Virus record (IMG/VR): IMGVR_UViG_3300037088_000361 | Span: 32,001-96,000 of that record | DNA: 64,000 bases | Origin: a virus | Reading direction: 5' to 3' (one strand) | In this document: piece by piece, positions 1-64,000 of the stretch | Numbering within the stretch: position 1 is the first letter of the stretch | Layout: the number at the start of each line of letters is the position of its first letter | Notes under the pieces: generated by a model | Databases searched by the model: none | The model's input: the letters and a program-made list of their open reading frames with translations, nothing else | What the model was told of the DNA's origin: nothing | Position numbers and translations under genes: made by a program

Positions 1-706
1 CGTAGGAAGTGATTGCGCACTCCGCCGCAACCGATGTCGGGTCGGGCATCGTTACTGTGATTCCCCCTATGTCCTTAAGCATCTCCAGCAGGCTCAAGGA
101 CTGTATCGTCCTCTGAGAGGACTGTATCTGCTTGAGATTCTGGAAGGAGTCCATTATCTGGGAGGAAACATCTGCCTCGGTAATGGTAGCCCCAAACTTC
201 TTTCCGATATAATTCCTGATTGCACAGGTGAACTGAGGGTAAAACGAGCACTTGGATGTCAGGACGAATTTGAGCACCTTTTGGACCAGCTTGTTTGTGT
301 CATATACTCTTTGAAGAGTTCCACTGGATGAAGTTACAAAATCATTAAGACTACCCTGGTTCCAACATCTAAGACAGAAATCCTGAAAGGTAATATAGCT
401 CACTTCAATCAGAGGGACGAACCACTTCACCTGCCTCTTGAACACAATCTTGTAGAACTGCTCTGGACCTTGGAGGTAGTTGGTGTCCGACACGAAGGAG
501 TATCCGTAAGTGGGGTCGTTAGGTTGGATTTCCCTCCCGCTGATAAAAACTTGAACGACGGCTTGCCCGTTGAGGGGCGCACGCATGTTGATACTAGGAT
601 TTCCTGCATAGTGAAGTGTCCTGAAATCAACAGTATCCACCACCATTCGCTCATTTCCTATGAAATGACTACAAGGGGCTAAACCGGTATTGAAATCGTA
701 GCTCAT
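1..706 (-). CDS. Partial baseplate wedge-like protein (gp25-like), runs off the window's left edge
   Basis: Not in the ORF track. ATG at 706 overlaps the TAA of the upstream gene (TAATG). Hand translation is open to position 1: MSYDFNTGLAPCSH...TFQDFCLRC...KLVQKVLKFVLT... Last gene of the tail/baseplate run in this window; the product call is by resemblance and context. Confidence 0.55.
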   Translation of the reverse strand, partial: MSYDFNTGLAPCSHFIGNERMVVDTVDFRTLHYAGNPSINMRAPLNGQAVVQVFISGREIQPNDPTYGYSFVSDTNYLQGPEQFYKIVFKRQVKWFVPLIEVSYITFQDFCLRCWNQGSLNDFVTSSSGTLQRVYDTNKLVQKVLKFVLTSKCSFYPQFTCAIRNYIGKKFGATITEADVSSQIMDSFQNLKQIQSSQRTIQSLSLLEMLKDIGGITVTMPDPTSVAAECAITSY

Positions 707-1422
707 TATGTAGACGCGCTTATGTGTCCCGTATCCTTATTGCGATTGGCAACGCCAGGTGAACTGTGGCTCATCGCCTTAAGCTCGGCTGGCGTTGGTG
801 CAGTCATCTGGTTAGTCCGCCCCCGAGGTTGCCCATTGTCCATATTGGCGGCATTGACATCGTCCACTAGAACCAGTTGATATTCCGGTTTCCCGAAGTA
901 ACCGCTAATCTTGGTGAGAAGCTCCGGGAGCGTCTGCGGGTCGGTCTGAGTACTCCCGGCCGAGGGACCTTGGGTGAAGTCGTTCGCAGACTGGGCTAAG
1001 TCCTCCTGCTTTTCGATGAGACAGCGGACTTGGTTCATATAATAGACCGCATCATCATCCCTTTGGAAAATCTCCTGCATCCCCTTCTTTATCCTTCCTG
1101 TCATAACCATGGGGAGATGGTCGTCGCCGATAGGATAGTTGAAGTGCCCTTGTTCTCCAGGCTGCCAGACGGGCTTCTGAAAGGTGGGAGCAAGCGGCTG
1201 ACCGTAGGAGTCCGCCTCCTTCGGGTATACAGAAGAGTAATACTGCTCCAAGACCCCAGCCGTCTTGCGAAGCTGCTCCGCCCGGATACGATGAAAGGTC
1301 GATATTTTAGCTATGTCCCCTTGGCGGAGCCCAATCCACTTCTGGAGCGATTGCCACTGGGACAGGCTGAAGTGTCCCAAGAAGGGGAACGGCGGTCCGG
1401 GATAGGAGTAGTTCACTGCCAT
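706..1422 (-). CDS. Hypothetical protein (probable virion component)
   Basis: 238-aa ORF translationally coupled to both neighbours in the structural operon. Confidence 0.65.
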   Translation of the reverse strand: MAVNYSYPGPPFPFLGHFSLSQWQSLQKWIGLRQGDIAKISTFHRIRAEQLRKTAGVLEQYYSSVYPKEADSYGQPLAPTFQKPVWQPGEQGHFNYPIGDDHLPMVMTGRIKKGMQEIFQRDDDAVYYMNQVRCLIEKQEDLAQSANDFTQGPSAGSTQTDPQTLPELLTKISGYFGKPEYQLVLVDDVNAANMDNGQPRGRTNQMTAPTPAELKAMSHSSPGVANRNKDTGHISAST

Positions 1423-4400
1423 TATGCCACCGTCAGCGTCAGGCTCTTGGTCACCGTCTGTATCGGGATGCTGGAATCACTCACCGAGAATTGCAGGTTG
1501 TAGGTGCTAGCAATGTGGGCAAACCCTGCCAGCAGTCCTGAACTGTCAAAGGTCAAACCCGGCACGCTCCCTATCATTGACCAAGCATAGCCCGGAGTCC
1601 CACCAGATGCTATCATCTGGCATGTGTAGGCTTCTGCGACGAAGGTCGTGGGCAGCGACGAGGTGTTCATGACCAAGGTAGAACCCCCGCCACCTCCGCC
1701 TCCGCCAGAGTAGGTGCCCACAATCGTGGCGACTGCCCCGTTGACGTACACATGGTTCTGGGTCACGATGCTCGTCCCGCTGAGGTATGTCAGGGTTCCC
1801 TGCACCGTCATGGTGAGATGCGTGGTGATGGTGCCTGCGCCGCTCGGGAAGTCCACCTGCAACACCCATCCGGTGAGCCATCCGGCCGTGGCACCGCTGC
1901 CGTAGGTTGGGGTGATGCTCACAAGGGTTACCCCGGCGTCCAAGGAGGCTGTGGCTGAGATGCTGTTGCCCGTACTGCTTGCCGTGCCTTGTTGCTGAGG
2001 GCTGAGCGGCTCGCTCAAAGTCACTGTGATGGCGTTGTAGTTCGGCACCGAATAGGTAACCTGCAAGGTTACGGTGGTCAACTGGATGATGGCCCCGGTT
2101 CCGGGGGAGTTCGTGCAGTTGGCGAAGAAGCCCACGCCGAACCCGGCAGCGTTAAGCTGTGCCGCCATCCAAGTCCCGTTGAAGGAGAAGCTGTTCCCAC
2201 CCCGTATTTGGGTTTGGGTGGTTGTCCCAGATACCCCCAGCAGGTTCACGTTGAGATAGGTTGCACTCGTCCCGGCGCTCTGGTTCAAGTTCAGGTTGAC
2301 CCTGACCTGCGTGACCGTGGCATTGCTGGGTAAACCGAGGAGGAAATTGGTCAGGTCAAGAATCTGGGACGTGTCCACGGTGTTGTTGGACCCGTACAGG
2401 GTTATCGTATCCTGCCCGCCGTTCTTGAGGTTGCCGTATGATATCCACGCCTCGTAGCTGCTGGGGACCTCCGTCTCGGTTTGGGGCTGCCCGGAGCTTA
2501 CCGTCACGGTAGTGGTATTGGTGGACGGTATGGTGAGGGCGAGGGGAGCTACCCCGCTTGACGGGATGGTCGGGTTGGTCATGTAGAGGAACGCCTCGAC
2601 CGATGCCTGGCCGGTGCTGAACAAGTCGTAGCCACTGGGGGTGCTGTACCAGGCGATGTCCTGCTCCTTCAGGGTGACGTTGGTTAAAGCCACGCCGACA
2701 GGCAGAGAGCCGCCCGCATAGGAATACTTAAAGTTGGTTCCATCCCACCCGAAGCTCACCAAGCCTTGGTAGCTGTTGTTGTCGCCGCTCAGAGCAAAGA
2801 TGCTTGTGGCCGCCGACGCCGGGGGGGCGCTTGTCCCGCCGAAGGGTCCGGGGAGGACGAACGACGACCCGTTGTTGACGATGGGGAGGCTACCCGCCGT
2901 GCCCTCCAGCAAGGGTATACCATAGGCCGGGATGCTTCCGCTGGACGGCTGGGCGGTCACAGGACCAAGGCTTGTGTACACCGTCCAAGTGAAGGTGGCG
3001 GAGGCGTTCACACCGCCCACATCCGTGACGGTGATGGAAAAGCTGTTGGAACCAGTTGACCCGGAACCGAACGGTCCACTGAGCTTAATGTACGCTGTGC
3101 CGCTCGACGCCGACTGCACCACGTAGCTGAACCCCGAGGGTACCGTAGCGCTAAGCTGGGAAGGAGAAGTGGCGATAACTCCCGTGGCGACAACGTAGAA
3201 TGACCTGTTGCTTCCGCTAATGGTGGCCACATTGTCAAGCGAGGTCACCTCGCCGAGGGAGTTGGTGGATGTGGAGTTGACATAGTCTACCCCTGTATGG
3301 AGGGTCATGCCGGTGATGACCGTAAGGGCAAATGCCTTCTGCGATATTGAGCTGATGTTGTCAGTGACTTGTACGGTGAAATTGAAGGTTCCGACGCTTG
3401 ATGTCGTGCCGCTGATGGTTCCGTTAGAGGTGAGGTTCAGCCCGCTCGGAAGCGCCCCGGCGACAAACTGCCAAGTGTATGGAGAGGTTCCCCCACTCGC
3501 TACCAAGGTGACGCTGTATGCCACGCCCGCCGTCCCTTGTGAGAGGGGTGAGGAAGTAGTGATGGCAAGGGTACTGGCAGAGATGAGAAGTTGCAGGTTC
3601 TTATTGGCCGAGTCCATAGGACTCATACCGTCTGTAACCACGGCATTGAAGGTGGTATTGATTGCCGTGGCGGAGGTTCCTGTAAGCAATCCGCTGCTGC
3701 TTAGGCTGAAGCCTCCGGGAAGACCGGTGGCCGACCATGTGTAGACCGGAGCACCACCCGTGGGCGAGCCTCCGCCCGAGGCGGTAAGCTGTTGGCTGTA
3801 GACTATGTTGATAAGCCCCTGAGGAAGCGGGGAGGATGAAGTGACTGCTAAGTTAGAAGATGCAGTAAGACTCAAGGTAGCAGTCGCAAGGTGACCCGCA
3901 TTATCCACCGCCTGCACCTTGACCAAATACCCCGTAAAGACAGCCCCAATGTAGAGACCGGTTATCTTGGCTGTAGCACCGCTGTCCGACACGCTGGCAG
4001 CAAGGCTAAGACCGGTAGGGAGCAGATTAGGAGAGTCCCCGGCGACCGACCAAGAGACAGGGGTGGTATAGGTACCATTGACGGCAAGAGTTCCAAGATA
4101 GGAAGACCCACGGTTGATAGTGCTGACCCCGCTAGTGTTAATGACCATCCCCGCAACCACTCCTACCGTCACGGGGAGAGCCCTGACCGCAGAGACGAAT
4201 GTGGAGTCAGTAACTTGGAATGTGATAGACTGGGTTCCGTATCCTACTTGTGTCGGAGTTCCCGAAAGGATTCCTGTAGCGGTATTGATGGTAACCCCTG
4301 GAGAACCGGTAGGCAATGTTCCGGCAGTCACCGTCCAAGTATAGGGAGGAATGCCCCCTACAGCCTGCATCGCAAACGTGTAGGCTTGGCTGAGGGTCAT

Positions 4401-7400
4401 CGGGGCTACGGATGACGTAGTGATGGACAGGGCATTATTCACGCTCATCGTGATGCCCTTCGTGATGGTGTTCCCATCGCTGTCTGTGAGGGTGAAGGTC
4501 ACAGTCTGGCTCTGCCCGTCCAGCCCGGAAGCGGAAGGAACGGTTCCCGTAAGAGCACCCGTTGATAGATTGAGGGTGATATAGGCTGCTAGCCCGGCGA
4601 AGCTTGTAGCCATGTCACTTGTCCATGTGTAAGGCGATACTCCACCGTATCCCTGCAAGGTCTGACTGTATGCCACGCTCTCCACGGCGGCGGGAAGGGC
4701 TGCCGTCAGGATGGTCAGCGGGGTAGTGTATTTAACAGCAAACCGCTGGTAGGTGTAAGAGGACTGCCCCCCGATGTTGGTCGCCTTAATCCAAAGGTCA
4801 AAATACCCCGTCTCAGAAGGTTTACCGGTCAGCGTTACGTTGGTTCCCGATACCCCAAGGGTTAAACCGGCAGGCAGGTGTCCACGATAGACCGTGGCGC
4901 TAGCAAGGCTGGACGGGGAATTGCTCGTGATGTCCGACGTACTACTGTAGGTCGTCTGGAGGGTTCCTGCAGGCAATGTTCCGTTGAGCGAGAATGGGGC
5001 AGTTGTCTGCGTGTCCCAGTAGATGGTAATAGTGCCATGGACAACGCTATTGGAATCCAAGTATTGCAAGACCGTGATATTGCTTCCGCCCGTAAGTGAG
5101 CCAAAAGTGACCAGCAACTTCCCATAGACTAGACCGGTAACTTGGTCAAGGGATAGCCCCATGGGGAGCACGCTTCCCGTTTTAAGGCTGACGACGAGAG
5201 TCTCCGGATTGATGACCTTCGGGGAGTTAAAATAGGGACGCTGGGGGTTTAGTCCTACTAGGTCATTGACCAAGTAGGGACGGGTATAGGAAAATGATAC
5301 CCCCACATCTCCTACCGTGAAGCTAGTATCGTCATGGGAGAGAAGGGAAAAAGCACGGATAAGAGTAGCCACTGTAGCAGTCCCGTTAGTGAGCGGGATG
5401 GGAACATGCACTTCAGTATTGCCAAAAGTCGTAGGCGGTCCGACGACCTCTACAACAGAGTCGCCAGTGAGCGGCGGAGACTGGGGAGGGGATAGGGAAG
5501 CCTGCAAGTCTGGATTGACGGTGACCACCAAGCCGTTAGGGTTGTAAAAATCCCCCACGGGAACGGTCAACAGGTTGCCCCGATTGATGAGGAACCCCTG
5601 TAGCTGCCCGACTATCTGATGGGCTAGAGAACTGGTGTCACTGTTCTCCCAGTCATAGTCAAATGCCGCCTCCACCACGAGGATATTATTGACCTCGGTG
5701 GCTACCGTGTAGTAGAACGTCTTAGTTATCGGAGTGTTAAGGGTGTCGTGAACCTGTACGGTGAAACTGTGAACCCCGAGGGCATTGTTAGGCACGCTGA
5801 CCTCAAACTCAAACAGCCCGTTCTGCAAGGCGCTGTTGACAACATAAGAGGTGTCAGCCGTGGGGACGGAGACACTGACTAATGTGTAGGGAGAAACCCC
5901 TCCGAACAACGGAGCCTCAATCCTGAAGTTTTGCCCGGCGAAGATGGTAGGCTGGTCAAGTACCCCGAACTGAAGGACGGCTGGGGACAGGACGACGGTA
6001 AGGGTCTGAGAGGCAAGCGCCCCCACGGCATCCTGCACCTGCACGGTGACGGAGAACGGCGTGGCGAAGTCGGCAGAGGCATAGGTGCAGGGCACCCCGG
6101 AGATGACCCCGGTGGCCGGGTTGAGGGTCAATCCCACGGGCAGTGAGCCGCCTTGGATGGACCATGTGAACGGCAGAAGCCCCCCATTGTTTTGTAGCGT
6201 AAAAGAATAGGGGGTCAAAACCGTTGCACCCGGCAGCGAGGTCGTGGTAATTGCCAGGTTGGTCGGAATGGTGTAGATGAAGGTGCTCTCGGCGATAAAT
6301 GCCGGAGTTGTGCTGTCCATGACCGCCACGTTGACAGTGAAGTTGCCAAGCTGGGTCGGGGTGCCGCTGATGGTGCCGTCGATGCTCATATTGAGTCCGG
6401 GCGACAGCCCGTTGGAGAACCAGCTATAGGGGGCATTGCCCCCCGTGGCGACCATGAACTTGAAATACTCTTGCGGTAGCCCCACATAGGAGTTGGTGGG
6501 CATGGCCGTGGTGGAAATCTTTACCGGGGAGAGGTTTCCGGTTCCGGGGGCTACCTCAAAAAGAGGCTCAAGGAGTTCCTTTGCCTGCGGGCGTCCCGAG
6601 AATGGGAACACGTCCAGTGCCATGGTGCCAAGGAGCGAGCTTGCATTGCTGTACCGACTGGTGGCCACAAGGAGTTTAAGCTCGTTAGTCTGGGTGTCCC
6701 GGACAAGGTTGCGAGCGATGACCTCATAGGGTTGGGGGGTCGCCGTGGCAGAAGAATTGTCAACAAGCTCAAACCCCGCTTCGCCGCCGACACCGAGCGT
6801 CCCAGTAATGCTGGTTTCCGGGGCAGCCGAATACTGCTGGTTGACCACGAAAACGGAAGAGGAAAAGGTACGAGACAGGCTGACGGGGGGGACGTTCGCG
6901 CCGAAGTTGCTGAGTGTCTGCACCGTAATGACCCAAGAGCCGGAAGTAGTAAAGATAGTAGTAAAGGTCCGGCTGGTTATGGGCAGGGGACCGGAGGACA
7001 TGGTAACTTGGGAGTTGGTGCTCAGGACGGCTGTGACCTGCCAGCCGCTTATGCCCGTGCTCCCATAAAGGCTGCTGAGGGTAATAGTCAACGCTTGCCC
7101 AAGCTCCAAGGTGGGAGCGCTGAGCGTGACCATCCCCGAGAGGTCGGACGGGAAAGTGAGGGGGCTTGCCCACTCCGGGCAGTTCTGGAATTGCCCGAGG
7201 TCCGCTGAGACTGCATCCATGTTGATAGAGTAGTCTCCGACCCCAAGAGTCTGCTGGAAAGCTCGGCTGCTCACCGTCCCCCCTGAGCTAAGACCGTCAG
7301 TAAAGTAGGATACGGCGGTGTTTCCGGGAGGGTTAGCAAGGAGGATATTCCATCCCTCGTAGGCAGAGTAGGGAAGGTCACCTGATAGAACCTCGTTAAC

Positions 7401-7481
7401 CGGCACCCAATTGACCGTCAAAAGATAGTCGTGGTCAAGGTTCGCAACGGTCGGCGAAAATGGAAGAACGGGTAAGCTCAT
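1422..7481 (-). CDS. Large putative Ig-domain (He_PIG-like) repeat virion/fibre protein
   Basis: 2019 aa, S/T/G-rich, with many repeats of ITTxxLPx(G/A)...GGxxPY(T/S)W...LPxGLxL...G.ISGTP...F.V.V.D. Confidence 0.85.
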   Translation of the reverse strand: MSLPVLPFSPTVANLDHDYLLTVNWVPVNEVLSGDLPYSAYEGWNILLANPPGNTAVSYFTDGLSSGGTVSSRAFQQTLGVGDYSINMDAVSADLGQFQNCPEWASPLTFPSDLSGMVTLSAPTLELGQALTITLSSLYGSTGISGWQVTAVLSTNSQVTMSSGPLPITSRTFTTIFTTSGSWVITVQTLSNFGANVPPVSLSRTFSSSVFVVNQQYSAAPETSITGTLGVGGEAGFELVDNSSATATPQPYEVIARNLVRDTQTNELKLLVATSRYSNASSLLGTMALDVFPFSGRPQAKELLEPLFEVAPGTGNLSPVKISTTAMPTNSYVGLPQEYFKFMVATGGNAPYSWFSNGLSPGLNMSIDGTISGTPTQLGNFTVNVAVMDSTTPAFIAESTFIYTIPTNLAITTTSLPGATVLTPYSFTLQNNGGLLPFTWSIQGGSLPVGLTLNPATGVISGVPCTYASADFATPFSVTVQVQDAVGALASQTLTVVLSPAVLQFGVLDQPTIFAGQNFRIEAPLFGGVSPYTLVSVSVPTADTSYVVNSALQNGLFEFEVSVPNNALGVHSFTVQVHDTLNTPITKTFYYTVATEVNNILVVEAAFDYDWENSDTSSLAHQIVGQLQGFLINRGNLLTVPVGDFYNPNGLVVTVNPDLQASLSPPQSPPLTGDSVVEVVGPPTTFGNTEVHVPIPLTNGTATVATLIRAFSLLSHDDTSFTVGDVGVSFSYTRPYLVNDLVGLNPQRPYFNSPKVINPETLVVSLKTGSVLPMGLSLDQVTGLVYGKLLVTFGSLTGGSNITVLQYLDSNSVVHGTITIYWDTQTTAPFSLNGTLPAGTLQTTYSSTSDITSNSPSSLASATVYRGHLPAGLTLGVSGTNVTLTGKPSETGYFDLWIKATNIGGQSSYTYQRFAVKYTTPLTILTAALPAAVESVAYSQTLQGYGGVSPYTWTSDMATSFAGLAAYITLNLSTGALTGTVPSASGLDGQSQTVTFTLTDSDGNTITKGITMSVNNALSITTSSVAPMTLSQAYTFAMQAVGGIPPYTWTVTAGTLPTGSPGVTINTATGILSGTPTQVGYGTQSITFQVTDSTFVSAVRALPVTVGVVAGMVINTSGVSTINRGSSYLGTLAVNGTYTTPVSWSVAGDSPNLLPTGLSLAASVSDSGATAKITGLYIGAVFTGYLVKVQAVDNAGHLATATLSLTASSNLAVTSSSPLPQGLINIVYSQQLTASGGGSPTGGAPVYTWSATGLPGGFSLSSSGLLTGTSATAINTTFNAVVTDGMSPMDSANKNLQLLISASTLAITTSSPLSQGTAGVAYSVTLVASGGTSPYTWQFVAGALPSGLNLTSNGTISGTTSSVGTFNFTVQVTDNISSISQKAFALTVITGMTLHTGVDYVNSTSTNSLGEVTSLDNVATISGSNRSFYVVATGVIATSPSQLSATVPSGFSYVVQSASSGTAYIKLSGPFGSGSTGSNSFSITVTDVGGVNASATFTWTVYTSLGPVTAQPSSGSIPAYGIPLLEGTAGSLPIVNNGSSFVLPGPFGGTSAPPASAATSIFALSGDNNSYQGLVSFGWDGTNFKYSYAGGSLPVGVALTNVTLKEQDIAWYSTPSGYDLFSTGQASVEAFLYMTNPTIPSSGVAPLALTIPSTNTTTVTVSSGQPQTETEVPSSYEAWISYGNLKNGGQDTITLYGSNNTVDTSQILDLTNFLLGLPSNATVTQVRVNLNLNQSAGTSATYLNVNLLGVSGTTTQTQIRGGNSFSFNGTWMAAQLNAAGFGVGFFANCTNSPGTGAIIQLTTVTLQVTYSVPNYNAITVTLSEPLSPQQQGTASSTGNSISATASLDAGVTLVSITPTYGSGATAGWLTGWVLQVDFPSGAGTITTHLTMTVQGTLTYLSGTSIVTQNHVYVNGAVATIVGTYSGGGGGGGGSTLVMNTSSLPTTFVAEAYTCQMIASGGTPGYAWSMIGSVPGLTFDSSGLLAGFAHIASTYNLQFSVSDSSIPIQTVTKSLTLTVA

Positions 7482-7485
7482 ATTT

Positions 7486-10400
7486 TTATCCTATATATGC
7501 CACCACCGCTGAGGTAGAATCCTTTGTTATGCCTCCAAGAAACGAGTCAATAGTCGCCGAGCGGGACAATATCGAGTTTGCCGTGAGGACCACCGAACCC
7601 TTGGTCTGGAAGCTCCCGTCCGTCACGACGCTGGAGTTAAGCTGGGCATAGGCTACCACCGTAGAGGCAGCGACATCAGTTTCCTGCCCAGTTGCCGTGG
7701 AGTGGAGGGAAAGGTTGACGCAGGAGGCACGCTCCGCCGTGAAGAACGCTCCGGGCGTCCCCCCGGCTGGGATAATAAGAGCAACCCCAGACACGGTAAG
7801 CTCGGATTGAGCAAGGACAAAGCCAGTACCATAATTAGGGAGGGACATTGTTCCCCCTGTCATAATGACACCGGAACCCTGCTCAAACCCCCCCGCCTGT
7901 GCATTGCCCACAAAGACACAGTTGACGAACTCTACGTCGGAATCAATACCGTAGACAGCGGGGTTGACGAATCCTTGGAATTGGATGTTGTTGAATAATA
8001 CCCGACTGTTGTCCATGAAGAATGCCGAGGTCGGTCCGTCGCCGAACCCTCCCCACCCAGTTGCGTCAATGATGATGGGGCTGGTCGCCGTAGCTGTACT
8101 GGTGATGACAACACGCCCCTCCTCCTGTATGCTAAAGGCAAAGTTCGCCAGCGCATACCACTTGGCGGTGCGGATGGAGCCGTCGCCGAGGGCAATAACC
8201 TGCAAGGTGTTGGAAATGTTGGCAATCGTGTAGGGCACCCCAGTGGTGATAAGCTGGATGGAGCACGGATGACGGAGCACTGGAGGCAAAGTCGCCACGG
8301 CTGCCGTGATGGTAAGCTTTGGGGCTGTGGTGCTTAGTCCATCGTTGGAATCATTGCCGCTGACATTGTTCACGTAGAGGATGATGGGGGCGATAGTGGA
8401 CTGGAGGTTCTGTCCCAAGACCGTACGAGGCGTCGGGGCGGTGATAGCGAACCCGACATGCGGGTTGGACTGGGCAAAGCCCCGTCCCCCCGTCCCGCCT
8501 TGGAGGAGTGTTATGACCTTCCTGATGTCCTTGTTCATCGGCAGAATGAAGTCGTTGACATGTAGCGGGGTCTCAAGGGTGGTCTCTACGTTGTTCTGCC
8601 GCATCGCCACATAGTTGTTGTCAAACAGGGTGGAAAGCGGCATGTTCGTGAGGGAGGAGTCCGTCCAGTTTACTTGCGTTGGCAGGCTGTTGGAGATGGG
8701 AAGCTCACGATTGTAGGGGTACACGTCGGAAAGCCCGACTTGTGGTGCCGCCCCGGAGCCATTAGTGGTTATCAGGGCATTGTCAACCGTGTAAAGAATC
8801 TCGTAGTTGTGCCCAGTCATCCCTTCTCCCTGATAAGGGACATATCTCTCCTCCACGGTCATGATGCTGCTTGGGGCGAGGGAAGGAAGGATGGAGCCTA
8901 CGAAGAAGAAGTAGCTCCCGCCGTTGCTGATGTCAAGGTTGACCCCCGGAACCACCACGGTGGCAATCCCGTTATTGAAGTCAGCGACGGATACCTGCAC
9001 GGCGTTTAGGTTGTTTGACTGCCCGAGAACCCACACGAACTTGTTGGTGTCATCCCCGGCGATGCCCTTAATGGTGCATCCGTTGGATGCCAAAACGATG
9101 GTGCTGGCGTTCGCCGTGTTACTGTAAGACACAGACTCCACGATGACACGGGGGTCCATCCTGAATGGTCCAAGCGAGGGAATATAGTTCCCGAACAGGA
9201 CCGTCTCCTCAATTTGAGTAACTCCCTTTACCGGGGCATTGTAGGCTACTTGTGCGGTGTTGGATGCCATGAAGGACATCACGACGGTACTGGTCGAAAC
9301 CACGCCCCCCTGTATAGTCACAATGCAAGTATTCCCGTTAATGGTGCGAGAAATGACGCTGTAGGGCGAGGACGAACCGGAGTTCAGGTCCCAAGCATTT
9401 ATAATATATAACCCATTGCCGTTTCCATTGATTCCCGCCCCGGAGACTACAAAGGTGGTGACGGGGTTGCCTGCCACGGTCTGCTGGACGCCGGAAGAGC
9501 CAAGAACCTTGACATATACCCTCGTGCCAAACTGGACGCTGGAGTACTCAGGGTTCTCCGTCCATAGTTGGTAAGTCTGCGGGTCGGCTGCAAGCTGTTG
9601 AGTCTGTATGGCGTACTCGGACACCCCATAGACAGGCATCGTGGCTCCCGTGGTTGCGTCATAGAGGCTCCCACCGTCTATGGCAATCGGGGTCTTGATG
9701 AGGTTAGCGCTCCCCCCTGCCGGATAGGTCACCCCGATGGTCACATAAAGGTCGTTCACTCCGGGGTCAAAGGGTGAAACATAGCTTCCCGAACTGAAGA
9801 CCGGAGCATTGGGGAACGACACGGTGATGGTCTTGGAGTTTACCCCGGAGATGAGAATCTGGCTGCCGAGGAGATTGATGGGAATGGACACCCCGGAGGA
9901 GCCGGTGTTGAACCCCTGCACGAAGACCGAGGTTATCGTGGCGCTAGTCGTGGTGGGGAGAGAGAGGGAAAAGGCATCGTTAAGCTCCCATGACGCTCCC
10001 GGAATGCCTACGGTTTTGCCAATGGTTCCCGATGTCCCAAAGGGATTAGCGGGAGTGCTGGGGGTACCACTGATGCTGGCCTGGACCGTCGTGTAATAGG
10101 TACGCAGGTCAGAACTGAACCCGTTGAAAAAGCCGTCAAACTGTCCCACCGTGTTGATGACCCCGGCATTGGCGGGAGCCACCGAGACGTAATAGTCGAG
10201 AGCGGACCCTAAGGCGGCGGTGCTACTGCCGGGGGACTTCCCCCTGCCAATAGCAGCCCGCAGCTTTCCCGTGATGAGGTCCACGAAACCGTTGTCGGTG
10301 AGCGTGTCGTACTCCCATCCGTCGAGGCTTACCGTCTGCCTAGTATCCACAGCGTCGTCGGGGTATATCTGGTCCGCTAGCCGGGCATCAAAGCGCCCGG

Positions 10401-11373
10401 AGACATCCCAGTAGATAGTCCCGGAGGTGTTCAGGTTGTTGGGGTCGGCGCACCCGAAAATGTTGTAGGCAGTAGAGAAGCCCCCGGAGTTGCGCTGGAA
10501 GCAGACGGCCACTGGCATGGCATAGCTGTAGCCGTCCATCGTGCCGAGGAGGTTCGTAGTGTTGCCGTCCCCCGCCCGCCACAGACCCGTGTCCCCGGTG
10601 ATGGTGCCCATGTTGGTGAACTGGTAGACAGACCCGGAGGAGTTGACCGGGGAGACCTGCCCTGCCTGCGCATAGACCGCTTGGTTGACGCCCAGTCCCA
10701 TCGGGTCAAGACCATAACGGTACCTCGTGAAGTCGTAAGTAAGGCTTACACGCTGGACGTTCAGCCTCCACTGGATTTGCGCCCGCTGGGTAGTGCTGAG
10801 ACCATTGTTGAAGATGTCCACGGAGTCGTCCGGCATGGACTCAAGGAAGGCAAAGGAGGGGGTGACGCACCCGTAGGGGTAGAAGTAGTTCTGCCCGGTG
10901 ACAGGGTCAACGTAGTAACCCGTGACCGACCCGGCAGCAGGGCTGAGCGACTGGTACCAAAGCTCAAGGAACACCACGTAGATGTGAGCAGGCTCATCAG
11001 ATGACGCTGTGTTCCAGAATTCCGGGGCGGGCAGGACCACGCTGTTGAGGGATTGGTTGTTCAGGATTGAGCGGGGGTCGGAGCCGGTGATGGCCACGAC
11101 CTCCCCGTTGAACAGGACATCAAATCCGGGAATGGTAAGGGCGTTGGGGACAGTCGTGTCGAAAGCCATCGGCTGCCAGGTCAGGCAGCCGGAGGTCGCC
11201 GGACCGTCTGTAAGTAACTGGGAACGCTGGTACCGTTGGTTGTCCTGAGCAAGGTTGAAGTCGCTATCAGAAAGCATGTGGTCGTGTAGACCTACAACAG
11301 TCAAAAGGCTCCGCCCGGTTGGGTCAAGAGTCCTAGAGACGACTGAAGGATATTGGAATGTGCTATCTGCCAT
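7486..11373 (-). CDS. Baseplate/tail-fibre-associated structural protein with C-terminal beta-helix-like region
   Basis: 1295-aa beta-rich ORF; LYVNNVSGNDSNDGLS motif followed by a pectin-lyase-like repeat region; lies in the tail operon. Confidence 0.65.
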   Translation of the reverse strand: MADSTFQYPSVVSRTLDPTGRSLLTVVGLHDHMLSDSDFNLAQDNQRYQRSQLLTDGPATSGCLTWQPMAFDTTVPNALTIPGFDVLFNGEVVAITGSDPRSILNNQSLNSVVLPAPEFWNTASSDEPAHIYVVFLELWYQSLSPAAGSVTGYYVDPVTGQNYFYPYGCVTPSFAFLESMPDDSVDIFNNGLSTTQRAQIQWRLNVQRVSLTYDFTRYRYGLDPMGLGVNQAVYAQAGQVSPVNSSGSVYQFTNMGTITGDTGLWRAGDGNTTNLLGTMDGYSYAMPVAVCFQRNSGGFSTAYNIFGCADPNNLNTSGTIYWDVSGRFDARLADQIYPDDAVDTRQTVSLDGWEYDTLTDNGFVDLITGKLRAAIGRGKSPGSSTAALGSALDYYVSVAPANAGVINTVGQFDGFFNGFSSDLRTYYTTVQASISGTPSTPANPFGTSGTIGKTVGIPGASWELNDAFSLSLPTTTSATITSVFVQGFNTGSSGVSIPINLLGSQILISGVNSKTITVSFPNAPVFSSGSYVSPFDPGVNDLYVTIGVTYPAGGSANLIKTPIAIDGGSLYDATTGATMPVYGVSEYAIQTQQLAADPQTYQLWTENPEYSSVQFGTRVYVKVLGSSGVQQTVAGNPVTTFVVSGAGINGNGNGLYIINAWDLNSGSSSPYSVISRTINGNTCIVTIQGGVVSTSTVVMSFMASNTAQVAYNAPVKGVTQIEETVLFGNYIPSLGPFRMDPRVIVESVSYSNTANASTIVLASNGCTIKGIAGDDTNKFVWVLGQSNNLNAVQVSVADFNNGIATVVVPGVNLDISNGGSYFFFVGSILPSLAPSSIMTVEERYVPYQGEGMTGHNYEILYTVDNALITTNGSGAAPQVGLSDVYPYNRELPISNSLPTQVNWTDSSLTNMPLSTLFDNNYVAMRQNNVETTLETPLHVNDFILPMNKDIRKVITLLQGGTGGRGFAQSNPHVGFAITAPTPRTVLGQNLQSTIAPIILYVNNVSGNDSNDGLSTTAPKLTITAAVATLPPVLRHPCSIQLITTGVPYTIANISNTLQVIALGDGSIRTAKWYALANFAFSIQEEGRVVITSTATATSPIIIDATGWGGFGDGPTSAFFMDNSRVLFNNIQFQGFVNPAVYGIDSDVEFVNCVFVGNAQAGGFEQGSGVIMTGGTMSLPNYGTGFVLAQSELTVSGVALIIPAGGTPGAFFTAERASCVNLSLHSTATGQETDVAASTVVAYAQLNSSVVTDGSFQTKGSVVLTANSILSRSATIDSFLGGITKDSTSAVVAYIG

Positions 11374-11431
11374 TATTCACCTGTGCCCTGACTTCTCATC
11401 TACTTAGTAGAGGAAAGTCAGAGGATTTGAG

Positions 11432-11983
11432 ATGGCTGTTGTACTTTACAATTTCATGAACCAGCCAATTCTGGCCAGTGCGCTCGTGCAGGTCTCGGAT
11501 AGCGACAGTTTTTATTTTCCCGAGGACAATGGCCATTATGGCTATGCTTTTAACGGCTCCCACTACACGAACGGAATACAAGGTTCCCCCCCGCTCGTGG
11601 CCTCTTGGTATTCCGAGGGTGTGGGTCCATACCGGGGGTCTTCCGCCCCCTTCCCGTCCTATGGACTCATCCTTCTCGGGAGAGCGAACCTTACCATCCT
11701 TGACGAGAGCACCTCGGCGCTGAAGCTGTGGATGACCTTCCTCCTCAGTGACTTACTACTGCTCACCGACAATTTTGCCTTGGGCAACCAGAACTACTCC
11801 CCACCTGCGCTAGTGGGATACATCCCCTCGGGACTTTCCTACGCCAACGGGGTCATATCAGTAGTGTATAGCCCCGATGCAGGGGCGGAAAGCTTGGTTT
11901 ATCCCCCTCAGCCAGCAACGAGCAGTTTGATTGTAAATATTGATTTTGCTACTGACTCTGCTTGGTTGGATACTTCTCTATAA
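11432..11983 (+). CDS. Hypothetical protein
   Basis: 183-aa ORF with GAGG RBS, divergent from the tail operon. Confidence 0.65.
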   Translation: MAVVLYNFMNQPILASALVQVSDSDSFYFPEDNGHYGYAFNGSHYTNGIQGSPPLVASWYSEGVGPYRGSSAPFPSYGLILLGRANLTILDESTSALKLWMTFLLSDLLLLTDNFALGNQNYSPPALVGYIPSGLSYANGVISVVYSPDAGAESLVYPPQPATSSLIVNIDFATDSAWLDTSL

Positions 11984-12027
11984 AACGAAAAAATGAACTT
12001 TCTAAAGCCTTTATGGGGGGAAGGTTT

Positions 12028-12993
12028 ATGTTCATATATCTTATCGTCAACCATAAGACTGGCAAATATTATGTCGGGCAACATAAAGGTAACAACCTAA
12101 AGCAGTACCTTCAGAGGAAATTTTGGGATGCTAAACACCAACGCAGTGGAAGTTCCCATCTATACAATTCCATGAGAAAGTACCCTCAGTCCACGTTGTG
12201 GTCCATCCACGCTCTCCGTTCCGACATTCAGACCAAGGAGGAACTTGACCAGACCGAGCGAGATTTCATTAAGTTCCTGAAATCCCAAGACTCAGAATAC
12301 GGCTACAACATTTGTCGGGGTGGGGAAGGGCACACTGGTCCACTCTCTCTTGAAACCAGAAAAAAAATAGGTATAGCCAGCAAAAAATCATGGTTGAATC
12401 CAATTTATCGTGCTCAACTAACGAATGAAACTAAAAGACGATGGGCTAACCCTGAATTTCATACTAGAGAAACAGAGGCCCTCAGGCAAAGAAATTCCCA
12501 GCCTGAAAGATGTGCCAAGATATCCACATCTAGTAGAAAGGCTTGGGCAACTCCTGAATTCCGCATCAAGATATCTAAGGCTATAAAAGAAGCGCAAACC
12601 ACTCCTGAATTCCATACTTGGCGGTCAGAAACCAGCAAACGGATGTGGGCTGACCCAAGCTATCGTGCCAAACACTCGGAAGCGATGAATAAACTTCGGT
12701 CCGACCCTGAATACCGTATAAAGGTAGCCGAAGCTGTTAGGAAAACAAGCACTAACCCTGAGAGATGTGCCAAAATCGGCAACGCTACAAAACAAAAATG
12801 GAATGACCCAGAATACAGAGCCAAACAATCCGAAGCTAAGAAACGGATGTGGGCTGACCCAAGCTATCGTGCCAAGATATCTGAATCTAGGAAAAGGATG
12901 TGGGCTAATCCTGAATTTCATACCAAGACTTCCGCAGCCATTAGGAGAGGAAAATCAAAAATAGGAGAATCAAATGTTGCAGAAAACCGTTGA
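12028..12993 (+). CDS. GIY-YIG homing endonuclease with C-terminal W(A/N)xP(E/S)(Y/F)R tandem repeats
   Basis: FIYLIVNHKTGKYYVGQ and GYNI motifs; start re-assigned to ATG 12028 after GGAAGG. Confidence 0.85.
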   Translation: MFIYLIVNHKTGKYYVGQHKGNNLKQYLQRKFWDAKHQRSGSSHLYNSMRKYPQSTLWSIHALRSDIQTKEELDQTERDFIKFLKSQDSEYGYNICRGGEGHTGPLSLETRKKIGIASKKSWLNPIYRAQLTNETKRRWANPEFHTRETEALRQRNSQPERCAKISTSSRKAWATPEFRIKISKAIKEAQTTPEFHTWRSETSKRMWADPSYRAKHSEAMNKLRSDPEYRIKVAEAVRKTSTNPERCAKIGNATKQKWNDPEYRAKQSEAKKRMWADPSYRAKISESRKRMWANPEFHTKTSAAIRRGKSKIGESNVAENR

Positions 12994-13510
12994 CCAAATT
13001 GTCGCTGCATATCCGTGGCCACCACTGGGGCACGAGGCAAACCTCCGCCAACTCCTCGGCTTCATCGCCTCCGACGAAGCTATGCAGGACCAACGGTGGG
13101 TTGCATACCTTTTAGCCACAACAAGGCATGAAACATGGTTTACCTTCGCTCCGGTTGAAGAGAAGGGCAACGGGGCAGGGCATCCTTATGGCAATCCCGA
13201 CCCAATTACTGGTAAGGTATATGCAGGCGCTGGTTACATCCAATTAACATGGAAGGGAAATTATGAGAAATTCTCAAAGATTCTGGGGGTTGACCTAGTG
13301 AACCACCCTGAGTATGCCTTGAACCCGACCATCGCCTACAAGATAGCCTCATACGGAATGGTTCACGGGAGCTTCACGGGAGTTGGACTTGGGAAGTATA
13401 TAAACTCCGAAGAGTGCGATTATTTTAACGCTCGTCGGGTGATAAATGGTATTGACTCCGCCGACTCAATAGCTGGGTTTGCCCAAGCGTTTGAGCGCAG
13501 CCTGAGTTAA
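12974..13510 (+). CDS. Glycoside hydrolase family 19 (chitinase-like) endolysin
   Basis: AYLLAT..HET, Y.G.GYIQLTW..NY and ARRVING motifs typical of phage GH19 lysins; GGAG RBS. Confidence 0.85.
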   Translation: MLQKTVDQIVAAYPWPPLGHEANLRQLLGFIASDEAMQDQRWVAYLLATTRHETWFTFAPVEEKGNGAGHPYGNPDPITGKVYAGAGYIQLTWKGNYEKFSKILGVDLVNHPEYALNPTIAYKIASYGMVHGSFTGVGLGKYINSEECDYFNARRVINGIDSADSIAGFAQAFERSLS

Positions 13511-13791
13511 CCCCCCTCCATAACACTAATAGAAGGCAAAGGGTGCTCAACCTCTTGGAGCGGTCCCAAGGGGTCTCCTGTCCTCGGTTCCACGGACAGC
13601 TTGGCATTGCCAGAAGCATCCGTGGCAAGCTTGGCTACCTCTGAGTCGTCAACCGCCCGTGCGGAGCCGACTGCCTTGTCCAACTGATATAAGGCGAGCC
13701 CCTCCTGCGGGTCGATTCCCCCTCGGGCGTAGGTCTTTACGACGTACTGAAGATACCCGTACAGGTCGTCCTGCAACATTAAGATTCTCAC
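13507..13791 (-). CDS. Hypothetical protein
   Basis: 94-aa ORF with GGAGG RBS. Confidence 0.55.
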   Translation of the reverse strand: MRILMLQDDLYGYLQYVVKTYARGGIDPQEGLALYQLDKAVGSARAVDDSEVAKLATDASGNAKLSVEPRTGDPLGPLQEVEHPLPSISVMEGG

Positions 13792-14290
13792 GCATTTCCT
13801 CCGTAACTATAGGGTCTTTTCCAGTGTCCCATGAAAAGTAAGACCTACAAGCGTCCCACGGCTTCCTCACAGCCTTGCAGCTAAGGGCAAGGTATGAGTA
13901 GTCGGGCTTGACTTCCCCGTAATAGAGAACCTCAATCCTGACATCCGTAACCCCGTCGAACCCGAGCCGCTGCATCGCCGCCGTGGAAACGTCGATAATC
14001 CTGTCAGGGATTCCGGGTCCACGGTCATTAATACGCACTTTCACAGACTTGTTATTGTGCAGGTTGATGACGAGGACGATGCTCCCGAACGGGAGGGTCC
14101 TATGGGCGGCTGTAAGCTTGTGATAATCAAATACTTCCCCACTGGAAGTGTGTTTTCCTTGGCGTTCCTTCCCATATGCGGAAGCCTTCCCGACTGAGTC
14201 CCACTTGACCTCGACGGGTCTCGGCATTGCTGGCAAGGCATTTCCGAGAAACACCAAGAGAGCACAAAGAACAGTCTTTAATATGCTCAA
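13649..14290 (-). CDS. rlpA: RlpA-like double-psi beta-barrel lytic transglycosylase with signal peptide
   Basis: GKASAYG...T.SGE.FD...LTAAHRTLPFGS.V.V.NL.N.KSV.VRINDRGP....RIID.S; TTG start at 14290 after AGGAGG; hydrophobic N-terminus. Confidence 0.85.
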   Translation of the reverse strand: MSILKTVLCALLVFLGNALPAMPRPVEVKWDSVGKASAYGKERQGKHTSSGEVFDYHKLTAAHRTLPFGSIVLVINLHNNKSVKVRINDRGPGIPDRIIDVSTAAMQRLGFDGVTDVRIEVLYYGEVKPDYSYLALSCKAVRKPWDACRSYFSWDTGKDPIVTEEMRENLNVAGRPVRVSSVRRKDLRPRGNRPAGGARLISVGQGSRLRTGG

Positions 14291-14412
14291 ATTTCCTCCT
14301 TTTAATGCAAATTTTACGCCTATTACTCTAACCCTTTCCGCCCGGATACACAAGGCCATAGTCACATGTTTAAGGTCTGGTAGTTGTTCAATACTGGATT
14401 TAAGGGTAAAAT

Positions 14413-14589
14413 TTATGGTTCAAAGGGGGCCTTTGCTGTTGAAGACTCATGCCATATTAACTTCGTTGTACAATCTGGGCAATATCTGTCAACTTCAAAA
14501 GCCACTTCTCCCACCTTATTTCCTTCTTTGTCTGTTGGGTTCTTGGTGTACTTGCAACTAAGACAATACCATGTGCCTACCAGTGTCAT
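14413..14589 (-). CDS. Small zinc-ribbon protein (58 aa)
   Basis: Hand translation MTLVGTWYCLSCK...YCPDCTTK...; two CxxC pairs; GGAGGAG RBS; below the ORF-track length cutoff. Confidence 0.6.
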   Translation of the reverse strand: MTLVGTWYCLSCKYTKNPTDKEGNKVGEVAFEVDRYCPDCTTKLIWHESSTAKAPFEP

Positions 14590-14617
14590 AACTCCTCCGA
14601 CTTACTGAGATTTACTT

Positions 14618-15385
14618 TTATTCAAGAGACAATGGGACTGGAGTAGCCTTGAGCCTTTCTATCTCTGCTTTGAGGCGCTCAATCTCGTAAACATAGTCAG
14701 CAGCGACCCTTCGGTTGTTGGCCTGTTCTTTATCAGTTGTCCAGCGGATGTTCCCAGGCTCGTAGTTGCCGTTCTTGTTAGGGTAGCGGTCAAGGCTTAG
14801 CCCCTTAGCCCCCTCCCCTACATCCCTGAGGAAGTTATGGAAGCCGTCCTCGTTATTGTTCCATTGGGCACATACCCTGATTCCCCGTCCTCCATAGTGC
14901 TTCCACTCCTTGTGGTTGGGGTTCCTGCACCTGTCCCTCATGTTCATCCAAGCCCGCCAGGTCTTGGTGTTGCTCATCCCGTGCTTCTTCCTCTGGAAGC
15001 AGCAGCTTTTCAAGCCTTTTTTTCCTGTGACCTGATGGGTGGGAAGGCAGCACATACGGTTGCAGGCAAGGCATAGGCAGATGGACTGACGCCTGCCTTC
15101 CCTGTCTAGCTCATCCACATCCCAACCTATTATGATGTCTCCGAATCTTTGACCTGAGTAGTCCTGCCGATTTTCAATGTTTCTCCTAACCGTGGTTTCA
15201 CTCTTGAGACAGCCGCAGCTTTTAGTGTTCCCGTTGTTAAACTCGCAGGCTCCTACCGCAACCAGTTCAGGGTTTCCGCAGGAGCAGGAGCACATCCAGA
15301 TGGTCCTTGGTCCCCTGTTTTCGCCACGGTGCCTCACGGTGAGCTTTCCAGAGGTCTTGCCGGTCAAATCTATGAGCTTTGCCAT
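14618..15385 (-). CDS. HNH homing endonuclease
   Basis: DLTG...GKLTV, W.C.CSCG, SCGC, YGGRGI.VC..W and SLDR...NGNYEPGN.RW...EQANN motifs; start re-assigned to MAKL at 15385. Confidence 0.85.
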   Translation of the reverse strand: MAKLIDLTGKTSGKLTVRHRGENRGPRTIWMCSCSCGNPELVAVGACEFNNGNTKSCGCLKSETTVRRNIENRQDYSGQRFGDIIIGWDVDELDREGRRQSICLCLACNRMCCLPTHQVTGKKGLKSCCFQRKKHGMSNTKTWRAWMNMRDRCRNPNHKEWKHYGGRGIRVCAQWNNNEDGFHNFLRDVGEGAKGLSLDRYPNKNGNYEPGNIRWTTDKEQANNRRVAADYVYEIERLKAEIERLKATPVPLSLE

Positions 15386-15408
15386 AGTATCTCCTGTGAG
15401 TTTAGGAT

Positions 15409-16311
15409 TTAGGCTGCAACAGCCTCCTGAGACGGGACTGGAGTAGTGTGGCGGCCGCAAGTGCAGGGCTTGTTGCGGTTGATGTTCCAACGCTGGCAGT
15501 TGGTTATCGCTGTGGCTTTGGCGTGGGAAGCCTGCCATTTAGGGTCGGCGTGCATCTTAGCCAAGCCTGCGATGTGAGCAGCCCGCCATTCAGGGTCAGC
15601 GTGCGTCTTAGCCAAGGATGCTGCTTGAGAAGCCTTATATTCAGGGTCAGCGTGCATCTTAGCCATAGCTGCCGCGTGATTCTTCTGCCATTCAGGGTCA
15701 GCAGCATTCCTAGCTATGCCTGCGGCGTGTGCAGCTTTCCATTCAGGGGCGGCGTGCGTCTTGACCAAGGCTATGGCGTGATTCTTCTGCCATTCAGGGT
15801 CAGCATGCATCTTAGCCAAACGTGCGGCGTGCGCAGCCTTCCATTCAGGTCTAGAAGCACCCCTAGCTGCACCTGCGGCGTGTGCAGCTTTCCATTCAGG
15901 GTCAGCAGCATTCCTAGCTGCGCCTGCGGCTTGGGCATCCTTCCATCCCTGATATGCCGCTTCGTCGTCAAATACAACGAACGCCCGCATAAAGTTATAT
16001 CCCCTTCCACTCTCAGGCTGGAAGGTCTGCAGTTTGTCCATCCATTGGTTCTCAAGCTGGACCGCCAAGGTTAGTACTTCTGACTTCGTGTTTGCGGTGA
16101 CTGAATCGACTGTCTCAAGGCGGAAGCTATCCCTGCCCCGTGAGGCTATCTCACGGTCAAAAGGAATTTCGTTATCACGGCAATGGCGCTTGTCTCGGAA
16201 CTCAACATCCCAAGCGGAGCCGGTATACTCAGGCAAGCCCGTGATTATGCAGAAATAGCAGTAGATGAAGCGTGTTAAGGATTTGATGGTATCTGTAGTG
16301 GTTGTCATCAC
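15409..16311 (-). CDS. Divergent GIY-YIG-like endonuclease with ADPEW tandem repeats
   Basis: FIYCY...YTG..., E..W...L.T.....GYN; about 17-20-aa repeats containing ADPEW. Confidence 0.65.
   Translation of the reverse strand: MMTTTTDTIKSLTRFIYCYFCIITGLPEYTGSAWDVEFRDKRHCRDNEIPFDREIASRGRDSFRLETVDSVTANTKSEVLTLAVQLENQWMDKLQTFQPESGRGYNFMRAFVVFDDEAAYQGWKDAQAAGAARNAADPEWKAAHAAGAARGASRPEWKAAHAARLAKMHADPEWQKNHAIALVKTHAAPEWKAAHAAGIARNAADPEWQKNHAAAMAKMHADPEYKASQAASLAKTHADPEWRAAHIAGLAKMHADPKWQASHAKATAITNCQRWNINRNKPCTCGRHTTPVPSQEAVAA
15520..15935 (-). repeat. Imperfect 51-60-nt coding tandem repeats (core CCATTCAGGGTCAGC on +)
   Basis: The core recurs throughout and encodes the ADPEW repeats. Confidence 0.8.
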
Positions 16312-16360
16312 CTATAGTATACATCAGAATATGAGAATTTACCAAGAATTCTTATGGTGG

Positions 16361-19300
16361 CTAAAAAGAAAGCATAACACGATTCGGAATGTGGGGCTCA
16401 TAAGCGAAGGTATCGGAATCAAGAGCTTTGCCCACAACTACCACCCATTGACAGTCTTGGAGCACACTCCCCTCAAAATTTTGGGTAATCACACCTCCGA
16501 CGCCGACATATAAAAGACCACCAGGGGTCCAACCTGCGGCGGGGACTGAGAAGACTGACCCATATCCCGTCGCTATGGTCACGGGCTGTCCCGCCGTGAC
16601 GCTGGATAGGGTCACCCCGTCCACGAACGGATAGACATCATAGGGGAACGGGGGGGACAAGCTTGACGGATTAAAATTAACGGTCGTGGGGTCAATCGGT
16701 TCCACCTCCCCGTACTGGTCTACGAAGACCGCCGTGAGGGCTGGCATACTCACCTTGGCTGTCAGGGTCAGAGTTCCCCCGGAGGTGGGGGATGGTGGAA
16801 CAGGAGGTGTAACATCGGGTGATGACTGATATAGGACGGTGCTGAACATCGAGCCTGCGATGACGAACTGGTCATCTGACAGGTTGTGAGTCGCTATCAC
16901 AGTGAGGATATCCCCTTCGTTGAGGTTTACGGTGTCCCCGAACGGCAGGTTGACGGGTCCTGCTTGTAGTGGGGTGGACGCCGTGATGATGGCAACAGGG
17001 GATGGTGGGGAGCCGGAAATCGGGGTAAGGTAAACAGTGACAGTGCGGACCCCCGCTTCACCCCCGCCAATCGGTGGACTGCCGGGACCGCTAAAATTGA
17101 TTTGTCCACTGACCGCATACGCCCCGGTCGCCTGTATGGTAAAGGTGCTCGTGGTGGTGACGTAATTAGTTTGGTCAAAATCGATTTTGTCAAAGCTCAC
17201 TACCGCTCCTCCTCCCGGAGGGCTTACGGTATTGGGCAGGACATCAGTGATATCATTTACAGATTCCACTTGGAACCCGAAGTTGGATGCTGACTGCGCC
17301 TGCTGTTGAGCCAAAGATATAGCATTGTCAAACTCACCCTGGATAACGGTCGAGTACACCATCAAACTAGCGGCCGACATATTGCACTGTAGCATCGCCG
17401 CCTGCACAGGGATGGGTAACACCTGTATGTCAGGGCGGGACAAAAATGCGACCGGGTCAAAGCTCGTTCCTGTCCATCCGCTGGCCGCAGGTGTCGTCGT
17501 GGTGTTGGAAGTATAGACCACGACAGGGACGGTCGAGAACGGGAGCAGGGGGAATCCCGGTACCCATGTGCGGTTACGGCTGGCGGTGTCCACCTGTATG
17601 GCGCTGAAAATGGTCAGGTCGCCGAGCGGGTCGATGGCGGAGTCCAAGGACAGGGGGTAGGCGGACACAATGCCGACAAGATAGGGGTCCTGCACGAGGA
17701 GCGCCTGCAGGTTGCCGTTGAACTCCCTCCAGAACTGGCTGAACCTGTCCACTACCGTGGCTATAGCAAACTGGTCATAGGTGTAGCGGTATTGTGGCTG
17801 CGGACTTTGGTATGTGGTGTCAAGCAAAATCCTAGCCGCTGCTGTAGTGATGACCTGCTGGAGATTATTGGTGAGGGCGGACGGGAATGTGCAGGACACT
17901 GGATAAGTCGCCAACCCTTCCCCGAGGACGATAGTCGTCGTCTCGGTCTTGACGATGTTTAGCATCGCATAGTCGAGGTCCGTTCCCGTGAATGTGCCCA
18001 CATAGTTGTTGTCGGCATATCCGTCCCATGTGGTATTACGGATGTAGCCCAGCATTGCCGCCTCGACATACGATAGCTTCCACAGGGCATTCCCCTGCTC
18101 CTCGGTGGGAACAGGAGGAGAACTGGGTGGAGATAGCGTGATGATGAACGGCAGCCCAGTTGGACCAGCAGTAAGTGTATCCCCCGGCAAAACACGATTC
18201 CATGGCACGGGGGTGGTGCTGAGGTAGTCCACGGACGGCTGCACGAAGGTTTGATATGCATCATCAAAACTTGGCAACCATTGTCCCTGCCTGCCGGTGC
18301 CACTTGGATTGTTGCGTGCCCCGCTGACATAGTAGAGCCACGCCGCCGTCAGGTTGGGCTCGAAGTTGCTGGAGACCACCTGACCGAGGGTGACATACCT
18401 TGCAAGGTCCTTGCGGAGGGTTGCCGGGACTTGGGTGGTGACATCAGGGAGAAGACCGGGGATGGTGCTTAGGATGTTCGCCGCATAGGTCTGCGGGGGC
18501 ATCTGGTAATCGCTGATGATGGTATTGGGGTCGGGCAAACTACCCTGCATCGAGGTAAACGGGTTGAAGGTGCCAGATACCTGCTCGGTAACCGGGGGAG
18601 ACCCACTGGTCACGGGATAAGTATAGGACGGGTCCACGGTATAATAGGGGACATCCGTTGTGGTCTGCATCTTCTGGAAGAAGGGACCGCTGCTGAGGTT
18701 AACCCCAGTATTGGGGATGATGCCGCCAAGCGGTGGGACGATAGGCGGTGCCCCATAGGTCAGCCCGTTGTAGGAGTTCACGGTCGAGGGGTAGTTTTGA
18801 AGCACATTCACATTAGGCAGGTGGATGTTGCACTGCTTGAAGGCGAAGTTAAAATCGAAGTTCGGGTGTGGGATGAAGGACGCCAGCGGGAAGAAGTTGA
18901 ACCCGTTCCAGTTCCAGATGTTGTCTGAGAAGAGATTGGGGATGGCCGGGAGGTCCGGGATGCCCCAATTGCATATGTCGTGGAGCAAGGAGGCAATGGC
19001 GTTGAGGTTCTCCTGAATCATCGCCAAGATGTTCGCCTCCATAGACTGGAGGATACCGATGTTCTTGGTGAGTGCTGAGATAAGTTGGATGATGTTCCGC
19101 TGGAATGCGGAGACCTGCTGCATAAAGCTTATGATGTCGTAGCCAAACTTAAGGCTGCGGATAGGGTTGTCAAACTTTCCGTCCGTCCCTAGCTTCACAT
19201 GGTTGAAAAGTGACTGTATATGGTCGAGGGCGTGCTTCTTCTCCTCCATCAACCAGTTGTTGGCGTCAGTGATGGACTTCTGCATCTCCCTGCCGTCCTC

Positions 19301-19420
19301 AAGGGCAGAGTGATAGAAGGTTTCCACCCGCTGGTCCCCGAGGGGATGCCAGTTGGTGACTGCCTTCTTCGCCCGAATTGGCCAAGTCAAACTAGCTTGT
19401 AGATTAGGAGGTAGTCCCAT
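16361..19420 (-). CDS. Large structural protein with C-terminal C1q-like and decoration-like domains
   Basis: 1019 aa; VVSFD..DFD....TFTIQATGAYAVSGQINF resembles a C1q/TNF fold; WTPGG.LYVG..G.IT C-terminus; P/S/T-rich. Confidence 0.6.
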   Translation of the reverse strand: MGLPPNLQASLTWPIRAKKAVTNWHPLGDQRVETFYHSALEDGREMQKSITDANNWLMEEKKHALDHIQSLFNHVKLGTDGKFDNPIRSLKFGYDIISFMQQVSAFQRNIIQLISALTKNIGILQSMEANILAMIQENLNAIASLLHDICNWGIPDLPAIPNLFSDNIWNWNGFNFFPLASFIPHPNFDFNFAFKQCNIHLPNVNVLQNYPSTVNSYNGLTYGAPPIVPPLGGIIPNTGVNLSSGPFFQKMQTTTDVPYYTVDPSYTYPVTSGSPPVTEQVSGTFNPFTSMQGSLPDPNTIISDYQMPPQTYAANILSTIPGLLPDVTTQVPATLRKDLARYVTLGQVVSSNFEPNLTAAWLYYVSGARNNPSGTGRQGQWLPSFDDAYQTFVQPSVDYLSTTPVPWNRVLPGDTLTAGPTGLPFIITLSPPSSPPVPTEEQGNALWKLSYVEAAMLGYIRNTTWDGYADNNYVGTFTGTDLDYAMLNIVKTETTTIVLGEGLATYPVSCTFPSALTNNLQQVITTAAARILLDTTYQSPQPQYRYTYDQFAIATVVDRFSQFWREFNGNLQALLVQDPYLVGIVSAYPLSLDSAIDPLGDLTIFSAIQVDTASRNRTWVPGFPLLPFSTVPVVVYTSNTTTTPAASGWTGTSFDPVAFLSRPDIQVLPIPVQAAMLQCNMSAASLMVYSTVIQGEFDNAISLAQQQAQSASNFGFQVESVNDITDVLPNTVSPPGGGAVVSFDKIDFDQTNYVTTTSTFTIQATGAYAVSGQINFSGPGSPPIGGGEAGVRTVTVYLTPISGSPPSPVAIITASTPLQAGPVNLPFGDTVNLNEGDILTVIATHNLSDDQFVIAGSMFSTVLYQSSPDVTPPVPPSPTSGGTLTLTAKVSMPALTAVFVDQYGEVEPIDPTTVNFNPSSLSPPFPYDVYPFVDGVTLSSVTAGQPVTIATGYGSVFSVPAAGWTPGGLLYVGVGGVITQNFEGSVLQDCQWVVVVGKALDSDTFAYEPHIPNRVMLSF

Positions 19421-19748
19421 AAGTTGTTTTTCCTACAACCACCACGGGTCCGACATTGGGTGCCTCATCCGTTTTCTTGTCAATCTCAAGGAATTCCCTG
19501 AGCTTGTCAAAAACTTGTTTTTTCCCGGCATTCCTGCCTGTTTCCCATATGTTTTCATACCCCTCCTTGCCAGGAGAATACCAATACACGGCGCTTCTCA
19601 CCGCCTCATCCATCTGATAGCAGGCTAGACAATCATCCACAGAACAGGCTGGGTGTACTTTAACCTGCCTAAGACAAGCATAAGGATGCGGAGGAACAGC
19701 ATGACAGATGCTTGGCGGGAGCGGTTTTAACAACTTTGAGTCGCTCAT
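19404..19748 (-). CDS. Hypothetical protein
   Basis: 114-aa ORF overlapping the downstream start. Confidence 0.5.
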   Translation of the reverse strand: MSDSKLLKPLPPSICHAVPPHPYACLRQVKVHPACSVDDCLACYQMDEAVRSAVYWYSPGKEGYENIWETGRNAGKKQVFDKLREFLEIDKKTDEAPNVGPVVVVGKTTYGTTS

Positions 19749-19788
19749 TGCTTAAATCCTTTCACACAGCTAAACATTTATTTATCTA

Positions 19789-20079
19789 TCATTCTAATAG
19801 TCCATCCATCATCCTCCAACCTAAAGTGGGTGAGCCTGAGAAATAAAACCTCTCAGTGTGTGGGACGACCTTCCTATTTTTCAGCATATGGGCTTCCACG
19901 TATGCTCTCTCTTTTTTCCCCCATAGAAAAATACCAACATTCAAATGGCTTTTTGTATAAGGGTCAAACGTGAGTAAGTATATTGGTTGATTATCCCGTT
20001 TAGGCGGTTTACCGGCATTCCACCACCTGCCCAAACATTTGAATACGGTAGTTTTTATCATAAGTTTACTTGTTGTCAA
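19789..20079 (-). CDS. Hypothetical protein
   Basis: 96-aa ORF in an AT-richer block of small genes. Confidence 0.45.
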   Translation of the reverse strand: MTTSKLMIKTTVFKCLGRWWNAGKPPKRDNQPIYLLTFDPYTKSHLNVGIFLWGKKERAYVEAHMLKNRKVVPHTERFYFSGSPTLGWRMMDGLLE

Positions 20080-20217
20080 CTAGCGATATTTGGTAGATTC
20101 CTTGCAATTTTTGACTCCTCTACACTAATACCCATTACCTAAGTAGCATTAATATAGTCAACGATGTAGACTCCACTGCGTGCTAGTTTGATAAATGCTA
20201 TCGCTAGCTTTAATACT

Positions 20218-20430
20218 TTACGGTCGTTGATATGACTTTTTACCCTTTGTTTGATTTTTTTTCTCACAATAATCCTCCTTAAACACAGAAGCAAGGGCAG
20301 TGCTGACAGATAAGTCGTGAACTTTAGAGTTTTTCTCAAAAATCTCTAAATCAGAACCTAGACGGGCTTCAGCTTGCTTTATCTGTCCTGTCAACATCCG
20401 AATTTTCCTTTTCAAGTTTTTTATAGCCAT
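20218..20430 (-). CDS. Hypothetical protein
   Basis: 70 aa, AAGGAGG RBS. Confidence 0.55.
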   Translation of the reverse strand: MAIKNLKRKIRMLTGQIKQAEARLGSDLEIFEKNSKVHDLSVSTALASVFKEDYCEKKNQTKGKKSYQRP

Positions 20431-20441
20431 AAATACCCTCC

Positions 20442-20705
20442 TTACAACCGATTATCAATCGCCAGCAACAGGTCCGCCTCTTTGGACCTGTCTTGGTGAA
20501 TTTCCAAATACATCGAGCACATGCAGGATTTTTTGGTTCCCAACTTTACGACGGTAACTGAAGGCTTTCCACATACCGTTGACGTACTTTCAAACCCTCC
20601 TACCGACCCGGTGTAGTCTATAAAGGCACCAAATTGGTTGCTACCCTCCCTTACTTGGCATGTTTTAGTCACCTTACTTGCCTCCTTCTTGATTTCACTT
20701 CCCAT
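20442..20705 (-). CDS. Hypothetical protein
   Basis: 87 aa, purine-rich RBS. Confidence 0.55.
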   Translation of the reverse strand: MGSEIKKEASKVTKTCQVREGSNQFGAFIDYTGSVGGFESTSTVCGKPSVTVVKLGTKKSCMCSMYLEIHQDRSKEADLLLAIDNRL

Positions 20706-20745
20706 AGAAACTTCCCCCCTTCAAAAAAGTCTATGTTTACCACAA

Positions 20746-20991
20746 TCACCTCTCTTTGCAATAATTCATAGGTTTTATCTTCAAACCCGTTTCGGGAAGG
20801 AGAGATAGTAAATCCCTCACATAAGAGAAGTTGCTAACCGTATGCACCGCACCCAAACGACCAACAACAGTGCCGCCTTCCTTGTGAAGCCATTTGCCAG
20901 CAACAGACTCCTTTCGTCTACTCAAAAGTCGTCCATAAACTTCATGTCTGCAACGGACACAAGTCCCTAGTACATAGGGTACCATCTTCAT
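20746..20991 (-). CDS. Hypothetical protein (CxxC)
   Basis: 81 aa, GAGGAGG RBS. Confidence 0.55.
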   Translation of the reverse strand: MKMVPYVLGTCVRCRHEVYGRLLSRRKESVAGKWLHKEGGTVVGRLGAVHTVSNFSYVRDLLSLLPETGLKIKPMNYCKER

Positions 20992-21018
20992 TTTTGTACC
21001 TCCTCGTAAGTGCGGAGC

Positions 21019-21222
21019 TTATTTATCTTTCGGCCAATCCTCATATGCATTGAGAAAGGCAAATTTGCGCTCTTCCCGTATGCCTGTTTCTGGATGAGGA
21101 AACTCAAGAACAGCACTCACTGGGTTTCCCTCTTTGTCTGTTTCTATATTGATGATTTTCTGTTCATAGGTACCGTGCTTAACCCCATTTTCATCTGCTA
21201 CTAAGTCTTTTAATTTGTCCAT
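21019..21222 (-). CDS. Hypothetical protein
   Basis: 67 aa, AGGAGG RBS, preceded by a GTATTA motif. Confidence 0.6.
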   Translation of the reverse strand: MDKLKDLVADENGVKHGTYEQKIINIETDKEGNPVSAVLEFPHPETGIREERKFAFLNAYEDWPKDK

Positions 21223-21260
21223 GTCCCCTCCTATTCGGAATAATACTACCTTAGGCAGAT

Positions 21261-23597
21261 TTAATACCCTGTTTTCTGCATAACCGTAGTTCCCGAGTTA
21301 TTGAGAATCTGCGGCGAGTTTACAACATGCGCCGACAGAGCCGTGTGGTTGATATTTTGCGCCGTGACCACATGGTCCAACTTAGTGATGTGCCTGAAGT
21401 TCTTGCATTCTAATATAAAATCTCCGGTCACATGTTGGTGGAGATTTCCGTGGACCATCCAGTCAACATCTCCAGTGATTTCAAGGCGCAGTCCCTTCTT
21501 GGCACTGCTCTGCCCGACCGTAAGCTCAATTCCCCCTTCAAGAGAGCCGGTCAACGACCTTCCTTGCTTATCCTTCCCTGCCGCCAGCACGATTCCCCCG
21601 TCCAAGTCAAGCAGGAGTGATTGCCCCGAGGATGGGTTCTTCCCGATGCGCAAGAGGACATCCCGCACAGCGTGGAGGTCCAAGGACATACCGTGGGCGT
21701 CCATACTAGGGAGCACAGGGTTGCCCATCCAAGAGTTGTACGGCACCATATTCAATGTTGGTTGACCCGCTGTTGTGAGGTCGTGAAACTGATAGGAAGC
21801 GTCCCCGGCCGCATACGCCTGCCGTCCGGGGCTGTGGGAGTTCGGTGTGCTCAGATCAAACTGGATTCCCTGCGGGTCGGAGTATCCGTTCTTCAGATGA
21901 CGGCGGCGGACTGGGACGCTAAGGGTGGAATTGTCCGCCCTTGCTCCCAAGCGGGCTACAACTGCCCCATCCGTGGCCATCCTTATGCTGACCCGCTCCA
22001 TCCCTGTCTTGTTGGCCAGATTACCGGGGTCACCCAGTCCGAACTTGGGGGATGCCCAATATTGCAGCGTCCGCTGCTGGGAAGCATCCTTGCTGCCCCG
22101 TATCTGGGTCTTCACAGACCTCCCTGCATCTGGCAGGCTAGTATCGTCACACCCGAACCGCAATACAGACTGCCCGAGTGCCTGCAGGTCAATGGCGTCC
22201 TCTTCGTCTCGGTTCTTCCCCACAACCAGCTTGAGGCTTCCCACGAGGTGTCCCTCGACGCTCCTGCCCGCTCCATGGGGATGCTCGTAGGCATTCACCG
22301 GGAGGAACTGGATGTTCTCCTTGGGCATCGTGCTGCCAACCTCGAAGGTAAGCATACCCTCCTTGGAGACATCCCAGCGGGTGGTGTTGTACTCGCTCGG
22401 AAAACGGACAGAGTGGCAGGAAGCAGCCAACCTAGCTTCGATATGGTCGGGCTCGGTGTCGGTGACGGGCATATAGCCGCTTGTGAAGTCCGCCCCGAAG
22501 CGCCCGCTGGTAGGCGTCGCCAGCCCGGTCAAGGGCGAGAGCACGGGCTTAAGGACCTGCCCATAGGTAAGCTTGTCAAAGCGGTTGAATCCAACAAGAG
22601 TGCCTTCGCTGCGCTCAAGGATGAACCCCTTGCGCAGAGGCGTTGGTCCCTCGTTAAGCGTGGGACCAAGCGCATGTTTCGCTGGGTCGGTGGGGTGGTC
22701 AAACTCCTGGGTTGCAAAATAGGTCGTGTTATCGACCTTGAAGTTTCCCTGTGTGGTTATAGTCGTCCGGGTCCACGGATTCTGCGTGGTGCCAAGGATG
22801 CTGTCGAGCAAGTCGGTCTGCAATACTTCCGAGGGAAGGGGATAATCTAGGGCGAACTCCTGCACACGGGTGGTGTTCTCAGAGAACGGGAGGACATCGG
22901 GCTTACCACTGACATAGCGGTCGGTCAAGACTGCCTTTGGCTGGAGATAGAGAGTCCATTCACGGGAGGCGTCAGGAAGAACAGACGGGGTGATGTTGGG
23001 GGCGTCAGGGCGGACGACCGGTCCCTTGAAGGTCATCCCGGCGTCGGAATACCCGACTTGTCGGGAGGTGATGGTGCTCCAGGTGCGGCTGTCTGGGTCT
23101 ACATTCTCACGGTCGAACGCCGACGAAGCCTTGTCCCATCCGGGATTAACCCGCTCTGTGTATCCCTGTGAGTAGGAGGCGGTATGCTGGCCAGGGTAGG
23201 CCTTGCGGTAGTTTCCACGCTTTCGTTCATTAAGTCCCGAGACACCTGGCAGCTCCCGCATGGCAACGCTGTCCCTTGCCCTGACAATGTGTGACATCGC
23301 CCAGCCAATTATGGCCACCTGGGAGTGTCCACCATAGTAGAAAAGTGGAACGCACAGGCAGGTGCCTCCCCGTTCCGGCATATAAACATCCGTGGATTCA
23401 AAGGAACTGGAGACACAGGGAATGACCGCTACCTCAGTGTGGATGACCTTGCTGCGGGTGTCCATCACCGTGCATACCTGCCGCTCGTAGTCCACAGTCT
23501 GGACCGTGCCGAGGAACACTTGGAACTGCTCCGACTCCCTCGTCGGGACCAAGGGGGGTTCTTTGTAGAGATGCGTGGTGCCGCCAGGAAATGACAT
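21261..23597 (-). CDS. Baseplate central spike-like protein (gp5/gpV-type OB fold with beta-strand C-terminus)
   Basis: N-terminal GTV..VD.....C.V...P..G..C; C-terminal (I/V)xGD/N beta repeats; follows the hub gene. Confidence 0.6.
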   Translation of the reverse strand: MSFPGGTTHLYKEPPLVPTRESEQFQVFLGTVQTVDYERQVCTVMDTRSKVIHTEVAVIPCVSSSFESTDVYMPERGGTCLCVPLFYYGGHSQVAIIGWAMSHIVRARDSVAMRELPGVSGLNERKRGNYRKAYPGQHTASYSQGYTERVNPGWDKASSAFDRENVDPDSRTWSTITSRQVGYSDAGMTFKGPVVRPDAPNITPSVLPDASREWTLYLQPKAVLTDRYVSGKPDVLPFSENTTRVQEFALDYPLPSEVLQTDLLDSILGTTQNPWTRTTITTQGNFKVDNTTYFATQEFDHPTDPAKHALGPTLNEGPTPLRKGFILERSEGTLVGFNRFDKLTYGQVLKPVLSPLTGLATPTSGRFGADFTSGYMPVTDTEPDHIEARLAASCHSVRFPSEYNTTRWDVSKEGMLTFEVGSTMPKENIQFLPVNAYEHPHGAGRSVEGHLVGSLKLVVGKNRDEEDAIDLQALGQSVLRFGCDDTSLPDAGRSVKTQIRGSKDASQQRTLQYWASPKFGLGDPGNLANKTGMERVSIRMATDGAVVARLGARADNSTLSVPVRRRHLKNGYSDPQGIQFDLSTPNSHSPGRQAYAAGDASYQFHDLTTAGQPTLNMVPYNSWMGNPVLPSMDAHGMSLDLHAVRDVLLRIGKNPSSGQSLLLDLDGGIVLAAGKDKQGRSLTGSLEGGIELTVGQSSAKKGLRLEITGDVDWMVHGNLHQHVTGDFILECKNFRHITKLDHVVTAQNINHTALSAHVVNSPQILNNSGTTVMQKTGY

Positions 23598-23599
23598 AT

Positions 23600-26425
23600 C
23601 TAGCTATTACCCCCTGGAAGCAAGTTTTTTATAAATGGCGGAAGTGAGGGCACGGGAACATTGGGGTTTATCTTGGCATTGGCCACCTGCTTGATGACCT
23701 GTGTGTCTGTGGATGACACGCCACCAGTCAGGAAGACCTGGACGCTGTTCTTGATGTCCGTGAGGCTGCTGTCCAACATCTTTCCTGCCGCCAACATATC
23801 CGGCTGGGGATTGCTAGTGAGGTTGCTGGCGTCCCCCGGCTGTCCCTCTTGCGGGGTGACAAGCTCAATGACGGAGTCAAGTTCTACCGAGTCATATATC
23901 ACACTCATAGTCTGGGCGACATCGGAACTGGATAACCTCTTGTACATATCAGAAGTTGAAAGCTGCCCTGTGATGCTGGGGTCGTTGGGGGTTGCCATCC
24001 CGGCGAATAAAAATACATTGACGTTGTCTAGGGTGCCTTGAGACAGTGAATTAGCGGAGTCTGGCGTCAGTATACCAAGGCGCGTCTCCCTGATGGCGTC
24101 GGTGAGCGTCATCCAGCGCCCCCACGGGAAGGGGGTGGCGACCTCATATCCCTTATCGTCCGTATAGGGCTGGGTCTCAAGGATTTTTTCGAGATATTGG
24201 ATGTCAATGCCTTTGGAAAGCCAATTCTTGCCCGAAAAAAATGGCTCACCGGCCTGCATCGTCGGTCCTCCATCATTCCCATAGGGGTTGACACCGGTTT
24301 GCAGGTTGTTGGTTTCATTAGCAAGGCGGCGGGTATTGAAGGTATCAGCATCCACCTGGTCAGCCTTGTCATTCTGGAGACGGTAGCACTTGTCCTTCGT
24401 ATCCCAGCGGGAGGACCACACATTCCCGATGGTCTCCTTCTGGTGCATGATGTATGCCCATTCATCTGAGGAGAAGGGAGCGTCCTTCGGGGGACGGGCG
24501 GTGACTGTGGTCCCCGACGACACGCTTGTGGACTGAGATACCCAAGTGGGGGGGTTAACAGCAGGCTGATTGGCTGTCGGGGGCTTTGTCCATTGATATA
24601 CGAGGTTAGGCTGGCTGGTGTAAGAAGTAAGGGTCTTCCCGTTCGTCGTACTCGTGGAGGAGATAAGCGGGCGCTTGCGGATGGTATCAAGGGTGATGCT
24701 CATCGTCGCCGACTGCCCCTGCTGGTAGTTAATGCTGACGAGCCTGATGTACCCATACATATCCTTGTGCGGGAAGTACATCGGGAACCCGAGCCTTAGC
24801 TCTGGGCGAAGCGGGATGGTGACGGTATAGGAACGGTAGCCTCGATTTGCCCGTGTCGTCTCGGAGGCAGCATAGGCATACATCAGTTTGGGGTCGTTCA
24901 TACGTAGGAAACCCAGAGTCCGGGCAGGCTCTTCACGCAGCCCGAACTTGGACATCTTGGCGATGTCCATATAGTCAGCAGCAGGGGTTAGGGTCTGAGC
25001 CATCTCGGAATTAAATTGGAAGTCAGTTAACCAGCCTCCTTGTATGGTCGTGCGAGTGGCCTTAATAGCGTGCTCGTCCTCGGTCTCGCTCTCGCTCTCT
25101 ATCTCACTGAGGTGGACTACGAACGGATTGGTGGCCTCGGTGATATAGTTGGCGGAGCTTGTTGTGCTGGTGTTGGAAGCATTCTGCCCAACATTGGTGA
25201 CATCAAGATTGTATAACGGTGGCTTGAAGATGATGGCCCCGTCAATGTCCTGATACCCCTCGTAAAGGAGTAGGTGGACCAGATTCCTGACGCGCTCGAT
25301 GCGGGAGGTTATCTTGCCGTTGAGAAGTTGGATGTTCCCCACACCGAAATCCGGTAAGTATTTATTTATGGTGTTGATGAACAAGTTGGGGTCAAGACGG
25401 GTAAGTCCGGGAGCATCCTTGGCGAGAAGAGCAAGCCGAGCGGCACGGAGTTCGGGAGAAAGCTTACCCTCAGCATCGCTGGGGTGGGCGCTAAGGACAT
25501 TGAGAATAAGATAAGGGTCGTCTTCAAGTGTGACCGGAGAATTCTTCATATCGTAACCGAGGATACGGACATCTCGGATAAGGTTTATTAGCCTAGCCTG
25601 CCACCTCATGATGTAGCCCCCTTGGACGACATCATACCAGTCAGAAGGGTTAATGCTTTTATTACTCAACTGTGCTTGCGCCAAGGAGTTCAACTGGAAC
25701 CCTGCGGGGGTGACGGACCGCAGGAACATATCGGCAAGCTGCTTATAAGGGTCCATTTGTGCAGCGTTGCTACTATAAGGGGTCAAGTATTCTACCGGGG
25801 CGTTACTTAGCAGAGCGGCGGCAAGGTCAACCTGCATAAGCTCAAGGAACCTAAGCGTCCCGGAGCACCCGATGGATATCTGGAGGCTGGTTCCCGTATC
25901 GCTATAGCCTATGGTCGATATCATCCCCTTGAAGACCCGATAGTAGAGGGTGTTCCCTCGTGGGGACGGGAAGTACCCCTTGGCGAACACCTGCACTTCC
26001 ATCATCGTCTCAAGGACATTCTCTCCCCCCGCAGGGGCTTGGAACAGGCGCTTGAGGTTGTTGGGGACGGACAGGGTAATAGTGGCTGCTGGGATGAGGT
26101 TGTCGATGTCGTAGGAGGTGGAGAATGAGTCCACGAAGTCATTGAAGTTCACGACAGTGTACTGCCCGTTGGATTGGTTTTTTATGTCTTGGTCGTTTAT
26201 GAATTTATTAATTAAATATGGGCGTCCTTCGACGTAACAAATTACGTCTGGCGCAGTCTTTATTATTTCACGCTCACCCACCGATTGCATCACATTGCGA
26301 ATAGTATTCGTCGTCACGGGAGGAACTAGAGTATTGAGGCTAAGATTGTTCTGCCCCGGAGGGAGGTTAGCGTTATTCTGCCCCAAGGGAAGTTCTTGAA
26401 TTAAACGACTAGGTGTATTTCCCAT
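23600..26425 (-). CDS. Baseplate hub-like protein
   Basis: 941 aa; YRVFKG.I, YQD.DG.IIFKPPLYN and LRPELRLGFP motifs; position between tape measure and spike. Confidence 0.6.
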   Translation of the reverse strand: MGNTPSRLIQELPLGQNNANLPPGQNNLSLNTLVPPVTTNTIRNVMQSVGEREIIKTAPDVICYVEGRPYLINKFINDQDIKNQSNGQYTVVNFNDFVDSFSTSYDIDNLIPAATITLSVPNNLKRLFQAPAGGENVLETMMEVQVFAKGYFPSPRGNTLYYRVFKGMISTIGYSDTGTSLQISIGCSGTLRFLELMQVDLAAALLSNAPVEYLTPYSSNAAQMDPYKQLADMFLRSVTPAGFQLNSLAQAQLSNKSINPSDWYDVVQGGYIMRWQARLINLIRDVRILGYDMKNSPVTLEDDPYLILNVLSAHPSDAEGKLSPELRAARLALLAKDAPGLTRLDPNLFINTINKYLPDFGVGNIQLLNGKITSRIERVRNLVHLLLYEGYQDIDGAIIFKPPLYNLDVTNVGQNASNTSTTSSANYITEATNPFVVHLSEIESESETEDEHAIKATRTTIQGGWLTDFQFNSEMAQTLTPAADYMDIAKMSKFGLREEPARTLGFLRMNDPKLMYAYAASETTRANRGYRSYTVTIPLRPELRLGFPMYFPHKDMYGYIRLVSINYQQGQSATMSITLDTIRKRPLISSTSTTNGKTLTSYTSQPNLVYQWTKPPTANQPAVNPPTWVSQSTSVSSGTTVTARPPKDAPFSSDEWAYIMHQKETIGNVWSSRWDTKDKCYRLQNDKADQVDADTFNTRRLANETNNLQTGVNPYGNDGGPTMQAGEPFFSGKNWLSKGIDIQYLEKILETQPYTDDKGYEVATPFPWGRWMTLTDAIRETRLGILTPDSANSLSQGTLDNVNVFLFAGMATPNDPSITGQLSTSDMYKRLSSSDVAQTMSVIYDSVELDSVIELVTPQEGQPGDASNLTSNPQPDMLAAGKMLDSSLTDIKNSVQVFLTGGVSSTDTQVIKQVANAKINPNVPVPSLPPFIKNLLPGGNS

Positions 26426-26440
26426 ATCTTTGCTTAACTC

Positions 26441-27574
26441 CTAACCTGTTCCAGTTGAGGCATGGAAACTGGCATACGCCGCGCTGGTTCCCACCAAAGT
26501 GGGGGTAATTGATGATGTCTGTGCCGGAAACGATGAGTTTGCCATCGTGGTAAACATATTTGTCGTCGTGGCAGGGGGGAAGTTAGTTGGGGGCACCCAG
26601 TCCAAGGATTGGGAAGTCGCTGCTTCTGCCGGGGCAGTTGAAGAATCGGTAGCCATATATGCTTGATAGGAGTGCCCCCTCTGGATGACGCTGGGCAGGC
26701 TGTTGATGTACGGCGAGCTTGCCCTGAACCTCTCTTTCCAGGCAAGGAAGGATATCCTAAACTCTGCCCGATGCGGATGGTCGGCGTCCAACGTGTAGCT
26801 GAAGTCCTCAAACATCCCGTTCCACACAAAGTTCCCGACGATGAGCTGAACATCCTGGTGCTTCTTGATGCGGCGGCGGGTGTACCCAGGAGCCATGGGA
26901 CCTTCATTACTCTCCTCTCCTTCAAACCAGTATCCATTGTTCTCGAAGAACATCCCGAGTTGCTGGAGGTTGCGCCACGACTCGGAAAAATAAGCATACC
27001 CATCCGTCAACCCATAGCTCCAGTATTGTCCTGGGGAGTGCCCGGTCAAAGAGATGTTGACAAGGCTTTCCCCCCATACCCCGAACTGCCAGCCCCCACG
27101 GGCAAATGTCTGCGAATCCTCGGTAGAGCGGGACACAGAGGCAGTTTGGGGGTTAATAAGGAACCGATACTCAGCCGTCAGGTTGGGGTCAAACTTGCCG
27201 TTGGAGTCTCTGCCCCGATGGGGGATGCGGACGATGACATAATCCACGAAGGTCTTCTTGGCGGCGTGGATATAGAAATCTTTGGCTTCGCCACGATGAG
27301 GAGCGGTGGTAGGAATCCCACTGATTATCGTATTGACTATCGCCGTGGCGTTCTCCGGTATGAACCGCTTTTCCGCCCGGATGGGGAGGAGCATAGCAGG
27401 CGTCGGGACGTGGTTTGGTGAGGCGGCGTGAATGTCGCTCATGTCGTTGATGTCACCCTTCGCCACCTCGGGGGCGGGGGCGTGGTTCGACACTGTGGGT
27501 GCCAAGGCTGTAAGGTTCAGATTGGGCTGCCCAAGAGGGAGTTCATCGGTAGTCAATGTAAAAGGTATTGCCAT
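26441..27574 (-). CDS. Tail-tube initiator/baseplate protein
   Basis: F.INP......R.....ARGGW....WG....I.L.G and G.F..FSY..DA..P....F...F pattern; paralogous to the C-terminal part of 27578-29146. Confidence 0.55.
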   Translation of the reverse strand: MAIPFTLTTDELPLGQPNLNLTALAPTVSNHAPAPEVAKGDINDMSDIHAASPNHVPTPAMLLPIRAEKRFIPENATAIVNTIISGIPTTAPHRGEAKDFYIHAAKKTFVDYVIVRIPHRGRDSNGKFDPNLTAEYRFLINPQTASVSRSTEDSQTFARGGWQFGVWGESLVNISLTGHSPGQYWSYGLTDGYAYFSESWRNLQQLGMFFENNGYWFEGEESNEGPMAPGYTRRRIKKHQDVQLIVGNFVWNGMFEDFSYTLDADHPHRAEFRISFLAWKERFRASSPYINSLPSVIQRGHSYQAYMATDSSTAPAEAATSQSLDWVPPTNFPPATTTNMFTTMANSSFPAQTSSITPTLVGTSAAYASFHASTGTG

Positions 27575-27577
27575 ATT

Positions 27578-29146
27578 TTATCCTGCTGGATTGAATATAA
27601 AGCCCAGCGTCTTCTCAACTTGGAACACAAAGTTGAACTCCCACTTAAACGGGGTGGCCGCATCTTGGGCCCAGCTTAAACTCTTGAAATAACCCAGATA
27701 ATTTACCCCTTTGAACTTCATTAAAATTGCACCACGGCTCATCACGTCATTTGTCCGGCCGTTCATCTGCGTGGCGGATATACCAAGCTCCGGGCTCCAA
27801 GCGTCAATACCCACCTGCTCCGAGACTTGACCCGACCCCGCTTCCTGTTCAGCCTTCTCATAAAACCACCGTATGCCATTCATCTTGAACAGGGATAGAA
27901 ACTCCACGAAGGCGTCCTGTGCCGCCACCCGAAACATATCTTGTGGCTTGGGAGACTGCGTCAGCTTACTGAGATAGGATTGGGCACTCAGTGATTCCCC
28001 CCCGTAAACCTCGCTTATCATATCAGGTGATGCACCCTGCTCGGCGTTGGTCGCCGTTTCCTGCCCAAAGGCAAGTGGGGAGAAAGACTGGTTGGAGGCT
28101 AATGTCTGGAATCCCGCCGTCACCGCCGAGATAATGTCCTGGGATATGGTCGCCGTGCTGAAAAAATCGGTCAACCCCAACTGGTTCATAAACACACCGG
28201 TCGTGCAGCTTCCCTCTATCGTGTCTGCCTGCATCCCCCACATCGTGACATGCCATCCGACACGGGTCCTCTGCGGGTGGCACACATGCTTGGAGCTTAC
28301 GCTGAAGGTCTTCATCGAGGCATTGAGTTGTACCTGTAGAGGAGGAGCACCTTGGATGCTGGTAGCCCCCGGTGATACCTGCGGAAGATACACATCCTGC
28401 CTGTCGTGCAGGATGACCTCGAATACCACCGGGGTCACCACTCCTCTGACCTTGGGGTTGCCTGTAACTAAGCCAGTATCCTTGTACCACGGTGTATTGT
28501 TCAAGCCTACATTGATGATGGCATCTGGGAACAGGGAGCCGTAATCCACGGTAGAGGGAAGAAGGGACACGGGGGTGTAATTAACCACATCGTGTGTAAG
28601 GGGGGAGTTGGTGGTTGTAGAGCCTGCAACATCACCCGTCCCCTGATTGTTGATTACTCCTCCAGGGGGGTTGCTAGTCACTAATTTGATTCCTGGGTTT
28701 GTAGCCGTGACATTACCATTGACAAGGTCCTTCATCTTCGTGGTGGGGAGAATCCCCATCCTTTGACAAGTACCGGTAACATAGTTAGGGTTGATGTTGT
28801 CAGCCCAAGGACTCCCTGCTTGAAAGGTTTCCAAATACTGGGCGACGGTCAGGTCACCCGTGCTGGCTAGACCCAGTTTATTGGCAACATAAGTGTACTG
28901 GGAACCAGAGCCTGCGGTGCCGTCGGCCACCCCTTGAATCTTGTTCTGGAGAGAAGCATATCCTGCCTCGGCTGTGGGGTAAACTATCTGCCTCTCTGAG
29001 CCGATGACCTGACCCGTATAACCAGCCCCAGCCCGCTCGTCTCCAGGATTGTTAGCCCTTGATGCTACAGTGCCAGGCTGCCCAAAGCCTTCACTGATGG
29101 CTTGGGAGTTGGCAAGGGCAGCATTGTTTGTCCCATAAGTAGGCAT
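27578..29146 (-). CDS. Tail-associated protein: N-terminal RxNNPG lysozyme-like domain and C-terminal tube-initiator-like domain
   Basis: RANNPG...YPTAEAG...; C-terminal GYFKSLSWAQDA..PF.W.FNF.F; start MPTYG coupled to the tape measure stop (TAATG). Confidence 0.55.
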   Translation of the reverse strand: MPTYGTNNAALANSQAISEGFGQPGTVASRANNPGDERAGAGYTGQVIGSERQIVYPTAEAGYASLQNKIQGVADGTAGSGSQYTYVANKLGLASTGDLTVAQYLETFQAGSPWADNINPNYVTGTCQRMGILPTTKMKDLVNGNVTATNPGIKLVTSNPPGGVINNQGTGDVAGSTTTNSPLTHDVVNYTPVSLLPSTVDYGSLFPDAIINVGLNNTPWYKDTGLVTGNPKVRGVVTPVVFEVILHDRQDVYLPQVSPGATSIQGAPPLQVQLNASMKTFSVSSKHVCHPQRTRVGWHVTMWGMQADTIEGSCTTGVFMNQLGLTDFFSTATISQDIISAVTAGFQTLASNQSFSPLAFGQETATNAEQGASPDMISEVYGGESLSAQSYLSKLTQSPKPQDMFRVAAQDAFVEFLSLFKMNGIRWFYEKAEQEAGSGQVSEQVGIDAWSPELGISATQMNGRTNDVMSRGAILMKFKGVNYLGYFKSLSWAQDAATPFKWEFNFVFQVEKTLGFIFNPAG

Positions 29147-32100
29147 TACCCACCCCCGCTCCGCAGCCAATTTTGGACGCCCTTGAACCCATCCGTAATG
29201 GTCTTGGCAGCCTGGGCGACAGCCGCCTGCGTGTCGAATACAGAGAACTCACTGCTTTCTCTGGGCGTTGGGGGACCGCTTCCCGCGTGAGTGCTAACGC
29301 CGGTGTTGGTGTGGATGTTAGTGACTTGGACGACAGGGGCGGCGGGGGATGAAGTCTTGTCGGCCGCTTTTCCTATACCTTGTTCGGCTGCGATGGTGGC
29401 GGCACCACCTGGCTTTAGCACATTTAACCCAAGGGGGTTTGCTAAAGAGGGATCCAGCTTTCCGCTCCGAGCCAAGTCGGAAAGACCGCTGCCTAGGGTG
29501 TCCGCATCCAGAAATCCTCCTCCTGACCCCGCCTTCTGTTTAAGCGTTGCTAACTCCATGTTAAACGCATTCACCCTCTCTCCTGTGGAGGCGCTCCCCT
29601 TTGCCAACTCCAGTTCCGTCTTACCCTTCTTTATCGTCTCTGTCAAATCATCCCTTCGGGCTGTTAACGAGGCAAGCATCGTGGGGTTATCCTTTGCCCT
29701 CTTCATTGCATCAGTGAGGTCCTTCTCCTGTTGTTCCAAGGTCTCTAGGCTCCCTCGATAACTGTCGGGTCCCGTTTTCGCTATTTCCTTGGCTACCTCG
29801 GCTTGGTCCTCTGCGCTGGCTCGGTGACTGATATGGAAGACGACTAGCAAATCATCGATGGCGTTTCCTATGGAGGTCAGTATACCGTACACCTTCATCT
29901 CTAGGATATCCTTAATTTGGCTTAAGTAGTCATCGCTCGTGGTCATTGCCTTCCCCAAGCTATCAGCCATCGTCTCCTTGAGCCTTTCCCCCTCGGTCTT
30001 GTTACTTTCTTCTAGCTCTTTCCACAGCTTTCCGCCCGGCAACATAGCATCCGCCATGTTGCCCAAGAAGTCGGTTTTCCAGCCTTCCTCTGCCTTCGCT
30101 TGCAAGCCCATATCGGTGGGAAGTCCTCGCTTGAGGTCCTCCACAGACACCCCGGTATACCGTGCTGCTTTTTTATATTGTTCGTCCCCAAGCTTACCGG
30201 ACTTCAAATCGTTGACCCAAGTAGCCGCCAAGTCCCCCATGGTACTGCGTACATCGTTAAGAAACTCAGGAGGCAACTGCATTTCCTCAGAAAACTTCCT
30301 CTGTTGTAATTCATAGTTTCCCATAAGCCCAGGATTCGTCATGAAGGTGTGTGCAACATCTGCATCAGTTTTTCCTAGTTTTCCTCCTGCACTCCGATTA
30401 ACCATTGCTAATACAGCGGAAACCTTGCCTAGATTAAGTGATGCCGCTACTGCTGGAGGCATGTTAATCATATGGGAAAGCTGTATGGCATTTTGTATGT
30501 TAGCGTCCTGACCAAAATTCCCCACTGTTGTACGAGACTCTAACCCTGCGGTCAACTGTCCGATAGCAGTCCCTACCAGTCCGGTCCTCTCGGTCCCTAC
30601 GTTTGCTATCTCTTGGTTGGCAAGTTGGCGTGCCCTTTGTCTAGCTGCCTCACTTTCAATCAAATCTTGGGCACTGCCGATGCCCTGTTCCTTCATATAC
30701 TTTTCTGCATCTTCTCTCCCCAGCCCCTTTGCTGTATAAACATCCCGCAAACTATCGTATGCGGATTGGGCGCTTCTGTCTACACCCTCCTTCGCCGACG
30801 CTGTCATGACATCCTTTACACCCTGTGGCATCTGTGATAGGATATAGGCTCCCATCTCTGGCGTAGTCTTGGTGGCAAAGAGCCCCTTCATCGTATCCTC
30901 CAACTGCTCCACTGTAAGGAGTCCAGTGTGGCCAAGCCCCCTGAGTGCTCCCGTAACAGTATCAACCCCACGTGCCATATGGGTAAACTGCCCGGATATC
31001 TCATCGAGAATCTGGATGTACTTTATTGATGTTAGCCCCGCCGCCTTGATGTCTATGTTGAGCTTGTTGAAGAAGCTGTCGGTCTGCTCCAAAGACAAGT
31101 GGTATTGCTGAAGAAGCTTCATTATGGTCTCGACGGCTTGAGGCGTATCCAGCCCTGCTAGCCTTGCTCCCCCGAATACAGTGGAGGCTATCCCCCCGCC
31201 TACCGGTCCACCAGCCCTTCCTATGATGTTGTGGGTAAGGTCGTTGTTGGCATCCGAGAGGTCGGAAACCCCGACCCCAAACTTGTTTATGGCGGCGACC
31301 ATCTCATAGTTTATTTTCTGGGTCTGGCCATACATATTAACGCCGGGGGTTAGGTTAGTACGCACGTTCTGGAAGGCTTGGGCTGCTCCCGTCTGCCCTC
31401 CGGCAAACAGACCACTTGTTCCCATTTTACTGTAGATGTCTTGATTACTCTTAATCATCCCGTCAAACAGTTCTTTCATGGCCGTCACTACCCCTACGAC
31501 TACCCCAATTGGTCCAGCCAACTCCGTTGCTGTTCCTGCAAGTGCCTCACCACCACCCCTGATAGTAGCTCCGACCGCCTCTAGGCCAGCGCCCCCCACC
31601 TCTGCCCCCTCTGCTGCCCCAGCAAACTCAGTCGCAAATGATTTCACCCCCTTTGCTGCACGCCCCGCCCTCCATCTTCCAATTCTCCCTGTATGCCCGC
31701 TGTACTTCATCATCTCTGTTACTAGGTCGTCATGGCTCATACTTGCGATTTCCTGGGCACGCCGCCTGTTTTCTGGTTCACTTCTGAGTTGTTTTACAAC
31801 ATCCTTGTCTATCCTGCCCTTTTCATTCAATTTTAGCTCACCCAGAAGGGTTCCGATAGGACCACCATGTAATGCTGCCTTCTTTTGAAATAGCTCAGCC
31901 CCTGCCTGCCGTTGTTCCACCGCTCCTCGGCGCATATAACCCACCTGCCTGCCCAAGCTGGAAAGGCGTTCAAAGGGAGCCATCAATGGGCCCAAGGTTC
32001 CCATTTGACTAAAGGCTTCTTTAAGGGCTGAGCCTATGGAATGAATCATCCCCGGCATCCTTGAAAACTTCTGGGTAATTGCATCAAGGCTATATCCCAT

Positions 32101-32559
32101 TTCCTTGAGAGCTTTTTTCATTTCATCTGTGAGCCCTACCCCTGAAACCTTAACTGCCTTCAACATAGCGAGGAGGTCTCGAAGGGACTTGTCGAACTGC
32201 GCCGTCCCTTTGCCCCCCACTTCCTGCCTTTGGAGCGCCTTGACGCTGGCTATCATCTTCTCAAGGTCCTTTATGGTTTCTTTGTTATTTGATGAGTTAA
32301 AGATTCCTCCGGGCTGCCCCACGCTCTTTAAGGCCTTTACAACCTCCTTAATGTTTCCCATTAGCTTATCACTTGAGTCCACCGCATCTGCAGCCTTGTC
32401 CGCAAAAGTCTCCAGTACCTTCACGTTGTCCTTCATCAGGACTCCAAGGTCGGCCATACTCTTATTGAGATTCTGTATGGTCGCCTCAAAGACTTTTGTG
32501 ACATCTACAAGGCTCTTTAGCACCCTGTCAAGGTCACCGGGATTTAAGGGATTGGGCAT
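29146..32559 (-). CDS. Tail tape measure protein
   Basis: 1137-aa A/G/K/L-rich helical protein upstream of baseplate genes and downstream of a chaperone-like gene. Confidence 0.75.
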   Translation of the reverse strand: MPNPLNPGDLDRVLKSLVDVTKVFEATIQNLNKSMADLGVLMKDNVKVLETFADKAADAVDSSDKLMGNIKEVVKALKSVGQPGGIFNSSNNKETIKDLEKMIASVKALQRQEVGGKGTAQFDKSLRDLLAMLKAVKVSGVGLTDEMKKALKEMGYSLDAITQKFSRMPGMIHSIGSALKEAFSQMGTLGPLMAPFERLSSLGRQVGYMRRGAVEQRQAGAELFQKKAALHGGPIGTLLGELKLNEKGRIDKDVVKQLRSEPENRRRAQEIASMSHDDLVTEMMKYSGHTGRIGRWRAGRAAKGVKSFATEFAGAAEGAEVGGAGLEAVGATIRGGGEALAGTATELAGPIGVVVGVVTAMKELFDGMIKSNQDIYSKMGTSGLFAGGQTGAAQAFQNVRTNLTPGVNMYGQTQKINYEMVAAINKFGVGVSDLSDANNDLTHNIIGRAGGPVGGGIASTVFGGARLAGLDTPQAVETIMKLLQQYHLSLEQTDSFFNKLNIDIKAAGLTSIKYIQILDEISGQFTHMARGVDTVTGALRGLGHTGLLTVEQLEDTMKGLFATKTTPEMGAYILSQMPQGVKDVMTASAKEGVDRSAQSAYDSLRDVYTAKGLGREDAEKYMKEQGIGSAQDLIESEAARQRARQLANQEIANVGTERTGLVGTAIGQLTAGLESRTTVGNFGQDANIQNAIQLSHMINMPPAVAASLNLGKVSAVLAMVNRSAGGKLGKTDADVAHTFMTNPGLMGNYELQQRKFSEEMQLPPEFLNDVRSTMGDLAATWVNDLKSGKLGDEQYKKAARYTGVSVEDLKRGLPTDMGLQAKAEEGWKTDFLGNMADAMLPGGKLWKELEESNKTEGERLKETMADSLGKAMTTSDDYLSQIKDILEMKVYGILTSIGNAIDDLLVVFHISHRASAEDQAEVAKEIAKTGPDSYRGSLETLEQQEKDLTDAMKRAKDNPTMLASLTARRDDLTETIKKGKTELELAKGSASTGERVNAFNMELATLKQKAGSGGGFLDADTLGSGLSDLARSGKLDPSLANPLGLNVLKPGGAATIAAEQGIGKAADKTSSPAAPVVQVTNIHTNTGVSTHAGSGPPTPRESSEFSVFDTQAAVAQAAKTITDGFKGVQNWLRSGGG

Positions 32560-32587
32560 CTGTTCCTATCTTTATCCTGAACGGAGG

Positions 32588-33199
32588 TTAAGCTTTCTCC
32601 TCCGTTTTATCTTCAGCCTTCACCACAGTATCCATCGCTTGGATTATCGTATCCTCGATTACTTCCTTGCTGGCATCCCTGATTTCTTTGAGGGCCGACT
32701 CAAACAACCGACGCTCAACCTCAGTCATCATGGTGGATTCGGGAAAATTCTGTTGCATGCGCTTCTCAATCTTGTCAGAGTGAACCATTAAGAGCTTCCA
32801 GAGAGTCAGGAGAACCTCCTGCCCCCACCCGAGAAAGATGTTGCGAAGAACGACTTGAACATCGACCTTAGGCTTCTTCTCTTCCTTGCTGGTACAGTCC
32901 GTGACTATCCGCTGTTCCGGGGTAAGATTGCGGATGCTTATTCCGTTGGCCCAAGTGACCGCCCGAGAGAGGATTTCACAACGGATACGCTGAATCCAAG
33001 CATACCCTTTATACTCCTCTGCGGCTAATAAAGCCTTTATCTCCTGCTCAGTCGGGATGTTGGAAATCCTCAGGCTGACAGTTTTCCCAGAGGCGTCAAA
33101 CTGGATTATCTCCTCCACTTCTTCCAGTCCGAACCCACACATTGCTGCCACAACCTCATCCAGTGACTTTGGAACAATCACATTGTCATTTTCAGCCAT
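32588..33199 (-). CDS. Probable tail assembly chaperone
   Basis: Charged 203-aa protein directly upstream of the tape measure; AAAGGAG RBS. Confidence 0.5.
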   Translation of the reverse strand: MAENDNVIVPKSLDEVVAAMCGFGLEEVEEIIQFDASGKTVSLRISNIPTEQEIKALLAAEEYKGYAWIQRIRCEILSRAVTWANGISIRNLTPEQRIVTDCTSKEEKKPKVDVQVVLRNIFLGWGQEVLLTLWKLLMVHSDKIEKRMQQNFPESTMMTEVERRLFESALKEIRDASKEVIEDTIIQAMDTVVKAEDKTEEKA

Positions 33200-33202
33200 T
33201 TT

Positions 33203-33505
33203 TTATTTTTCTCCTTTTCTCTTGTTGACAAACCTTTCAGCAGCAGCGTTAAGTACTTGAAGAATATGGGTTTCTTGCTCCTTAAATTCCCAACCCCAAT
33301 ACAAAATTGTACGCTCAAAAACATCAAGTCCATGCTTCTTCACAGCCCTCTGAAAAACCTTGCCGCTACCTACATACCCATCATCAAGAGTGCCCGCATG
33401 GGAGCCTATATACCACTTACCATTATTACGGTTAACCCACAGGTATACAAATCCTTGTGGCTCAAACTTTACGATAGCCATTTCCGTTGCCCTATCTTCC
33501 CCCAC
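33203..33505 (-). pseudogene. Truncated Seg-like GIY-YIG endonuclease
   Basis: FVYLW.N..NGKWYIGSH....DDGYVGSG present, but the ORF ends at 100 aa without the YN motif or a DNA-binding tail. Confidence 0.6.
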
Positions 33506-33601
33506 AGTTCCTCCTAATAAGCCAGCCGACAGTCGGTTATGTGGGAATCACCTCAGTTTAAGAATCCCTCCAGATATCCGACAGTCTGGTGTATACTATA
33601 G

Positions 33602-34270
33602 ATGGAGGAATCTATGGACGAAACTTTTACTACAAAAGAAAAGCAGAAAATCGAAGCGGATATGCAGGATATCTATGCTTGGCAGAGGAGCGCACAGGCT
33701 ATACGAGAGGAACGGGAGAGGTTGGAGAAAGAGAAGGGAAGGCGTGATGGGCTTATAGCCGATTATGTCCTAACCCCTTTGTGGAATGCTTTCCGTACCC
33801 TCAGGGGTGTTAAGAACCTCGTCATGCTGCTTGTCATCTCTGCGGTGATATTCCTCCCCGCAAAATACATACTTTTCCACTATCTGTTTGTAAACACACC
33901 CATTGACCCCCCTGACCCTATTACCCAGCTTTTGAGTATAGCCACAATCTTACTCGTGGCACCCTATGCACCGTGGTATTGGCTCTGGTCTCTCGTGCCA
34001 ATGCTCGTTATCGCTGGTTCGTTCACTGGATGCTACTTTGGAGACTACCCTCATGGTGTTGGGTATGACAACTGGCCAGCAATCTCTCTCGTGTTCTTGC
34101 TATGGGGGCTATACGGGCTGGTAAAGGGGATACACCATGAAGTCACATGGCTGAGGGAAAGCTATAATGATGACCCCCACCACCATACGATGGAGCACCC
34201 CTATCTCTTTATGGGTGCGGCCGTCGGGCAACATTATGTCCTAAAAAATACCCTGTACAAGAAAGACTAG
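33602..34270 (+). CDS. Membrane protein (about 4 TM) with N-terminal coiled coil
   Basis: 222 aa with several hydrophobic segments; isolated + strand gene with its own promoter-like motif. Confidence 0.7.
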   Translation: MEESMDETFTTKEKQKIEADMQDIYAWQRSAQAIREERERLEKEKGRRDGLIADYVLTPLWNAFRTLRGVKNLVMLLVISAVIFLPAKYILFHYLFVNTPIDPPDPITQLLSIATILLVAPYAPWYWLWSLVPMLVIAGSFTGCYFGDYPHGVGYDNWPAISLVFLLWGLYGLVKGIHHEVTWLRESYNDDPHHHTMEHPYLFMGAAVGQHYVLKNTLYKKD

Positions 34271-34272
34271 GG

Positions 34273-35439
34273 TTATTGGTACTTCTTTATCTTCTCGGCG
34301 TAGTCGGGTCGTCCCCCCTCCTGCTCCCTCCGGGCGGGAGGGGGAGGCATCCTCCTGCCCCTCATCTTGGCATCCTGCAGCCGCATGTCGTCGTCCGACA
34401 TTATGCGTATGGTCTCCTTGTTGATTCCCGGTCCTCCACGCTTGGCCACTATCTGCTCGATATCCTTCTTGCGCTTGTCCGCCGCCTCAAGCTGCTGATG
34501 CTCAAACTTAGCCATAAGTTGCTCGTGCCGGTCGTTCCCCAGCATCCCATAAAGCTCCTTGAGCATCCCCTCCTTCGTCTCCATGTTCTCAAGGTGTGCC
34601 CATCCGTCGTCAAGCGCCTTCTCAGGGGCGGCAGCGACCATATGCTCCCAAGGGTCCATTACTCCCGCCTGCATCGCCTTGGTGGCTGCCTTTAGCTCCG
34701 CCGCCAGCCCGTCCACGGACTTTCCCGCCCACGGGCGCATAATCAGGACAGCATTCCACGACTCGTCCAGCCGCTTCTTTGCCTGCTCCCGGTAAGTGCA
34801 TAGGGATGCCCACAGCCTGGCGTGGTCACTGGGGCACATAATAGTCACCTTCCTGCCGTCAGGCATAGGTATGACCTTGTTCTCGAACGACGCACAACTC
34901 CCCCCGCTGTGCCATAGGCGCTCACTCTCCCTCGTGGTGCTGAACGCCGCCAAGTAGGGGTAGAGGGAGGCATCCCTGTCCCCCATAACGATTACCAGCT
35001 TGACTAGGCGGCTGACCTCCAAGGATGTAAGCTGCCCTAGCTCCTCCTCAGTCAGGGTGGTAGTGAGAAGCAGGGAGCGCAGGATGAAGTCCTGACTTTT
35101 AGGGAACCACCGTCTAAGGTCACGACGCTCGGTGTCGTGCAACCCCCTGACCCACCCTAGGCTCTCACCGTCAACCAACAGGGGTCGTATCCTCGCTCCT
35201 ATCCTGATAAGCTCGTCGCAGGTATCGGAAACCTTGTTCTTAACCTCCTGCACATACTGGGTAGGAGCACGATGGGCAGACTCCTCGCCGATGCGCATGG
35301 CCAGCTCTGCCCCACGGGTAATCTTTGAGTCCGGCGATACCCTGCCCCCCCTCCAGGCACCAGTAGGGGGAGTCCCAAGCACGTTCTGGGAGACCTTAGG
35401 CACCACCATCCGAGCCTCCCTCCTGTGTGGCGGGAACAA
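34273..35439 (-). CDS. Hypothetical protein (real start probably MVVPK after GGAGG)
   Basis: 388-aa charged ORF, collinear with the tail genes. Confidence 0.7.
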   Translation of the reverse strand: MFPPHRREARMVVPKVSQNVLGTPPTGAWRGGRVSPDSKITRGAELAMRIGEESAHRAPTQYVQEVKNKVSDTCDELIRIGARIRPLLVDGESLGWVRGLHDTERRDLRRWFPKSQDFILRSLLLTTTLTEEELGQLTSLEVSRLVKLVIVMGDRDASLYPYLAAFSTTRESERLWHSGGSCASFENKVIPMPDGRKVTIMCPSDHARLWASLCTYREQAKKRLDESWNAVLIMRPWAGKSVDGLAAELKAATKAMQAGVMDPWEHMVAAAPEKALDDGWAHLENMETKEGMLKELYGMLGNDRHEQLMAKFEHQQLEAADKRKKDIEQIVAKRGGPGINKETIRIMSDDDMRLQDAKMRGRRMPPPPARREQEGGRPDYAEKIKKYQ

Positions 35440-35956
35440 ACCTCTTTCCCTCTTTTTGTGCTGCCCTGAGAATCTGACGGCTCAGTTCCGCCTCCTCGGC
35501 CACTTCCTGTTTTCCGAAGCGGTTCTCCATTTCTCTGATAACCTTGTCATGAATGCTCTCCTCTTCCGTACTCTCCTCAAAGACCCTCCCCATATGCAAG
35601 GACGACTCGGGTGCCTGGTAGAGGTCGGCGGTGCTGAACCGGCGTGCGGGTGGAAACGACCCACGGTATACCTTCCACACCCTGGTGAGGATGGCCTCGG
35701 GTATGGCCGCAATGACCCGCTTAGCTTCTTCAATCGACTTTGGGGCAATCCCCGACACCTCGACAAGAGCGGTGGCGAGGAACACTCGGACAGGGTCCTC
35801 GGATTTTCCTGCCCTGACAAGGAATTCTTCCTGCCACAGCACCCGCCTGAAGACAAAATCAAACCTCAGGAGACGGACATTGACGAGGTCGGCGGTATTG
35901 ATATCCTTGGCCATATACAGGCTGTGGGAAGGCCTTTTACACGTAATCACTGGCAA
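35396..35956 (-). CDS. Hypothetical protein (real start probably MAKD)
   Basis: Charged ORF overlapping the downstream start. Confidence 0.6.
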   Translation of the reverse strand: MPVITCKRPSHSLYMAKDINTADLVNVRLLRFDFVFRRVLWQEEFLVRAGKSEDPVRVFLATALVEVSGIAPKSIEEAKRVIAAIPEAILTRVWKVYRGSFPPARRFSTADLYQAPESSLHMGRVFEESTEEESIHDKVIREMENRFGKQEVAEEAELSRQILRAAQKEGKRFVPATQEGGSDGGA

Positions 35957-36013
35957 GCTAGTATTTATAGTCTACAGCGAGTTTATCATGGCACATCGCC
36001 GCAAAGGAGTCCT

Positions 36014-37621
36014 ATGTATCTTTCTGAGCTTGCCCGAAGGTTCTGCTGTGGTCAGGACCTTTATCCGTTCGTATTGCAAAACAAGAAGAGGTTGGCTTGG
36101 ACCATCCAGTACGCCAAGTGGCTGGACTTTACGCCGGGAAGCGACGAGGTAGTCACCAGCGGAACCCTCCGGGCGATTTGGATTTACATCGAGAAGTTCA
36201 GTGCCCTCCCCACCAGTCCCACCGACGTAAAGGGATACATCATAAACAATCCGCACAACATCAAGGAGTTTACACGGGGCGAGGACGATAAGGATAATAC
36301 CACCGGAATCCTTGAACAGCTAGACCTGCTGGCCACTTGGGAGCCCACTCCCAACGTCAAGGTGCAGGATACATTACCTGTGCTTGAGTATGCTTTCTCC
36401 GATGTCAGGAACAACTGGCACGAGAAGCTCTATGCCAAGGCGGGCAGGATAGCCTCTGGGGCGGATGCTCACACCTATTGGGTCGGTCGGGAGAAGAAGG
36501 AGGAGAGGGGTCCCTCCGCCGCCATGCGGTACCTCCGCCTGAAATGGCTGCAGGACTATGCTGATGAGGCTCCCCCGCAGGATGGGATGTTGCACGAAAA
36601 CATGCAGTCGGTCCGGGAGGGGTTCGCCAGCCTGATGGATGAACAATCCACAGATAACCAGATGGCCATCGGTATCCCCCACATTGACAATAATGTGGTA
36701 ATCAGCAAGAATTCCGACATGAAGTTCATCGGCATCGTAGGTCAGGCGGGTGACGGAAAGACCACCTTAGCGAACTACATGGTATACCAATGGCTCAGCG
36801 AGGGGTTTAATGGTCTATACGCCTCCACTGAACACAGCGCCAAGCATATCTGGGATGTTATGACCTACCTGCATAGCTCCCACCCTGACTATGCCGGGAT
36901 AGTCCTGCCAGGAACCAAGGTCTGGGAGAGCCGTAATGTCACGACCGAGGATATCAAGCATATGCAGACCATCTGCCAAGACATTGAGACCCGCAGGAAC
37001 TTGCCGGGGCTTCTGGAAGTCAAGGAGTTTCACCCCTTCGATTGGGACACCATCGAGGATTGGGTCAAGGTGTATCACCCCAAGAACCATTACGACTTCA
37101 TTTTGCTAGATTATATCACCCGCTTTGAGGTTCCCGGAGACCCTAAATGGATAGACCAAGAAATAAAATGCCTCATCCACCGCATACAAAGATTTACCCG
37201 AGACTTTGATAATGGCAAGGGTATAGTTGTTGCCAGCCCTATTCAAATTACCAAGGAGTCCTACAAGGACGCCATGAAGGGTGAGTTCAAAGAGGGTGTA
37301 GGTCATTATACTATTGACTCTATTCGCACCTTCAGCGAGTTAAAGGATGATTGTGACTTACTCCTTACGGTGTGGTCCGACCAAGAAATGAAAGATGAGA
37401 AAAGGAATGAGATTGAAGTCGGGTGCGTCAAGAAGCGCGTTGGCCGACAGCCACCCGCCCGCATCATGGTTCTGTCCGCTAATACCGGAGCGTTCGCCCA
37501 AAGGGGCGACGAGTCGGTGACAGGTCAGCAAGCGTTAACCCCTGAAGTCGCCGAGGCAATGAGGGAAATACGGAACATTGACAGCGACATCGTGGATGAA
37601 ATGCCACAATATTGTCAATGA
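36014..37621 (+). CDS. DnaB-like (SF4) replicative helicase
   Basis: Walker A GQAGDGKT, STE motif, Walker B FILLDY, ..Q.T and KKR.G; start ATG 36014 after AAGGAG. The track's upstream extension is spurious. Confidence 0.8.
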   Translation: MYLSELARRFCCGQDLYPFVLQNKKRLAWTIQYAKWLDFTPGSDEVVTSGTLRAIWIYIEKFSALPTSPTDVKGYIINNPHNIKEFTRGEDDKDNTTGILEQLDLLATWEPTPNVKVQDTLPVLEYAFSDVRNNWHEKLYAKAGRIASGADAHTYWVGREKKEERGPSAAMRYLRLKWLQDYADEAPPQDGMLHENMQSVREGFASLMDEQSTDNQMAIGIPHIDNNVVISKNSDMKFIGIVGQAGDGKTTLANYMVYQWLSEGFNGLYASTEHSAKHIWDVMTYLHSSHPDYAGIVLPGTKVWESRNVTTEDIKHMQTICQDIETRRNLPGLLEVKEFHPFDWDTIEDWVKVYHPKNHYDFILLDYITRFEVPGDPKWIDQEIKCLIHRIQRFTRDFDNGKGIVVASPIQITKESYKDAMKGEFKEGVGHYTIDSIRTFSELKDDCDLLLTVWSDQEMKDEKRNEIEVGCVKKRVGRQPPARIMVLSANTGAFAQRGDESVTGQQALTPEVAEAMREIRNIDSDIVDEMPQYCQ

Positions 37622-37816
37622 CCGTCGCCTAAAGGCGACGGCTTGTGCCCAAGGCCAAGCCAAGGTTGAAAGCACAACGTAAGCGGAGACTAGGGATGTA
37701 GTAACTGAGCTTCCTGGGCGTGGCAGCCCGAAAGCACACCGAGAATGCTCCCCAAGTTTTCGGTCCCTGCGGAAGCCAGTCCCGAAGGGGGAAATTGAGA
37801 AAGAGAGAGGTAACTC
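37614..37816 (+). ncRNA. omegaRNA (HEARO-like) scaffold of IsrB
   Basis: About 200-nt structured non-coding stretch between the IS left end and the isrB start, containing AGACTAG and ATGCTCCCCAAGT segments resembling omegaRNAs. Confidence 0.75.
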
Positions 37817-38824
37817 TTGTTTGTTCCAGTAGTTAGTTCGACAGGCAAGCCGCTCATGCCCACCACCAATTGGCGGGCGAACGAGCTAATCCGTAAGGGC
37901 AACGCGTTACGACGTTTCAGCAAGGGCGTCTTCTACATCCGCCTGACGCAACGGTCTGACGGGGTCATACAGGAAGTTGCGTGCGGGATAGACCCCGGCT
38001 CGAAGAAGGAAGCGTTCACGGTAAAGTCGGATGCCCACACTTTCATCAATATTCAGGCGGACGCTGTGACTTGGGTCAAGAAAGCGGTGGAAACCCGCAG
38101 GTTGCTGAGAAGGTCAAGGCGCAGCCGGAATACACCTTGCCGTCAGAACCGGTCCAACCGGACAATCGGCGGAATTCCGCCGAGTACCAGGGCTCGATTC
38201 GGGTGGAAGGTGAGGATTAGCACCTGGCTCTCTAAGCTCTATCCGATTTCCCGCTTTGTGGTCGAGGACATTAAGGCGACGACCCACAAGGGACGCCGTT
38301 GGAATAAGAGTTTTAGCCCACTCGAAGTTGGCAAGAAGTGGTTCAAGGTAGAGCTTGAGAAGCTCGCTCCGATCACACTCAAGCAAGGGTGGGAGACATT
38401 CCAGATGCGGAACGCAGCGGGGTTGAAAAAGACGAAGGCGAAGATGTCGGAGAGGTTTGACGCCCACTGTGTGGACAGTTGGATCTTGGCGAACAGTTGG
38501 GTCGGCGGGAACATCAAGCCTGACAACGAAAAGATGTGGCTGGTAACGCCGCTTCAATTCAGCCGTAGACAGCTTCATGTTCAGAATCCCGCCGCAGGCG
38601 GTATCCGAAAGCCCTACGGCGGAACGCGGAGCCTGGGCTTCAAGCGGGGAAGCTGGGTACAGCATCCTAAGTTTGGGACGTGCTTTGTTGGCGGGTCGTC
38701 AAAAGGCAGAGTCAGCCTGCACAGCCTTTCGACCGGAAAACGCTTAACCCAGAGTGCCAAATCTCAAGATATGGAATTTCTGCATTATGCAAGCTGGAGG
38801 GCGTCCAATTCCTCCGCTGGCTAA
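37817..38824 (+). CDS. isrB: IsrB RNA-guided nickase (PLMP, RuvC, bridge helix, no HNH)
   Basis: KPLMP, RuvC-I GIDPG, RRLLRRSRRSR bridge helix, VVED (RuvC-II), HCVD (RuvC-III); 335 aa; no CxxC/HNH insert. Confidence 0.9.
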   Translation: MFVPVVSSTGKPLMPTTNWRANELIRKGNALRRFSKGVFYIRLTQRSDGVIQEVACGIDPGSKKEAFTVKSDAHTFINIQADAVTWVKKAVETRRLLRRSRRSRNTPCRQNRSNRTIGGIPPSTRARFGWKVRISTWLSKLYPISRFVVEDIKATTHKGRRWNKSFSPLEVGKKWFKVELEKLAPITLKQGWETFQMRNAAGLKKTKAKMSERFDAHCVDSWILANSWVGGNIKPDNEKMWLVTPLQFSRRQLHVQNPAAGGIRKPYGGTRSLGFKRGSWVQHPKFGTCFVGGSSKGRVSLHSLSTGKRLTQSAKSQDMEFLHYASWRASNSSAG

Positions 38825-38853
38825 AGCCAGCGGTCTCCTTGGACACAAAATCT

Positions 38854-39339
38854 ATGAAGTCGCAGACCATAGAAGCGAGCGAGATACACCAAAGGATATA
38901 CATAAAGAACTGGTGGAAGTTTCAACATTACCACGACCGTAGACCCTCGTGGATTAAGCTACACACGTCCATCCTGACGGATGATGTGCTGATTAACTTA
39001 CCAGGGGACGACTTCAAGCACCTGGTGCGCTTGTGGTTAGCTCTGGCAGAGCATGAGGGGAGCTTCAGTCAGGCTAACTGGGCTCTCGGGCATAGCGTGG
39101 GCTTCTCTACCCGTAAGCAGTGGCAAAGCTTTCTAGCACGAATGATAAATAAGTCCCTGATAACAGAGGAAGATTCTCGTGGAGCTAGGGCAGAGGTGGC
39201 TAGCGATTTGGTACACAGAAGAAGAAGAGATAAGAAAGAGATAAAGAATAAAGAGAATAACCCTAACACCTCTTCAGGTAACTCTAACTTTTCTCCAGAT
39301 AATTTCCCTATTGATTTGACCGTAGATGAGGAGGATTGA
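38854..39339 (+). CDS. Phage replication-initiator-like protein
   Basis: IKNW.KFQHY.DRRP.WIKLH motif and basic linker; start re-assigned to ATG 38854 just outside the IS right end. Confidence 0.6.
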   Translation: MKSQTIEASEIHQRIYIKNWWKFQHYHDRRPSWIKLHTSILTDDVLINLPGDDFKHLVRLWLALAEHEGSFSQANWALGHSVGFSTRKQWQSFLARMINKSLITEEDSRGARAEVASDLVHRRRRDKKEIKNKENNPNTSSGNSNFSPDNFPIDLTVDEED

Positions 39340-39872
39340 TGGACCCAAAAGTTTTTGAGTGCATGAAAAAACGGGGATGGCTGGACAAGAACAATAAGCC
39401 CAAGTGGCCTTTTGCCTTTGCTACTTGGTCCGAGGACATTACCGACGACGAGGGGACTATACCTGCGGAGTGCATCAAGCTGGCAATCCACTATCACTTC
39501 CACCCCTTCCATGAACCCCATGACCCATTCTTCCGCAACCAAGGTCTATCCGCTGCCACACTAGAACACTACGGGCGGAGAATGGTACGCTCCATTCCTG
39601 ATGCCTACACCTACAAAGACAACCCGTGGAACCCTTGGAAACGGTTTCCTAACCTTAACTGCCTTGAATGTCACGGAGAGGGGGGAAAACTCTCACAGAT
39701 ATATGACACTAAGGCCTTCAATTTCAAGATGTGTAAATGCATTATTGGACTGCCAGAAGGAAGAGATGGCTGCCCTAAGTGTAGGAACACCGGTAACCGT
39801 GACCTGCGTATCCTTGGAAAAGTTCCCGGAAGCTTTATAACCAAGGTTGTTGATTGTGATTGCCTGCGATGA
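39336..39872 (+). CDS. Hypothetical protein with C-terminal Zn-finger (CxxCxGxG, CxC repeats)
   Basis: CLECHGEG, CKC, CPKCRNTG and CDC motifs. Confidence 0.65.
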   Translation: MMDPKVFECMKKRGWLDKNNKPKWPFAFATWSEDITDDEGTIPAECIKLAIHYHFHPFHEPHDPFFRNQGLSAATLEHYGRRMVRSIPDAYTYKDNPWNPWKRFPNLNCLECHGEGGKLSQIYDTKAFNFKMCKCIIGLPEGRDGCPKCRNTGNRDLRILGKVPGSFITKVVDCDCLR

Positions 39873-40103
39873 GAGTATTATCCCTTGTCTGAAAAATTTT
39901 ACATATGACTAACCCACTACAAATTGACCATCAAGATTCAACTCTATCCGAAAATTCCACAGACTCCGTGAAAACCCATCTCTCCGAGAAAGTTTGCCGG
40001 TGATTTAAGATTTCCACTACCGACCTCATAGACAGCCGCACGCTATGACCACAAATTTTTCACATCACGCAAGAGGGGTTTGACAATTCAGGAGAGAGGT
40101 ACA

Positions 40104-42008
40104 ATGCCGAAGAGTATTGAAATGACACCTTTTCAACAGTATATTTATAAAAGTAAATATGCTCGGTGGCTTCCCGAGAAAAATCGTCGGGAAGATTGGC
40201 CGGAAACAGTCCACAGATACATTGACTTTATTTCTAAAAAAATCCCAGAGGACATCAGGGAAGAGACCAGCAAGGAGCTTGAAAATGCAATCCTGAACAT
40301 GGAAGTTATGCCCTCGATGCGAGCTATGATGACCGCAGGGAAAGCGGCAGAGCGCGATGAAGTCGCAATATTCAACTGTTCTTACATTGCTATTGATGAC
40401 CCGAGAGCATTTGACGAGGCTGTTTACTTATCTATGTGTGGAGTAGGGGTGGGATTTTCCGTTGAGCGCCAATGCATAAACCAACTACCTACCATTGCTG
40501 AAAACTTTTATCAAGAAGATACCACCATCAAGGTCAGGGACTCAAAAATTGGATGGGCAACAGCCTTCCGTCAATTGATAGCCTTGCTCTATGGGGGGCT
40601 TATACCAAAGTGGGACCTCAGCTCCTTGCGTCTGGCAGGTGCTTTACTTAAGACATTTGGTGGTCGGGCGTCTGGACCGGAGCCACTTGACCGTCTTTTT
40701 AAATTCACTGTTCAACTTTTCAGGAATGCCGCAGGAAGAAAACTTACCAGTATTGAATGTCATGACTTGATGTGTATGATTGCAGATGTTGTGGTCAGCG
40801 GTGGGGTAAGACGTAGCGCCTTAATTTCCTTCTCCAATCTTTCTGATGACCGTATGCGAAACGCCAAGACAGGACAGTGGTGGATTGAGAATCCTCAGCG
40901 AGCACTGGCCAACAATAGTGCAGTCTATACGGAAAGGCCAGAAATCGGGGTATTCATGCGGGAGTGGTTATCTCTTTACGAGTCCCGTTCCGGCGAGCGA
41001 GGAATATTCAATCGTGAAGCGGCTAAAAAACATATTGCCGCCGCAGGAAGACGTAAGTGGAAGGATATAGATTTCGGTGGGAATCCTTGCATGGAGATAC
41101 TTTTAAAAAGTACAGAAACTTGTAATTTGACTGAGGTTGTAACTCGTCCAAACGATACCAAGAAAATCCTTAAGGATAAGATTTACAAGGCAACCATCTT
41201 GGGAACACTCCAATCTACCTTCACTGACTTTCGGTACCTTCGTAAGGCATGGCAAAAAAACGCCGAGGAAGAACGGCTATTGGGGGTCAGCCTGACCGGA
41301 ATCATGGACAATAAGATTACATCCACCAATGATTCCCACCTTGAGGCTTTACTTGATGAGCTACGCCTATATGCTATTCAAGTCAATAAGGAGTGGGCGG
41401 AGAAGCTTGGAATAAGCCCATCGGCGGGAATAACCTGCGGAAAACCTTCCGGCACTGTGTCTAACTTGGTTAATGCCTCCCCAGGAATGCACGCTCGCCA
41501 TAGCAAGTATATTTCTCGGGCGGTACGGGAGAATCGCACAAGTCCCATCTCTGTATTTCTCAAAGCAGCAGGAGTGCCATGGGAGCCAGAAGTATCAAAA
41601 CCTAACGATGTTGATGTGTTTTATTTTCCGTTGGAGTCCCCCGAAGGGTCGGTAACTCGGGATGACCTTGCAGCGGTCCAGCAGCTTGAGGTTTACCTCA
41701 CCTACAAGCAGCATTGGACTGAACATAACCAAAGCTGCACAATTTCCGTTCGGGAGCACGAGTGGCTTGATGTGGGCTCATGGGTCTTTAATCACTTTGA
41801 CTCTATCTGCGGGGTTTCTTTCCTTCCTTTTTCCAATTCAGTATATAAGCAAGCCCCATACACTGAACTTACTGAGCAGCAGTACCTTGATGCAGTTGCC
41901 AAGATGCCGGTTATCGACTGGTCTAAGCTGGTGGAGTTTGAGAAGGAAGACCATACCACGGCTATGAAGGAATATGCGTGTTCGTCGGCAACTGGGTGTG
42001 CTTTGTAG
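40104..42008 (+). CDS. nrdJ: Class II (adenosylcobalamin-dependent) ribonucleotide reductase
   Basis: PSMR, NCSY, GGVRRSA, GNPCMEI, CNLTEV, KPSGTVS and C-terminal C..C pair; no R2 gene adjacent. Confidence 0.92.
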   Translation: MPKSIEMTPFQQYIYKSKYARWLPEKNRREDWPETVHRYIDFISKKIPEDIREETSKELENAILNMEVMPSMRAMMTAGKAAERDEVAIFNCSYIAIDDPRAFDEAVYLSMCGVGVGFSVERQCINQLPTIAENFYQEDTTIKVRDSKIGWATAFRQLIALLYGGLIPKWDLSSLRLAGALLKTFGGRASGPEPLDRLFKFTVQLFRNAAGRKLTSIECHDLMCMIADVVVSGGVRRSALISFSNLSDDRMRNAKTGQWWIENPQRALANNSAVYTERPEIGVFMREWLSLYESRSGERGIFNREAAKKHIAAAGRRKWKDIDFGGNPCMEILLKSTETCNLTEVVTRPNDTKKILKDKIYKATILGTLQSTFTDFRYLRKAWQKNAEEERLLGVSLTGIMDNKITSTNDSHLEALLDELRLYAIQVNKEWAEKLGISPSAGITCGKPSGTVSNLVNASPGMHARHSKYISRAVRENRTSPISVFLKAAGVPWEPEVSKPNDVDVFYFPLESPEGSVTRDDLAAVQQLEVYLTYKQHWTEHNQSCTISVREHEWLDVGSWVFNHFDSICGVSFLPFSNSVYKQAPYTELTEQQYLDAVAKMPVIDWSKLVEFEKEDHTTAMKEYACSSATGCAL

Positions 42009-42051
42009 TGTTGGGATTTGTGAACCATAGAATTTGGTATTAAAGGGTGCT

Positions 42052-42750
42052 ATGGAATACAATTTTAACAACTCTAAACTAATATGTGGTATCTACCGAA
42101 TCTTTCTGATTGGGACAGAACATAGTTATGTGGGTCAGGCTAAAAACATCAAGGTTAGGTGGCGGCAACACAGGTGGGGTCTGTTGAAGGGAGTAAACAG
42201 GGCTGTTAGGCTTCAAAGAGCGTGGAACAAGTACGGTGAAGACGCTTTCCAGTTTGAGATTCTTGAGGAGTGCTTGTGTGAACCTAACATTCTCCTTCTA
42301 AGAGAGCAACATTGGATGGACAAGCTTCGGGCGTATAAGGCGGGATTCAATTCTACCCCTCATGCTGGATTATCAACCTTTGGCATGCGGTTTTCTCCTT
42401 CAACAAGAAAGAAACTATCTGAAAAACGAAGAGGTAGGGTAACCTCAGAACAAACTAGATTAAGGCTTAGCCAAAAGATGAAAAATCGGGTATTTTCTGA
42501 AGAGCATTTGAGGCATTTGGCAGAAGCCGGACGGCGACGTATGTTGAATTCTCCAGACCGTAATAAACTTGGAGAATGGTCCAAGAATCATCCGCAGATA
42601 GGAGCAGCCAACGCTTTTTATGGTAAACATCATTCAGAAGAAACTAGAAAGATTATCTCGGAAAACCATATTGGTAAAAACCACTCAGAAGAAACCAAGG
42701 AGAAAATCCGGCAAGCACATTTAGCTAGAAGCACCCCCACCCTTGTTTGA
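42052..42750 (+). CDS. GIY-YIG homing endonuclease with NUMOD3 repeats
   Basis: GIYRI....SYVGQA and HSEETRK repeats; immediately downstream of nrdJ. Confidence 0.88.
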   Translation: MEYNFNNSKLICGIYRIFLIGTEHSYVGQAKNIKVRWRQHRWGLLKGVNRAVRLQRAWNKYGEDAFQFEILEECLCEPNILLLREQHWMDKLRAYKAGFNSTPHAGLSTFGMRFSPSTRKKLSEKRRGRVTSEQTRLRLSQKMKNRVFSEEHLRHLAEAGRRRMLNSPDRNKLGEWSKNHPQIGAANAFYGKHHSEETRKIISENHIGKNHSEETKEKIRQAHLARSTPTLV

Positions 42751-42772
42751 GTGTTAGAAAACGGAGGAAACA

Positions 42773-43099
42773 ATGGAAAGCATCCTCAAGTTCACAACGA
42801 CTTTTACGGACAAGACGCAGGAGGTGCAGGAGCTTCACGTGAGCGACATCCCGAATCCACAGGCATTGGACGCATTTGTCATGCAAGCGTTGAACCAGTA
42901 TGCCAACATCGGTCTGGTCAAGAAGCTGGTGCAGGAGAACAAGTATGTTCTCATCCCCTGCGGCCAGATTGCCCGTGTCGAGGTTGACTTGCCGTCGATT
43001 GCCATCGCTAGCGCCTTGGATGTCAAGGCGCTAGGGCAGGTGGCAGACCACGTTAAGCCCATGAGCCAAGCGGCAGACTATGTGCGGCGGATTTCCTAA
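42773..43099 (+). CDS. Hypothetical protein
   Basis: 108 aa, GGAGG RBS. Confidence 0.65.
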   Translation: MESILKFTTTFTDKTQEVQELHVSDIPNPQALDAFVMQALNQYANIGLVKKLVQENKYVLIPCGQIARVEVDLPSIAIASALDVKALGQVADHVKPMSQAADYVRRIS

Positions 43100-43136
43100 T
43101 CTTCGTACCAAAACCCCCTACCACACCCACCCCAAT

Positions 43137-43169
43137 ATGGACTTTAAGGAATAATTCCTTAAAGTCCAT
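43137..43169. repeat. Perfect 33-bp palindrome (16-1-16)
   Basis: ATGGACTTTAAGGAAT-A-ATTCCTTAAAGTCCAT. Confidence 0.95.
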
Positions 43170-43225
43170 CCGCACGATGTATACTATAGGTGAGTGGTAT
43201 TATATCTATCTGACGAGGTGATGCC

Positions 43226-43597
43226 TTGAAATCAATAAACGAGCCTCCCATTAAAGATTTCAGAGAAGTTGGTTTGCTGTATCCCTTTGCCTGCGACTTG
43301 GACGGAGAGAAGCACTGGCTATGCGTCAACGATATGCTGGAGATGCGCTTGTCCCATCCTTACTGGGACCCGATGGAGCACTTTCTTGACTACCTCAAGG
43401 AGCTTAACGACATTGGCGACCTCTATGAGGTCACCCTGCCCAAGCTCCGCAGGCAGCTCACACAGTCCAGTATTGTGACAGCGCAACGCAAGAAGGATGG
43501 TGTGTGCCTCCAGTGCGGTGCCAAAGGCACACCGGGGTATCCCCATTCCCGGTCTTGCAAGAATAATCCCAACAAGGACGAGGAAGACGAGTATTAG
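43226..43597 (+). CDS. Hypothetical protein
   Basis: 123 aa, GAGGTG RBS, C-terminal CxxC...H...C. Confidence 0.6.
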   Translation: MKSINEPPIKDFREVGLLYPFACDLDGEKHWLCVNDMLEMRLSHPYWDPMEHFLDYLKELNDIGDLYEVTLPKLRRQLTQSSIVTAQRKKDGVCLQCGAKGTPGYPHSRSCKNNPNKDEEDEY

Positions 43598-43620
43598 ACG
43601 ATATAATCTCAAGGAGGAAC

Positions 43621-43845
43621 ATGCGAAGATTTGCAGAAAACGACAAGGTGACATTGGTTAATTTAGGCGCTTCTTATTCCGACAAGGAATATCGGGCAAT
43701 CATCAAAGGTCTTTCCGTGGAGGAAATACTTCCTGCTGCAAGAATCTGGATTGTGGAAATGGTGGACAAGCTTGACCCGGCAACCTACGGGTATAGTCAC
43801 TGTACGATGCCTGAAGCATGTATTCGCCTCGGCTGGAAAGATTAA
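43621..43845 (+). CDS. Hypothetical protein
   Basis: 74 aa, AAGGAGG RBS. Confidence 0.6.
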   Translation: MRRFAENDKVTLVNLGASYSDKEYRAIIKGLSVEEILPAARIWIVEMVDKLDPATYGYSHCTMPEACIRLGWKD

Positions 43846-43891
43846 GGTTTCATGAAGACGAGTATTAGGTAGGAGAACCCCAAGGAGGCTT

Positions 43892-44452
43892 ATGTCCTGT
43901 GTCGTAGGAGTGGTATCTGAAGGCAAGGTGTGGATGGGGGCGGACAGTGCTGCTTCGGACGGTGAGGATATGCTTTCCCTTGTCAACCGTAAGATATTCT
44001 TCAATGGTCCCCTATTGATTGGCTGCGTCGGTTCCATCCGCATGACCCAACTTATCCAATACAAGCTTTTTGTCCCAGAACCTCCCAGTATGGTGGTCGG
44101 GGACCGTGACCTTATGAGATATATGGCCATTAGCTTCGTGGACGCCGTAAGGAAGGTATTCCAAGCCAACGACTTCTCGTTAATCCATGACGACCACTCC
44201 ACTGAGGGCGTGTCTCTCATCGGATACCGTGGTCACCTTTTTCGTATGGAGGGGGACCTCCAGATAGTGGAGAGGGTGGATGGATATGAGGCAATAGGCT
44301 GTGGGAGCCCCTACGCCCTCGGCTCCCTGTTCGAGAGCGGGAAGGAAACACCCTTCATGCGGGTGACTAACGCCCTGACCGCATCGCACCACTTCAGCGC
44401 CCACGTGCGGCCGCCGTACAAGATTATGAGCGGGGACGACATCGGTAAATAA
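43892..44452 (+). CDS. HslV/proteasome-beta-like Ntn-hydrolase peptidase
   Basis: M-S-C-V-V-G...MGADS, K.F, IG..GS and AIGCG..YA.G; N-terminal nucleophile position is Ser. Confidence 0.75.
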   Translation: MSCVVGVVSEGKVWMGADSAASDGEDMLSLVNRKIFFNGPLLIGCVGSIRMTQLIQYKLFVPEPPSMVVGDRDLMRYMAISFVDAVRKVFQANDFSLIHDDHSTEGVSLIGYRGHLFRMEGDLQIVERVDGYEAIGCGSPYALGSLFESGKETPFMRVTNALTASHHFSAHVRPPYKIMSGDDIGK

Positions 44453-44492
44453 CCGGCGCAATAAGTCAACTATAAGGCTCAGAAATAAGAAG

Positions 44493-44882
44493 TCACATAG
44501 ATTCTCCGTTGTGTTTTTTCAGATACTCTATTGCTTTCAGCAATGTTGATATATTTTCTTTGAAATTACCAATCCCAGCGTTGCAGTTCATACAAAGCAG
44601 TTCACGGGGGTTACCGGTGGTATGATTGTGGTCCCCACATAGCTTTCTTTTATCTTTGCGGCCACAGATAACACAGACCTCATTTTGTTTTTTCATCGCG
44701 TCGTTGTATAAATCTATGTTCCACCCGGTGCGTTTCAAGGAGCATATATAGTTGGCGCTGTTTTGACATTTACGACATAGAGACTGTACTTTGAAACGCC
44801 TTGTGTTGTGCTTGGTGAACTTGGTTATATCCATCTCCCCACACGAGCAGCCACGGAACTCACGGTCTATCCATTTTCCCAT
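44493..44882 (-). CDS. Endonuclease VII-like HNH protein
   Basis: QN..C.IC...L..DH.H.TG..R.LLC..CN.G.G.F.E motif. Confidence 0.85.
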   Translation of the reverse strand: MGKWIDREFRGCSCGEMDITKFTKHNTRRFKVQSLCRKCQNSANYICSLKRTGWNIDLYNDAMKKQNEVCVICGRKDKRKLCGDHNHTTGNPRELLCMNCNAGIGNFKENISTLLKAIEYLKKHNGESM

Positions 44883-44940
44883 AAAATCCTCCTACTTAGG
44901 AGATGGTAGTCAAAAAATAATCAAATTTTTTAACTTTTGG

Positions 44941-44949
44941 TGGTATTAT
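44941..44949 (+). promoter_or_regulatory. Extended -10 promoter (TGgTATTAT) for the leader/tRNA operon
   Basis: TGn plus TATTAT about 20 nt upstream of the leader ATG, in an AT-rich upstream region. Confidence 0.55.
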
Positions 44950-44969
44950 ATAGAAGTAGGGAGATTGTC

Positions 44970-45080
44970 ATGAATATGGCCACTCACATCACTCTAGGCG
45001 ACATTGAAGCAGTAGGTATAGCCGAAGCCGCCGTCGTGTGTGAGGGAGGCGATACGTCGCCTTCGGGAGGGTTGGGATAG
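44970..45080 (+). CDS. Attenuator leader peptide MNMATHITLGDIEAVGIAEAAVVCEGGDTSPSGGLG
   Basis: GGGAG RBS 6 nt upstream; codons 10-28 encode only G/D/I/E/A/V/C; overlaps alternative hairpins. Confidence 0.75.
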   Translation: MNMATHITLGDIEAVGIAEAAVVCEGGDTSPSGGLG

Positions 45081-45107
45081 AAAATCCTAATTTTGAATCC
45101 CGAAGGC
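45045..45107 (+). promoter_or_regulatory. Anti-antiterminator (45045-45064) and antiterminator (45059-45107) hairpins
   Basis: GGAGGCGA-TACG-TCGCCTTC; GCCTTCGGGA pairs perfectly with TCCCGAAGGC, with inner stem GGTTGGGAT/ATCCTAATT. Confidence 0.75.
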
Positions 45108-45138
45108 ACCTAGAAAGCTTAGGTGCCATTTTTGTTTT
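45105..45138 (+). terminator. Intrinsic terminator (attenuator) upstream of the first tRNA
   Basis: GGCACCTA-GAAAGCT-TAGGTGCC followed by ATTTTTGTTTT. Confidence 0.8.
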
Positions 45139-45149
45139 ACAGCACATTT

Positions 45150-45227
45150 GTTCCGGTGCGGCGAGTGGCTAAGCCAGTTGCCTTACAAGCAACCAATTCG
45201 GGGGTTCGAGTCCCTCCCGGAACACCA
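45150..45227 (+). tRNA. tRNA-Val(TAC)
   Basis: GTTCCGG/CCGGAAC acceptor, GTTGC-CTTACAA-GCAAC, TTCGAGT loop, CCA. Confidence 0.9.
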
Positions 45228-45238
45228 AAATTGGATAT

Positions 45239-45316
45239 GCCCCGATAGCTTAGTGGCTTCAAAGCGCCACCTTCACACGATGGAGAACACAGGTTCGAGT
45301 CCTGTTCGGGGCACCA
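45239..45316 (+). tRNA. tRNA-Val(CAC)
   Basis: GCCCCGA/TCGGGGC, loop TTCACAC, one anticodon-stem mismatch, CCA. Confidence 0.85.
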
Positions 45317-45322
45317 AGTAAG

Positions 45323-45371
45323 TCCGCTGAGGTCCAGCGGCAGGACACCGGCTCTGACACGCCGGTCAACG
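45323..45371 (+). pseudogene. 5' half of a degenerate tRNA (D-arm and anticodon-like arm; Gln CTG or Val GAC ambiguous)
   Basis: GTCC-AGCGGCA-GGAC D-arm and ACCGGC/GCCGGT stem; no T-arm or 3' acceptor strand. Confidence 0.4.
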
Positions 45372-45410
45372 TAAACAGGGGCTGCGACAATGCCCCCACA
45401 AGATTTAAGT

Positions 45411-45543
45411 CTTGCCTTGTGGCGGCGAAAGCCGCAGCAGCCTGTGGAAAGGCTGTAAATAGAGAGGCATCCAAGACTGGCTCGTCCCGTTCGATTCGGG
45501 ATATAGTGTCTCTGGGGAATAGTAGGCCAGTCCACAAGGCGAG
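45411..45543 (+). ncRNA. Unknown structured RNA
   Basis: 12-bp closing stem CTTGCCTTGTGG/CCACAAGGCGAG, GAAA tetraloop hairpin, T-loop-like TCCCG-TTCGATT-CGGGA. Confidence 0.55.
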
Positions 45544-45550
45544 TTTTTTA

Positions 45551-45628
45551 GCGGGAATAGCTCAGTTGGTAGAGCGCAACCTTGCCAAGGTTGAGGTTTC
45601 ACGGGTTCGAACCCCGTTTCCCGCTCCA
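45551..45628 (+). tRNA. tRNA-Gly(GCC)
   Basis: GCGGGAA/TTCCCGC, CAACC-TTGCCAA-GGTTG, TCCA. Confidence 0.95.
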
Positions 45629-45633
45629 AGTTT

Positions 45634-45709
45634 GGGCCTGTAGCTCATTTGGCAGAGCGCCTGTTTTGCAAGCAGGAGGCGAAGGGTTCAAATCCCTTTA
45701 GGTCCACCA
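45634..45709 (+). tRNA. tRNA-Ala(TGC)
   Basis: G3-U70, loop TTTGCAA, ACCA. Confidence 0.93.
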
Positions 45710-45713
45710 AGTT

Positions 45714-46253
45714 TTAGGCATACTTAGACATTCCTCGTGATTGTCTTCCGTTGCCTTTGTTACGACCGCAGAAAGTTGGAGTTTGGCTGGTGCAGTTAGG
45801 GCATAATAGACGTACATTGTTTGGTTTGCTGTCTCCAGCGTTTCCATCTATGTGGTCTACAACCATGGTGATGGGTTTGTCGCACCAAATAGGAGGAAGT
45901 CCACAGATTTCACATCTGTTTCCTCTTTTTTCAATGAGGATGTTACGGATGGTGCTCCTTTTGGTTACTTGACCTAACTCAAACCTTTTTACGGCCTGAG
46001 AGTAGAGCGACCCCCTACTTACCGGCTTAGGTTTCTTTGGTCTTTTGGTGTTTGTTATCGTTGCAGAGCACGAGCTAGAGCAGTAAATGTTTGTAAAGCG
46101 TTTATTGTATGAAATAGGTTCTTGACAGCATAAACATCTTTTAGGGTTGAGCAGGTACCTAGCCTCATTTTTAGCTGTTCTGCTTACATTACTGCAAGAT
46201 AGGGAACAGTAAGTGTATCTGGTTTCTCTTTTGCAGATTAAGCAGTTATTCAT
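45714..46253 (-). CDS. HNH endonuclease with Zn-binding CSxSC repeats, antisense inside the tRNA array
   Basis: CEICG...VDHIDGN..D....N.RLLCPNC.SQT motif. Confidence 0.88.
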   Translation of the reverse strand: MNNCLICKRETRYTYCSLSCSNVSRTAKNEARYLLNPKRCLCCQEPISYNKRFTNIYCSSSCSATITNTKRPKKPKPVSRGSLYSQAVKRFELGQVTKRSTIRNILIEKRGNRCEICGLPPIWCDKPITMVVDHIDGNAGDSKPNNVRLLCPNCTSQTPTFCGRNKGNGRQSRGMSKYA

Positions 46254-46263
46254 GCAGTTTTTG

Positions 46264-46338
46264 GCGGGACTGATGTTAATGGCAGCATGTCACCCTTCCA
46301 AGGTGAACGTACCGATTCGACTTCGGTGTCCCGCTCCA
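46264..46338 (+). tRNA. tRNA-Gly(TCC)
   Basis: GCGGGAC/GTCCCGC, TCACC-CTTCCAA-GGTGA, TCCA. Confidence 0.9.
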
Positions 46339-46381
46339 ACCTCCTAATTAGGGGGTCGAAAGTTAGTTTTCGTTAGGTTTT

Positions 46382-46455
46382 GCGGGTATGGTATATTGGC
46401 TGTGCCCAACCTTCCCAAGGTTGTGAAACGGATTCGATTTCCGTTACCCGCTCCA
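46382..46455 (+). tRNA. tRNA-Gly(CCC)
   Basis: GCGGGTA/TACCCGC, CAACC-TTCCCAA-GGTTG, TCCA. Confidence 0.9.
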
Positions 46456-46462
46456 AGATGTA

Positions 46463-46607
46463 GTCGCTCCAAGGGCTGTCGAAGCTGACGAGCGGCGAGG
46501 TCTCGCAAACAGGGACCCCGAGTAAGGGGGGCTGTGGTGGTCTCCCCGAAACGGGTCCCTACGTGGCGGGACCTGCGGATGACTGACCTAACCAGTCGGT
46601 TGTCCCA
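46463..46607 (+). ncRNA. Unknown structured RNA (long interrupted hairpin with AGUA/GAA loop-E-like motif)
   Basis: AGGTCTCGC/GCGGGACCT, AGGGACCC/GGGTCCCT and GGGGGGC/GTCTCCC stems, plus flanking small hairpins. Confidence 0.5.
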
Positions 46608-46616
46608 AATTTTTGT

Positions 46617-46691
46617 GGGCTCGTGGTGTAGTGGGAGCACGTATCGCTGGCAGCGATAAGGTCGGGAGTTCAAATCTCCCCGAGTCCACCA
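46617..46691 (+). tRNA. tRNA-Ala(GGC)
   Basis: G3-U70, TATCG-CTGGCAG-CGATA, ACCA. Confidence 0.9.
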
Positions 46692-46695
46692 AGTT

Positions 46696-47064
46696 TGGCT
46701 GGTAGTACTATGTCAGAGGCACCGTTATGGTGTGGGCTATCAACGGCTCATGGGTGGAATTCCCACGGGGCTACCAGCCATTATTTTATGGGCGGCGTGG
46801 TCTGTGTTGCAACACAGATGCACTAACGGGCGTGCTCCATGTACAAGGGTACGCTAAGCGTAACATGCCGCCCACCAAGTTTGCTGCTGAATAGAGAAGG
46901 CAGACGAAGTTGATTTTACTGTCCTGAGTTCAGCAGCCAAGTTTTGGCGGTCCATGCTCGCAGAGGGTGTGGGTGCTGGGTTGAGTTGGGTAAAGTAGGG
47001 GCTCCGTTTTATCAGGGTACCAAGTTCTGAGAGGAGTCAAAGCTATCCCGGCGTTACCCGCCAA
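46696..47064 (+). ncRNA. Four tandem stem-closed, CCA-ending non-tRNA RNAs (46696-46780, 46790-46877, 46883-46939, 46944-47064)
   Basis: Each has complementary 5'/3' ends and is separated by the same short A/T-rich spacer seen between the tRNAs. Confidence 0.55.
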
Positions 47065-47071
47065 GAGTTTA

Positions 47072-47148
47072 GGGTATGTGGAGCAGTTGGAGTGCTCGCC
47101 ACTCTGTCACAGTGGAGACCGGGGGTTCGAGTCCCCTCATACCCGCCA
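47072..47148 (+). tRNA. tRNA-Asp(GTC)
   Basis: GGGTATG/CATACCC, CCACT-CTGTCAC-AGTGG, G73, CCA. Confidence 0.93.
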
Positions 47149-47156
47149 TTTGAAAT

Positions 47157-47228
47157 GTGCCCATAACTCAGCGGTAGAGTGCCATCTTGACAGGGTGGAG
47201 GCGGTAGGTTCGACTCCTACTGGGCGCA
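47157..47228 (+). tRNA. tRNA-Val(GAC), no encoded CCA
   Basis: GTGCCCA/TGGGCGC, CCATC-TTGACAG-GGTGG, TTCGACT loop. Confidence 0.88.
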
Positions 47229-47273
47229 CATTGATAGACTTTTGAGTATCTATATAAGAGGTGCTCAGGGTCT

Positions 47274-47903
47274 ATGCTCTATACGGTCTACAAGACGACT
47301 AACCTTGCCAACGGCAAGTACTACTTTGGCGTCCACAAGACCGATAACCCAAATGATGACTATCTTGGGTCGGGGAAGTATATTAAAGCTGCTATAGCCA
47401 AACACGGTGAGGCGGCCCTTAAGAAAGAGGTTTTGTTTATCTACCTCGACGCTGAATCAGCGTTTGGTAAGGAAGATGAGCTAATCCAAACTTGGCGTGG
47501 TCGAGACCCACTGTGTATGAACTTGAGGAAGGGTGGCTCAGGTGGGTTTGACTGGATAAATAAAAAGCTCAATCAAGAATGGAGAAAGAGGGCAGCACAG
47601 ACAACAAATATCCACATCTTCAAACGTCGGGAATCGGATATTGAGTATAAGAACTTGGATGTTGCTCGTAGGAGAAGAAATTTTCTGTCCCTTTCTAGCG
47701 AATGGTATAAACAACGGGGGATGGCGGTTGCTAAAATAGGATGTGCAGCAGCGGCAAAAGTGAATTTCAAAGCGCAAGAACATGAGCTAGTTTTAAAATT
47801 ATATAAGCAAGGAATCTCGAAAAGTCAGATAGTTCGTCAAGTTGGCGTTGCAAAAAGCTCTGTTTTCTTGTGGATTAAACAAGCTTTGTTTTTGGGCGTG
47901 TAG
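47274..47903 (+). CDS. Seg-like GIY-YIG homing endonuclease with C-terminal HTH
   Basis: TVYKTTNL.NGKYYFGVHKT....DDYLGSG; C-terminal GISKSQI..Q.GV.KSSV..W. Confidence 0.88.
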   Translation: MLYTVYKTTNLANGKYYFGVHKTDNPNDDYLGSGKYIKAAIAKHGEAALKKEVLFIYLDAESAFGKEDELIQTWRGRDPLCMNLRKGGSGGFDWINKKLNQEWRKRAAQTTNIHIFKRRESDIEYKNLDVARRRRNFLSLSSEWYKQRGMAVAKIGCAAAAKVNFKAQEHELVLKLYKQGISKSQIVRQVGVAKSSVFLWIKQALFLGV

Positions 47904-47969
47904 CTCATCCGGGAGAGTGCAGCTTTCGCAAGGCTGAGGCGGTGGGTTCGAGTCCCATTACGTCCACCA
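47894..47969 (+). tRNA. tRNA-Ala(CGC)
   Basis: G3-U70, CAGCT-TTCGCAA-GGCTG, ACCA. Confidence 0.9.
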
Positions 47970-47976
47970 AATTCGT

Positions 47977-48050
47977 GGCCCGTTCGTCTAGGGGTAGGAC
48001 GGCAGATTCTCAATCTGCAAACAGGGGTTCAATTCCCCTACGGGCTACCA
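47977..48050 (+). tRNA. tRNA-Glu(CTC)
   Basis: GGCCCGT/ACGGGCT, GCAGA-TTCTCAA-TCTGC, CCA. Confidence 0.92.
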
Positions 48051-48100
48051 AGTTTCAACCCCCGCCATGCTAGGGGGAACACTGCATGACGGGAGGATAG

Positions 48101-48352
48101 ATGTTTACACTGTGGCATTGGTTTTTGAATTTCTTTTTTTGGCTGGTAAACTTGGTAATTTGGGTGATAAAAAACCCGGATGCCTTATTTACTTGGTTTT
48201 CCAAATGGGTAGTAATCGGGTGGATGGTGGTTCACACTATTCACTGGGCACGAGTGGAATACGTGAGGCTTTCCATTTCCACCGAGAGAAAGATTGCCAA
48301 GATTCGCCAGCCAGTGGACCCGAGTAAGGAGTCGGCTGAGGAAGAAGAGTAG
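48101..48352 (+). CDS. Small Trp-rich membrane protein
   Basis: 83 aa, GGGAGG RBS, hydrophobic N-half. Confidence 0.55.
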   Translation: MFTLWHWFLNFFFWLVNLVIWVIKNPDALFTWFSKWVVIGWMVVHTIHWARVEYVRLSISTERKIAKIRQPVDPSKESAEEEE

Positions 48353-48532
48353 GTATGAAAACGTGCTCTGCTTGCGGATTTAAGGGACGGTGGTTGACCC
48401 ATTTCTGTCCTGGACCCCCCGGACACGGGATTACTGACCTTGGGAACGGTTATATTTCCGTCGAGACTTTTCCCCTCTATCCGGCACAGGTGGTTGACCT
48501 TTCTGAAGCCAAGGAGCGAGATTTTAAGATTA

Positions 48533-48609
48533 GCACGGATACCCAAGCGGCCAAAGGGGATGGTCTGCAAAACCATTAGTCGTCAGTTCAAATCTGACTC
48601 CGTGCTCCA
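48533..48609 (+). tRNA. tRNA-Cys(GCA)
   Basis: GCACGGA/TCCGTGC, ATGGT-CTGCAAA-ACCAT, U73, CCA. Confidence 0.9.
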
Positions 48610-48616
48610 ATTTTAT

Positions 48617-48691
48617 GGCCTCATCGTCTAGCGGCTAGGACGGCAGACTTTCAATCTGCAAAGGAGAGTTCGACTCTCTCTGGGGCTACCA
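48617..48691 (+). tRNA. tRNA-Glu(TTC)
   Basis: GGCCTCA/TGGGGCT, GCAGA-CTTTCAA-TCTGC, CCA. Confidence 0.92.
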
Positions 48692-48696
48692 AATAT

Positions 48697-48791
48697 GGCG
48701 GACAGCACAGGCGTGCAGGCGGGTCCTATAAACCTGAAGTCGCCCTAGATAGGGGTGTCCGGCGTGGGTTCGAGTCCCCGGTCCGCTACCA
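48697..48791 (+). tRNA. Non-canonical tRNA with TAT anticodon (Ile?) and long variable arm
   Basis: GGCGGAC/GTCCGCT-A-CCA, short D-arm, CGGGT-CCTATAA-ACCTG, about 25-nt variable region, bulged T-stem with TTCGAGT. Confidence 0.7.
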
Positions 48792-48800
48792 AATTTTTTG

Positions 48801-48828
48801 TTGACAAATCATTTTTCAGTTGTATTAT
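48801..48828 (+). promoter_or_regulatory. Sigma70-type promoter upstream of tmRNA
   Basis: TTGACA-16 nt-TATTAT. Confidence 0.7.
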
Positions 48829-48917
48829 GTAGATGAAGACTGGAACACTCCAGTGGTTACAAAAGGGCTAAGGCCGCTCACACTGGGTAGCGGGGGATAA
48901 CCTGCGGTGTTCCGTTT

Positions 48918-49281
48918 GGGGGCGTCAGGTTTCGACGGGGACGCTCATTCTCAAGAGGCATGCCGGGGGAGAGCCTAACACCACCCGTAATCGGTAAAGG
49001 GCAATGTACTTGCAGAACCACTTAGCATGTACGCTATGGCCTAAAGCGATTTAGGTCACATCCACTCTTCCAGACTCGCATGTAGGAGACCGGATGTCGA
49101 TATGGCGGGAGTAGTCTTGGCCAAGCTTGTAAGCCAAGGCGAATTACTGAAAGCTAGTCACGGCTCTTGTATCGCTCAGTACCTTGGAGCTGTGGCGAAA
49201 AGAAGTGGAACTGAGATAAGCATGTAGTCTCTTGACGGTGAAGTCTTTCGGACGGGGTTTCGATTACCCCCGCCTCCACCA
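48918..49281 (+). ncRNA. ssrA: tmRNA (ssrA); predicted tag (A)AEPLSMYAMA* at 49012-49044
   Basis: 5' GGGGGCGTCAGGTTTCGACGGG, GCATG/CATG helix, 3' GACGGGGTTTCGATTACCCCCGCCTCCACCA, G3-U70, 364 nt. Confidence 0.92.
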
Positions 49282-49458
49282 AAATTTTAGAAGGTGTATG
49301 AACCTGCTGCAATATCTCGGATGTGGCATGTTTACCTTGGTGATGGTAAGCGTCTTGGGTCTGTGGGTTTACGATTATGTTAAGTATACCAAGCAGTTTT
49401 GAACGGGCGTAGTTAAGCTTGGTAAGACTTTATCTCTCTTATATAGAGGAGACACGAA

Positions 49459-49620
49459 ATGGCAAACGCAGAGATGGCACCAACGCCGCAGGGGACTAGG
49501 CTGTCCTCTGAACAGTTTGAAAAAGCCGTTCTTGAGTTTCAGAGTAATAAGAATGAGACCCGTGCGGCTGAACTTTGGGGAATCATAGAAAACCACCTAT
49601 TTCACTCAGTGGTTAGATAA
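49459..49620 (+). CDS. Small hypothetical protein (53 aa)
   Basis: Hand translation MANAEMAPTPQG...HSVVR; GAGGAG RBS. Confidence 0.5.
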   Translation: MANAEMAPTPQGTRLSSEQFEKAVLEFQSNKNETRAAELWGIIENHLFHSVVR

Positions 49621-49630
49621 TTAAATTTGA

Positions 49631-49706
49631 GCGGGGTTGACACATTGGTTGCGTCCCGGCTTCCCAAGCCGTGGTTAAGTGAGTCCGATTCTCACACCCC
49701 GCTCCA
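49631..49706 (+). tRNA. Second, divergent tRNA-Gly(CCC)
   Basis: GCGGGGT/ACCCCGC-TCCA, loop TTCCCAA; T-loop TCCGATT and weak D-stem. Confidence 0.7.
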
Positions 49707-49749
49707 ATCTTCCAAAAATCCAGTATTACCTCCCAGAGGAGACAAAATC

Positions 49750-49989
49750 ATGGACCCCATAAAAATTCCAACTGGTTCAGTCGTTGAACTCCGTGAACTT
49801 ACCCTTGTTGATATTGTGGAGGGCAACGATATGCTCGGGACCGCTCGTATGGTTGACCAAGCGCCTATCACCGTCACGGTGGCCAGCGTTTCGGGCAGTA
49901 CGATAAAGGACACGGATGGGAATACCTACTCTCTCGTCCCGTGGGATAGCGGGGTATTCTACGGGATATGGAGCGTCCTCACCCCCTAA
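49750..49989 (+). CDS. Hypothetical protein
   Basis: Start re-assigned to MDPIK after GAGGAG. Confidence 0.6.
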   Translation: MDPIKIPTGSVVELRELTLVDIVEGNDMLGTARMVDQAPITVTVASVSGSTIKDTDGNTYSLVPWDSGVFYGIWSVLTP

Positions 49990-50032
49990 GATTAATCCGT
50001 ATGCAGTATTAACCCTCTGGAGGCCAAAACAA

Positions 50033-50452
50033 ATGGAAAAACTTACAATCAATGAAGCATTGTCCGTGAAGAAGATGCTGGTCGAGCGCCACAATGAGCT
50101 TGTATCGCTGCGCAACGAGAACTCCGCCGTACGTACCAGCTACCGTGGAATGAAGGGGGACACCCCGGAGACCGTCGTTCCCGTGTACGACATCGTGGCC
50201 ATGGATACAATCATCTCGAACCTGTCCCGTGAGATGCGCAAGCTTGACATGGCCATCAAGGCTACCAACGCCGTGACACCGGTCAAGGACTACGAGTATG
50301 ACGACAGTATCCTTGGCGAGCTTGTACCAGCGGTAGGCAAAAGTGGCAGGGGACCCTCTGGTCTGTGTGCCTGTTGCGAGGGGGCTGACGGTCCGTGCGC
50401 CTGTTGTGGAAAGACCGGACGAGAGTCCAAGAAATCTAAGAAGAATCGTTAG
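50033..50452 (+). CDS. DIP1984-like coiled-coil protein with C-terminal CACC..CACC
   Basis: LTINEAL...K.L..R..EL and ..RKLD.AI.ATN..T pattern recalled from the DIP1984-like family; GGAGG RBS. Confidence 0.5.
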   Translation: MEKLTINEALSVKKMLVERHNELVSLRNENSAVRTSYRGMKGDTPETVVPVYDIVAMDTIISNLSREMRKLDMAIKATNAVTPVKDYEYDDSILGELVPAVGKSGRGPSGLCACCEGADGPCACCGKTGRESKKSKKNR

Positions 50453-50458
50453 TTTGAC

Positions 50459-50646
50459 GGGGGCTGATTAGAAGAGTGTGGCTAGTCGGAGCACTTCCAA
50501 ACTTCCGACGATAAAGATAGTGAGTGAGGAACAATGACAACCTTCGGGTTTTAACCTGCTTCTGTTGATAGTTGTTTCTTGCTTTTTCAGTTGTAGACTT
50601 TGTTGTGTCGATGGTTGTTTACCACGCCACTGACTTGTCAGTCCCC
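50459..50646 (+). ncRNA. Candidate structured RNA downstream of the DIP1984-like gene
   Basis: Closing stems GGGGGCTGAT/GTCAGTCCCC and GTGTGG/CCACGC; AACC-TTCG-GGTT hairpin; GTTG repeats. Confidence 0.5.
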
Positions 50647-50674
50647 GACCAGATTTTTCAGGGTATTACCTTTT

Positions 50675-51310
50675 ATGAAGTTGCCCCTTTCCACAATCGT
50701 TTCATTCCTTCTGGACAACCCCCTCCTGACCTTTACCGAGGCTTCCAGGAAGCTGAGGATACCCTACTGCAGAGTGAGGAAGGCGGCCGAGCAAGCCAGC
50801 ATAGGCGTGATGGACCATCACGCCACGAGGCGGGAGGCTATAGTTAGCCTGATTAAGGCTAACCCCGATGTTCCCTATCATCAATTGGGAAAGACGCTGG
50901 GTCTAAAGTTCCCCACCTTGAGTTCGATTGCCTCCAAGGCGGGGATATACCGCCATGTTCCCCGCAACCCCGCCGCCACGAAGGAGAGGGAGGACGGGGT
51001 GCTCTGCTCGCTGAAGGAGGGCAGGACATTCTGGGAGGCCGCTAGGGAAAACAAGTGCAGCAGGGGGATTATCACACGTGTGGCCAAGGTTAGCGGGATA
51101 CAAAGACCGGGATGCTCGCCGTTATCATATACGAAAGACCAAGAGGAGAAAGTCGTGAACTGGCTGGTTAACCATCCGTCTGTCTCCCACCCACGCATCG
51201 GCAAGAAGGTGGGGCTGCCCTTCTACACCGTCTCTAATATCTCCTATCGCAATGGTATCAGGAGACGCCTTCCTTCTCTCTATAAAGGGGAGGTTCCCAA
51301 TTTTGAGTAA
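50675..51310 (+). CDS. Multi-HTH DNA-binding protein
   Basis: Four repeated units such as NP....(Q/I)(L/G).K.LG....T.S.I....GI.R. Confidence 0.65.
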   Translation: MKLPLSTIVSFLLDNPLLTFTEASRKLRIPYCRVRKAAEQASIGVMDHHATRREAIVSLIKANPDVPYHQLGKTLGLKFPTLSSIASKAGIYRHVPRNPAATKEREDGVLCSLKEGRTFWEAARENKCSRGIITRVAKVSGIQRPGCSPLSYTKDQEEKVVNWLVNHPSVSHPRIGKKVGLPFYTVSNISYRNGIRRRLPSLYKGEVPNFE

Positions 51311-51331
51311 ATTACCAGATAGGGGTGTTAA

Positions 51332-51778
51332 ATGAGCACGAACTCCGAGTCCGTCTGCTCCAAATGCGAAAAGACCTTTAGCAATATCATCCACAGCATA
51401 AACAACAGGAACAAAGCAATAAGGGTAGATGCCCATATGTTCCAGTCTGGCAACGATACCCCGTTGACCGTGGCCGTCGAGGGCGGGCAGATAGTTGTCC
51501 GCATCGGCATCGGCACCAATGCTTGGGCATTTGAGCATAACAATGAGAATAACCCGTTTGACGATGCCAAGAATGATTTCGTCCAGAAATATAAGATAAC
51601 TGACCCTATGGAGTTTGCTCAGGATGTCGTTTGTGCTATGCAGGATGAGGGGGAGGATGGTTCCACATCGCTTACCGACTTCCTCGACAAGATGAATGAG
51701 GCGGCGGTCAACGACGGGAGTATGGGGGTGGAGGAGGATACAAGCGGGACCTCTGCCTATGCAAAGGATGGGAAATGA
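51332..51778 (+). CDS. Hypothetical acidic protein
   Basis: 148-aa ORF coupled to the next gene (ATGA). Confidence 0.6.
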   Translation: MSTNSESVCSKCEKTFSNIIHSINNRNKAIRVDAHMFQSGNDTPLTVAVEGGQIVVRIGIGTNAWAFEHNNENNPFDDAKNDFVQKYKITDPMEFAQDVVCAMQDEGEDGSTSLTDFLDKMNEAAVNDGSMGVEEDTSGTSAYAKDGK

Positions 51779-52512
51779 GAGCCCAGCTACTTTCAGATTT
51801 GCACAGTTGTTTCTATTCCAACCCCATTCACTTTCTTGAGTCTTTGGAGTTCGTTCCCGACCTTGATTTCCTCCTGCTCCCTGGGGACCTCACTGTTTCT
51901 TGCTCACAAGGTAAAGATAAGACTAAGTTGGTATTGGACTACCTTTCTGGCAAGGCTCGTCATTGTGTCTTCCTATGCGGAAATCATGAGTATTATCACG
52001 GCACTAAGGAGGCTGCTGAGGGAATCCTTGAGTCTGTAATGCCCTATAATTTTCATTGGCTAAGGAATACCTTAGAGGTCATTGATGGAATAAAATTTTT
52101 CGGCGGAACAATGTGGTTTCCCGACGCCCCGCACAATAAGATGTACGAGGACCAGCTTTCAGATTTCTTGGTCATCAAGGACTTCAAGAAGTGGGTCTAC
52201 GAGGAGAACAAGAAGTTCAACGAGGCGGCAAGGAGCCTCATCACCGATGAGACCATCGTCCTCACTCACCACCTTCCCGCTTACAGGGTGGTTGCCCCGG
52301 TCTTTCAAGGGGACAACCTGAACCGGTTCTTCGTCTGTGAGATGACCGACCTTATCCTTGACCGCAAGCCTCCCCTCTGGGTATATGGTCACACCCACCT
52401 CCCCGCTGACGATATGATAGGGGCGACAAGGGTTGTTTGTTTCCCGTATGGCTACCCCTCTGAATGTCCCCTTGGACCAAAATCCTACAAGTCGGTGGTA
52501 TTTGAGATATGA
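51775..52512 (+). CDS. Calcineurin-like metallophosphoesterase
   Basis: SDLH, GD, GNHE, THH and GHTH motifs. Confidence 0.9.
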   Translation: MRAQLLSDLHSCFYSNPIHFLESLEFVPDLDFLLLPGDLTVSCSQGKDKTKLVLDYLSGKARHCVFLCGNHEYYHGTKEAAEGILESVMPYNFHWLRNTLEVIDGIKFFGGTMWFPDAPHNKMYEDQLSDFLVIKDFKKWVYEENKKFNEAARSLITDETIVLTHHLPAYRVVAPVFQGDNLNRFFVCEMTDLILDRKPPLWVYGHTHLPADDMIGATRVVCFPYGYPSECPLGPKSYKSVVFEI

Positions 52513-52745
52513 ACCCAATCTTCGTCGCCGCCATCATTAAGAAATTTGGAGTTCAGGTCTTTGGGGGGAAGTATGAACTCTTCCTCACTGACTCGCAGTT
52601 GACCTCTATCAACTCTGGTAGCCGTGTGCAGGAGACCCGTGACCCCGTGCGGGGAGGCGTCGTGTTCACCCTCACCGAGAAGCCTAAGGTCATTGACATC
52701 CGCCCCATAGTCCCCGTTTCTCCGCAGTCTCCTTCCAGTATATAG
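52509..52745 (+). CDS. Hypothetical protein
   Basis: 78 aa, ATGA overlap. Confidence 0.55.
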   Translation: MNPIFVAAIIKKFGVQVFGGKYELFLTDSQLTSINSGSRVQETRDPVRGGVVFTLTEKPKVIDIRPIVPVSPQSPSSI

Positions 52746-52842
52746 CGCCAGCGCCTTCCAAGCCCCCTCCTAGCGTTCCTGAGCACCCCCCTCTACTCAA
52801 GCCCCATCTTCTGGCTTTCGTTTTCCTCTGTAGGGGAAAACT

Positions 52843-53400
52843 ATGCACAATCCGCTCCTACAGAAAAAGATAGCTACGCCTTCAAGCACGGACCGGCTCG
52901 AATCCCTCTATACTCTCCTCTCCAGCGACAATAGCGACGACCGGGCGACCTACCTTCAGGCCCGCCAAGAGTTTAAGGAGGCGCTATCGACCGTGGCAGG
53001 AATGCTCCCCCCCAAGAGCCGCCTTGGACGGGAGGTGCGCTTTGCCAAGTGGGACTTACTCAACGCCAATACTTTCGCCCAAGTCGGCGATTATGGTGCG
53101 GCCACGAGCAGTCAGCTACACGCCGTGTGGAGACTCAGGAAGGTTGTGGGTGCCTTGAAGAACAAGGTGGCATATGGGTACGATATTAGTGGGACTAGTG
53201 GCGAAATGTATAGCGGCTCGCAGGACATAGCAAACCGTGAGAACCAAAAGAACATTGATGACACCGCCCAGCCGTTTGAACAACATGAGACTGGTGGGAA
53301 TCCATCCAACCTCACGAGGGATTACTTGGCGGAGCAGGACTACCCCTCTCTTCGGGAGAAGAAAAACAAACGAATCCACTGGCCAGCAAGGACGAGGTAG
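52843..53400 (+). CDS. Hypothetical protein
   Basis: 185 aa, first gene of the second structural cluster. Confidence 0.65.
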   Translation: MHNPLLQKKIATPSSTDRLESLYTLLSSDNSDDRATYLQARQEFKEALSTVAGMLPPKSRLGREVRFAKWDLLNANTFAQVGDYGAATSSQLHAVWRLRKVVGALKNKVAYGYDISGTSGEMYSGSQDIANRENQKNIDDTAQPFEQHETGGNPSNLTRDYLAEQDYPSLREKKNKRIHWPARTR

Positions 53401-55035
53401 ATGCCAATAAGAATTCAAAATCCCCCGTGGAAACCAGCCTCTATCAGTGTCGTTGACGGCATCATCATCACCCCTGTGGAGTCTTGGAACGCTACTGTTT
53501 CCTACTCTCAAGGACTGGCGACCAGGTATCAAGGCTCTTCATACCTTTCCCTTAAAGATAACAACCGTGGTCATACCCCTGCAGGCGGCTCAAAGTGGTG
53601 GGGGCTGATTGCGCAGGGCGTCATGGGTACCACCGGTTCGAGTGGGTATACGGGTTATACCGGTCCCGGTAATTTTACAGGTTACACAGGATACACTGGA
53701 CCGGGAAACTTCACTGGATACACAGGCTACACCGGACCAGGTGCCTTTACTGGTTATACTGGATATACCGGTTACACCGGTTACACAGGATACACTGGAC
53801 CGGGAAACTTTACTGGGTACACTGGGTATACTGGACCCGCTGGAAGCGCCGGAGGCGCTGGAGCGACTGGATATACAGGCTACACGGGCTATACTGGTTC
53901 TGGCAATTTCACTGGTTATTCAGGATACACTGGAACAACTGGGTATACGGGGTATATGGGACCGGGAAACTTTACCGGCTACACAGGTTACACAGGCTAT
54001 ACCGGCTACACGGGACTTGGCAACTTCACTGGCTACACTGGGTATACTGGATACACCGGTCTCGGAAATTTTACTGGTTATACGGGGTATACTGGTCCTG
54101 AAGGAGCTGGTTCGGTAGGAGCTACTGGCTACACCGGTTATACCGGTTATACTGGACCGGGGAACTTCACAGGCTACACAGGCTATACTGGTCCGGGAAA
54201 CTTCACTGGTTATACTGGCTATACTGGCTATACCGGTTACACCGGCTACACCGGTCCTGCCGGTGCCGGAAACACTGGCTATACTGGCTATACTGGCTAT
54301 ACTGGCTATACTGGCTATACTGGCTATACTGGTCCCAGTATCACCGGTTATACTGGATACACTGGAAGAACAGGATATACTGGTTATACTGGTCCCGCTG
54401 GTGCTGGAGCGACAGGCTACACTGGATACACTGGTCCCGGTAATTTTACTGGCTATACTGGTTATACAGGTTCTGGAGGAGGAGGAACAGGATATACTGG
54501 TTACTCAGGGTATACTGGATATACTGGTCCCGGTAATTTTACTGGCTATACTGGTTATACAGGTTCTGGAGGAGGAGGAACAGGATATACTGGTTACTCA
54601 GGGTATACTGGATATACTGGTCCCGGTAATTTTACAGGTTACACCGGATACACGGGTTACACCGGATACACAGGCGGCGGCGAGTATTCGGTCGTCACCT
54701 TCATTATCGACGGTGGTGGAATCCCTCCTGACACGGGGTCAAAAGGGTTCGTACAGGTGCCATTTGCCTGCACTATCACAAGTTGGACACTCTTAGCCGA
54801 CCAAGTGGGAAGCTGCAGTATAACGATAAAAAAGTCCACCTACGCAGCCTTCCCAACTACTGCAAGCATAGTAGGAGCTGCTCTCCTTACGCTGGTATCA
54901 CAGCAGTCCAATTCCTCCAGCAGCTTGCCGGGATGGACTACCGGGGTCTTATCGGGTGATGTGCTGGAGTTTTACCTGACCAGTGTCAGCACCTCGACCA
55001 GGATAACTGTGGAGTTGCAGGTAACCAAGATATGA
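53401..55035 (+). CDS. Gly-Tyr-Thr repeat (collagen-like) fibre protein with N-terminal CBM5/12-like motif
   Basis: W....SY..G...Y.GS.Y.S.......P.....W, then about 350 aa of GYT/GPGNFT repeats, then a globular C-terminal domain. Confidence 0.85.
53644..54675 (+). repeat. 9-nt-period coding repeat (ACN GGN TAY), including a 93-nt duplication (54430/54523) and a perfect ACTGGCTAT run near 54274-54330
   Basis: Directly visible in the sequence. Confidence 0.95.
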
Positions 55036-55784
55036 GCGTAATCGCATCCGAGCTTGTCTTCTACGGGTCGCTTGACCGCCCTACCTCCGATAATACTATC
55101 ACAGGCGGGGGCATCGACATCCAGAACCGCCCGGTGTTCACCCAGCTTGGCTCCAACGCCGCCCTGGAGGTGGTGTCATCGGCAGGGGGGGATGTGACCC
55201 AGACGCTCACGGTGACGGGAAGGGACGCCGCCAGCGTTTATCAAACGAGCACGGCGACCCTGAATGGTGCTTCCGCCGTCCAGCTATCTCCCGCCACGAT
55301 TTTCCAGAGGGTCTTGACGGTAGCGCTTAGCGGCACGGCAGCGGGCACTATCACGTTAAGGAAGACCAGTGCCGGGGCAACCCTTGGAACCATCCCGCCT
55401 GGGGAACTGGGTTTTTTCGCTATGTTCATTAATTCTTATTCGTCGGGGGCTTCGCAGGTTAGATGGGAGAAAGTATTCTTGAAGAACACCGACCCCACGC
55501 TGGCGCTGGTTCTCGCCACGGTAACACTATCTGCCGACTCGGTGGGGGGTCTTATTACGGCGGGGGTGGGGACGGCACTGAACGACACAACCACAATTGC
55601 AAATCGGAAGACCGCACCGGCCGGAATCAGCTTTGCTGCGTTTGGCGTCCCACAGGGCGTGCCCAACAGCGGAAGCCTTACCTCCGGTTCCGCCGTCTCG
55701 GTCTGGGTCTGCCAAGCCTTGGGGGTTAACCAGGCAGTCATTGACAGCACCTTTGCCATTACTGTCCAAGGGAGTACAACTTAA
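55032..55784 (+). CDS. Probable virion structural protein
   Basis: 250 aa, T/G/A/S-rich beta protein coupled to the fibre gene. Confidence 0.65.
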
Positions 55785-56900
55785 ATGTCTGCACACACTT
55801 TTCCCGCTCTTGACACGAACAACGAATTTACCGGGACGAATAAATTTGACAATGGCATCAATGTGGCTGCCGGTGCTCTCCAAGTAGCAGGTTCTAACAT
55901 TGCTGCGGCTAATCTTGCTGATGGTAAGTCTGGTGCAGGCAAGATTGGGATGCAGGGTGCTAACAATCTAGGCACGTATTCTGGTGGAGCTTTGGTGTTC
56001 GATGCCTCTCTAGGGAATCTTCAAACTGTGACGCTTGGTGCAAACACCGGCACTCCTACTCTGGTAAACACTTCTCCAGGTCAGATTGTCACCTTCTTGA
56101 TTACTCAAGACAGCACGGGCGGTCGTACCTTCACTTGGCCTACTAATGTGTTTGGTGGTGGTGCAGTTGATATCACTGCTGGAGCATGGAGTATCCAAGA
56201 CTTAATCTGCGATTCAAGCGGCAACGCCTATCCCAAAGACAACTTAAAGACACAGTTCAACACGATGAATTACTACCAGCTTTGGGACTTTGTAAATAAT
56301 TATGACGGTCAAACTGGTACTTCCGTAGGAACTCCTTCTGGGGGGTATTCTGAAGTACAAACCCTTCCAGATAAAAATCATCCGGGAGTATGGGTACTTC
56401 TTACAGGTACTTCTATTAATACTGGATATAGTTGGGTATCGGCTGCTCAGGAAAATTTTACTCAAATATTATCATCTTCTTCGGGAATCCCTTGGACATG
56501 CGAGTTTCTACTTGAGACAAATAGTATTTCTAATATTCGAATCCAAGTCGGGTTTATCTACCTTTCGGGAGCAAACCCACCTACTTACGGGGACTACTTT
56601 CAGTTTGATTCATCTGTTGATGCTTATTGGCATTATATTACGAATCAAAATTCGAGTTTAACGAATGCAGCATCTTCTGTTGCCGTAGTTGCTAACACGT
56701 GGTATCGTTTGAGAATTTCATTTAACGGTAATAGCATTAGTCCAGTGGTCAGTTTTTATATCAATGGCGTATTAGTGGGCACTAGTTCAACAAATCTTTC
56801 AACGAATGGTTATTTCTCCTTTCAGGCTACAAATCTGAGCACTGTAGCACAATCGGTTTATCTTGACTTGGCAGCTTTAGGAGCTAATGTGGTTCGTTAG
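55785..56900 (+). CDS. Tail-fibre-like protein with C-terminal lectin/LamG-like domain
   Basis: ITQD.TGGRT.TWP motif; NTWYRLRI...VSFYINGVLVGT; lower GC in the C-terminal half. Confidence 0.65.
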   Translation: MSAHTFPALDTNNEFTGTNKFDNGINVAAGALQVAGSNIAAANLADGKSGAGKIGMQGANNLGTYSGGALVFDASLGNLQTVTLGANTGTPTLVNTSPGQIVTFLITQDSTGGRTFTWPTNVFGGGAVDITAGAWSIQDLICDSSGNAYPKDNLKTQFNTMNYYQLWDFVNNYDGQTGTSVGTPSGGYSEVQTLPDKNHPGVWVLLTGTSINTGYSWVSAAQENFTQILSSSSGIPWTCEFLLETNSISNIRIQVGFIYLSGANPPTYGDYFQFDSSVDAYWHYITNQNSSLTNAASSVAVVANTWYRLRISFNGNSISPVVSFYINGVLVGTSSTNLSTNGYFSFQATNLSTVAQSVYLDLAALGANVVR

Positions 56901-56908
56901 GATAATTT

Positions 56909-57109
56909 ATGGCAAACGCAACCATTTCTACAATTACCGCCACGGGAGATGTTGTCCGCACCGTCTTAATTCAGTACCCGGTCGGGGCGAATAGTTGGCT
57001 GTACACTCCAGTTCAGATGGCAGAAATCTCCCGAATCTTAAATCGGGAGTTTAACAACATGCTCGCAACCCTCGCTGCTGAGATGCCGGAATTAATTATC
57101 AGTGGATAA
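56909..57109 (+). CDS. Hypothetical protein
   Basis: 66-aa ORF within the operon. Confidence 0.55.
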   Translation: MANATISTITATGDVVRTVLIQYPVGANSWLYTPVQMAEISRILNREFNNMLATLAAEMPELIISG

Positions 57110-57120
57110 GGAGTCTTTAA

Positions 57121-58359
57121 ATGCAACTCATAACTGGACCCAAATCGAACGTTGATAATCTCGCTGCCAACCTTGCTAACTGGGCAAATATGGCAAGAGC
57201 ATACCCTCCCTCATGGGACGGAGCCAAGCACAGAATTCCGATGGCCACTCCAGGACATGGTTCATTTGGAGACATGCTTCCGGGACGTGGCCTGTATCTG
57301 AACCACGACCTGAAAGACTTGGGTATTACGAGGGGAGATATTCCTCATGTCTACGAGCGCACCCAGGTCAAGAAGATTTCCGAAGCTCTGTTATCAGAAC
57401 GAAATGCCCTCAAACTCATTGCCTATCGGGATTATGCTTTGCGAGGAGGGCACGTTGCTGCGGATGTAGCCAGAGCGGCCATTACGACCTACGATGGCAT
57501 CATTGCTGCAAGAGCCGGTGGATTTGCCAACGATGTGTATATGGCCAAGGCTTCCATCACGTCAGTGGGTTCCATTTGGTATTCTCTCATGCTTGCGGCA
57601 GCAGGAACCATTGCCCCTTTGTCCGGGCTAGCTGCTGGCAGCGGCTCTGCAAATGCTGGTGGGACAGCATGTACCAGAGCGACGGCTGGTGCATGGTCTT
57701 TAGGAATTAACAATCCGACTGGTTCAAATCGAAAGTATCTCCTGACAATCGGCTTCAATTCTGTTCAGCAAATTAACCAGTTGGCGCTTGTGGACCTGCT
57801 GGTAGGTGTTAGCGCACTTTCGACCAACTCCGCCACGAACAATGTGAATACTGTGGCCCTGCCTCGGTACGGAGCCGCTGGGTCGATTATTGTCAATGGT
57901 GCAGGTGTCTGGCCAGTGTTGGAATGTACAACGCCACCTTCGCCTGGTGCTCTTAATTGGGGAGGAACTTATACTAATCAGGCAGGAGCAGGAGCTAACT
58001 TTGTCGCTACCGCCATGGTGAATGCTCAGGTCGCAAGTCGTATCCAGTCAAATGCTACCGGGATGTGGATGTGCCCGTCTTTAGCAGTAGGAGATTATGG
58101 TGTGCAGGGTGTTCTGACCATCACTACATCAGCTCAATTTGCCAGTGGCGTTTTCAACTTGTATCTGGTCTATCCCCTAACCATGCTTCCTGCTCTGGCA
58201 TCAGGGTTGTATTACGAACGTGATTCAACGATTCAAATTGATAGTATCTGTGAATTAGCGAATGCTAGTCAGGTAATCGGATGCTTGGGTGGATTTGTGC
58301 TTCCGAACACAACTTCTACCGGCATTTCTCAGTTCTTCTTTAGAACGTGTGAGGGATAA
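57121..58359 (+). CDS. Probable virion structural protein
   Basis: 412 aa, AAGGAG RBS, A/G/T-rich. Confidence 0.65.
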   Translation: MQLITGPKSNVDNLAANLANWANMARAYPPSWDGAKHRIPMATPGHGSFGDMLPGRGLYLNHDLKDLGITRGDIPHVYERTQVKKISEALLSERNALKLIAYRDYALRGGHVAADVARAAITTYDGIIAARAGGFANDVYMAKASITSVGSIWYSLMLAAAGTIAPLSGLAAGSGSANAGGTACTRATAGAWSLGINNPTGSNRKYLLTIGFNSVQQINQLALVDLLVGVSALSTNSATNNVNTVALPRYGAAGSIIVNGAGVWPVLECTTPPSPGALNWGGTYTNQAGAGANFVATAMVNAQVASRIQSNATGMWMCPSLAVGDYGVQGVLTITTSAQFASGVFNLYLVYPLTMLPALASGLYYERDSTIQIDSICELANASQVIGCLGGFVLPNTTSTGISQFFFRTCEG

Positions 58360-59079
58360 ATGATATTTCTTGGGCCACCGTTGACTAGCACTGATGGTAT
58401 GACTGGTGCATTACAGGCAGCAACCTCTGGAGTATTTTTATTTTATGGTAGTCCTGCTCAGCTCGGGCTAATCAGCGCCCGCGCGATGACAGTTACAGAG
58501 AATGCTATCTGCTATCGCTTTCGTCCAGCTTCTGCTTCATGGGCGTCAGCATACTTCACTCGCAACTGGCACAGTGTTGGAGCCAACGGCAAGCCCGACG
58601 CTGCAACTCCGATGCGGGTAAAGTCTCCGTACATCCCAGTGAGTCAAGCCGTGGCGGTGAACTATGAAAATTTGATGGCGGTAGTCTCGGCTACAGGGGT
58701 GCTTCCCTATATACTCATCAACGACTCAGGGGCTGGCACATGGCAAGTGCTTATAGACAACAATAAGATTTTATGGACCTCCCCCTCTCCCGCCGCCTCG
58801 CCCTCTACAGTGACCCTTACTGACTACACCAGTGGTACTACCAGTTGGCAGTTGGGTATCACTACCAGCGGAACCCTGACCACCACCTCCGAGACATTCA
58901 ACCCCGCTTACCCTGTAGGGATAGCCTTAATTTCCCCGAATGGGAGCTTCTACGCTCTGGGTGTGGACAGTAACGGTTTGCTCAATACCTTCGCCGCGCC
59001 GCCTCCGACCTTTGGGGTACCGTATGAGGTCTACCGCAACTTCGCCTACAAGAATCGAAGCCAAGGCTGGATTACTTAG
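58360..59079 (+). CDS. Probable virion structural protein
   Basis: 239 aa with repeated L.SP.G..(W/Y).L.V...G.L.T motif. Confidence 0.6.
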   Translation: MIFLGPPLTSTDGMTGALQAATSGVFLFYGSPAQLGLISARAMTVTENAICYRFRPASASWASAYFTRNWHSVGANGKPDAATPMRVKSPYIPVSQAVAVNYENLMAVVSATGVLPYILINDSGAGTWQVLIDNNKILWTSPSPAASPSTVTLTDYTSGTTSWQLGITTSGTLTTTSETFNPAYPVGIALISPNGSFYALGVDSNGLLNTFAAPPPTFGVPYEVYRNFAYKNRSQGWIT

Positions 59080-59145
59080 ACGACCCCCATTCGGCAAGAT
59101 GGATAAAGTCTCCTCGGTATTAGTATTATGGTATCAGGGAGAACT

Positions 59146-62100
59146 ATGGGCGTCAAGTTCAGCGTTGCTATCATAATGAGGAATGCGGTCAAGACCTTGC
59201 CCAGGCTTGCCGTTTCTCTTAAGGAATTCCTAGCACATGGGGGAGAGTGGATAGGGATGGACACCGGGTCTACGGACGGCACTCCCCAGCTTGCCCGAGA
59301 CTTGGGTTGCACGGTCTTTGAGGTCGGGGACAAGTTCATCTTTGAGCTACCATCGGGACTGGTGGAGAAGATAAACACTCGGTTTGTGGTATCGGGTGAA
59401 GAGCTAATAGTACAGGTGTCCGACCGCTTGTTTGACTACTCGTCAGCCAGGAACTTTGCCGCCAAGATGGCGAGCAACGATGTTGTATCAATGCCCGATG
59501 CAGATGAGCAGTATACCAACCTTAACATAGACGCCATCGAGAAGGTCATTGACCAAGGCTACCAGCAGTTTGAATTCCATTTCATATTCGCTCACGACCA
59601 CCTTGGTCGTCCCGCTGTGGCTTTCCGACAGTGTAAAATGTATGATAGACGGAAGATGTCCTGGACCGGTATCGTACATGAAGTGCTGACTGGAAATGCA
59701 AATCGAACATACTTGCCCCCCGATGTCCTTTTGCTGGAGCATTTTCAGATACTAGACAACACACCGCATCGAAATAGATATCTTGCTGGTCTATCCTTGG
59801 ATTGTTACCTTAATCAGGAAAATGATAGAAATAGCCACTATTTGGCCCGAGAATTTATGTGGTCAGGACGCCCCAAGAGTGCCATACGAGAGTTTGATAG
59901 GCACATTGCTATGAACCGATGGGCGCAAGAAAGGGGACAATCTCTTATCTTCCGTGGAGATTGCTATCTATCTTTGGGGAACGAGGAAGAAGCGTTAGCA
60001 TCTTGGCACCGGGCGATAACAGCCGATGGCACAAGGCGGGAGCCGTGGCTTCGTCTTGCCGACTATTTTTGGAAGAAGAATGACCCTCAGAAGGTTGTCA
60101 GCTATGTATCCGCCGCCTTGGAGGTTCCATTTAACGATTGCTATTGCAACCAGCAATCCCACTATAGGGATATTCCACATCAATTGATGTATTGGGCGTT
60201 ATGGTGGCTTGGCGACCGAGAACGCTCCAAGGAGCATTGGCAGAAGGCCCTTGCCTATGACCCGACCAACCCCAAGTACATCCAAGACAAGCAGTATTAC
60301 GAGTCCGACCCCAATGCTTACATCCAACCAACCCCGGAGATTGAAGGCTGGATGACCCCCTTTGAACTCAACTGGCTCCATCAGCAGGCAAAAAAGGTTG
60401 ATAGCATCCTAGAACTGGGAAGCTGGAAGGGACGAAGTACGCACGCCCTGTTGTCCGGTTGCAAGGGCAAGGTCACCTGCGTGGACACATGGAAGGGGTC
60501 GGCCGACCCACGTGACTCGACCAACGTCATGGCGAAGCAAGCGGATGTCCTGGTCGAGTTCAAGAATAACGTCGGGCACTTCCCCAACCTTGAAATCGTG
60601 CAGATGGACAGCGCCTATGCCGCCGCCAAGTTCGCCGCTGAGGGACGGAAGTTTGATATGGTGTTCATTGACGCCGGGCATACATATGAAGAGGTCAAGC
60701 GGGACATTGAGTTGTGGCGGCATAAGGCCAAGGTCATCCTCTCGGGGCATGATTATCTCCCGCAGACATGGATGGGCGTGTGCCAGGCGGTAGATGAGTT
60801 ATGCGGCAAAACCTACAAAGCGGAGTCCATCTGGTATACCCCTGCGGTGCCTATGCCTAGAATTCAGGGGTTATACCCCGAATCTTTAGCTGAATTCCAA
60901 GATAAAATAGAGGCGAATACCCCCTTTTCTTTTGTTAAATGCGGAGATGGTGAGCTGGCCTGTATGAATGGGGAACAAGGGGGCACTTGTGACGGGCAGC
61001 CCTACTCTTTTGAACTGAACACCGCCTTACGCAGGGTCTTTGCCTTCTTGATGTCCCATAGCTCCTACTTGGCAGCTTGGGAAGACCGTGCCGATGCGGA
61101 TGGACGCCTGCTCTTGCACCGCACCGACACCCAAAACATGGCTGCCTTGAGGTCTTTCTACGGAACTGTGCGCAATTCACCAAATCGGAAGGTATTCATC
61201 GGTCCCGCCAAGTTGTCGGGGGCTGCCAAGATGCTTCGGGCTGAGCATCTCACTGTTCCCGACAAGGATGCATTCTCTGGTTACAACGAACTGTGGGACC
61301 GACTGAAGGGGATGCTTGTCGAGAGGGGTATCTACCTGTTTAGCGCCGGACCCACTGCTAAAGTTCTTATAGCCGACGCGCTCAGGGCTTGCCCAAGCAT
61401 CACTTGCCTAGACACAGGAAGCTCTTTTGACCCCATCTTCCTTAGCCAGACTAGGACTTTCCAAGCACCTCAGGGGGAGCTTAGAGAGTTGTATGCTGAT
61501 TTTTTAGAGCCAAAGATTCCTAAAAGTGTTTTCACCGTCTGGCTCTCCGACGGCCCAGAGTTGCCGTCCAATATTGAGAAGTGTGTGGCCAGCCAGCGGG
61601 CAGTTCCTGGGTATGAGCACAAGGTAATCACACTTGCCGACCTGCCCAAGGGCATACCCTATCTTGATGCGGCCATCGCAGCCAAGAGGTGGGTCAAGGC
61701 GTCAGACTACCTGCGTATCCACGAATTAGTTGAGAGAGGGGGCATCCACTTGGACGCAGATGTGGAGGTGTTGCCCGGCAGGAACTTTGATGACCTGCTG
61801 AGTGCTTCTCTCTTTGTGGGAAGAGAGGAGAACGGGTTTATCTCTACGGCCGTAATCGGAGCCATTCCTAATCATCCTCTCCTGAAGGAGCACCTAGAGG
61901 AAGTCGTCCGCAAGTTCAAAGGGGACGACGACAAGAACTTTGAGTCGTCCTTGGAGTTAATCACGCCTCGTATCTATACGGCAGCGACAACCGACAACAG
62001 CATCCAAATATGCTCCCCCGAGTACTTTTACCCATATAATCATCAGACGGGATGTATCAATGTTACCGGTAATACCCGTGTTTTTCATCATTTCCTGAAG

Positions 62101-62763
62101 TCCTGGACCAAGGGGAAGGAAAGTGGGGATTTACTACCCACGGTCGCCATCCTGATACCCACTCTGGGACGCCCAGAGGGACTCCAGCGATGCCTAGACT
62201 CCATTGACCAGCTCTATTACCCAAAACATCTGGTTCGAGTTGTCGTTGACCACGATGAGGGCACGGTTCCCCAGAAGGTCAACCGTATGGCCACCGCTAA
62301 TCAAGATGTGGATGCTTTTCTGTATGCGGCTAACGATGTTGAGTTTAATGACCCATGGTGCTTGTATCGGGCGGTCAAGGAGGCACAGGGCAATCCACCC
62401 GACCCACATCCGTTTGAGGTGCCGCCAACCACACCATTCCTGTATGGCTTGGTGTCCTTTAACACCGGACCGGTGTATTCTGATGAGGGCAATATCTCGG
62501 AGCACTTCCTTATCACCAAAGCGCTCTGGGATGAGCTCGGAGAGATATTTTCCGAGAAGTTCCACCATTGTGGCTGTGACAACTTGTTGTGGGCGAAGGC
62601 GCAGAAGCTCAAGCAGGCATATCATTCTGAGACCGCAAAAATAACCCACCACCACTTCACTAAAGGCGCTCCGAGGGATGATGTATATAGCATTGGGTGG
62701 TCACAGGTAGAGCAGGACCGGGCCATTCTCGTTGAGGAGCTTAAAAAGCTGGAGGCTATCTAG
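59146..62763 (+). CDS. Multidomain enzyme: GT2, TPR, SAM methyltransferase, GT-D(DUF1792)-like, GT32 and GT2
   Basis: DTGSTDGT/ARN/DADE/VHE; TPR helices; LELGSWKGRST..VDTW..FIDAGHTYE..GHDY; F.K.GDGE; IPK....W..SDYLR....GGI.LDADVE; ILIPTLGR...ND. Confidence 0.85.
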   Translation: MGVKFSVAIIMRNAVKTLPRLAVSLKEFLAHGGEWIGMDTGSTDGTPQLARDLGCTVFEVGDKFIFELPSGLVEKINTRFVVSGEELIVQVSDRLFDYSSARNFAAKMASNDVVSMPDADEQYTNLNIDAIEKVIDQGYQQFEFHFIFAHDHLGRPAVAFRQCKMYDRRKMSWTGIVHEVLTGNANRTYLPPDVLLLEHFQILDNTPHRNRYLAGLSLDCYLNQENDRNSHYLAREFMWSGRPKSAIREFDRHIAMNRWAQERGQSLIFRGDCYLSLGNEEEALASWHRAITADGTRREPWLRLADYFWKKNDPQKVVSYVSAALEVPFNDCYCNQQSHYRDIPHQLMYWALWWLGDRERSKEHWQKALAYDPTNPKYIQDKQYYESDPNAYIQPTPEIEGWMTPFELNWLHQQAKKVDSILELGSWKGRSTHALLSGCKGKVTCVDTWKGSADPRDSTNVMAKQADVLVEFKNNVGHFPNLEIVQMDSAYAAAKFAAEGRKFDMVFIDAGHTYEEVKRDIELWRHKAKVILSGHDYLPQTWMGVCQAVDELCGKTYKAESIWYTPAVPMPRIQGLYPESLAEFQDKIEANTPFSFVKCGDGELACMNGEQGGTCDGQPYSFELNTALRRVFAFLMSHSSYLAAWEDRADADGRLLLHRTDTQNMAALRSFYGTVRNSPNRKVFIGPAKLSGAAKMLRAEHLTVPDKDAFSGYNELWDRLKGMLVERGIYLFSAGPTAKVLIADALRACPSITCLDTGSSFDPIFLSQTRTFQAPQGELRELYADFLEPKIPKSVFTVWLSDGPELPSNIEKCVASQRAVPGYEHKVITLADLPKGIPYLDAAIAAKRWVKASDYLRIHELVERGGIHLDADVEVLPGRNFDDLLSASLFVGREENGFISTAVIGAIPNHPLLKEHLEEVVRKFKGDDDKNFESSLELITPRIYTAATTDNSIQICSPEYFYPYNHQTGCINVTGNTRVFHHFLKSWTKGKESGDLLPTVAILIPTLGRPEGLQRCLDSIDQLYYPKHLVRVVVDHDEGTVPQKVNRMATANQDVDAFLYAANDVEFNDPWCLYRAVKEAQGNPPDPHPFEVPPTTPFLYGLVSFNTGPVYSDEGNISEHFLITKALWDELGEIFSEKFHHCGCDNLLWAKAQKLKQAYHSETAKITHHHFTKGAPRDDVYSIGWSQVEQDRAILVEELKKLEAI

Positions 62764-62844
62764 CCCCTTTCAAATCCCGCCTACAGCCTCCTTAAGTTAG
62801 AGGTCTAGGCGGATGTCATCTACCTTTAGATAGTAATATATTCT

Positions 62845-63540
62845 ATGAAGAAAATTACTAGCCCGCTTAAAGTTGAACTTGACACGGTCATCCCTTCGCT
62901 TGATTTCAGGACCGTTCGGCAGGAGCTTGCTTTGCAGGGTAAGAAGTTCGGCAAGGACGCCCTCCACAATATCCCTTACTCCCAGCTTCACCTTTGTTGC
63001 ATCGGTTCGGCCGGTGTGACCGCCTGCTCTCCTCGGATAGTCTATCTTGAAAAAGAACGTAGACTGGAGCGCTTCGTGTCTCTCGCCCCGGAAGAGCTTG
63101 CCCGCTCTGAGCGGTGGCTCAAGGCAGAAGGAATGTTCAACGATGTCGTGGCGGAAGTCACCGCCAAGTCTGCTCCCGCTTGGGACAACCTCAAGCCCCG
63201 ACAGCAGCTTGTGGCTGTGTTGTTCTGCCTCTATAATCACACGGATGACCCCGAGGACCGGGTGGTGGAGGTAATCGCTTTGTTGCAGGAGTCGGCGGGC
63301 GATGGCATACCGCCAATGCTCTGCTCTGAGCTTTGTTCCAAGGTGGTCAGCCTGACCCGTAGACTCCTCGGCATGGGGGTGGAGGAGAAGGACAAGATTG
63401 GGGACTCCGAGTTCCGGGAGGGGGTATTTCAAGTCATTGAGGCAATCCTTGGCGTCCTGCCCAAGGAGGAGCAGGCGGTGCTTATTCAAGAGAGGCTTAG
63501 GGGATTTTCCTGTACCTCCGATTGCTACCGCTCGTACTAA
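62845..63540 (+). CDS. Hypothetical protein
   Basis: 231-aa ORF collinear with its neighbours. Confidence 0.6.
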   Translation: MKKITSPLKVELDTVIPSLDFRTVRQELALQGKKFGKDALHNIPYSQLHLCCIGSAGVTACSPRIVYLEKERRLERFVSLAPEELARSERWLKAEGMFNDVVAEVTAKSAPAWDNLKPRQQLVAVLFCLYNHTDDPEDRVVEVIALLQESAGDGIPPMLCSELCSKVVSLTRRLLGMGVEEKDKIGDSEFREGVFQVIEAILGVLPKEEQAVLIQERLRGFSCTSDCYRSY

Positions 63541-63602
63541 AGTATATAAAAATCCCCTAAAAAGTCTTCGGGTGGTGTATTATACCTATGGAGGGAATAT
63601 TC

Positions 63603-64000
63603 ATGGGAGATACACCCACAGTGACAGTCGGCATGGAAGACCGGGACCTTCAGTCCCCGTTTGCCGTTAACTACTCACCCAACCTAATTGACCACTTCCC
63701 GTTCCCCACCATTAGGCCCGCCCAGACCAAGGCTCTTGATACTTTCAATCAAGCCGTCAAGCAAAACAAGAAGTTTATCGTGCTGGAATTGCCCTGCGGC
63801 GTGGGGAAAAGCCCCCTTGCCATCGACATCGGGTCTTGGGCAAAGACGCTGCCGGAAAGCAACAACATTGAGCCGGGGTCATATATCCTGACACCGCAAA
63901 AATCCCTTCAAGACCAATACCTCAGGGAATTTGAGCCCCGTGGTCTGGCGTGCCTGAAGGGCAAGTCGAACTACACCTGCAATGGCTTCCACTACCCCGA
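63603..64000 (+). CDS. Partial DinG/Rad3-like SF2 helicase (runs off the right edge)
   Basis: Hand translation FPFPTIRPAQ (Q motif), ELPCGVGKS (Walker A), TPQKSLQDQY, LKGKSNYTC; GGAGGG RBS. Confidence 0.85.
   Translation, partial: MGDTPTVTVGMEDRDLQSPFAVNYSPNLIDHFPFPTIRPAQTKALDTFNQAVKQNKKFIVLELPCGVGKSPLAIDIGSWAKTLPESNNIEPGSYILTPQKSLQDQYLREFEPRGLACLKGKSNYTCNGFHYP

What the first reader, a model, noticed from the sequence alone, without database searches (positions are those of the whole stretch)
44941..45138. Codon-sampling leader peptide attenuator controlling a phage tRNA operon
Seen: between an extended -10 and the first tRNA is a 36-codon ORF with an RBS. Codons 10-28 read GGC GAC ATT GAA GCA GTA GGT ATA GCC GAA GCC GCC GTC GTG TGT GAG GGA GGC GAT, with GGA GGG later. 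18 of those 19 codons are cognate or standard wobble for tRNAs in the downstream array, including the two non-GNN members Cys (TGT) and Ile-UAU (ATA). Three Val, both Glu, both Asp and all four Gly synonymous codons are used; of the array's anticodons only Ala-CGC (GCG) is not sampled. The ORF's 3' end overlaps mutually exclusive hairpins: 1:2 (45045-45064, UACG loop), 2:3 antiterminator (GCCTTCGGGA/TCCCGAAGGC plus an inner stem) and 3:4 terminator (45105-45127 plus U tract). Established: this is the architecture of trp/his/ilv-type ribosome-mediated attenuators, and phage tRNAs can offset host tRNA depletion or anticodon-nuclease defences. Inference: stalling on any of these codons lets 2:3 form, so the replacement tRNAs are transcribed, making a multi-input tRNA-shortage sensor. 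I do not know of this being described for a phage tRNA array.
Basis: partly seen in the sequence, partly recalled or inferred. Interest (0 to 1): 0.95.

Follow-up and report, generated by a model that had tools for sequence, protein, structure and literature searches.

The report
Leader-peptide attenuator controlling phage tRNA genes
A short translated leader in front of a phage tRNA gene cluster is built from the very codons those tRNAs read and ends in switchable hairpins and a terminator, so the phage probably makes these tRNAs only when decoding of their codons is slow.

Summary
At 44941-45138 lie a -10-like element, a Shine-Dalgarno site, a 36-codon ORF, three overlapping hairpins and an intrinsic terminator, 11 nt before a 13-anticodon tRNA array that decodes all GNN codons plus Cys.

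The same module precedes the homologous array in all 14 related viral loci that I examined. The ORF is kept: against the closest relative, 9 of 11 nucleotide differences fall at third codon positions. The terminator and the antiterminator both covary. One shared nucleotide covaries with both of its partners.

The same 3' RNA module, carrying different leader codons, precedes other tRNA arrays in this genome and in two complete relatives. These arrays are Ile/Thr/Gln, Ser, Tyr/Leu and Trp/His/Arg/Asn/Lys/Gln; the Pro/Met/Phe leaders have a different 3' end. Each leader matches its own array. The true pairing is the best of 720 permutations in one genome and the best of 24 in the other. The match is frame-specific.

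Caveats: the antiterminator and terminator overlap by only 3 nt in this window, the direction of control is inferred, and no RNA data exist. Seven literature searches found no description. I rate it a new variant of ribosome-mediated attenuation that regulates tRNA genes.

The parts
44941..44949 (+). Extended -10-like promoter element (TG, one base, TATTAT). The -35 is poor.
   Evidence: Read from the sequence. The same -10 block followed by ATAG or ATGG is present in the four closest relatives L001, L002, L003 and L011. The sigma-70 scan does not list it. Leaders of relatives have TTGACA-like -35 boxes.
44959..44963 (+). Shine-Dalgarno site GGGAG, 6 nt before the ATG.
   Evidence: The neighbouring gene on the minus strand also has a strong Shine-Dalgarno site, so this system uses them.
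44970..45080 (+). Leader ORF: 36 sense codons plus TAG (protein P0002).
   Evidence: The closest relative L001 differs at 11 nucleotides, 9 of them at third codon positions; 8 changed codons are synonymous and 2 are not. The other two frames carry 4 and 2 stops. No Pfam or PHROG family matches.
44997..45053 (+). Codons 10-28, the run of array-cognate codons (proposed sensing segment).
   Evidence: 17 of 19 codons are served by tRNAs called at default threshold, 18 of 19 with the UAU tRNA-like gene.
45045..45064 (+). Hairpin 1:2, 8 bp with a 4-nt loop (anti-antiterminator, possibly a pause hairpin).
   Evidence: -10.9 kcal/mol, z -4.27. A matching hairpin is present in L001, L002, L003 and L011, but it is not supported above shuffles in more distant leaders.
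45059..45107 (+). Antiterminator. The outer helix pairs 45059-45068 with 45098-45107. It encloses an inner hairpin (45069-45078 with 45084-45093) whose top holds the stop codon 45078-45080.
   Evidence: -28.4 kcal/mol, z -5.6. RNAalifold picks this helix as the consensus of 15 leaders. On 24 aligned rows, 89.5% of cells pair against 65.6% in shuffles, and the covariation score is 0.573 against 0.174 (0 of 500 shuffles reach it).
45105..45127 (+). Terminator stem-loop (9 bp, 5-nt loop). Its first three bases (45105-45107) are also the last three of the antiterminator.
   Evidence: -13.1 kcal/mol, falling to -3.8 without the three shared pairs; 95.8% of cells pair against 71.0% in shuffles, and the covariation score is 0.665 against 0.160 (0 of 500).
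45128..45138 (+). T tract of the terminator. It ends 11 nt before the first tRNA gene.
45150..48691 (+). The regulated array: 13 tRNA genes (Val x3, Gly x3, Ala x3, Asp, Glu x2, Cys) with homing-endonuclease and small ORFs interspersed. A further Gly(ccc) gene lies at 49631-49706.
   Evidence: That the array is one transcription unit is an inference.
48697..48791 (+). A 95-nt tRNA-like gene with a UAU anticodon and a long variable arm.
   Evidence: Found only at a relaxed ARAGORN threshold in the window. Homologues are called at default threshold in L003, L011 and L059. Its presence goes with ATA codons in the leader: 4 of 4 loci with the gene have them, 0 of 9 without it do.

Best explanation
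This is a ribosome-mediated (leader-peptide) transcription attenuator that controls a phage tRNA array.

Proposed mechanism:
- Host RNA polymerase starts near 44955 and a ribosome translates the 36-codon leader.
- Region 2 (45059-68) lies in the last codons of the ORF. It can pair with region 3 (45098-107), which shares its last three bases with the foot of the terminator stem.
- If the ribosome runs quickly to the stop codon, which sits at the top of the hairpin enclosed by 2:3, it covers region 2. The terminator then forms and transcription ends at about 45135-45138, before the tRNA genes.
- If the ribosome is held up on the run of Gly, Asp, Glu, Ala, Val and Cys codons upstream, region 1 is covered or region 2 is left free. 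Then 2:3 forms first, the foot of the terminator is taken, and polymerase reads on into the array.
- Because the leader codons are the ones the array's tRNAs read, the products of the array speed up leader translation and shut the array off again. The result is a closed loop that supplies these tRNAs on demand.

Shown by comparison: every sequence part, conservation of the ORF, covariation of both helices, and the codon-to-array match across array types.

Inferred: translation in vivo, the direction of the switch, that the array is one transcription unit, and what causes the shortage (codon-usage mismatch with the host, loss of host tRNAs during infection, or anticodon nucleases).
For: 1. Anatomy is complete and statistically unusual.
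- The region 44955-45145 folds with z -3.02.
- The sub-hairpins have z -4.2 to -5.6.

2. The module is conserved.
- A profile of the module finds it directly upstream of the homologous Val-first array, or upstream of an endonuclease gene inserted there, in L001-L009, L011-L014, L017 and L018.
- Seven more contigs carry it.
- The neighbouring genes differ between these loci.

3. The ORF is under coding-type constraint.
- Window against L001: 9 of 11 differences at codon position 3, 8 synonymous against 2 non-synonymous codon changes.
- By my own binomial arithmetic this has P of about 0.0014.
- The peptide is 34 of 36 identical, while the ribonucleotide reductase three kilobases away is 76% identical.
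- In 23 leaders (775 codons) the other frames carry 52 and 34 stops. Frame +1 is open in 0 of 23 and frame +2 in 4 of 23.

4. Both alternative helices covary.
- Alignment column 125, the middle of the shared triplet, changes together with its antiterminator partner (UA 8, CG 7, GC 5).
- It also changes together with its terminator partner (AU 8, CG 7, GC 7).
- The terminator pairs at the shared triplet were not part of the model that made the alignment.

5. Leader codons match the array.
- Window: 21 of 35 codons (P = 0.0017) and 12 of 13 anticodons (P = 0.0024).

- The same genome has a second module, outside the window (C1:12520-12392, minus strand).
- Its leader alternates three different Thr codons with both Gln codons and also has Ile codons.
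- It lies upstream of Ile(gat), Thr(cgt, ggt, tgt) and Gln(ttg).

7. Two complete relatives show the same rule.
- In G001, 6 of 7 arrays have leaders. In G003, 4 of 5 do.
- The true leader-to-array pairing scores highest of 720 permutations in G001 and of 24 in G003.
- All 12 leaders tested cover their array's anticodons with P <= 0.035 and match in codon fraction with P <= 0.017.
- The Ser leader has nine consecutive codons that use all six Ser codons plus TTA. Its array is four Ser tRNAs plus Leu(taa).

8. The match is frame-specific: 153 of 343 codons in frame against 49 of 331 and 46 of 331 in the other frames.

9. Leader and array change together.
- ATA codons occur in the leader in 4 of 4 loci whose array holds the UAU tRNA-like gene and in 0 of 9 without it.

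10. Established knowledge (recalled, not from a call).
- trp, his, leu, thr, ilv and phe attenuators work this way.
- They respond to the level of charged tRNA, including reduced tRNA gene dosage.
- Terminator function depends on the pairs at the foot of the stem next to the U tract.
Against: - In this window the antiterminator and terminator share only 3 nt. With region 1 removed, the equilibrium fold still shows the full terminator, about 1 kcal/mol better than full 2:3 plus a shortened terminator.
- Blocking a 30-nt ribosome footprint codon by codon removed only 3 of the 9 terminator pairs, and only at codons 10-13 and 26. The switch therefore has to be kinetic.
- A ribosome stalled at codons 10-20 is too far upstream to cover region 1, so 'any of these codons' is doubtful. 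Relatives of group B behave more cleanly in the same simulation.
- The 1:2 hairpin is supported only in close relatives.
- GNN codons make up 34.5% of all codons in this genome, so the enrichment is about 1.7-fold.
- The choice among synonymous codons is not beyond chance for the window (P = 0.23) and ranges from 0.012 to 0.65 over the 12 leaders.
- By raw fraction, 5 of 6 (G001), 3 of 4 (G003) and 1 of 2 (G000) leaders score best on their own array. The others tie with, or score just below, the GNN array.
- Tyr/Leu leaders hold several Ser codons that their array does not serve.
- The non-cognate N-terminal residues are conserved at the amino-acid level, which could mean the peptide itself has a function.
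- Pro/Met/Phe leaders have no canonical T-tract terminator.
- Arrays with suppressor tRNAs have no leader.
- Many rows are related, so covariation cells are not independent events.
- The promoter is not called by the scan.
- The host is unknown and no experiment of any kind exists.
Confidence: 0.8

Rival explanations
1. Translation of the leader matters, but the logic is different. For example, the translating ribosome may be needed to open the structure for read-through or for processing of the first tRNA, so that stalling lowers tRNA output. Or the element may time early against late expression rather than sensing tRNA supply.
For: - Equilibrium folds of the window keep the terminator whether or not region 1 is masked.
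- In group B relatives the untranslated RNA folds by default into the antiterminator.
- Pro/Met/Phe leaders run straight into the first tRNA without a T-tract terminator.
Against: - Region 2 and the stop codon are placed so that a terminating ribosome removes the antiterminator, not the terminator.
- This arrangement holds across all array types found with model R1.
- A timing device would not need codons matched to each array.
Confidence: 0.1
2. The small ORF is an ordinary small-protein gene with its own terminator, or the peptide acts in trans. Its position before the tRNA array and its composition have nothing to do with regulating the array.
For:
- The terminator would end such a gene normally.
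- Terminated attenuator RNAs and leader peptides with functions in trans are described in papers seen only as search listings and abstracts (PMC7298713 and PMC6614838).
Against: - No protein family matches.
- Paralogous modules share the RNA 3' part but have unrelated N-terminal peptide parts, each matching the array behind it.
- The stop codon always lies inside the helix that competes with the terminator.
- The shared triplet shows three-way covariation.
- Of the R1 matches that I examined, all 13 that end a short leader-like ORF lie upstream of tRNA genes, and the 6 that do not are ends of longer genes.
Confidence: 0.05
3. The element is an RNA-only attenuator. A protein, a small molecule or an uncharged tRNA binds the leader RNA, and the open frame is incidental.
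For: - The 3' RNA module is the most conserved part and is shared by all leader types.
Against: - No Rfam family, including T-box, matches at gathering or at lax thresholds.
- Substitutions are mostly third-position and synonymous.
- ATG and Shine-Dalgarno sites, or leaderless starts, are kept.
- Only one frame is open.
- The codon match is frame-specific.
Confidence: 0.05

Closest known systems
Classical leader-peptide transcription attenuators of amino-acid operons (trpL, hisL, leuL, thrL, ilvL/ivbL, pheL)
   Same: - Promoter-proximal short ORF rich in regulatory codons.
- 1:2, 2:3 and 3:4 alternative hairpins, with an intrinsic terminator before the regulated genes.
- The ribosome's position decides which hairpins form.
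- thrL and ilvL are multivalent (several amino acids), as this leader is.
(Knowledge of these systems is recalled. Abstracts were seen.)
   Different: - The regulated genes are tRNAs, not biosynthetic enzymes, so the product acts directly on the sensor.
- The codons cover up to six amino acids and nearly every isoacceptor of the array, rather than a run of one codon.
- The element is phage-borne and present as a paralogous family, one per array.
- The antiterminator and terminator overlap by only 3-6 nt.
- There is no sequence or structure homology to the Rfam leader families.
T-box riboswitches
   Same: They sense tRNA status and control read-through of an intrinsic terminator through an antiterminator.
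   Different: - A T-box binds uncharged tRNA directly, without translation, and regulates synthetase, transporter and biosynthesis genes.
- Here there is no T-box match, and the signal is read by a ribosome.
pheST-type attenuation of aminoacyl-tRNA synthetase genes, and polycysteine leaderless short ORFs of mycobacteria that respond to Cys supply
   Same: - Leader ORFs couple decoding capacity for given codons to expression of translation-related or downstream genes.
- Some leaders of this family also look leaderless: in L007 and L008 the -10 box sits 5-6 nt before the ATG.
(The polycysteine work, bioRxiv 10.1101/834739, was seen as a listing and abstract only. A paper on VapC4 tRNA cleavage engaging small ORFs was seen only as a reference title in PMC10264068. 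pheST is recalled.)
   Different: - Those systems sense one amino acid or one tRNA, and they regulate protein genes.
- None regulates tRNA genes.
Phage tRNA clusters proposed to compensate codon usage or to replace host tRNAs cut by anticodon nucleases (PMC10264068; passages read)
   Same: They provide the biological rationale for phage tRNA arrays and for why supply on demand could be useful.
   Different: That work concerns the tRNA sequences themselves. No promoter, terminator or leader regulation is mentioned: the terms 'promoter' and 'terminator' occur 0 times in its text.

Membership tests
Ribosome-mediated (leader-peptide) transcription attenuators | A short ORF with translation start signals, close behind a promoter and ahead of the regulated genes. 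| tested here: met
   - ATG at 44970, with GGGAG 6 nt upstream.
- The ORF is present in 14 of 14 Val-type relatives and in 9 other leaders.
- The promoter is inferred from a conserved -10 block and is not called by the scan.
Ribosome-mediated (leader-peptide) transcription attenuators | The leader is enriched in codons whose decoding reports on the regulated pathway. | tested here: met
   - 21 of 35 codons match, P = 0.0017. 12 of 13 anticodons are covered, P = 0.0024.
- The match is frame-specific.
- The true pairing is the best of 720 permutations in G001 and of 24 in G003.
Ribosome-mediated (leader-peptide) transcription attenuators | An intrinsic terminator between the leader and the regulated genes. 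| tested here: met
   - Stem-loop at 45105-45127 plus a T tract to 45138.
- The stem covaries.
- Not met in the Pro/Met/Phe leaders of relatives.
Ribosome-mediated (leader-peptide) transcription attenuators | An antiterminator that excludes the terminator and whose 5' arm lies where a translating ribosome covers it. | tested here: met
   - Helix 45059-68 with 45098-107 shares 45105-107 with the terminator.
- It covaries, with three-way covariation at the shared triplet.
- The 5' arm lies in codons 30-33 and the stop codon lies inside the enclosed hairpin.
- The overlap is only 3 nt in the window, and equilibrium folding does not show a clean switch.
Ribosome-mediated (leader-peptide) transcription attenuators | A 1:2 hairpin that sequesters region 2 when the leader is not translated (also a pause hairpin). 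| tested here: inconclusive
   - Strong in the window (-10.9 kcal/mol, z -4.27) and in L001, L002, L003 and L011.
- In the other leaders, pairing of region 2 with upstream sequence is not above shuffled controls.
Ribosome-mediated (leader-peptide) transcription attenuators | Termination responds to leader translation and to the supply of charged cognate tRNA. | not testable with these tools
   No RNA run holds the sequence. An experiment is needed.
Rfam leader families (Trp, His, Leu, Thr leaders and the like) | A match to the covariance model of the family. | tested here: not met
   - No such match in the window at gathering thresholds.
- In 44900-45160 at E up to 10, there are only two chance-level hits to unrelated families.
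T-box riboswitch | Specifier loop and T-box motif (match to the Rfam T-box model). | tested here: not met
   No match.

The most novel reading that the evidence does not exclude
Huge phages carry a modular family of leader-peptide attenuators, one in front of each tRNA sub-array.
- Each leader is written in the codons of the tRNAs behind it.
- Together they give the phage closed-loop, nearly isoacceptor-resolved control of its own tRNA supply.
- The phage would top up exactly those decoding capacities that a given host lacks or that are destroyed during infection, for example by anticodon nucleases.

This would be the first case of tRNA genes regulated by translation of their cognate codons. 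It would also explain why the arrays are sorted into codon families.
Probability: 0.6. Interest if true: 0.92.

Novelty: new variant of a known kind. Interest (0 to 1): 0.9.

Why it matters
Why phages carry tRNA genes has been debated for decades, and how their expression is controlled is essentially unknown. A leader that reads out decoding speed for exactly the codons served by the array behind it implies that these phages measure translational capacity codon family by codon family. They would then make tRNAs only when needed.

- **Testable prediction.** This turns the competing explanations (codon compensation, host tRNA loss, anticodon nucleases) into something measurable. Depleting one tRNA should switch on one array.
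- **New regulatory target.** It extends a textbook regulatory mechanism to RNA genes whose product feeds back directly on the sensor.
- **Genome organisation.** It gives a rationale for sorting arrays by codon box.
- **Engineering use.** It offers compact natural sensors of tRNA availability that could be reused in synthetic biology.

Tried and rejected
**Close relatives among deposited phages.** None were found. Only tRNA-level matches appeared, and 0 records covered 80% of the query.

**Rfam.** No leader or T-box family matched, at gathering thresholds or at lax thresholds.

**Pfam and PHROGs for the leader peptide.** Nothing matched.

**Expression data.** No RNA holder is listed for the sequence. 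All 20 runs are DNA or unknown, and most are peat metagenomes.

**Natural variants.** I laid the contigs of four runs on 44880-45240 to look for variants. They showed no differences, so this was uninformative.

**Equilibrium ribosome-footprint simulation.** It gave no clean switch for the window. I keep it as evidence against a purely thermodynamic switch.

**First attempt at the terminator pair count.** I used a column string that was two columns off, so the result is meaningless. The slide of -2 in that call revealed the error. One search is the corrected count.

**Rows kept in the pair counts.** Model R1 also hits ordinary gene-end terminators. Of the 14 lower-ranked hits examined, 6 are of this kind. 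Two rows of alignment A3 (L007:2908-2989 and L036) are probably false as well. I did not drop them from the counts.

**Leaders that R1 missed.** R1 missed the Pro/Met/Phe leaders and the Tyr/Leu leader of G001. I found these by reading upstream of the arrays.

**Literature.** Seven full-text searches found no paper describing leader-peptide or attenuator control of tRNA genes or phage tRNA arrays. Subscription-only papers and supplementary files were not searchable.

**Cultured-phage example (Stenotrophomonas phage Moby).** This remains an anecdote, because its relatives are at least 98.9% identical and allow no test.

**Considered and rejected.**
- T-box.
- A small-protein gene.
- A plain terminator of an upstream gene. 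The upstream gene is on the other strand.
Full report
**What is in the window**

The window is bases 32001-96000 of a single 127,843-base viral contig. The contig has 52% G+C. It is estimated to be 41% complete and is held by peat metagenome runs.

The element at 44941-45138:
- A TG-n-TATTAT element lies at 44941-44949.
- GGGAG lies at 44959-44963.
- An ORF of 36 sense codons plus TAG runs 44970-45080.
- The gene upstream (44493-44882) is on the other strand and encodes an endonuclease VII homologue. The terminator therefore does not belong to it.
- A terminator-like hairpin at 45105-45127 with a T tract to 45138 is listed by the scan.
- The first tRNA gene starts at 45150.

The array:
- ARAGORN finds 14 tRNA genes and a tmRNA gene. 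Rfam confirms 13 tRNAs and the tmRNA.
- The 13 distinct anticodons decode all GNN codons (Val, Ala, Asp, Glu, Gly) plus Cys.
- The one soft point is the Ile-UAU member. In the window it is a 95-nt tRNA-like gene at 48697-48791, found only with a relaxed threshold. Its homologues in L003 and L011 are called at default threshold.

**Is the codon content more than chance?**

Measured against the codon usage of this genome's own long ORFs:
- 21 of 35 leader codons are cognate to the array, where 12.1 are expected (P = 0.0017).
- 12 of 13 anticodons are sampled, where 7.4 are expected (P = 0.0024).
- Read in the other two frames, the same DNA gives 8 of 34 and 8 of 34 matches, and covers 6 and 5 anticodons.
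- The choice among synonymous codons, given the peptide, is not significant for the window (P = 0.23).

**Relatives**

No deposited phage is close. Using the ribonucleotide reductase gene 3 kb upstream as an anchor, I fetched 80 viral loci.
- Fifteen of the 16 loci with three or more tRNA genes carry the same GNN-plus-Cys array.
- A profile of the leader finds the module in L001-L009, L011-L014, L017 and L018.
- It lies directly before the Val(tac) tRNA, or before a homing-endonuclease gene inserted between terminator and tRNA in L008 and L009.
- All 14 distinct loci have an ATG-started ORF of 31-46 codons.
- Two motif scans of the viral collection added seven more contigs with the same arrangement.

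**Evidence that the ORF is translated**
- The closest relative, L001, differs from the window leader at 11 nucleotides. Nine are at third codon positions. Eight changed codons are synonymous and two are not.
- My own binomial arithmetic on those counts gives P of about 0.0014.
- The peptide is 34 of 36 identical, whereas the reductase is 76% identical and the 5' untranslated stretch is visibly diverged.
- Over 23 leaders (775 codons), the two other frames hold 52 and 34 stop codons. Frame +1 is open in 0 of 23 and frame +2 in 4 of 23.

**RNA structure**
- RNAalifold on 15 leaders chooses the 2:3 helix as the consensus: 17 pairs, 14 of them with compensatory changes.
- I built a covariance model from that alignment. 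I used it to align 24 matches. Two of these are probably ordinary terminators, and I left them in.
- For 2:3 with the inner hairpin and the inner part of the terminator, 89.5% of cells pair against 65.6% in shuffles. The covariation score is 0.573 against 0.174, reached by 0 of 500 shuffles. Slid controls score at most 0.146.
- For the full terminator stem, 95.8% pair against 71.0%. The score is 0.665 against 0.160, reached by 0 of 500 shuffles. Slid controls score at most 0.172.

The three bases shared by both helices are the key point.
- Their middle column takes A, G or C.
- Its partner in region 2 changes with it (UA 8, CG 7, GC 5).
- Its partner in the 3' arm of the terminator also changes with it (AU 8, CG 7, GC 7).
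- The terminator pairs at this triplet were not in the model's structure, so they do not come from the alignment method.
- The three states largely follow three groups of sequences, with at least one extra switch in L017. The number of independent events is therefore small.

In every true row the stop codon lies inside the region enclosed by 2:3.

**The decisive comparison: other arrays**

The profile also hit this genome outside the window, at C1:12461-12386 on the minus strand.
- The same -10 block is there, followed by a 24-codon ORF.
- In its middle, that ORF alternates three different Thr codons with both Gln codons, and it also carries Ile codons.
- An enclosed hairpin holds the stop codon, and a terminator follows.
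- About 1 kb downstream, past two inserted ORFs, lie Ile(gat) (relaxed call), Thr(cgt), Thr(ggt), Thr(tgt), one unassigned tRNA and Gln(ttg).
- The model finds exactly these two modules in the genome.

In five large relatives the model found further modules. Of 14 lower-ranked hits read in detail, 8 are short ORFs directly before tRNA arrays, and 6 are ends of longer genes with no tRNA behind them.

I then fetched two complete relatives whole: G003 at 332 kb and G001 at 463 kb. I mapped all their tRNAs.
- G001 has seven arrays. Six have leaders: Ser(+Leu-taa); Trp/His/Arg/Asn/Gln/Cys/Lys; Ile/Thr/Gln; GNN+Cys; Tyr/Leu; Pro/Met/Phe.
- G003 has five arrays, and four have leaders.
- The array without a leader in each genome is the one holding CUA-anticodon suppressor tRNAs.

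The codons match array by array:
- The Ser leader has nine consecutive codons that use all six Ser codons plus TTA. Its array holds the four Ser tRNAs plus Leu(taa).
- The Trp/His/Arg-type leader uses all four CGN codons, both Lys codons, both His codons, and Asn, Gln and Trp codons.

Statistics:
- Scoring every leader against every array, the true pairing is the single best of 720 permutations in G001 and of 24 in G003.
- By raw fraction, 5 of 6 and 3 of 4 leaders score best on their own array. The exceptions tie with, or score just below, the GNN array, because the structured 3' part of every leader is G-rich.
- All 12 leaders tested cover their array's anticodons better than random codon strings (P from 0.00025 to 0.035). 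All match in codon fraction (P up to 0.017).
- Over all 12, 153 of 343 codons match in frame, against 49 of 331 and 46 of 331 out of frame.

Within the GNN type, ATA codons occur in the leader in the 4 loci whose array holds the UAU tRNA-like gene. They occur in none of the 9 loci that lack it. L001 has ATA, but its array is cut off by the end of the locus. These 4 and 9 loci are two clades, so this may be a single event.

**How it most likely works**

The parts and their order are those of a trp- or his-type attenuator.
- Region 2 is in codons 30-33, and the stop codon is at the top of the hairpin enclosed by 2:3. A ribosome that finishes the leader therefore removes 2:3 and lets the terminator form.
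- A ribosome delayed upstream leaves region 2 free to pair with region 3 as soon as region 3 is made. That takes the three bases at the foot of the terminator.
- Without those three pairs, the terminator stem drops from -13.1 to -3.8 kcal/mol.
- From recalled textbook knowledge, the pairs next to the U tract are the ones termination depends on.
- Because the array's products are what the leader needs, the circuit is a negative feedback on tRNA supply.

Shown here: the anatomy, its conservation, the covariation and the codon match.

Inferred: translation in vivo, the sign of the switch, one transcription unit for the array, and the physiological trigger.

**Evidence against, and limits**
- In the window the overlap is only 3 nt. 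At equilibrium the terminator wins even when region 1 is absent (-33.2 kcal/mol, against about -32.2 for full 2:3 plus the shortened stem).
- The footprint simulation removed 3 of 9 terminator pairs only at codons 10-13 and 26 in the window. Group B relatives switched cleanly between the antiterminator (ribosome upstream) and the terminator (ribosome on region 2). The window's switch must therefore be kinetic, and its efficiency is unknown.
- A ribosome stalled early in the run cannot cover region 1, so not every cognate codon need be effective.
- The 1:2 hairpin is clear only in the close relatives.
- GNN codons are common anyway, at 34.5% of all codons.
- Pro/Met/Phe leaders lack a T-tract terminator.
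- Conservation of non-cognate N-terminal residues leaves room for a function of the peptide itself.
- The promoter is inferred.
- No RNA data exist, and the host is unknown.

**Comparison with what is known**

The element works like the classical leader-peptide attenuators. It meets their defining sequence features, with the caveats given above. It is not homologous to any Rfam leader family or to the T-box, and it regulates tRNA genes rather than enzyme genes.

Seven full-text searches returned no paper describing leader-peptide or attenuator control of tRNA genes or phage tRNA arrays. The one phage-tRNA paper I opened mentions neither promoters nor terminators (PMC10264068, passages). Papers outside the searchable library, and supplementary files, could not be checked.

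I therefore rate it a new variant of a known kind.

**Verdict**
- Observation: confirmed.
- Interpretation: supported.
- Confidence that this is a codon-matched, ribosome-mediated attenuator of the tRNA array: 0.8.
- Interest: 0.9.

Noticed in passing
Own genome outside the window: G000:C1:12520-12392, minus strand (L081:2893-3022, minus): A second leader-terminator module with the same -10 block. Its 24-codon ORF alternates three Thr codons with both Gln codons and also has Ile codons. About 1 kb downstream lie Ile(gat), Thr x3, an unassigned tRNA and Gln(ttg). An unknown ORF and an HNH-like ORF sit between the terminator and the tRNAs.
   Followed up: yes
G001 (L128-L151) and G003 (L111-L127), whole records of relatives: tRNA genes are sorted into arrays by codon family: GNN+Cys; Ile/Thr/Gln; Ser; Tyr/Leu; Trp/His/Arg/Asn/Lys/Gln; Pro/Met/Phe. 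Each array has its own leader behind a sigma-70-like promoter, which is preceded by an A/T-rich block.
   Followed up: yes
G001:C1:238747-239667 (minus) and G003:C1:191550-192488 (plus): Arrays holding two or three CUA-anticodon (amber suppressor) tRNAs plus Lys(ttt) have no leader module and follow a protein gene directly. This hints at TAG recoding in these huge phages. The window's leader and the Pro/Met/Phe leader of G003 end in TAG.
   Followed up: partly
window 48697-48791 (+): A 95-nt tRNA-like gene with a UAU anticodon and a long variable arm, which is unusual for an Ile tRNA. It sits between Glu(ttc) and the tmRNA promoter. It is conserved in L003, L011 and L059.
   Followed up: partly
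G001:C1:345941-346044 and G003:C1:about 78430-78258 (minus): The Pro/Met/Phe leaders carry Pro (three codons), Met and Phe codons, and their stop codon lies in an enclosed hairpin. But they run into the first, unusually long, tRNA-Pro without a canonical T-tract terminator. They may work differently.
   Followed up: partly
L168:4837-4973 = Stenotrophomonas phage Moby MN095772.1:80483-80619: In a cultured, unrelated phage, a 27-codon ORF with Cys, Trp and Cys codons ends inside a long hairpin. The 3' arm of that hairpin abuts an annotated terminator, directly before tRNA-Trp and tRNA-Cys. The region folds with z -5.31. Relatives are at least 98.9% identical, so no comparative test was possible. 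It is a lead for an experimental system.
   Followed up: partly
window 45317-45550 (+): A 234-nt spacer between Val(cac) and Gly(gcc). The closest relatives have 8-83 nt at this position. It folds with z -2.96 and matches no Rfam family.
   Followed up: partly
window 42034-42750 (+), 44493-44882 (-), 45714-46253 (-); L008 and L009 about 16275-16680: Homing-endonuclease genes (GIY-YIG, endonuclease VII, HNH-like) surround and interrupt the array. In L008 and L009, one is inserted between the leader terminator and the first tRNA.
   Followed up: no
window 48801-48828 and 48918-49281 (+): The tmRNA gene behind the array has its own near-consensus sigma-70 promoter (11 of 12 matches). It is probably not under the leader's control.
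   Followed up: no
window 46577-46605 (+): A terminator-like hairpin inside the array, just before Ala(ggc). Its T run is separated from the stem. If it is functional, the leader would control only the first six tRNAs.
   Followed up: no

Follow-up and report, generated by a model that had tools for sequence, protein, structure and literature searches.

Gene content and putative processing signals of the tRNA array

The analysed window is a stretch of 64,000 nt from the IMG/VR record IMGVR_UViG_3300037088_000361, which derives from a very large uncultured peat phage and is ~41% complete according to CheckV. It harbours a dense block of tRNA genes, in which ARAGORN with default settings called 14 tRNAs, all on the plus strand. 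The first starts at 45150 and the last ends at 49706, in agreement with the limits given by a previous sequence-only reading of this DNA. Thirteen of the 14 were confirmed by Rfam at the gathering score. Three genes correspond to Val, with the anticodons UAC (45150-45227, 52.2 bits), CAC (45239-45316, 61.9 bits) and GAC (47157-47229, 57.2 bits), the latter being the sole array member without an encoded CCA. The three Ala genes, UGC (45634-45709, 64.5 bits), GGC (46617-46691, 63.2 bits) and CGC (47894-47969, 53.4 bits), all possess G3:U70. Gly is represented by GCC (45551-45628, 66.5 bits), UCC (46264-46338, 48.9 bits) and two copies of CCC, the first at 46382-46455 (48.6 bits). The second copy (49631-49706) has an odd T-loop, UCCGAUU, and was called by ARAGORN only; the Rfam tRNA model did not match it, even with the threshold relaxed to E<=10. 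A Gly-CCC gene is also found 3′ of the tmRNA in locus L011, and L002 has one at the far end of its array. Asp GUC (47072-47148, 60.3 bits), Glu CUC (47977-48050, 62.9 bits) and Glu UUC (48617-48691, 57.2 bits) bring the GNN decoders to 13, including the second Gly-CCC, and these cover 12/12 of the usual GNN-row anticodons. The one regular non-GNN member is Cys GCA (48533-48609, 60.7 bits), with the discriminator U73.

A further 95-nt tRNA-like gene (48697-48791, plus strand) with a long variable arm, the anticodon UAU and A73-CCA was called by ARAGORN with -ps95, and neither by default ARAGORN nor by the Rfam tRNA model. Its anticodon loop, CCUAUAA, has C33 in place of U33, and its match to the Rfam tRNA-Sec model (23.6 bits) lies below the gathering score of 47. 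Homologues were called in L003, L011 and L059, with compensatory changes at 12/20 pairs. The sequence-only reading had listed this gene as Ile(UAU) and counted C at anticodon position 36 in 13 of 15 tRNAs, which is right because the gene exists and makes the fifteenth; its claim of full GNN coverage, with Cys and the UAU gene as the only others, was likewise borne out. It had overlooked a one-piece tmRNA at 48918-49281 on the plus strand (ARAGORN; RF00023, 124.4 bits, full length), with the tag AEPLSMYAMA.

The array genes share their strand with neighbouring genes. A ribonucleotide reductase (RNR) gene (40080-42008, plus strand; phrog_367, E 8.6e-169) lies 3 kb 5′ of the array and is its conserved anchor, followed by a GIY-YIG homing endonuclease gene (42034-42750, plus strand; Pfam GIY-YIG 8.6e-09, NUMOD3 3.2e-10). 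Just 5′ of the array, an endonuclease VII-like gene is encoded on the minus strand (44493-44882; phrog_2633, E 3.1e-24). Within the array are genes for an HNH homing endonuclease (45714-46253, minus strand; phrog_10822, E 2.4e-23), whose Pfam HNH_3 match is weak (9e-4, below cut-off), and for a homing endonuclease with a C-terminal helix-turn-helix (47274-47903, plus strand; phrog_314, E 1.1e-29; Pfam HTH_7 2.9e-07). In total, four genes of the homing or HNH type were found within or next to the array.

CCA is encoded in 218/228 tRNAs of five genomes. The spacer following it had been described as of a CCA-AGTTT/AATTT type, which is partly right. In the window, CCA is encoded in 13 of the tRNAs: A comes directly after it in 12 of these, and the strict [AG]N[AT]TT trailer in only 6. 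Across the five genomes, the trailer follows 95/218 tRNAs, against a background of 1.6%, and it is present in every array, not in the GNN array alone. It equals the RNase E core motif 'RN-WUU' (PMC5222698), with a fit in 44% of the tRNAs, for a host that may lack RNase E. T occupies position -1 of the leader in 66%. Terminator-like sites (8 vs 7.9 in shuffled sequence) and promoter-like sites (10 vs 8.0) occur at chance level, and the scan detected no array promoter and no common terminator or leader beyond chance. A sigma-70-like match, TTGACA-16 nt-TATTAT (11/12; 48801-48828, plus strand), is located 90 nt 5′ of the tmRNA; it is a mere lead, since such sites are no more numerous in the region than expected by chance. 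The stretch was present in no RNA run.

GNN codons make up 32.7% of all codons, and in every GNN box all four codons are in use, at 11.8-32.4 per 1000. Such use is in keeping with a complete replacement set rather than with a supplement for rare codons.

Conservation of the array and layout of the tRNA set

Relatives were found via the RNR gene, and the 18 nearest RNR loci were compared. A tRNA array is present 3′ of RNR in 15 of them. Val, Ala, Gly, Asp, Glu and Cys account for 191/198 tRNAs of these 15 loci; the remaining seven are three long-arm UAU genes, one overlapping Leu call and three calls without an assigned anticodon. Every locus has at most 5% of 31-mers in common with the window, so the loci represent diverged genomes; two pairs, L008/L009 and L013/L014, are near-copies. 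The array holders group together in the RNR tree, in a single clade with good support that comprises 13 rows with the array and three without tRNAs at the locus; the outgroup has the array in 0/7 rows. Strand and position, 3-6 kb 3′ of the RNR gene, are constant across loci. Gene order varies between sub-clades and membership does not; Cys, with A36, is present at all 14 loci with a whole or near-whole array. Random grouping in relatives, which would have marked the set as a chance subset, was thus not seen: the GNN grouping is inherited.

The relatives encode 49-68 tRNAs, tmRNAs and RNA ligase genes (PF09414, two to three per relative). G001 and G002, both rated 100% complete by CheckV (463 and 456 kb), possess 68 and 61 tRNAs in five arrays whose amino-acid membership is the same in both genomes; G003 has three of these arrays, and all 20 amino acids were called in G001. 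The arrays lie 12-140 kb apart. No GNN decoder was found outside the GNN array in G001, G002, G003 and G005, and the fetched regions of G004, G006, G007 and G010 agree. Other arrays contain strays: G001 has Cys in its array 4 and Gln-UUG in its array 2, and G010 has Ser-GCU in its array 2. Strays from other classes were seen in none of the GNN arrays. The window's own record has, outside the window, a second array with Thr UGU/GGU/CGU, Gln UUG and a Gln-like gene.

The observation of the sequence-only reading is confirmed by the tRNA calls and their recurrence in relatives, and its interpretation is supported in part: the relatives rated complete and the second array of the record support the partition of a full tRNA set that it suggested. 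Its two further proposals, a general ordering of tRNA genes by first codon base and a threat directed at C36, are not supported. The four other arrays are amino-acid blocks in which 12/32 within-array pairs have a common first base (permutation p=0.78), and the first-base rule applies to the GNN array only, among the five. Isoacceptors are intermixed in this array only: in 5/5 genomes it has 0-3 same-amino-acid neighbours, against a random expectation of ~2, whereas other arrays of at least 12 genes are strongly blockwise (5-12 vs 1.3-3.3 expected). The codon row is thus truly the unifying property of the GNN array, which hints at more than inertia. When 23 amino-acid blocks are split into arrays of 6, 5, 2, 6 and 4, all five GNN amino acids fall together in 13/33,649 random splits, ~4e-4, and 11/20,000 simulated splits gave the same grouping. 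The chance of the GNN grouping, as one ancestral event, is about 4 in 10,000, so that history leaves the origin of the grouping unexplained.

Interpretation of the GNN grouping

We favour, with a probability of roughly 0.6, a reading in which the locus represents a single inherited module within a near-complete phage tRNA kit, the kit that would mark a clade of uncultured huge phages of ~330-460 kb, with host RNases processing the transcripts and history preserving the grouping. The module would supply every GNN-row decoder plus Cys, with which the phage could decode roughly one third of its codons independently of the tRNAs of its host, and in this sub-clade it also includes the long-armed UAU gene and the tmRNA. 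The remaining codons would be served by other arrays, mostly off this 41% contig. Most likely, multi-tRNA precursors are transcribed from the array, their U-rich leaders cut by host RNase P and their conserved CCA-A(G/A)UUU trailers by an RNase E-type enzyme. The grouping was probably fixed once, in the ancestor of the clade, and has persisted because later rearrangements were local, with homing endonuclease genes sitting inside the array. Why the GNN decoders and Cys came to lie side by side in that ancestor is unexplained. On this reading, the grouping reflects neither general first-base sorting nor a C36-directed response.

It is possible, though rather unlikely, that selection maintains the GNN(+Cys) array as a unit of co-expression, in which the row's decoders are regulated together, for example in time or dose, and from which foreign tRNAs are kept out by selection while internal order drifts. 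Membership that stays pure in 15/15 arrays despite shuffled order, the intermixed isoacceptors, the constant strand and position 3′ of RNR, the absence of strays and the low chance of the grouping all speak for it. However, local rearrangement alone suffices to keep membership constant in arrays 12-140 kb apart, and all arrays derive from one ancestor, so the 15 are not 15 independent trials. Neither a shared promoter, terminator or leader nor a codon rule in the other four arrays accompanies the grouping, and amino-acid demand does not mark the GNN set, as Leu, Ser and Thr are used equally. We know of no mechanism that would make a cell or phage need the GNN decoders as a group. An origin by local duplication and anticodon point mutations, which would turn codon-table neighbours into genome neighbours, is improbable and finds no support in the sequence comparisons. 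Single anticodon substitutions do connect all members, at position 35 for Val/Ala/Gly/Asp/Glu and at position 36 for Gly-GCC and Cys-GCA; the Cys and Gly genes of the window have G1, C2 and U73 in common, and one-substitution neighbours are enriched among within-array amino-acid pairs (25/47, p=0.008). Nonetheless, the enrichment is lost without array 1 (14/32, p=0.48), and tRNA bodies for different amino acids are no closer within than between arrays (identity differences 0.001-0.022; permutation p = 0.01 in G001, 0.15-0.44 in four other genomes). Among the five genomes, Gly comes first in similarity to Cys in one; in the others it is 5th, 3rd and, in two, not among the top 8. Ala genes possess G3:U70 and Gly genes G1-C2-G3, which we take, from E. 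coli, to be identity elements; each class thus resembles ordinary tRNAs of the same identity.

Theories of phage tRNA function have been discussed (PMC11025619), and one proposal is that phage tRNAs compensate for defences that deplete tRNAs, among them VapC, PrrC and colicins D and E5 (PMC11025619; PMC7824862). A host nuclease or toxin recognising C36 loops, with the array giving resistant replacements, would be in line with this proposal and with the RNA ligase genes of the relatives. We consider it very improbable, as Cys (A36) is in every full array and the same phages supply every other decoder class, so that nothing is C36-specific. Since the record is a 41% fragment, a chance subset or an assembly mis-join was also weighed, and its probability is close to nil: it is refuted by the recurrence of the membership in 15 diverged loci, by relatives rated complete and by contigs from four further sequencing runs, which tile 44000-50500 with zero differences and no supported joints. 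GNN decoders are, moreover, dispersed in three unrelated phages. To our knowledge, no anticodon nuclease has a GNN-row specificity, which further argues against the defence-related reading.

Comparison with known systems

In the phage T4 cluster and in polycistronic tRNAs of E. coli, RNase P and RNase E split multi-tRNA precursors, and the cuts fall in A/U-rich spacers immediately after CCA. Processing of the present array would resemble this to the extent that 44% of the trailers in the five genomes fit RN-WUU. Similar in type are cellular arrays of up to 43 extra, horizontally spread tRNA genes, described in 2021, which leave one subset of tRNA genes for housekeeping and place another under separate control (PMC8421152). 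Unlike the phage arrays, they belong to cells; they are induced by translational stress, and the abstract describes them without codon-class sorting.

The huge phages of Al-Shayeb et al. 2020 are, like those described here, uncultured, larger than 200 kb and equipped with tmRNAs; they have up to 67 tRNAs, distinct from those of the host, and tRNA repair genes (PMC7162821). The passages considered from that paper are silent on tRNA arrangement, whereas the present clade has up to five arrays of fixed membership, one of them codon-row-pure. Phage tRNA clusters have also been surveyed by Morgado and Vicente 2019 (PMC6409571).

Three cultured phages, Mycobacterium phage HyRo (Bixzunavirus), Cronobacter phage S13 and the Xanthomonas jumbo phage XacN1, are unrelated to the window: blastn alignments extended over no more than 4% of the query, with no similarity beyond tRNAs, and the window's primase-helicase gave no tblastn match. 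Similar to the present array, their tRNA genes form dense one-strand clusters, in which HNH endonuclease genes are interspersed, and in HyRo a tmRNA lies inside the cluster. In XacN1, the set extends to nearly every amino acid and includes suppressor tRNAs. Unlike here, isotypes are mixed in a single cluster and the GNN decoders (8/23, 3/24 and 5/28 tRNAs in the three phages) are scattered, with at most two in a row. Most amino acids are served in these phages by one or two anticodons, whereas the array described here encodes full U34/C34/G34 sets.

tRNA and tmRNA genes of the array

The array at 45150-49706 of the window harbours, according to ARAGORN, 14 tRNA genes and one tmRNA gene, every one on the plus strand. 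The tRNA genes correspond to Val (UAC, CAC, GAC), Ala (UGC, GGC, CGC), Gly (GCC, UCC, CCC, CCC), Asp (GUC), Glu (CUC, UUC), and Cys (GCA), so that all 12 anticodons normal for the GNN row, that is, for codons starting with G, are covered in the window. Membership was assigned by a match to the RF00005 covariance model of Rfam at its gathering score of 29 bits, and 13 of the 14 genes matched with 48.6-66.5 bits; the second Gly-CCC (49631-49706) is an ARAGORN call only, without an Rfam match even at E<=10. The three Ala genes of the window have G3:U70, the Gly genes start with G1-C2-G3, and CCA is encoded in every tRNA of the array except Val-GAC. For a viral tRNA gene cluster, Morgado and Vicente 2019 (PMC6409571) require a minimum of 15 tRNA genes and a density of 2 per kb or more. 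The array lies above this density, with 3.1-3.3 per kb over 4,557 bp, and holds 14 tRNAs by default calls, or 15 if a gene with the anticodon UAU is accepted, against the minimum of 15.

This fifteenth gene, at window 48697-48791, had been given as Ile(UAU) in the sequence-only reading. The gene itself is real and folds into a 95-nt cloverleaf ending in A73-CCA, but it is no standard tRNA-Ile(UAU), which would combine Ile identity with a standard cloverleaf that has U33 and a variable loop of short length: its anticodon loop, CCUAUAA, carries C33, and its variable arm is long. ARAGORN calls it only once the threshold is relaxed, and it has no RF00005 match at the gathering score. Homologues in two loci of related phages, L003 (18808-18900) and L011 (18476-18569), are called at default settings, and a further copy is present in locus L059 (15934-16024). 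Among the four sequences, 12 of 20 base pairs show compensatory changes that preserve the pairing. The copies of the relatives have U33 and share the long arm with the window copy. In the sub-clade of the window, the gene, with its A73 and long variable arm, is conserved directly upstream of the tmRNA; it is absent from the related genomes G001, G002, G003, and G005. ATA codons are common (13.6 per 1000), and the tRNA may accept Ile, Leu or another amino acid.

The tmRNA (48918-49281), which had gone unmentioned, matches RF00023 over its full length (model positions 1-374) with 124.4 bits, above the gathering score of 47 bits, and contains a tag reading frame, read by ARAGORN as AEPLSMYAMA followed by a stop. 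Within the sub-clade of the window, a one-piece tmRNA adjoins the GNN array, and the tags end in YAMA or YAFA. The large relatives possess tmRNAs near a different array (array 5 below), marked as permuted by ARAGORN, with tags ending in MAAAA or AAHA (G001 242851-243196; G002 30867-31271; G003 187543-187893). A gene for SmpB was found in none of the four records searched.

Genome context and relatives

The window sits within a single contig of 127,843 bp, with 52.3% G+C and no end repeats. CheckV estimates a completeness of 41%, corresponding to a genome of about 310 kb, and the record probably represents part of a huge phage genome (>200 kb). The genomes of its relatives measure 332-463 kb. 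An expanded translation kit, understood as many tRNAs together with other translation or RNA-repair genes, is present: 19 tRNAs and the tmRNA on the fragment, and 49-68 tRNAs with two or three genes of the RNA ligase family (PF09414) in the complete relatives G001, G002, and G003. No PF09414 gene was detected on the fragment of the window. The ligase genes would fit an ability of these phages to repair tRNAs, and point to a general conflict over tRNAs.

Besides the GNN array, the contig carries, beyond the window, a second array on the minus strand (10109-11365), with Thr CGU, GGU, and UGU, a Gln-like gene, and Gln UUG. The Gln-like gene, labelled 'tRNA-???(tg)' (10192-10264, minus strand), occupies the place of the second Gln-UUG of the relatives, and shows U1:A72, G73, and an apparent 6-nt anticodon loop. 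Upstream of Thr-CGU, at about 11366-11405, lies an apparent 3' half of another tRNA with a CCA end, uncalled by the tools. The contig opens with a run of 22 C within its first 70 bases, which may be an end effect of sequencing or assembly, or a real homopolymer.

Recognisable genes include those of ribonucleotide reductase (RNR), a primase-helicase, and a glycosyltransferase/methyltransferase. Two large proteins, one of 2019 aa with six He_PIG Ig-like domains (window 1422-7481, minus strand) and one of 544 aa with Pfam collagen triple-helix repeats (53401-55035, plus strand), probably belong to the virion surface or to fibres. No Pfam family was assigned to six of seven large window proteins, and no PHROG to six of nine. 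In searches for cultured relatives, blastn of the array returned tRNA-sized matches alone, covering at most 4%, and tblastn of the primase-helicase gave no match. The search of bacterial genomes with the RNR yielded just seven scattered MAG contigs at 42-59% identity, and no host was inferred. The stretch is present in many peat metagenome runs, and none of the 17 runs listed is an RNA data set holding it. DNA contigs of four other runs, none of them a candidate source of the record, tile positions 44000-50500 with zero differences; the array is therefore no assembly artefact.

The RNR gene, located 3 kb upstream of the array, served as search handle and returned 316 IMG/VR relatives, of which 80 loci were kept. 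Among the 18 loci of highest similarity (62-76% identity), fifteen hold tRNAs downstream of the RNR, and these correspond to Val, Ala, Gly, Asp, Glu or Cys in 191 of 198 cases. Random tRNA grouping in related phages, named beforehand as the outcome that would speak against an ordered array, is thus not what the relatives show. Of the remaining seven tRNAs, three are UAU calls with a long arm, one is an overlapping Leu call, and three have no determined anticodon. Three loci (L010, L015, and L016) are tRNA-free over the 7-10 kb of downstream sequence at hand. Since L008/L009 and L013/L014 are pairs of near-copies, the arrays amount to about 13 distinct ones. Each of the 18 loci shares at most 5% of 31-mers with the window. 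Of the 23 rows in an RNR tree, 13 array holders and the three tRNA-free loci form one well-supported clade, and the seven outgroup rows are all without such an array; the near-copies L008 and L014 are omitted from the tree, as is L011, in which the RNR match is interrupted. That match (L011 10001-12808) covers 2,808 bases, compared with about 1,920 usually, so the gene probably contains an insertion, for example an intein, intron or endonuclease gene. Gene order in the array is kept within the sub-clade of the window (L001, L002, L003, and L011), and shuffled elsewhere. A plausible cause of this local reshuffling would be the homing-type endonuclease genes, of which four lie within the array or next to it.

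Grouping of tRNA genes by codon row

The complete relatives G001 (463 kb, 68 tRNAs by ARAGORN) and G002 (456 kb, 61 tRNAs), both at 100% by CheckV, carry five arrays. Array 1 is the GNN array, with Val, Ala, Gly, Asp, Glu, and Cys. Array 2 contains Tyr, Leu (GAG, UAG, CAG, CAA), Pro, Met, and Phe; array 3, four Ser and Leu-UAA; array 4, Trp, His, Arg, Asn, Gln-CUG, and Lys. Array 5, the counterpart of the second array in the record of the window, comprises Gln-UUG, three Thr, two Ile-GAU, Lys-UUU, and two or three suppressors with the anticodon CUA; a tmRNA lies nearby. G003 (332 kb, CheckV 100%, 49 tRNAs) possesses arrays 1, 2, and 5. The same membership was found in the regions fetched from five further genome records (G004, G005, G006, G007, and G010), and no GNN decoder occurs outside array 1 in G001, G002, G003, and G005. 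Partition of a full tRNA set, one of two possibilities raised in the sequence-only reading, is supported by the five arrays of G001 and G002, with GNN decoders in array 1 alone.

A few strays were observed, namely a 70-nt Cys-GCA in array 4 (G001 89965-90034), Gln-UUG in array 2 (G001 347159-347231), and Ser-GCU in array 2 of G010 (locus L156, 8702-8789); none was seen in any GNN array. The CUA-anticodon tRNAs, labelled 'Pyl' by ARAGORN (G001 238747-239065; G002 25852-26052; G003 192202-192488), number two or three in each complete relative and, as amber suppressors, suggest TAG readthrough or recoding in these phages. In the record of the window, TAG terminates 33 of 109 crude ORFs. Genes called Leu(UAA) are just 77-78 nt long (G001 64400-64476; G002 271342-271419; L059 15496-15573), and the one of L059, as drawn, has a short variable loop, unlike that of bacterial Leu tRNAs. 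Several Leu genes of G002 are likewise short, with 78-79 nt.

Sorting by first codon base was evaluated by a permutation test, in which 23 amino-acid blocks were reassigned among arrays of the observed sizes. With every array included, a common first codon base is seen in 22 of 47 within-array pairs (p=0.0098). Without array 1 the enrichment disappears (12 of 32 pairs, p=0.78), so first-base sorting fails as a genome-wide rule and applies to array 1 only. For array 1, just 13 of 33,649 placements bring the five GNN amino acids together in a single array, about 4e-4 (11 of 20,000 in simulation), or roughly 3e-3 after correction for eight first- and second-base classes, with the grouping counted as a single ancestral event. 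Array 1 is also the sole array with intermixed isoacceptors, having 0-3 same-amino-acid neighbours compared with about 2 expected in five of five genomes, whereas the other arrays of at least 12 genes are strongly blockwise (5-12 neighbours against 1.3-3.3 expected, P<=0.022). What unites array 1 is therefore a codon row, with Cys added, rather than the amino acid. The longest run of GNN decoders is 11 in the window, compared with 1-2 in three control phages: Mycobacterium phage HyRo (23 tRNAs and a tmRNA, 8 GNN decoders, longest run 2), Cronobacter phage S13 (24 tRNAs, 3 GNN decoders, longest run 1), and Xanthomonas jumbo phage XacN1 (28 tRNAs, 5 GNN decoders, longest run 2).

Several candidate explanations of the grouping found no clear support. 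Sharing of the second codon base shows no enrichment (p=0.44). An origin by anticodon shift is not reflected in the tRNA bodies: for tRNAs of different amino acids, identity within arrays differs from that between arrays by just 0.001-0.022, and the Cys tRNA is not nearest to the Gly tRNA. For amino-acid chemistry, Grantham distance yields a marginal signal at most (p=0.059 with every array, p=0.025 when array 1 is left out); the corresponding values with BLOSUM62 are p=0.09 and p=0.10, and array 1 by itself is not coherent (p=0.88). GNN codons make up 32.7% of codons, with the four codons of each GNN box all in use; as a cause, amino-acid demand is discounted by the usage of Leu, Ser, and Thr, which equals that of the GNN amino acids. 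The proposal of a threat aimed at C36, the anticodon base shared by the GNN decoders, is not supported either: Cys is a constant member of the array, and the same phages provide all other decoders.

We consider an inherited contingency, with a probability of roughly 0.6, the best account of the GNN and Cys grouping, which is present throughout the array holders of one clade and has no equivalent in the other arrays. Selection of the array as a co-expression unit appears unlikely; the genes share one strand and lie close together, and promoter-like and terminator-like sites in the region occur at chance level. Unlikely, too, is a true codon-row operon, in which amino acids are mixed and one co-expressed unit is under selection. 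The intermixed isoacceptors and the purity of the array across strongly diverged genomes would suit such an operon, and the lack of first-base sorting in the other arrays would not. If it were true, some step of infection, for which host shut-off, staged translation take-over or defence are candidates, would act on GNN decoding as a class. We know of no genome for whose tRNA genes a codon-row operon principle has been described.

Probable processing, and comparison with known phage tRNA sets

A single strong match to a sigma-70-like promoter stands directly ahead of the tmRNA, such sites being overall at chance level. In five genomes, 218 of 228 tRNAs encode CCA, and the five bases 3' of it match [AG]N[AT]TT in 95 of the 218, compared with a background of 1.6%; the position before +1 is T in 66% of the 228. 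This trailer motif equals the core motif RN-WUU of RNase E, which, according to PMC5222698, cuts near tRNA 3' ends. The dense one-strand array, with mostly CCA-encoding tRNAs and uniform flanks, is probably transcribed as multi-tRNA precursors, from which RNase P of the host and an enzyme of the RNase E type would free the tRNAs. The products would form a host-independent decoder set, in agreement with the way large tRNA sets of phages are now viewed (PMC7162821, PMC11025619).

A functional grouping could mean that decoding capacity is managed per codon class during infection. As a frozen accident, the array would still be a clean marker of the phage clade and a natural case for the study of tRNA-array rearrangement. 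The locus also offers a conserved long-armed UAU tRNA for study, and the uniform trailer motif is useful for studying the processing of phage tRNA precursors.

In the passages and abstracts covered by the literature search, phage tRNA arrays sorted by codon class are not described, and no description was found of a partition into conserved arrays, of an array defined by codon row, or of intermixed isoacceptors therein. The tRNA sets of huge phages, and phage tRNA clusters with tmRNAs, are already known, and large phage sets have been treated as unordered collections. In the phages described here, the full tRNA set is divided into conserved arrays, and for one of these the defining property is a codon-table row and not the amino acid.
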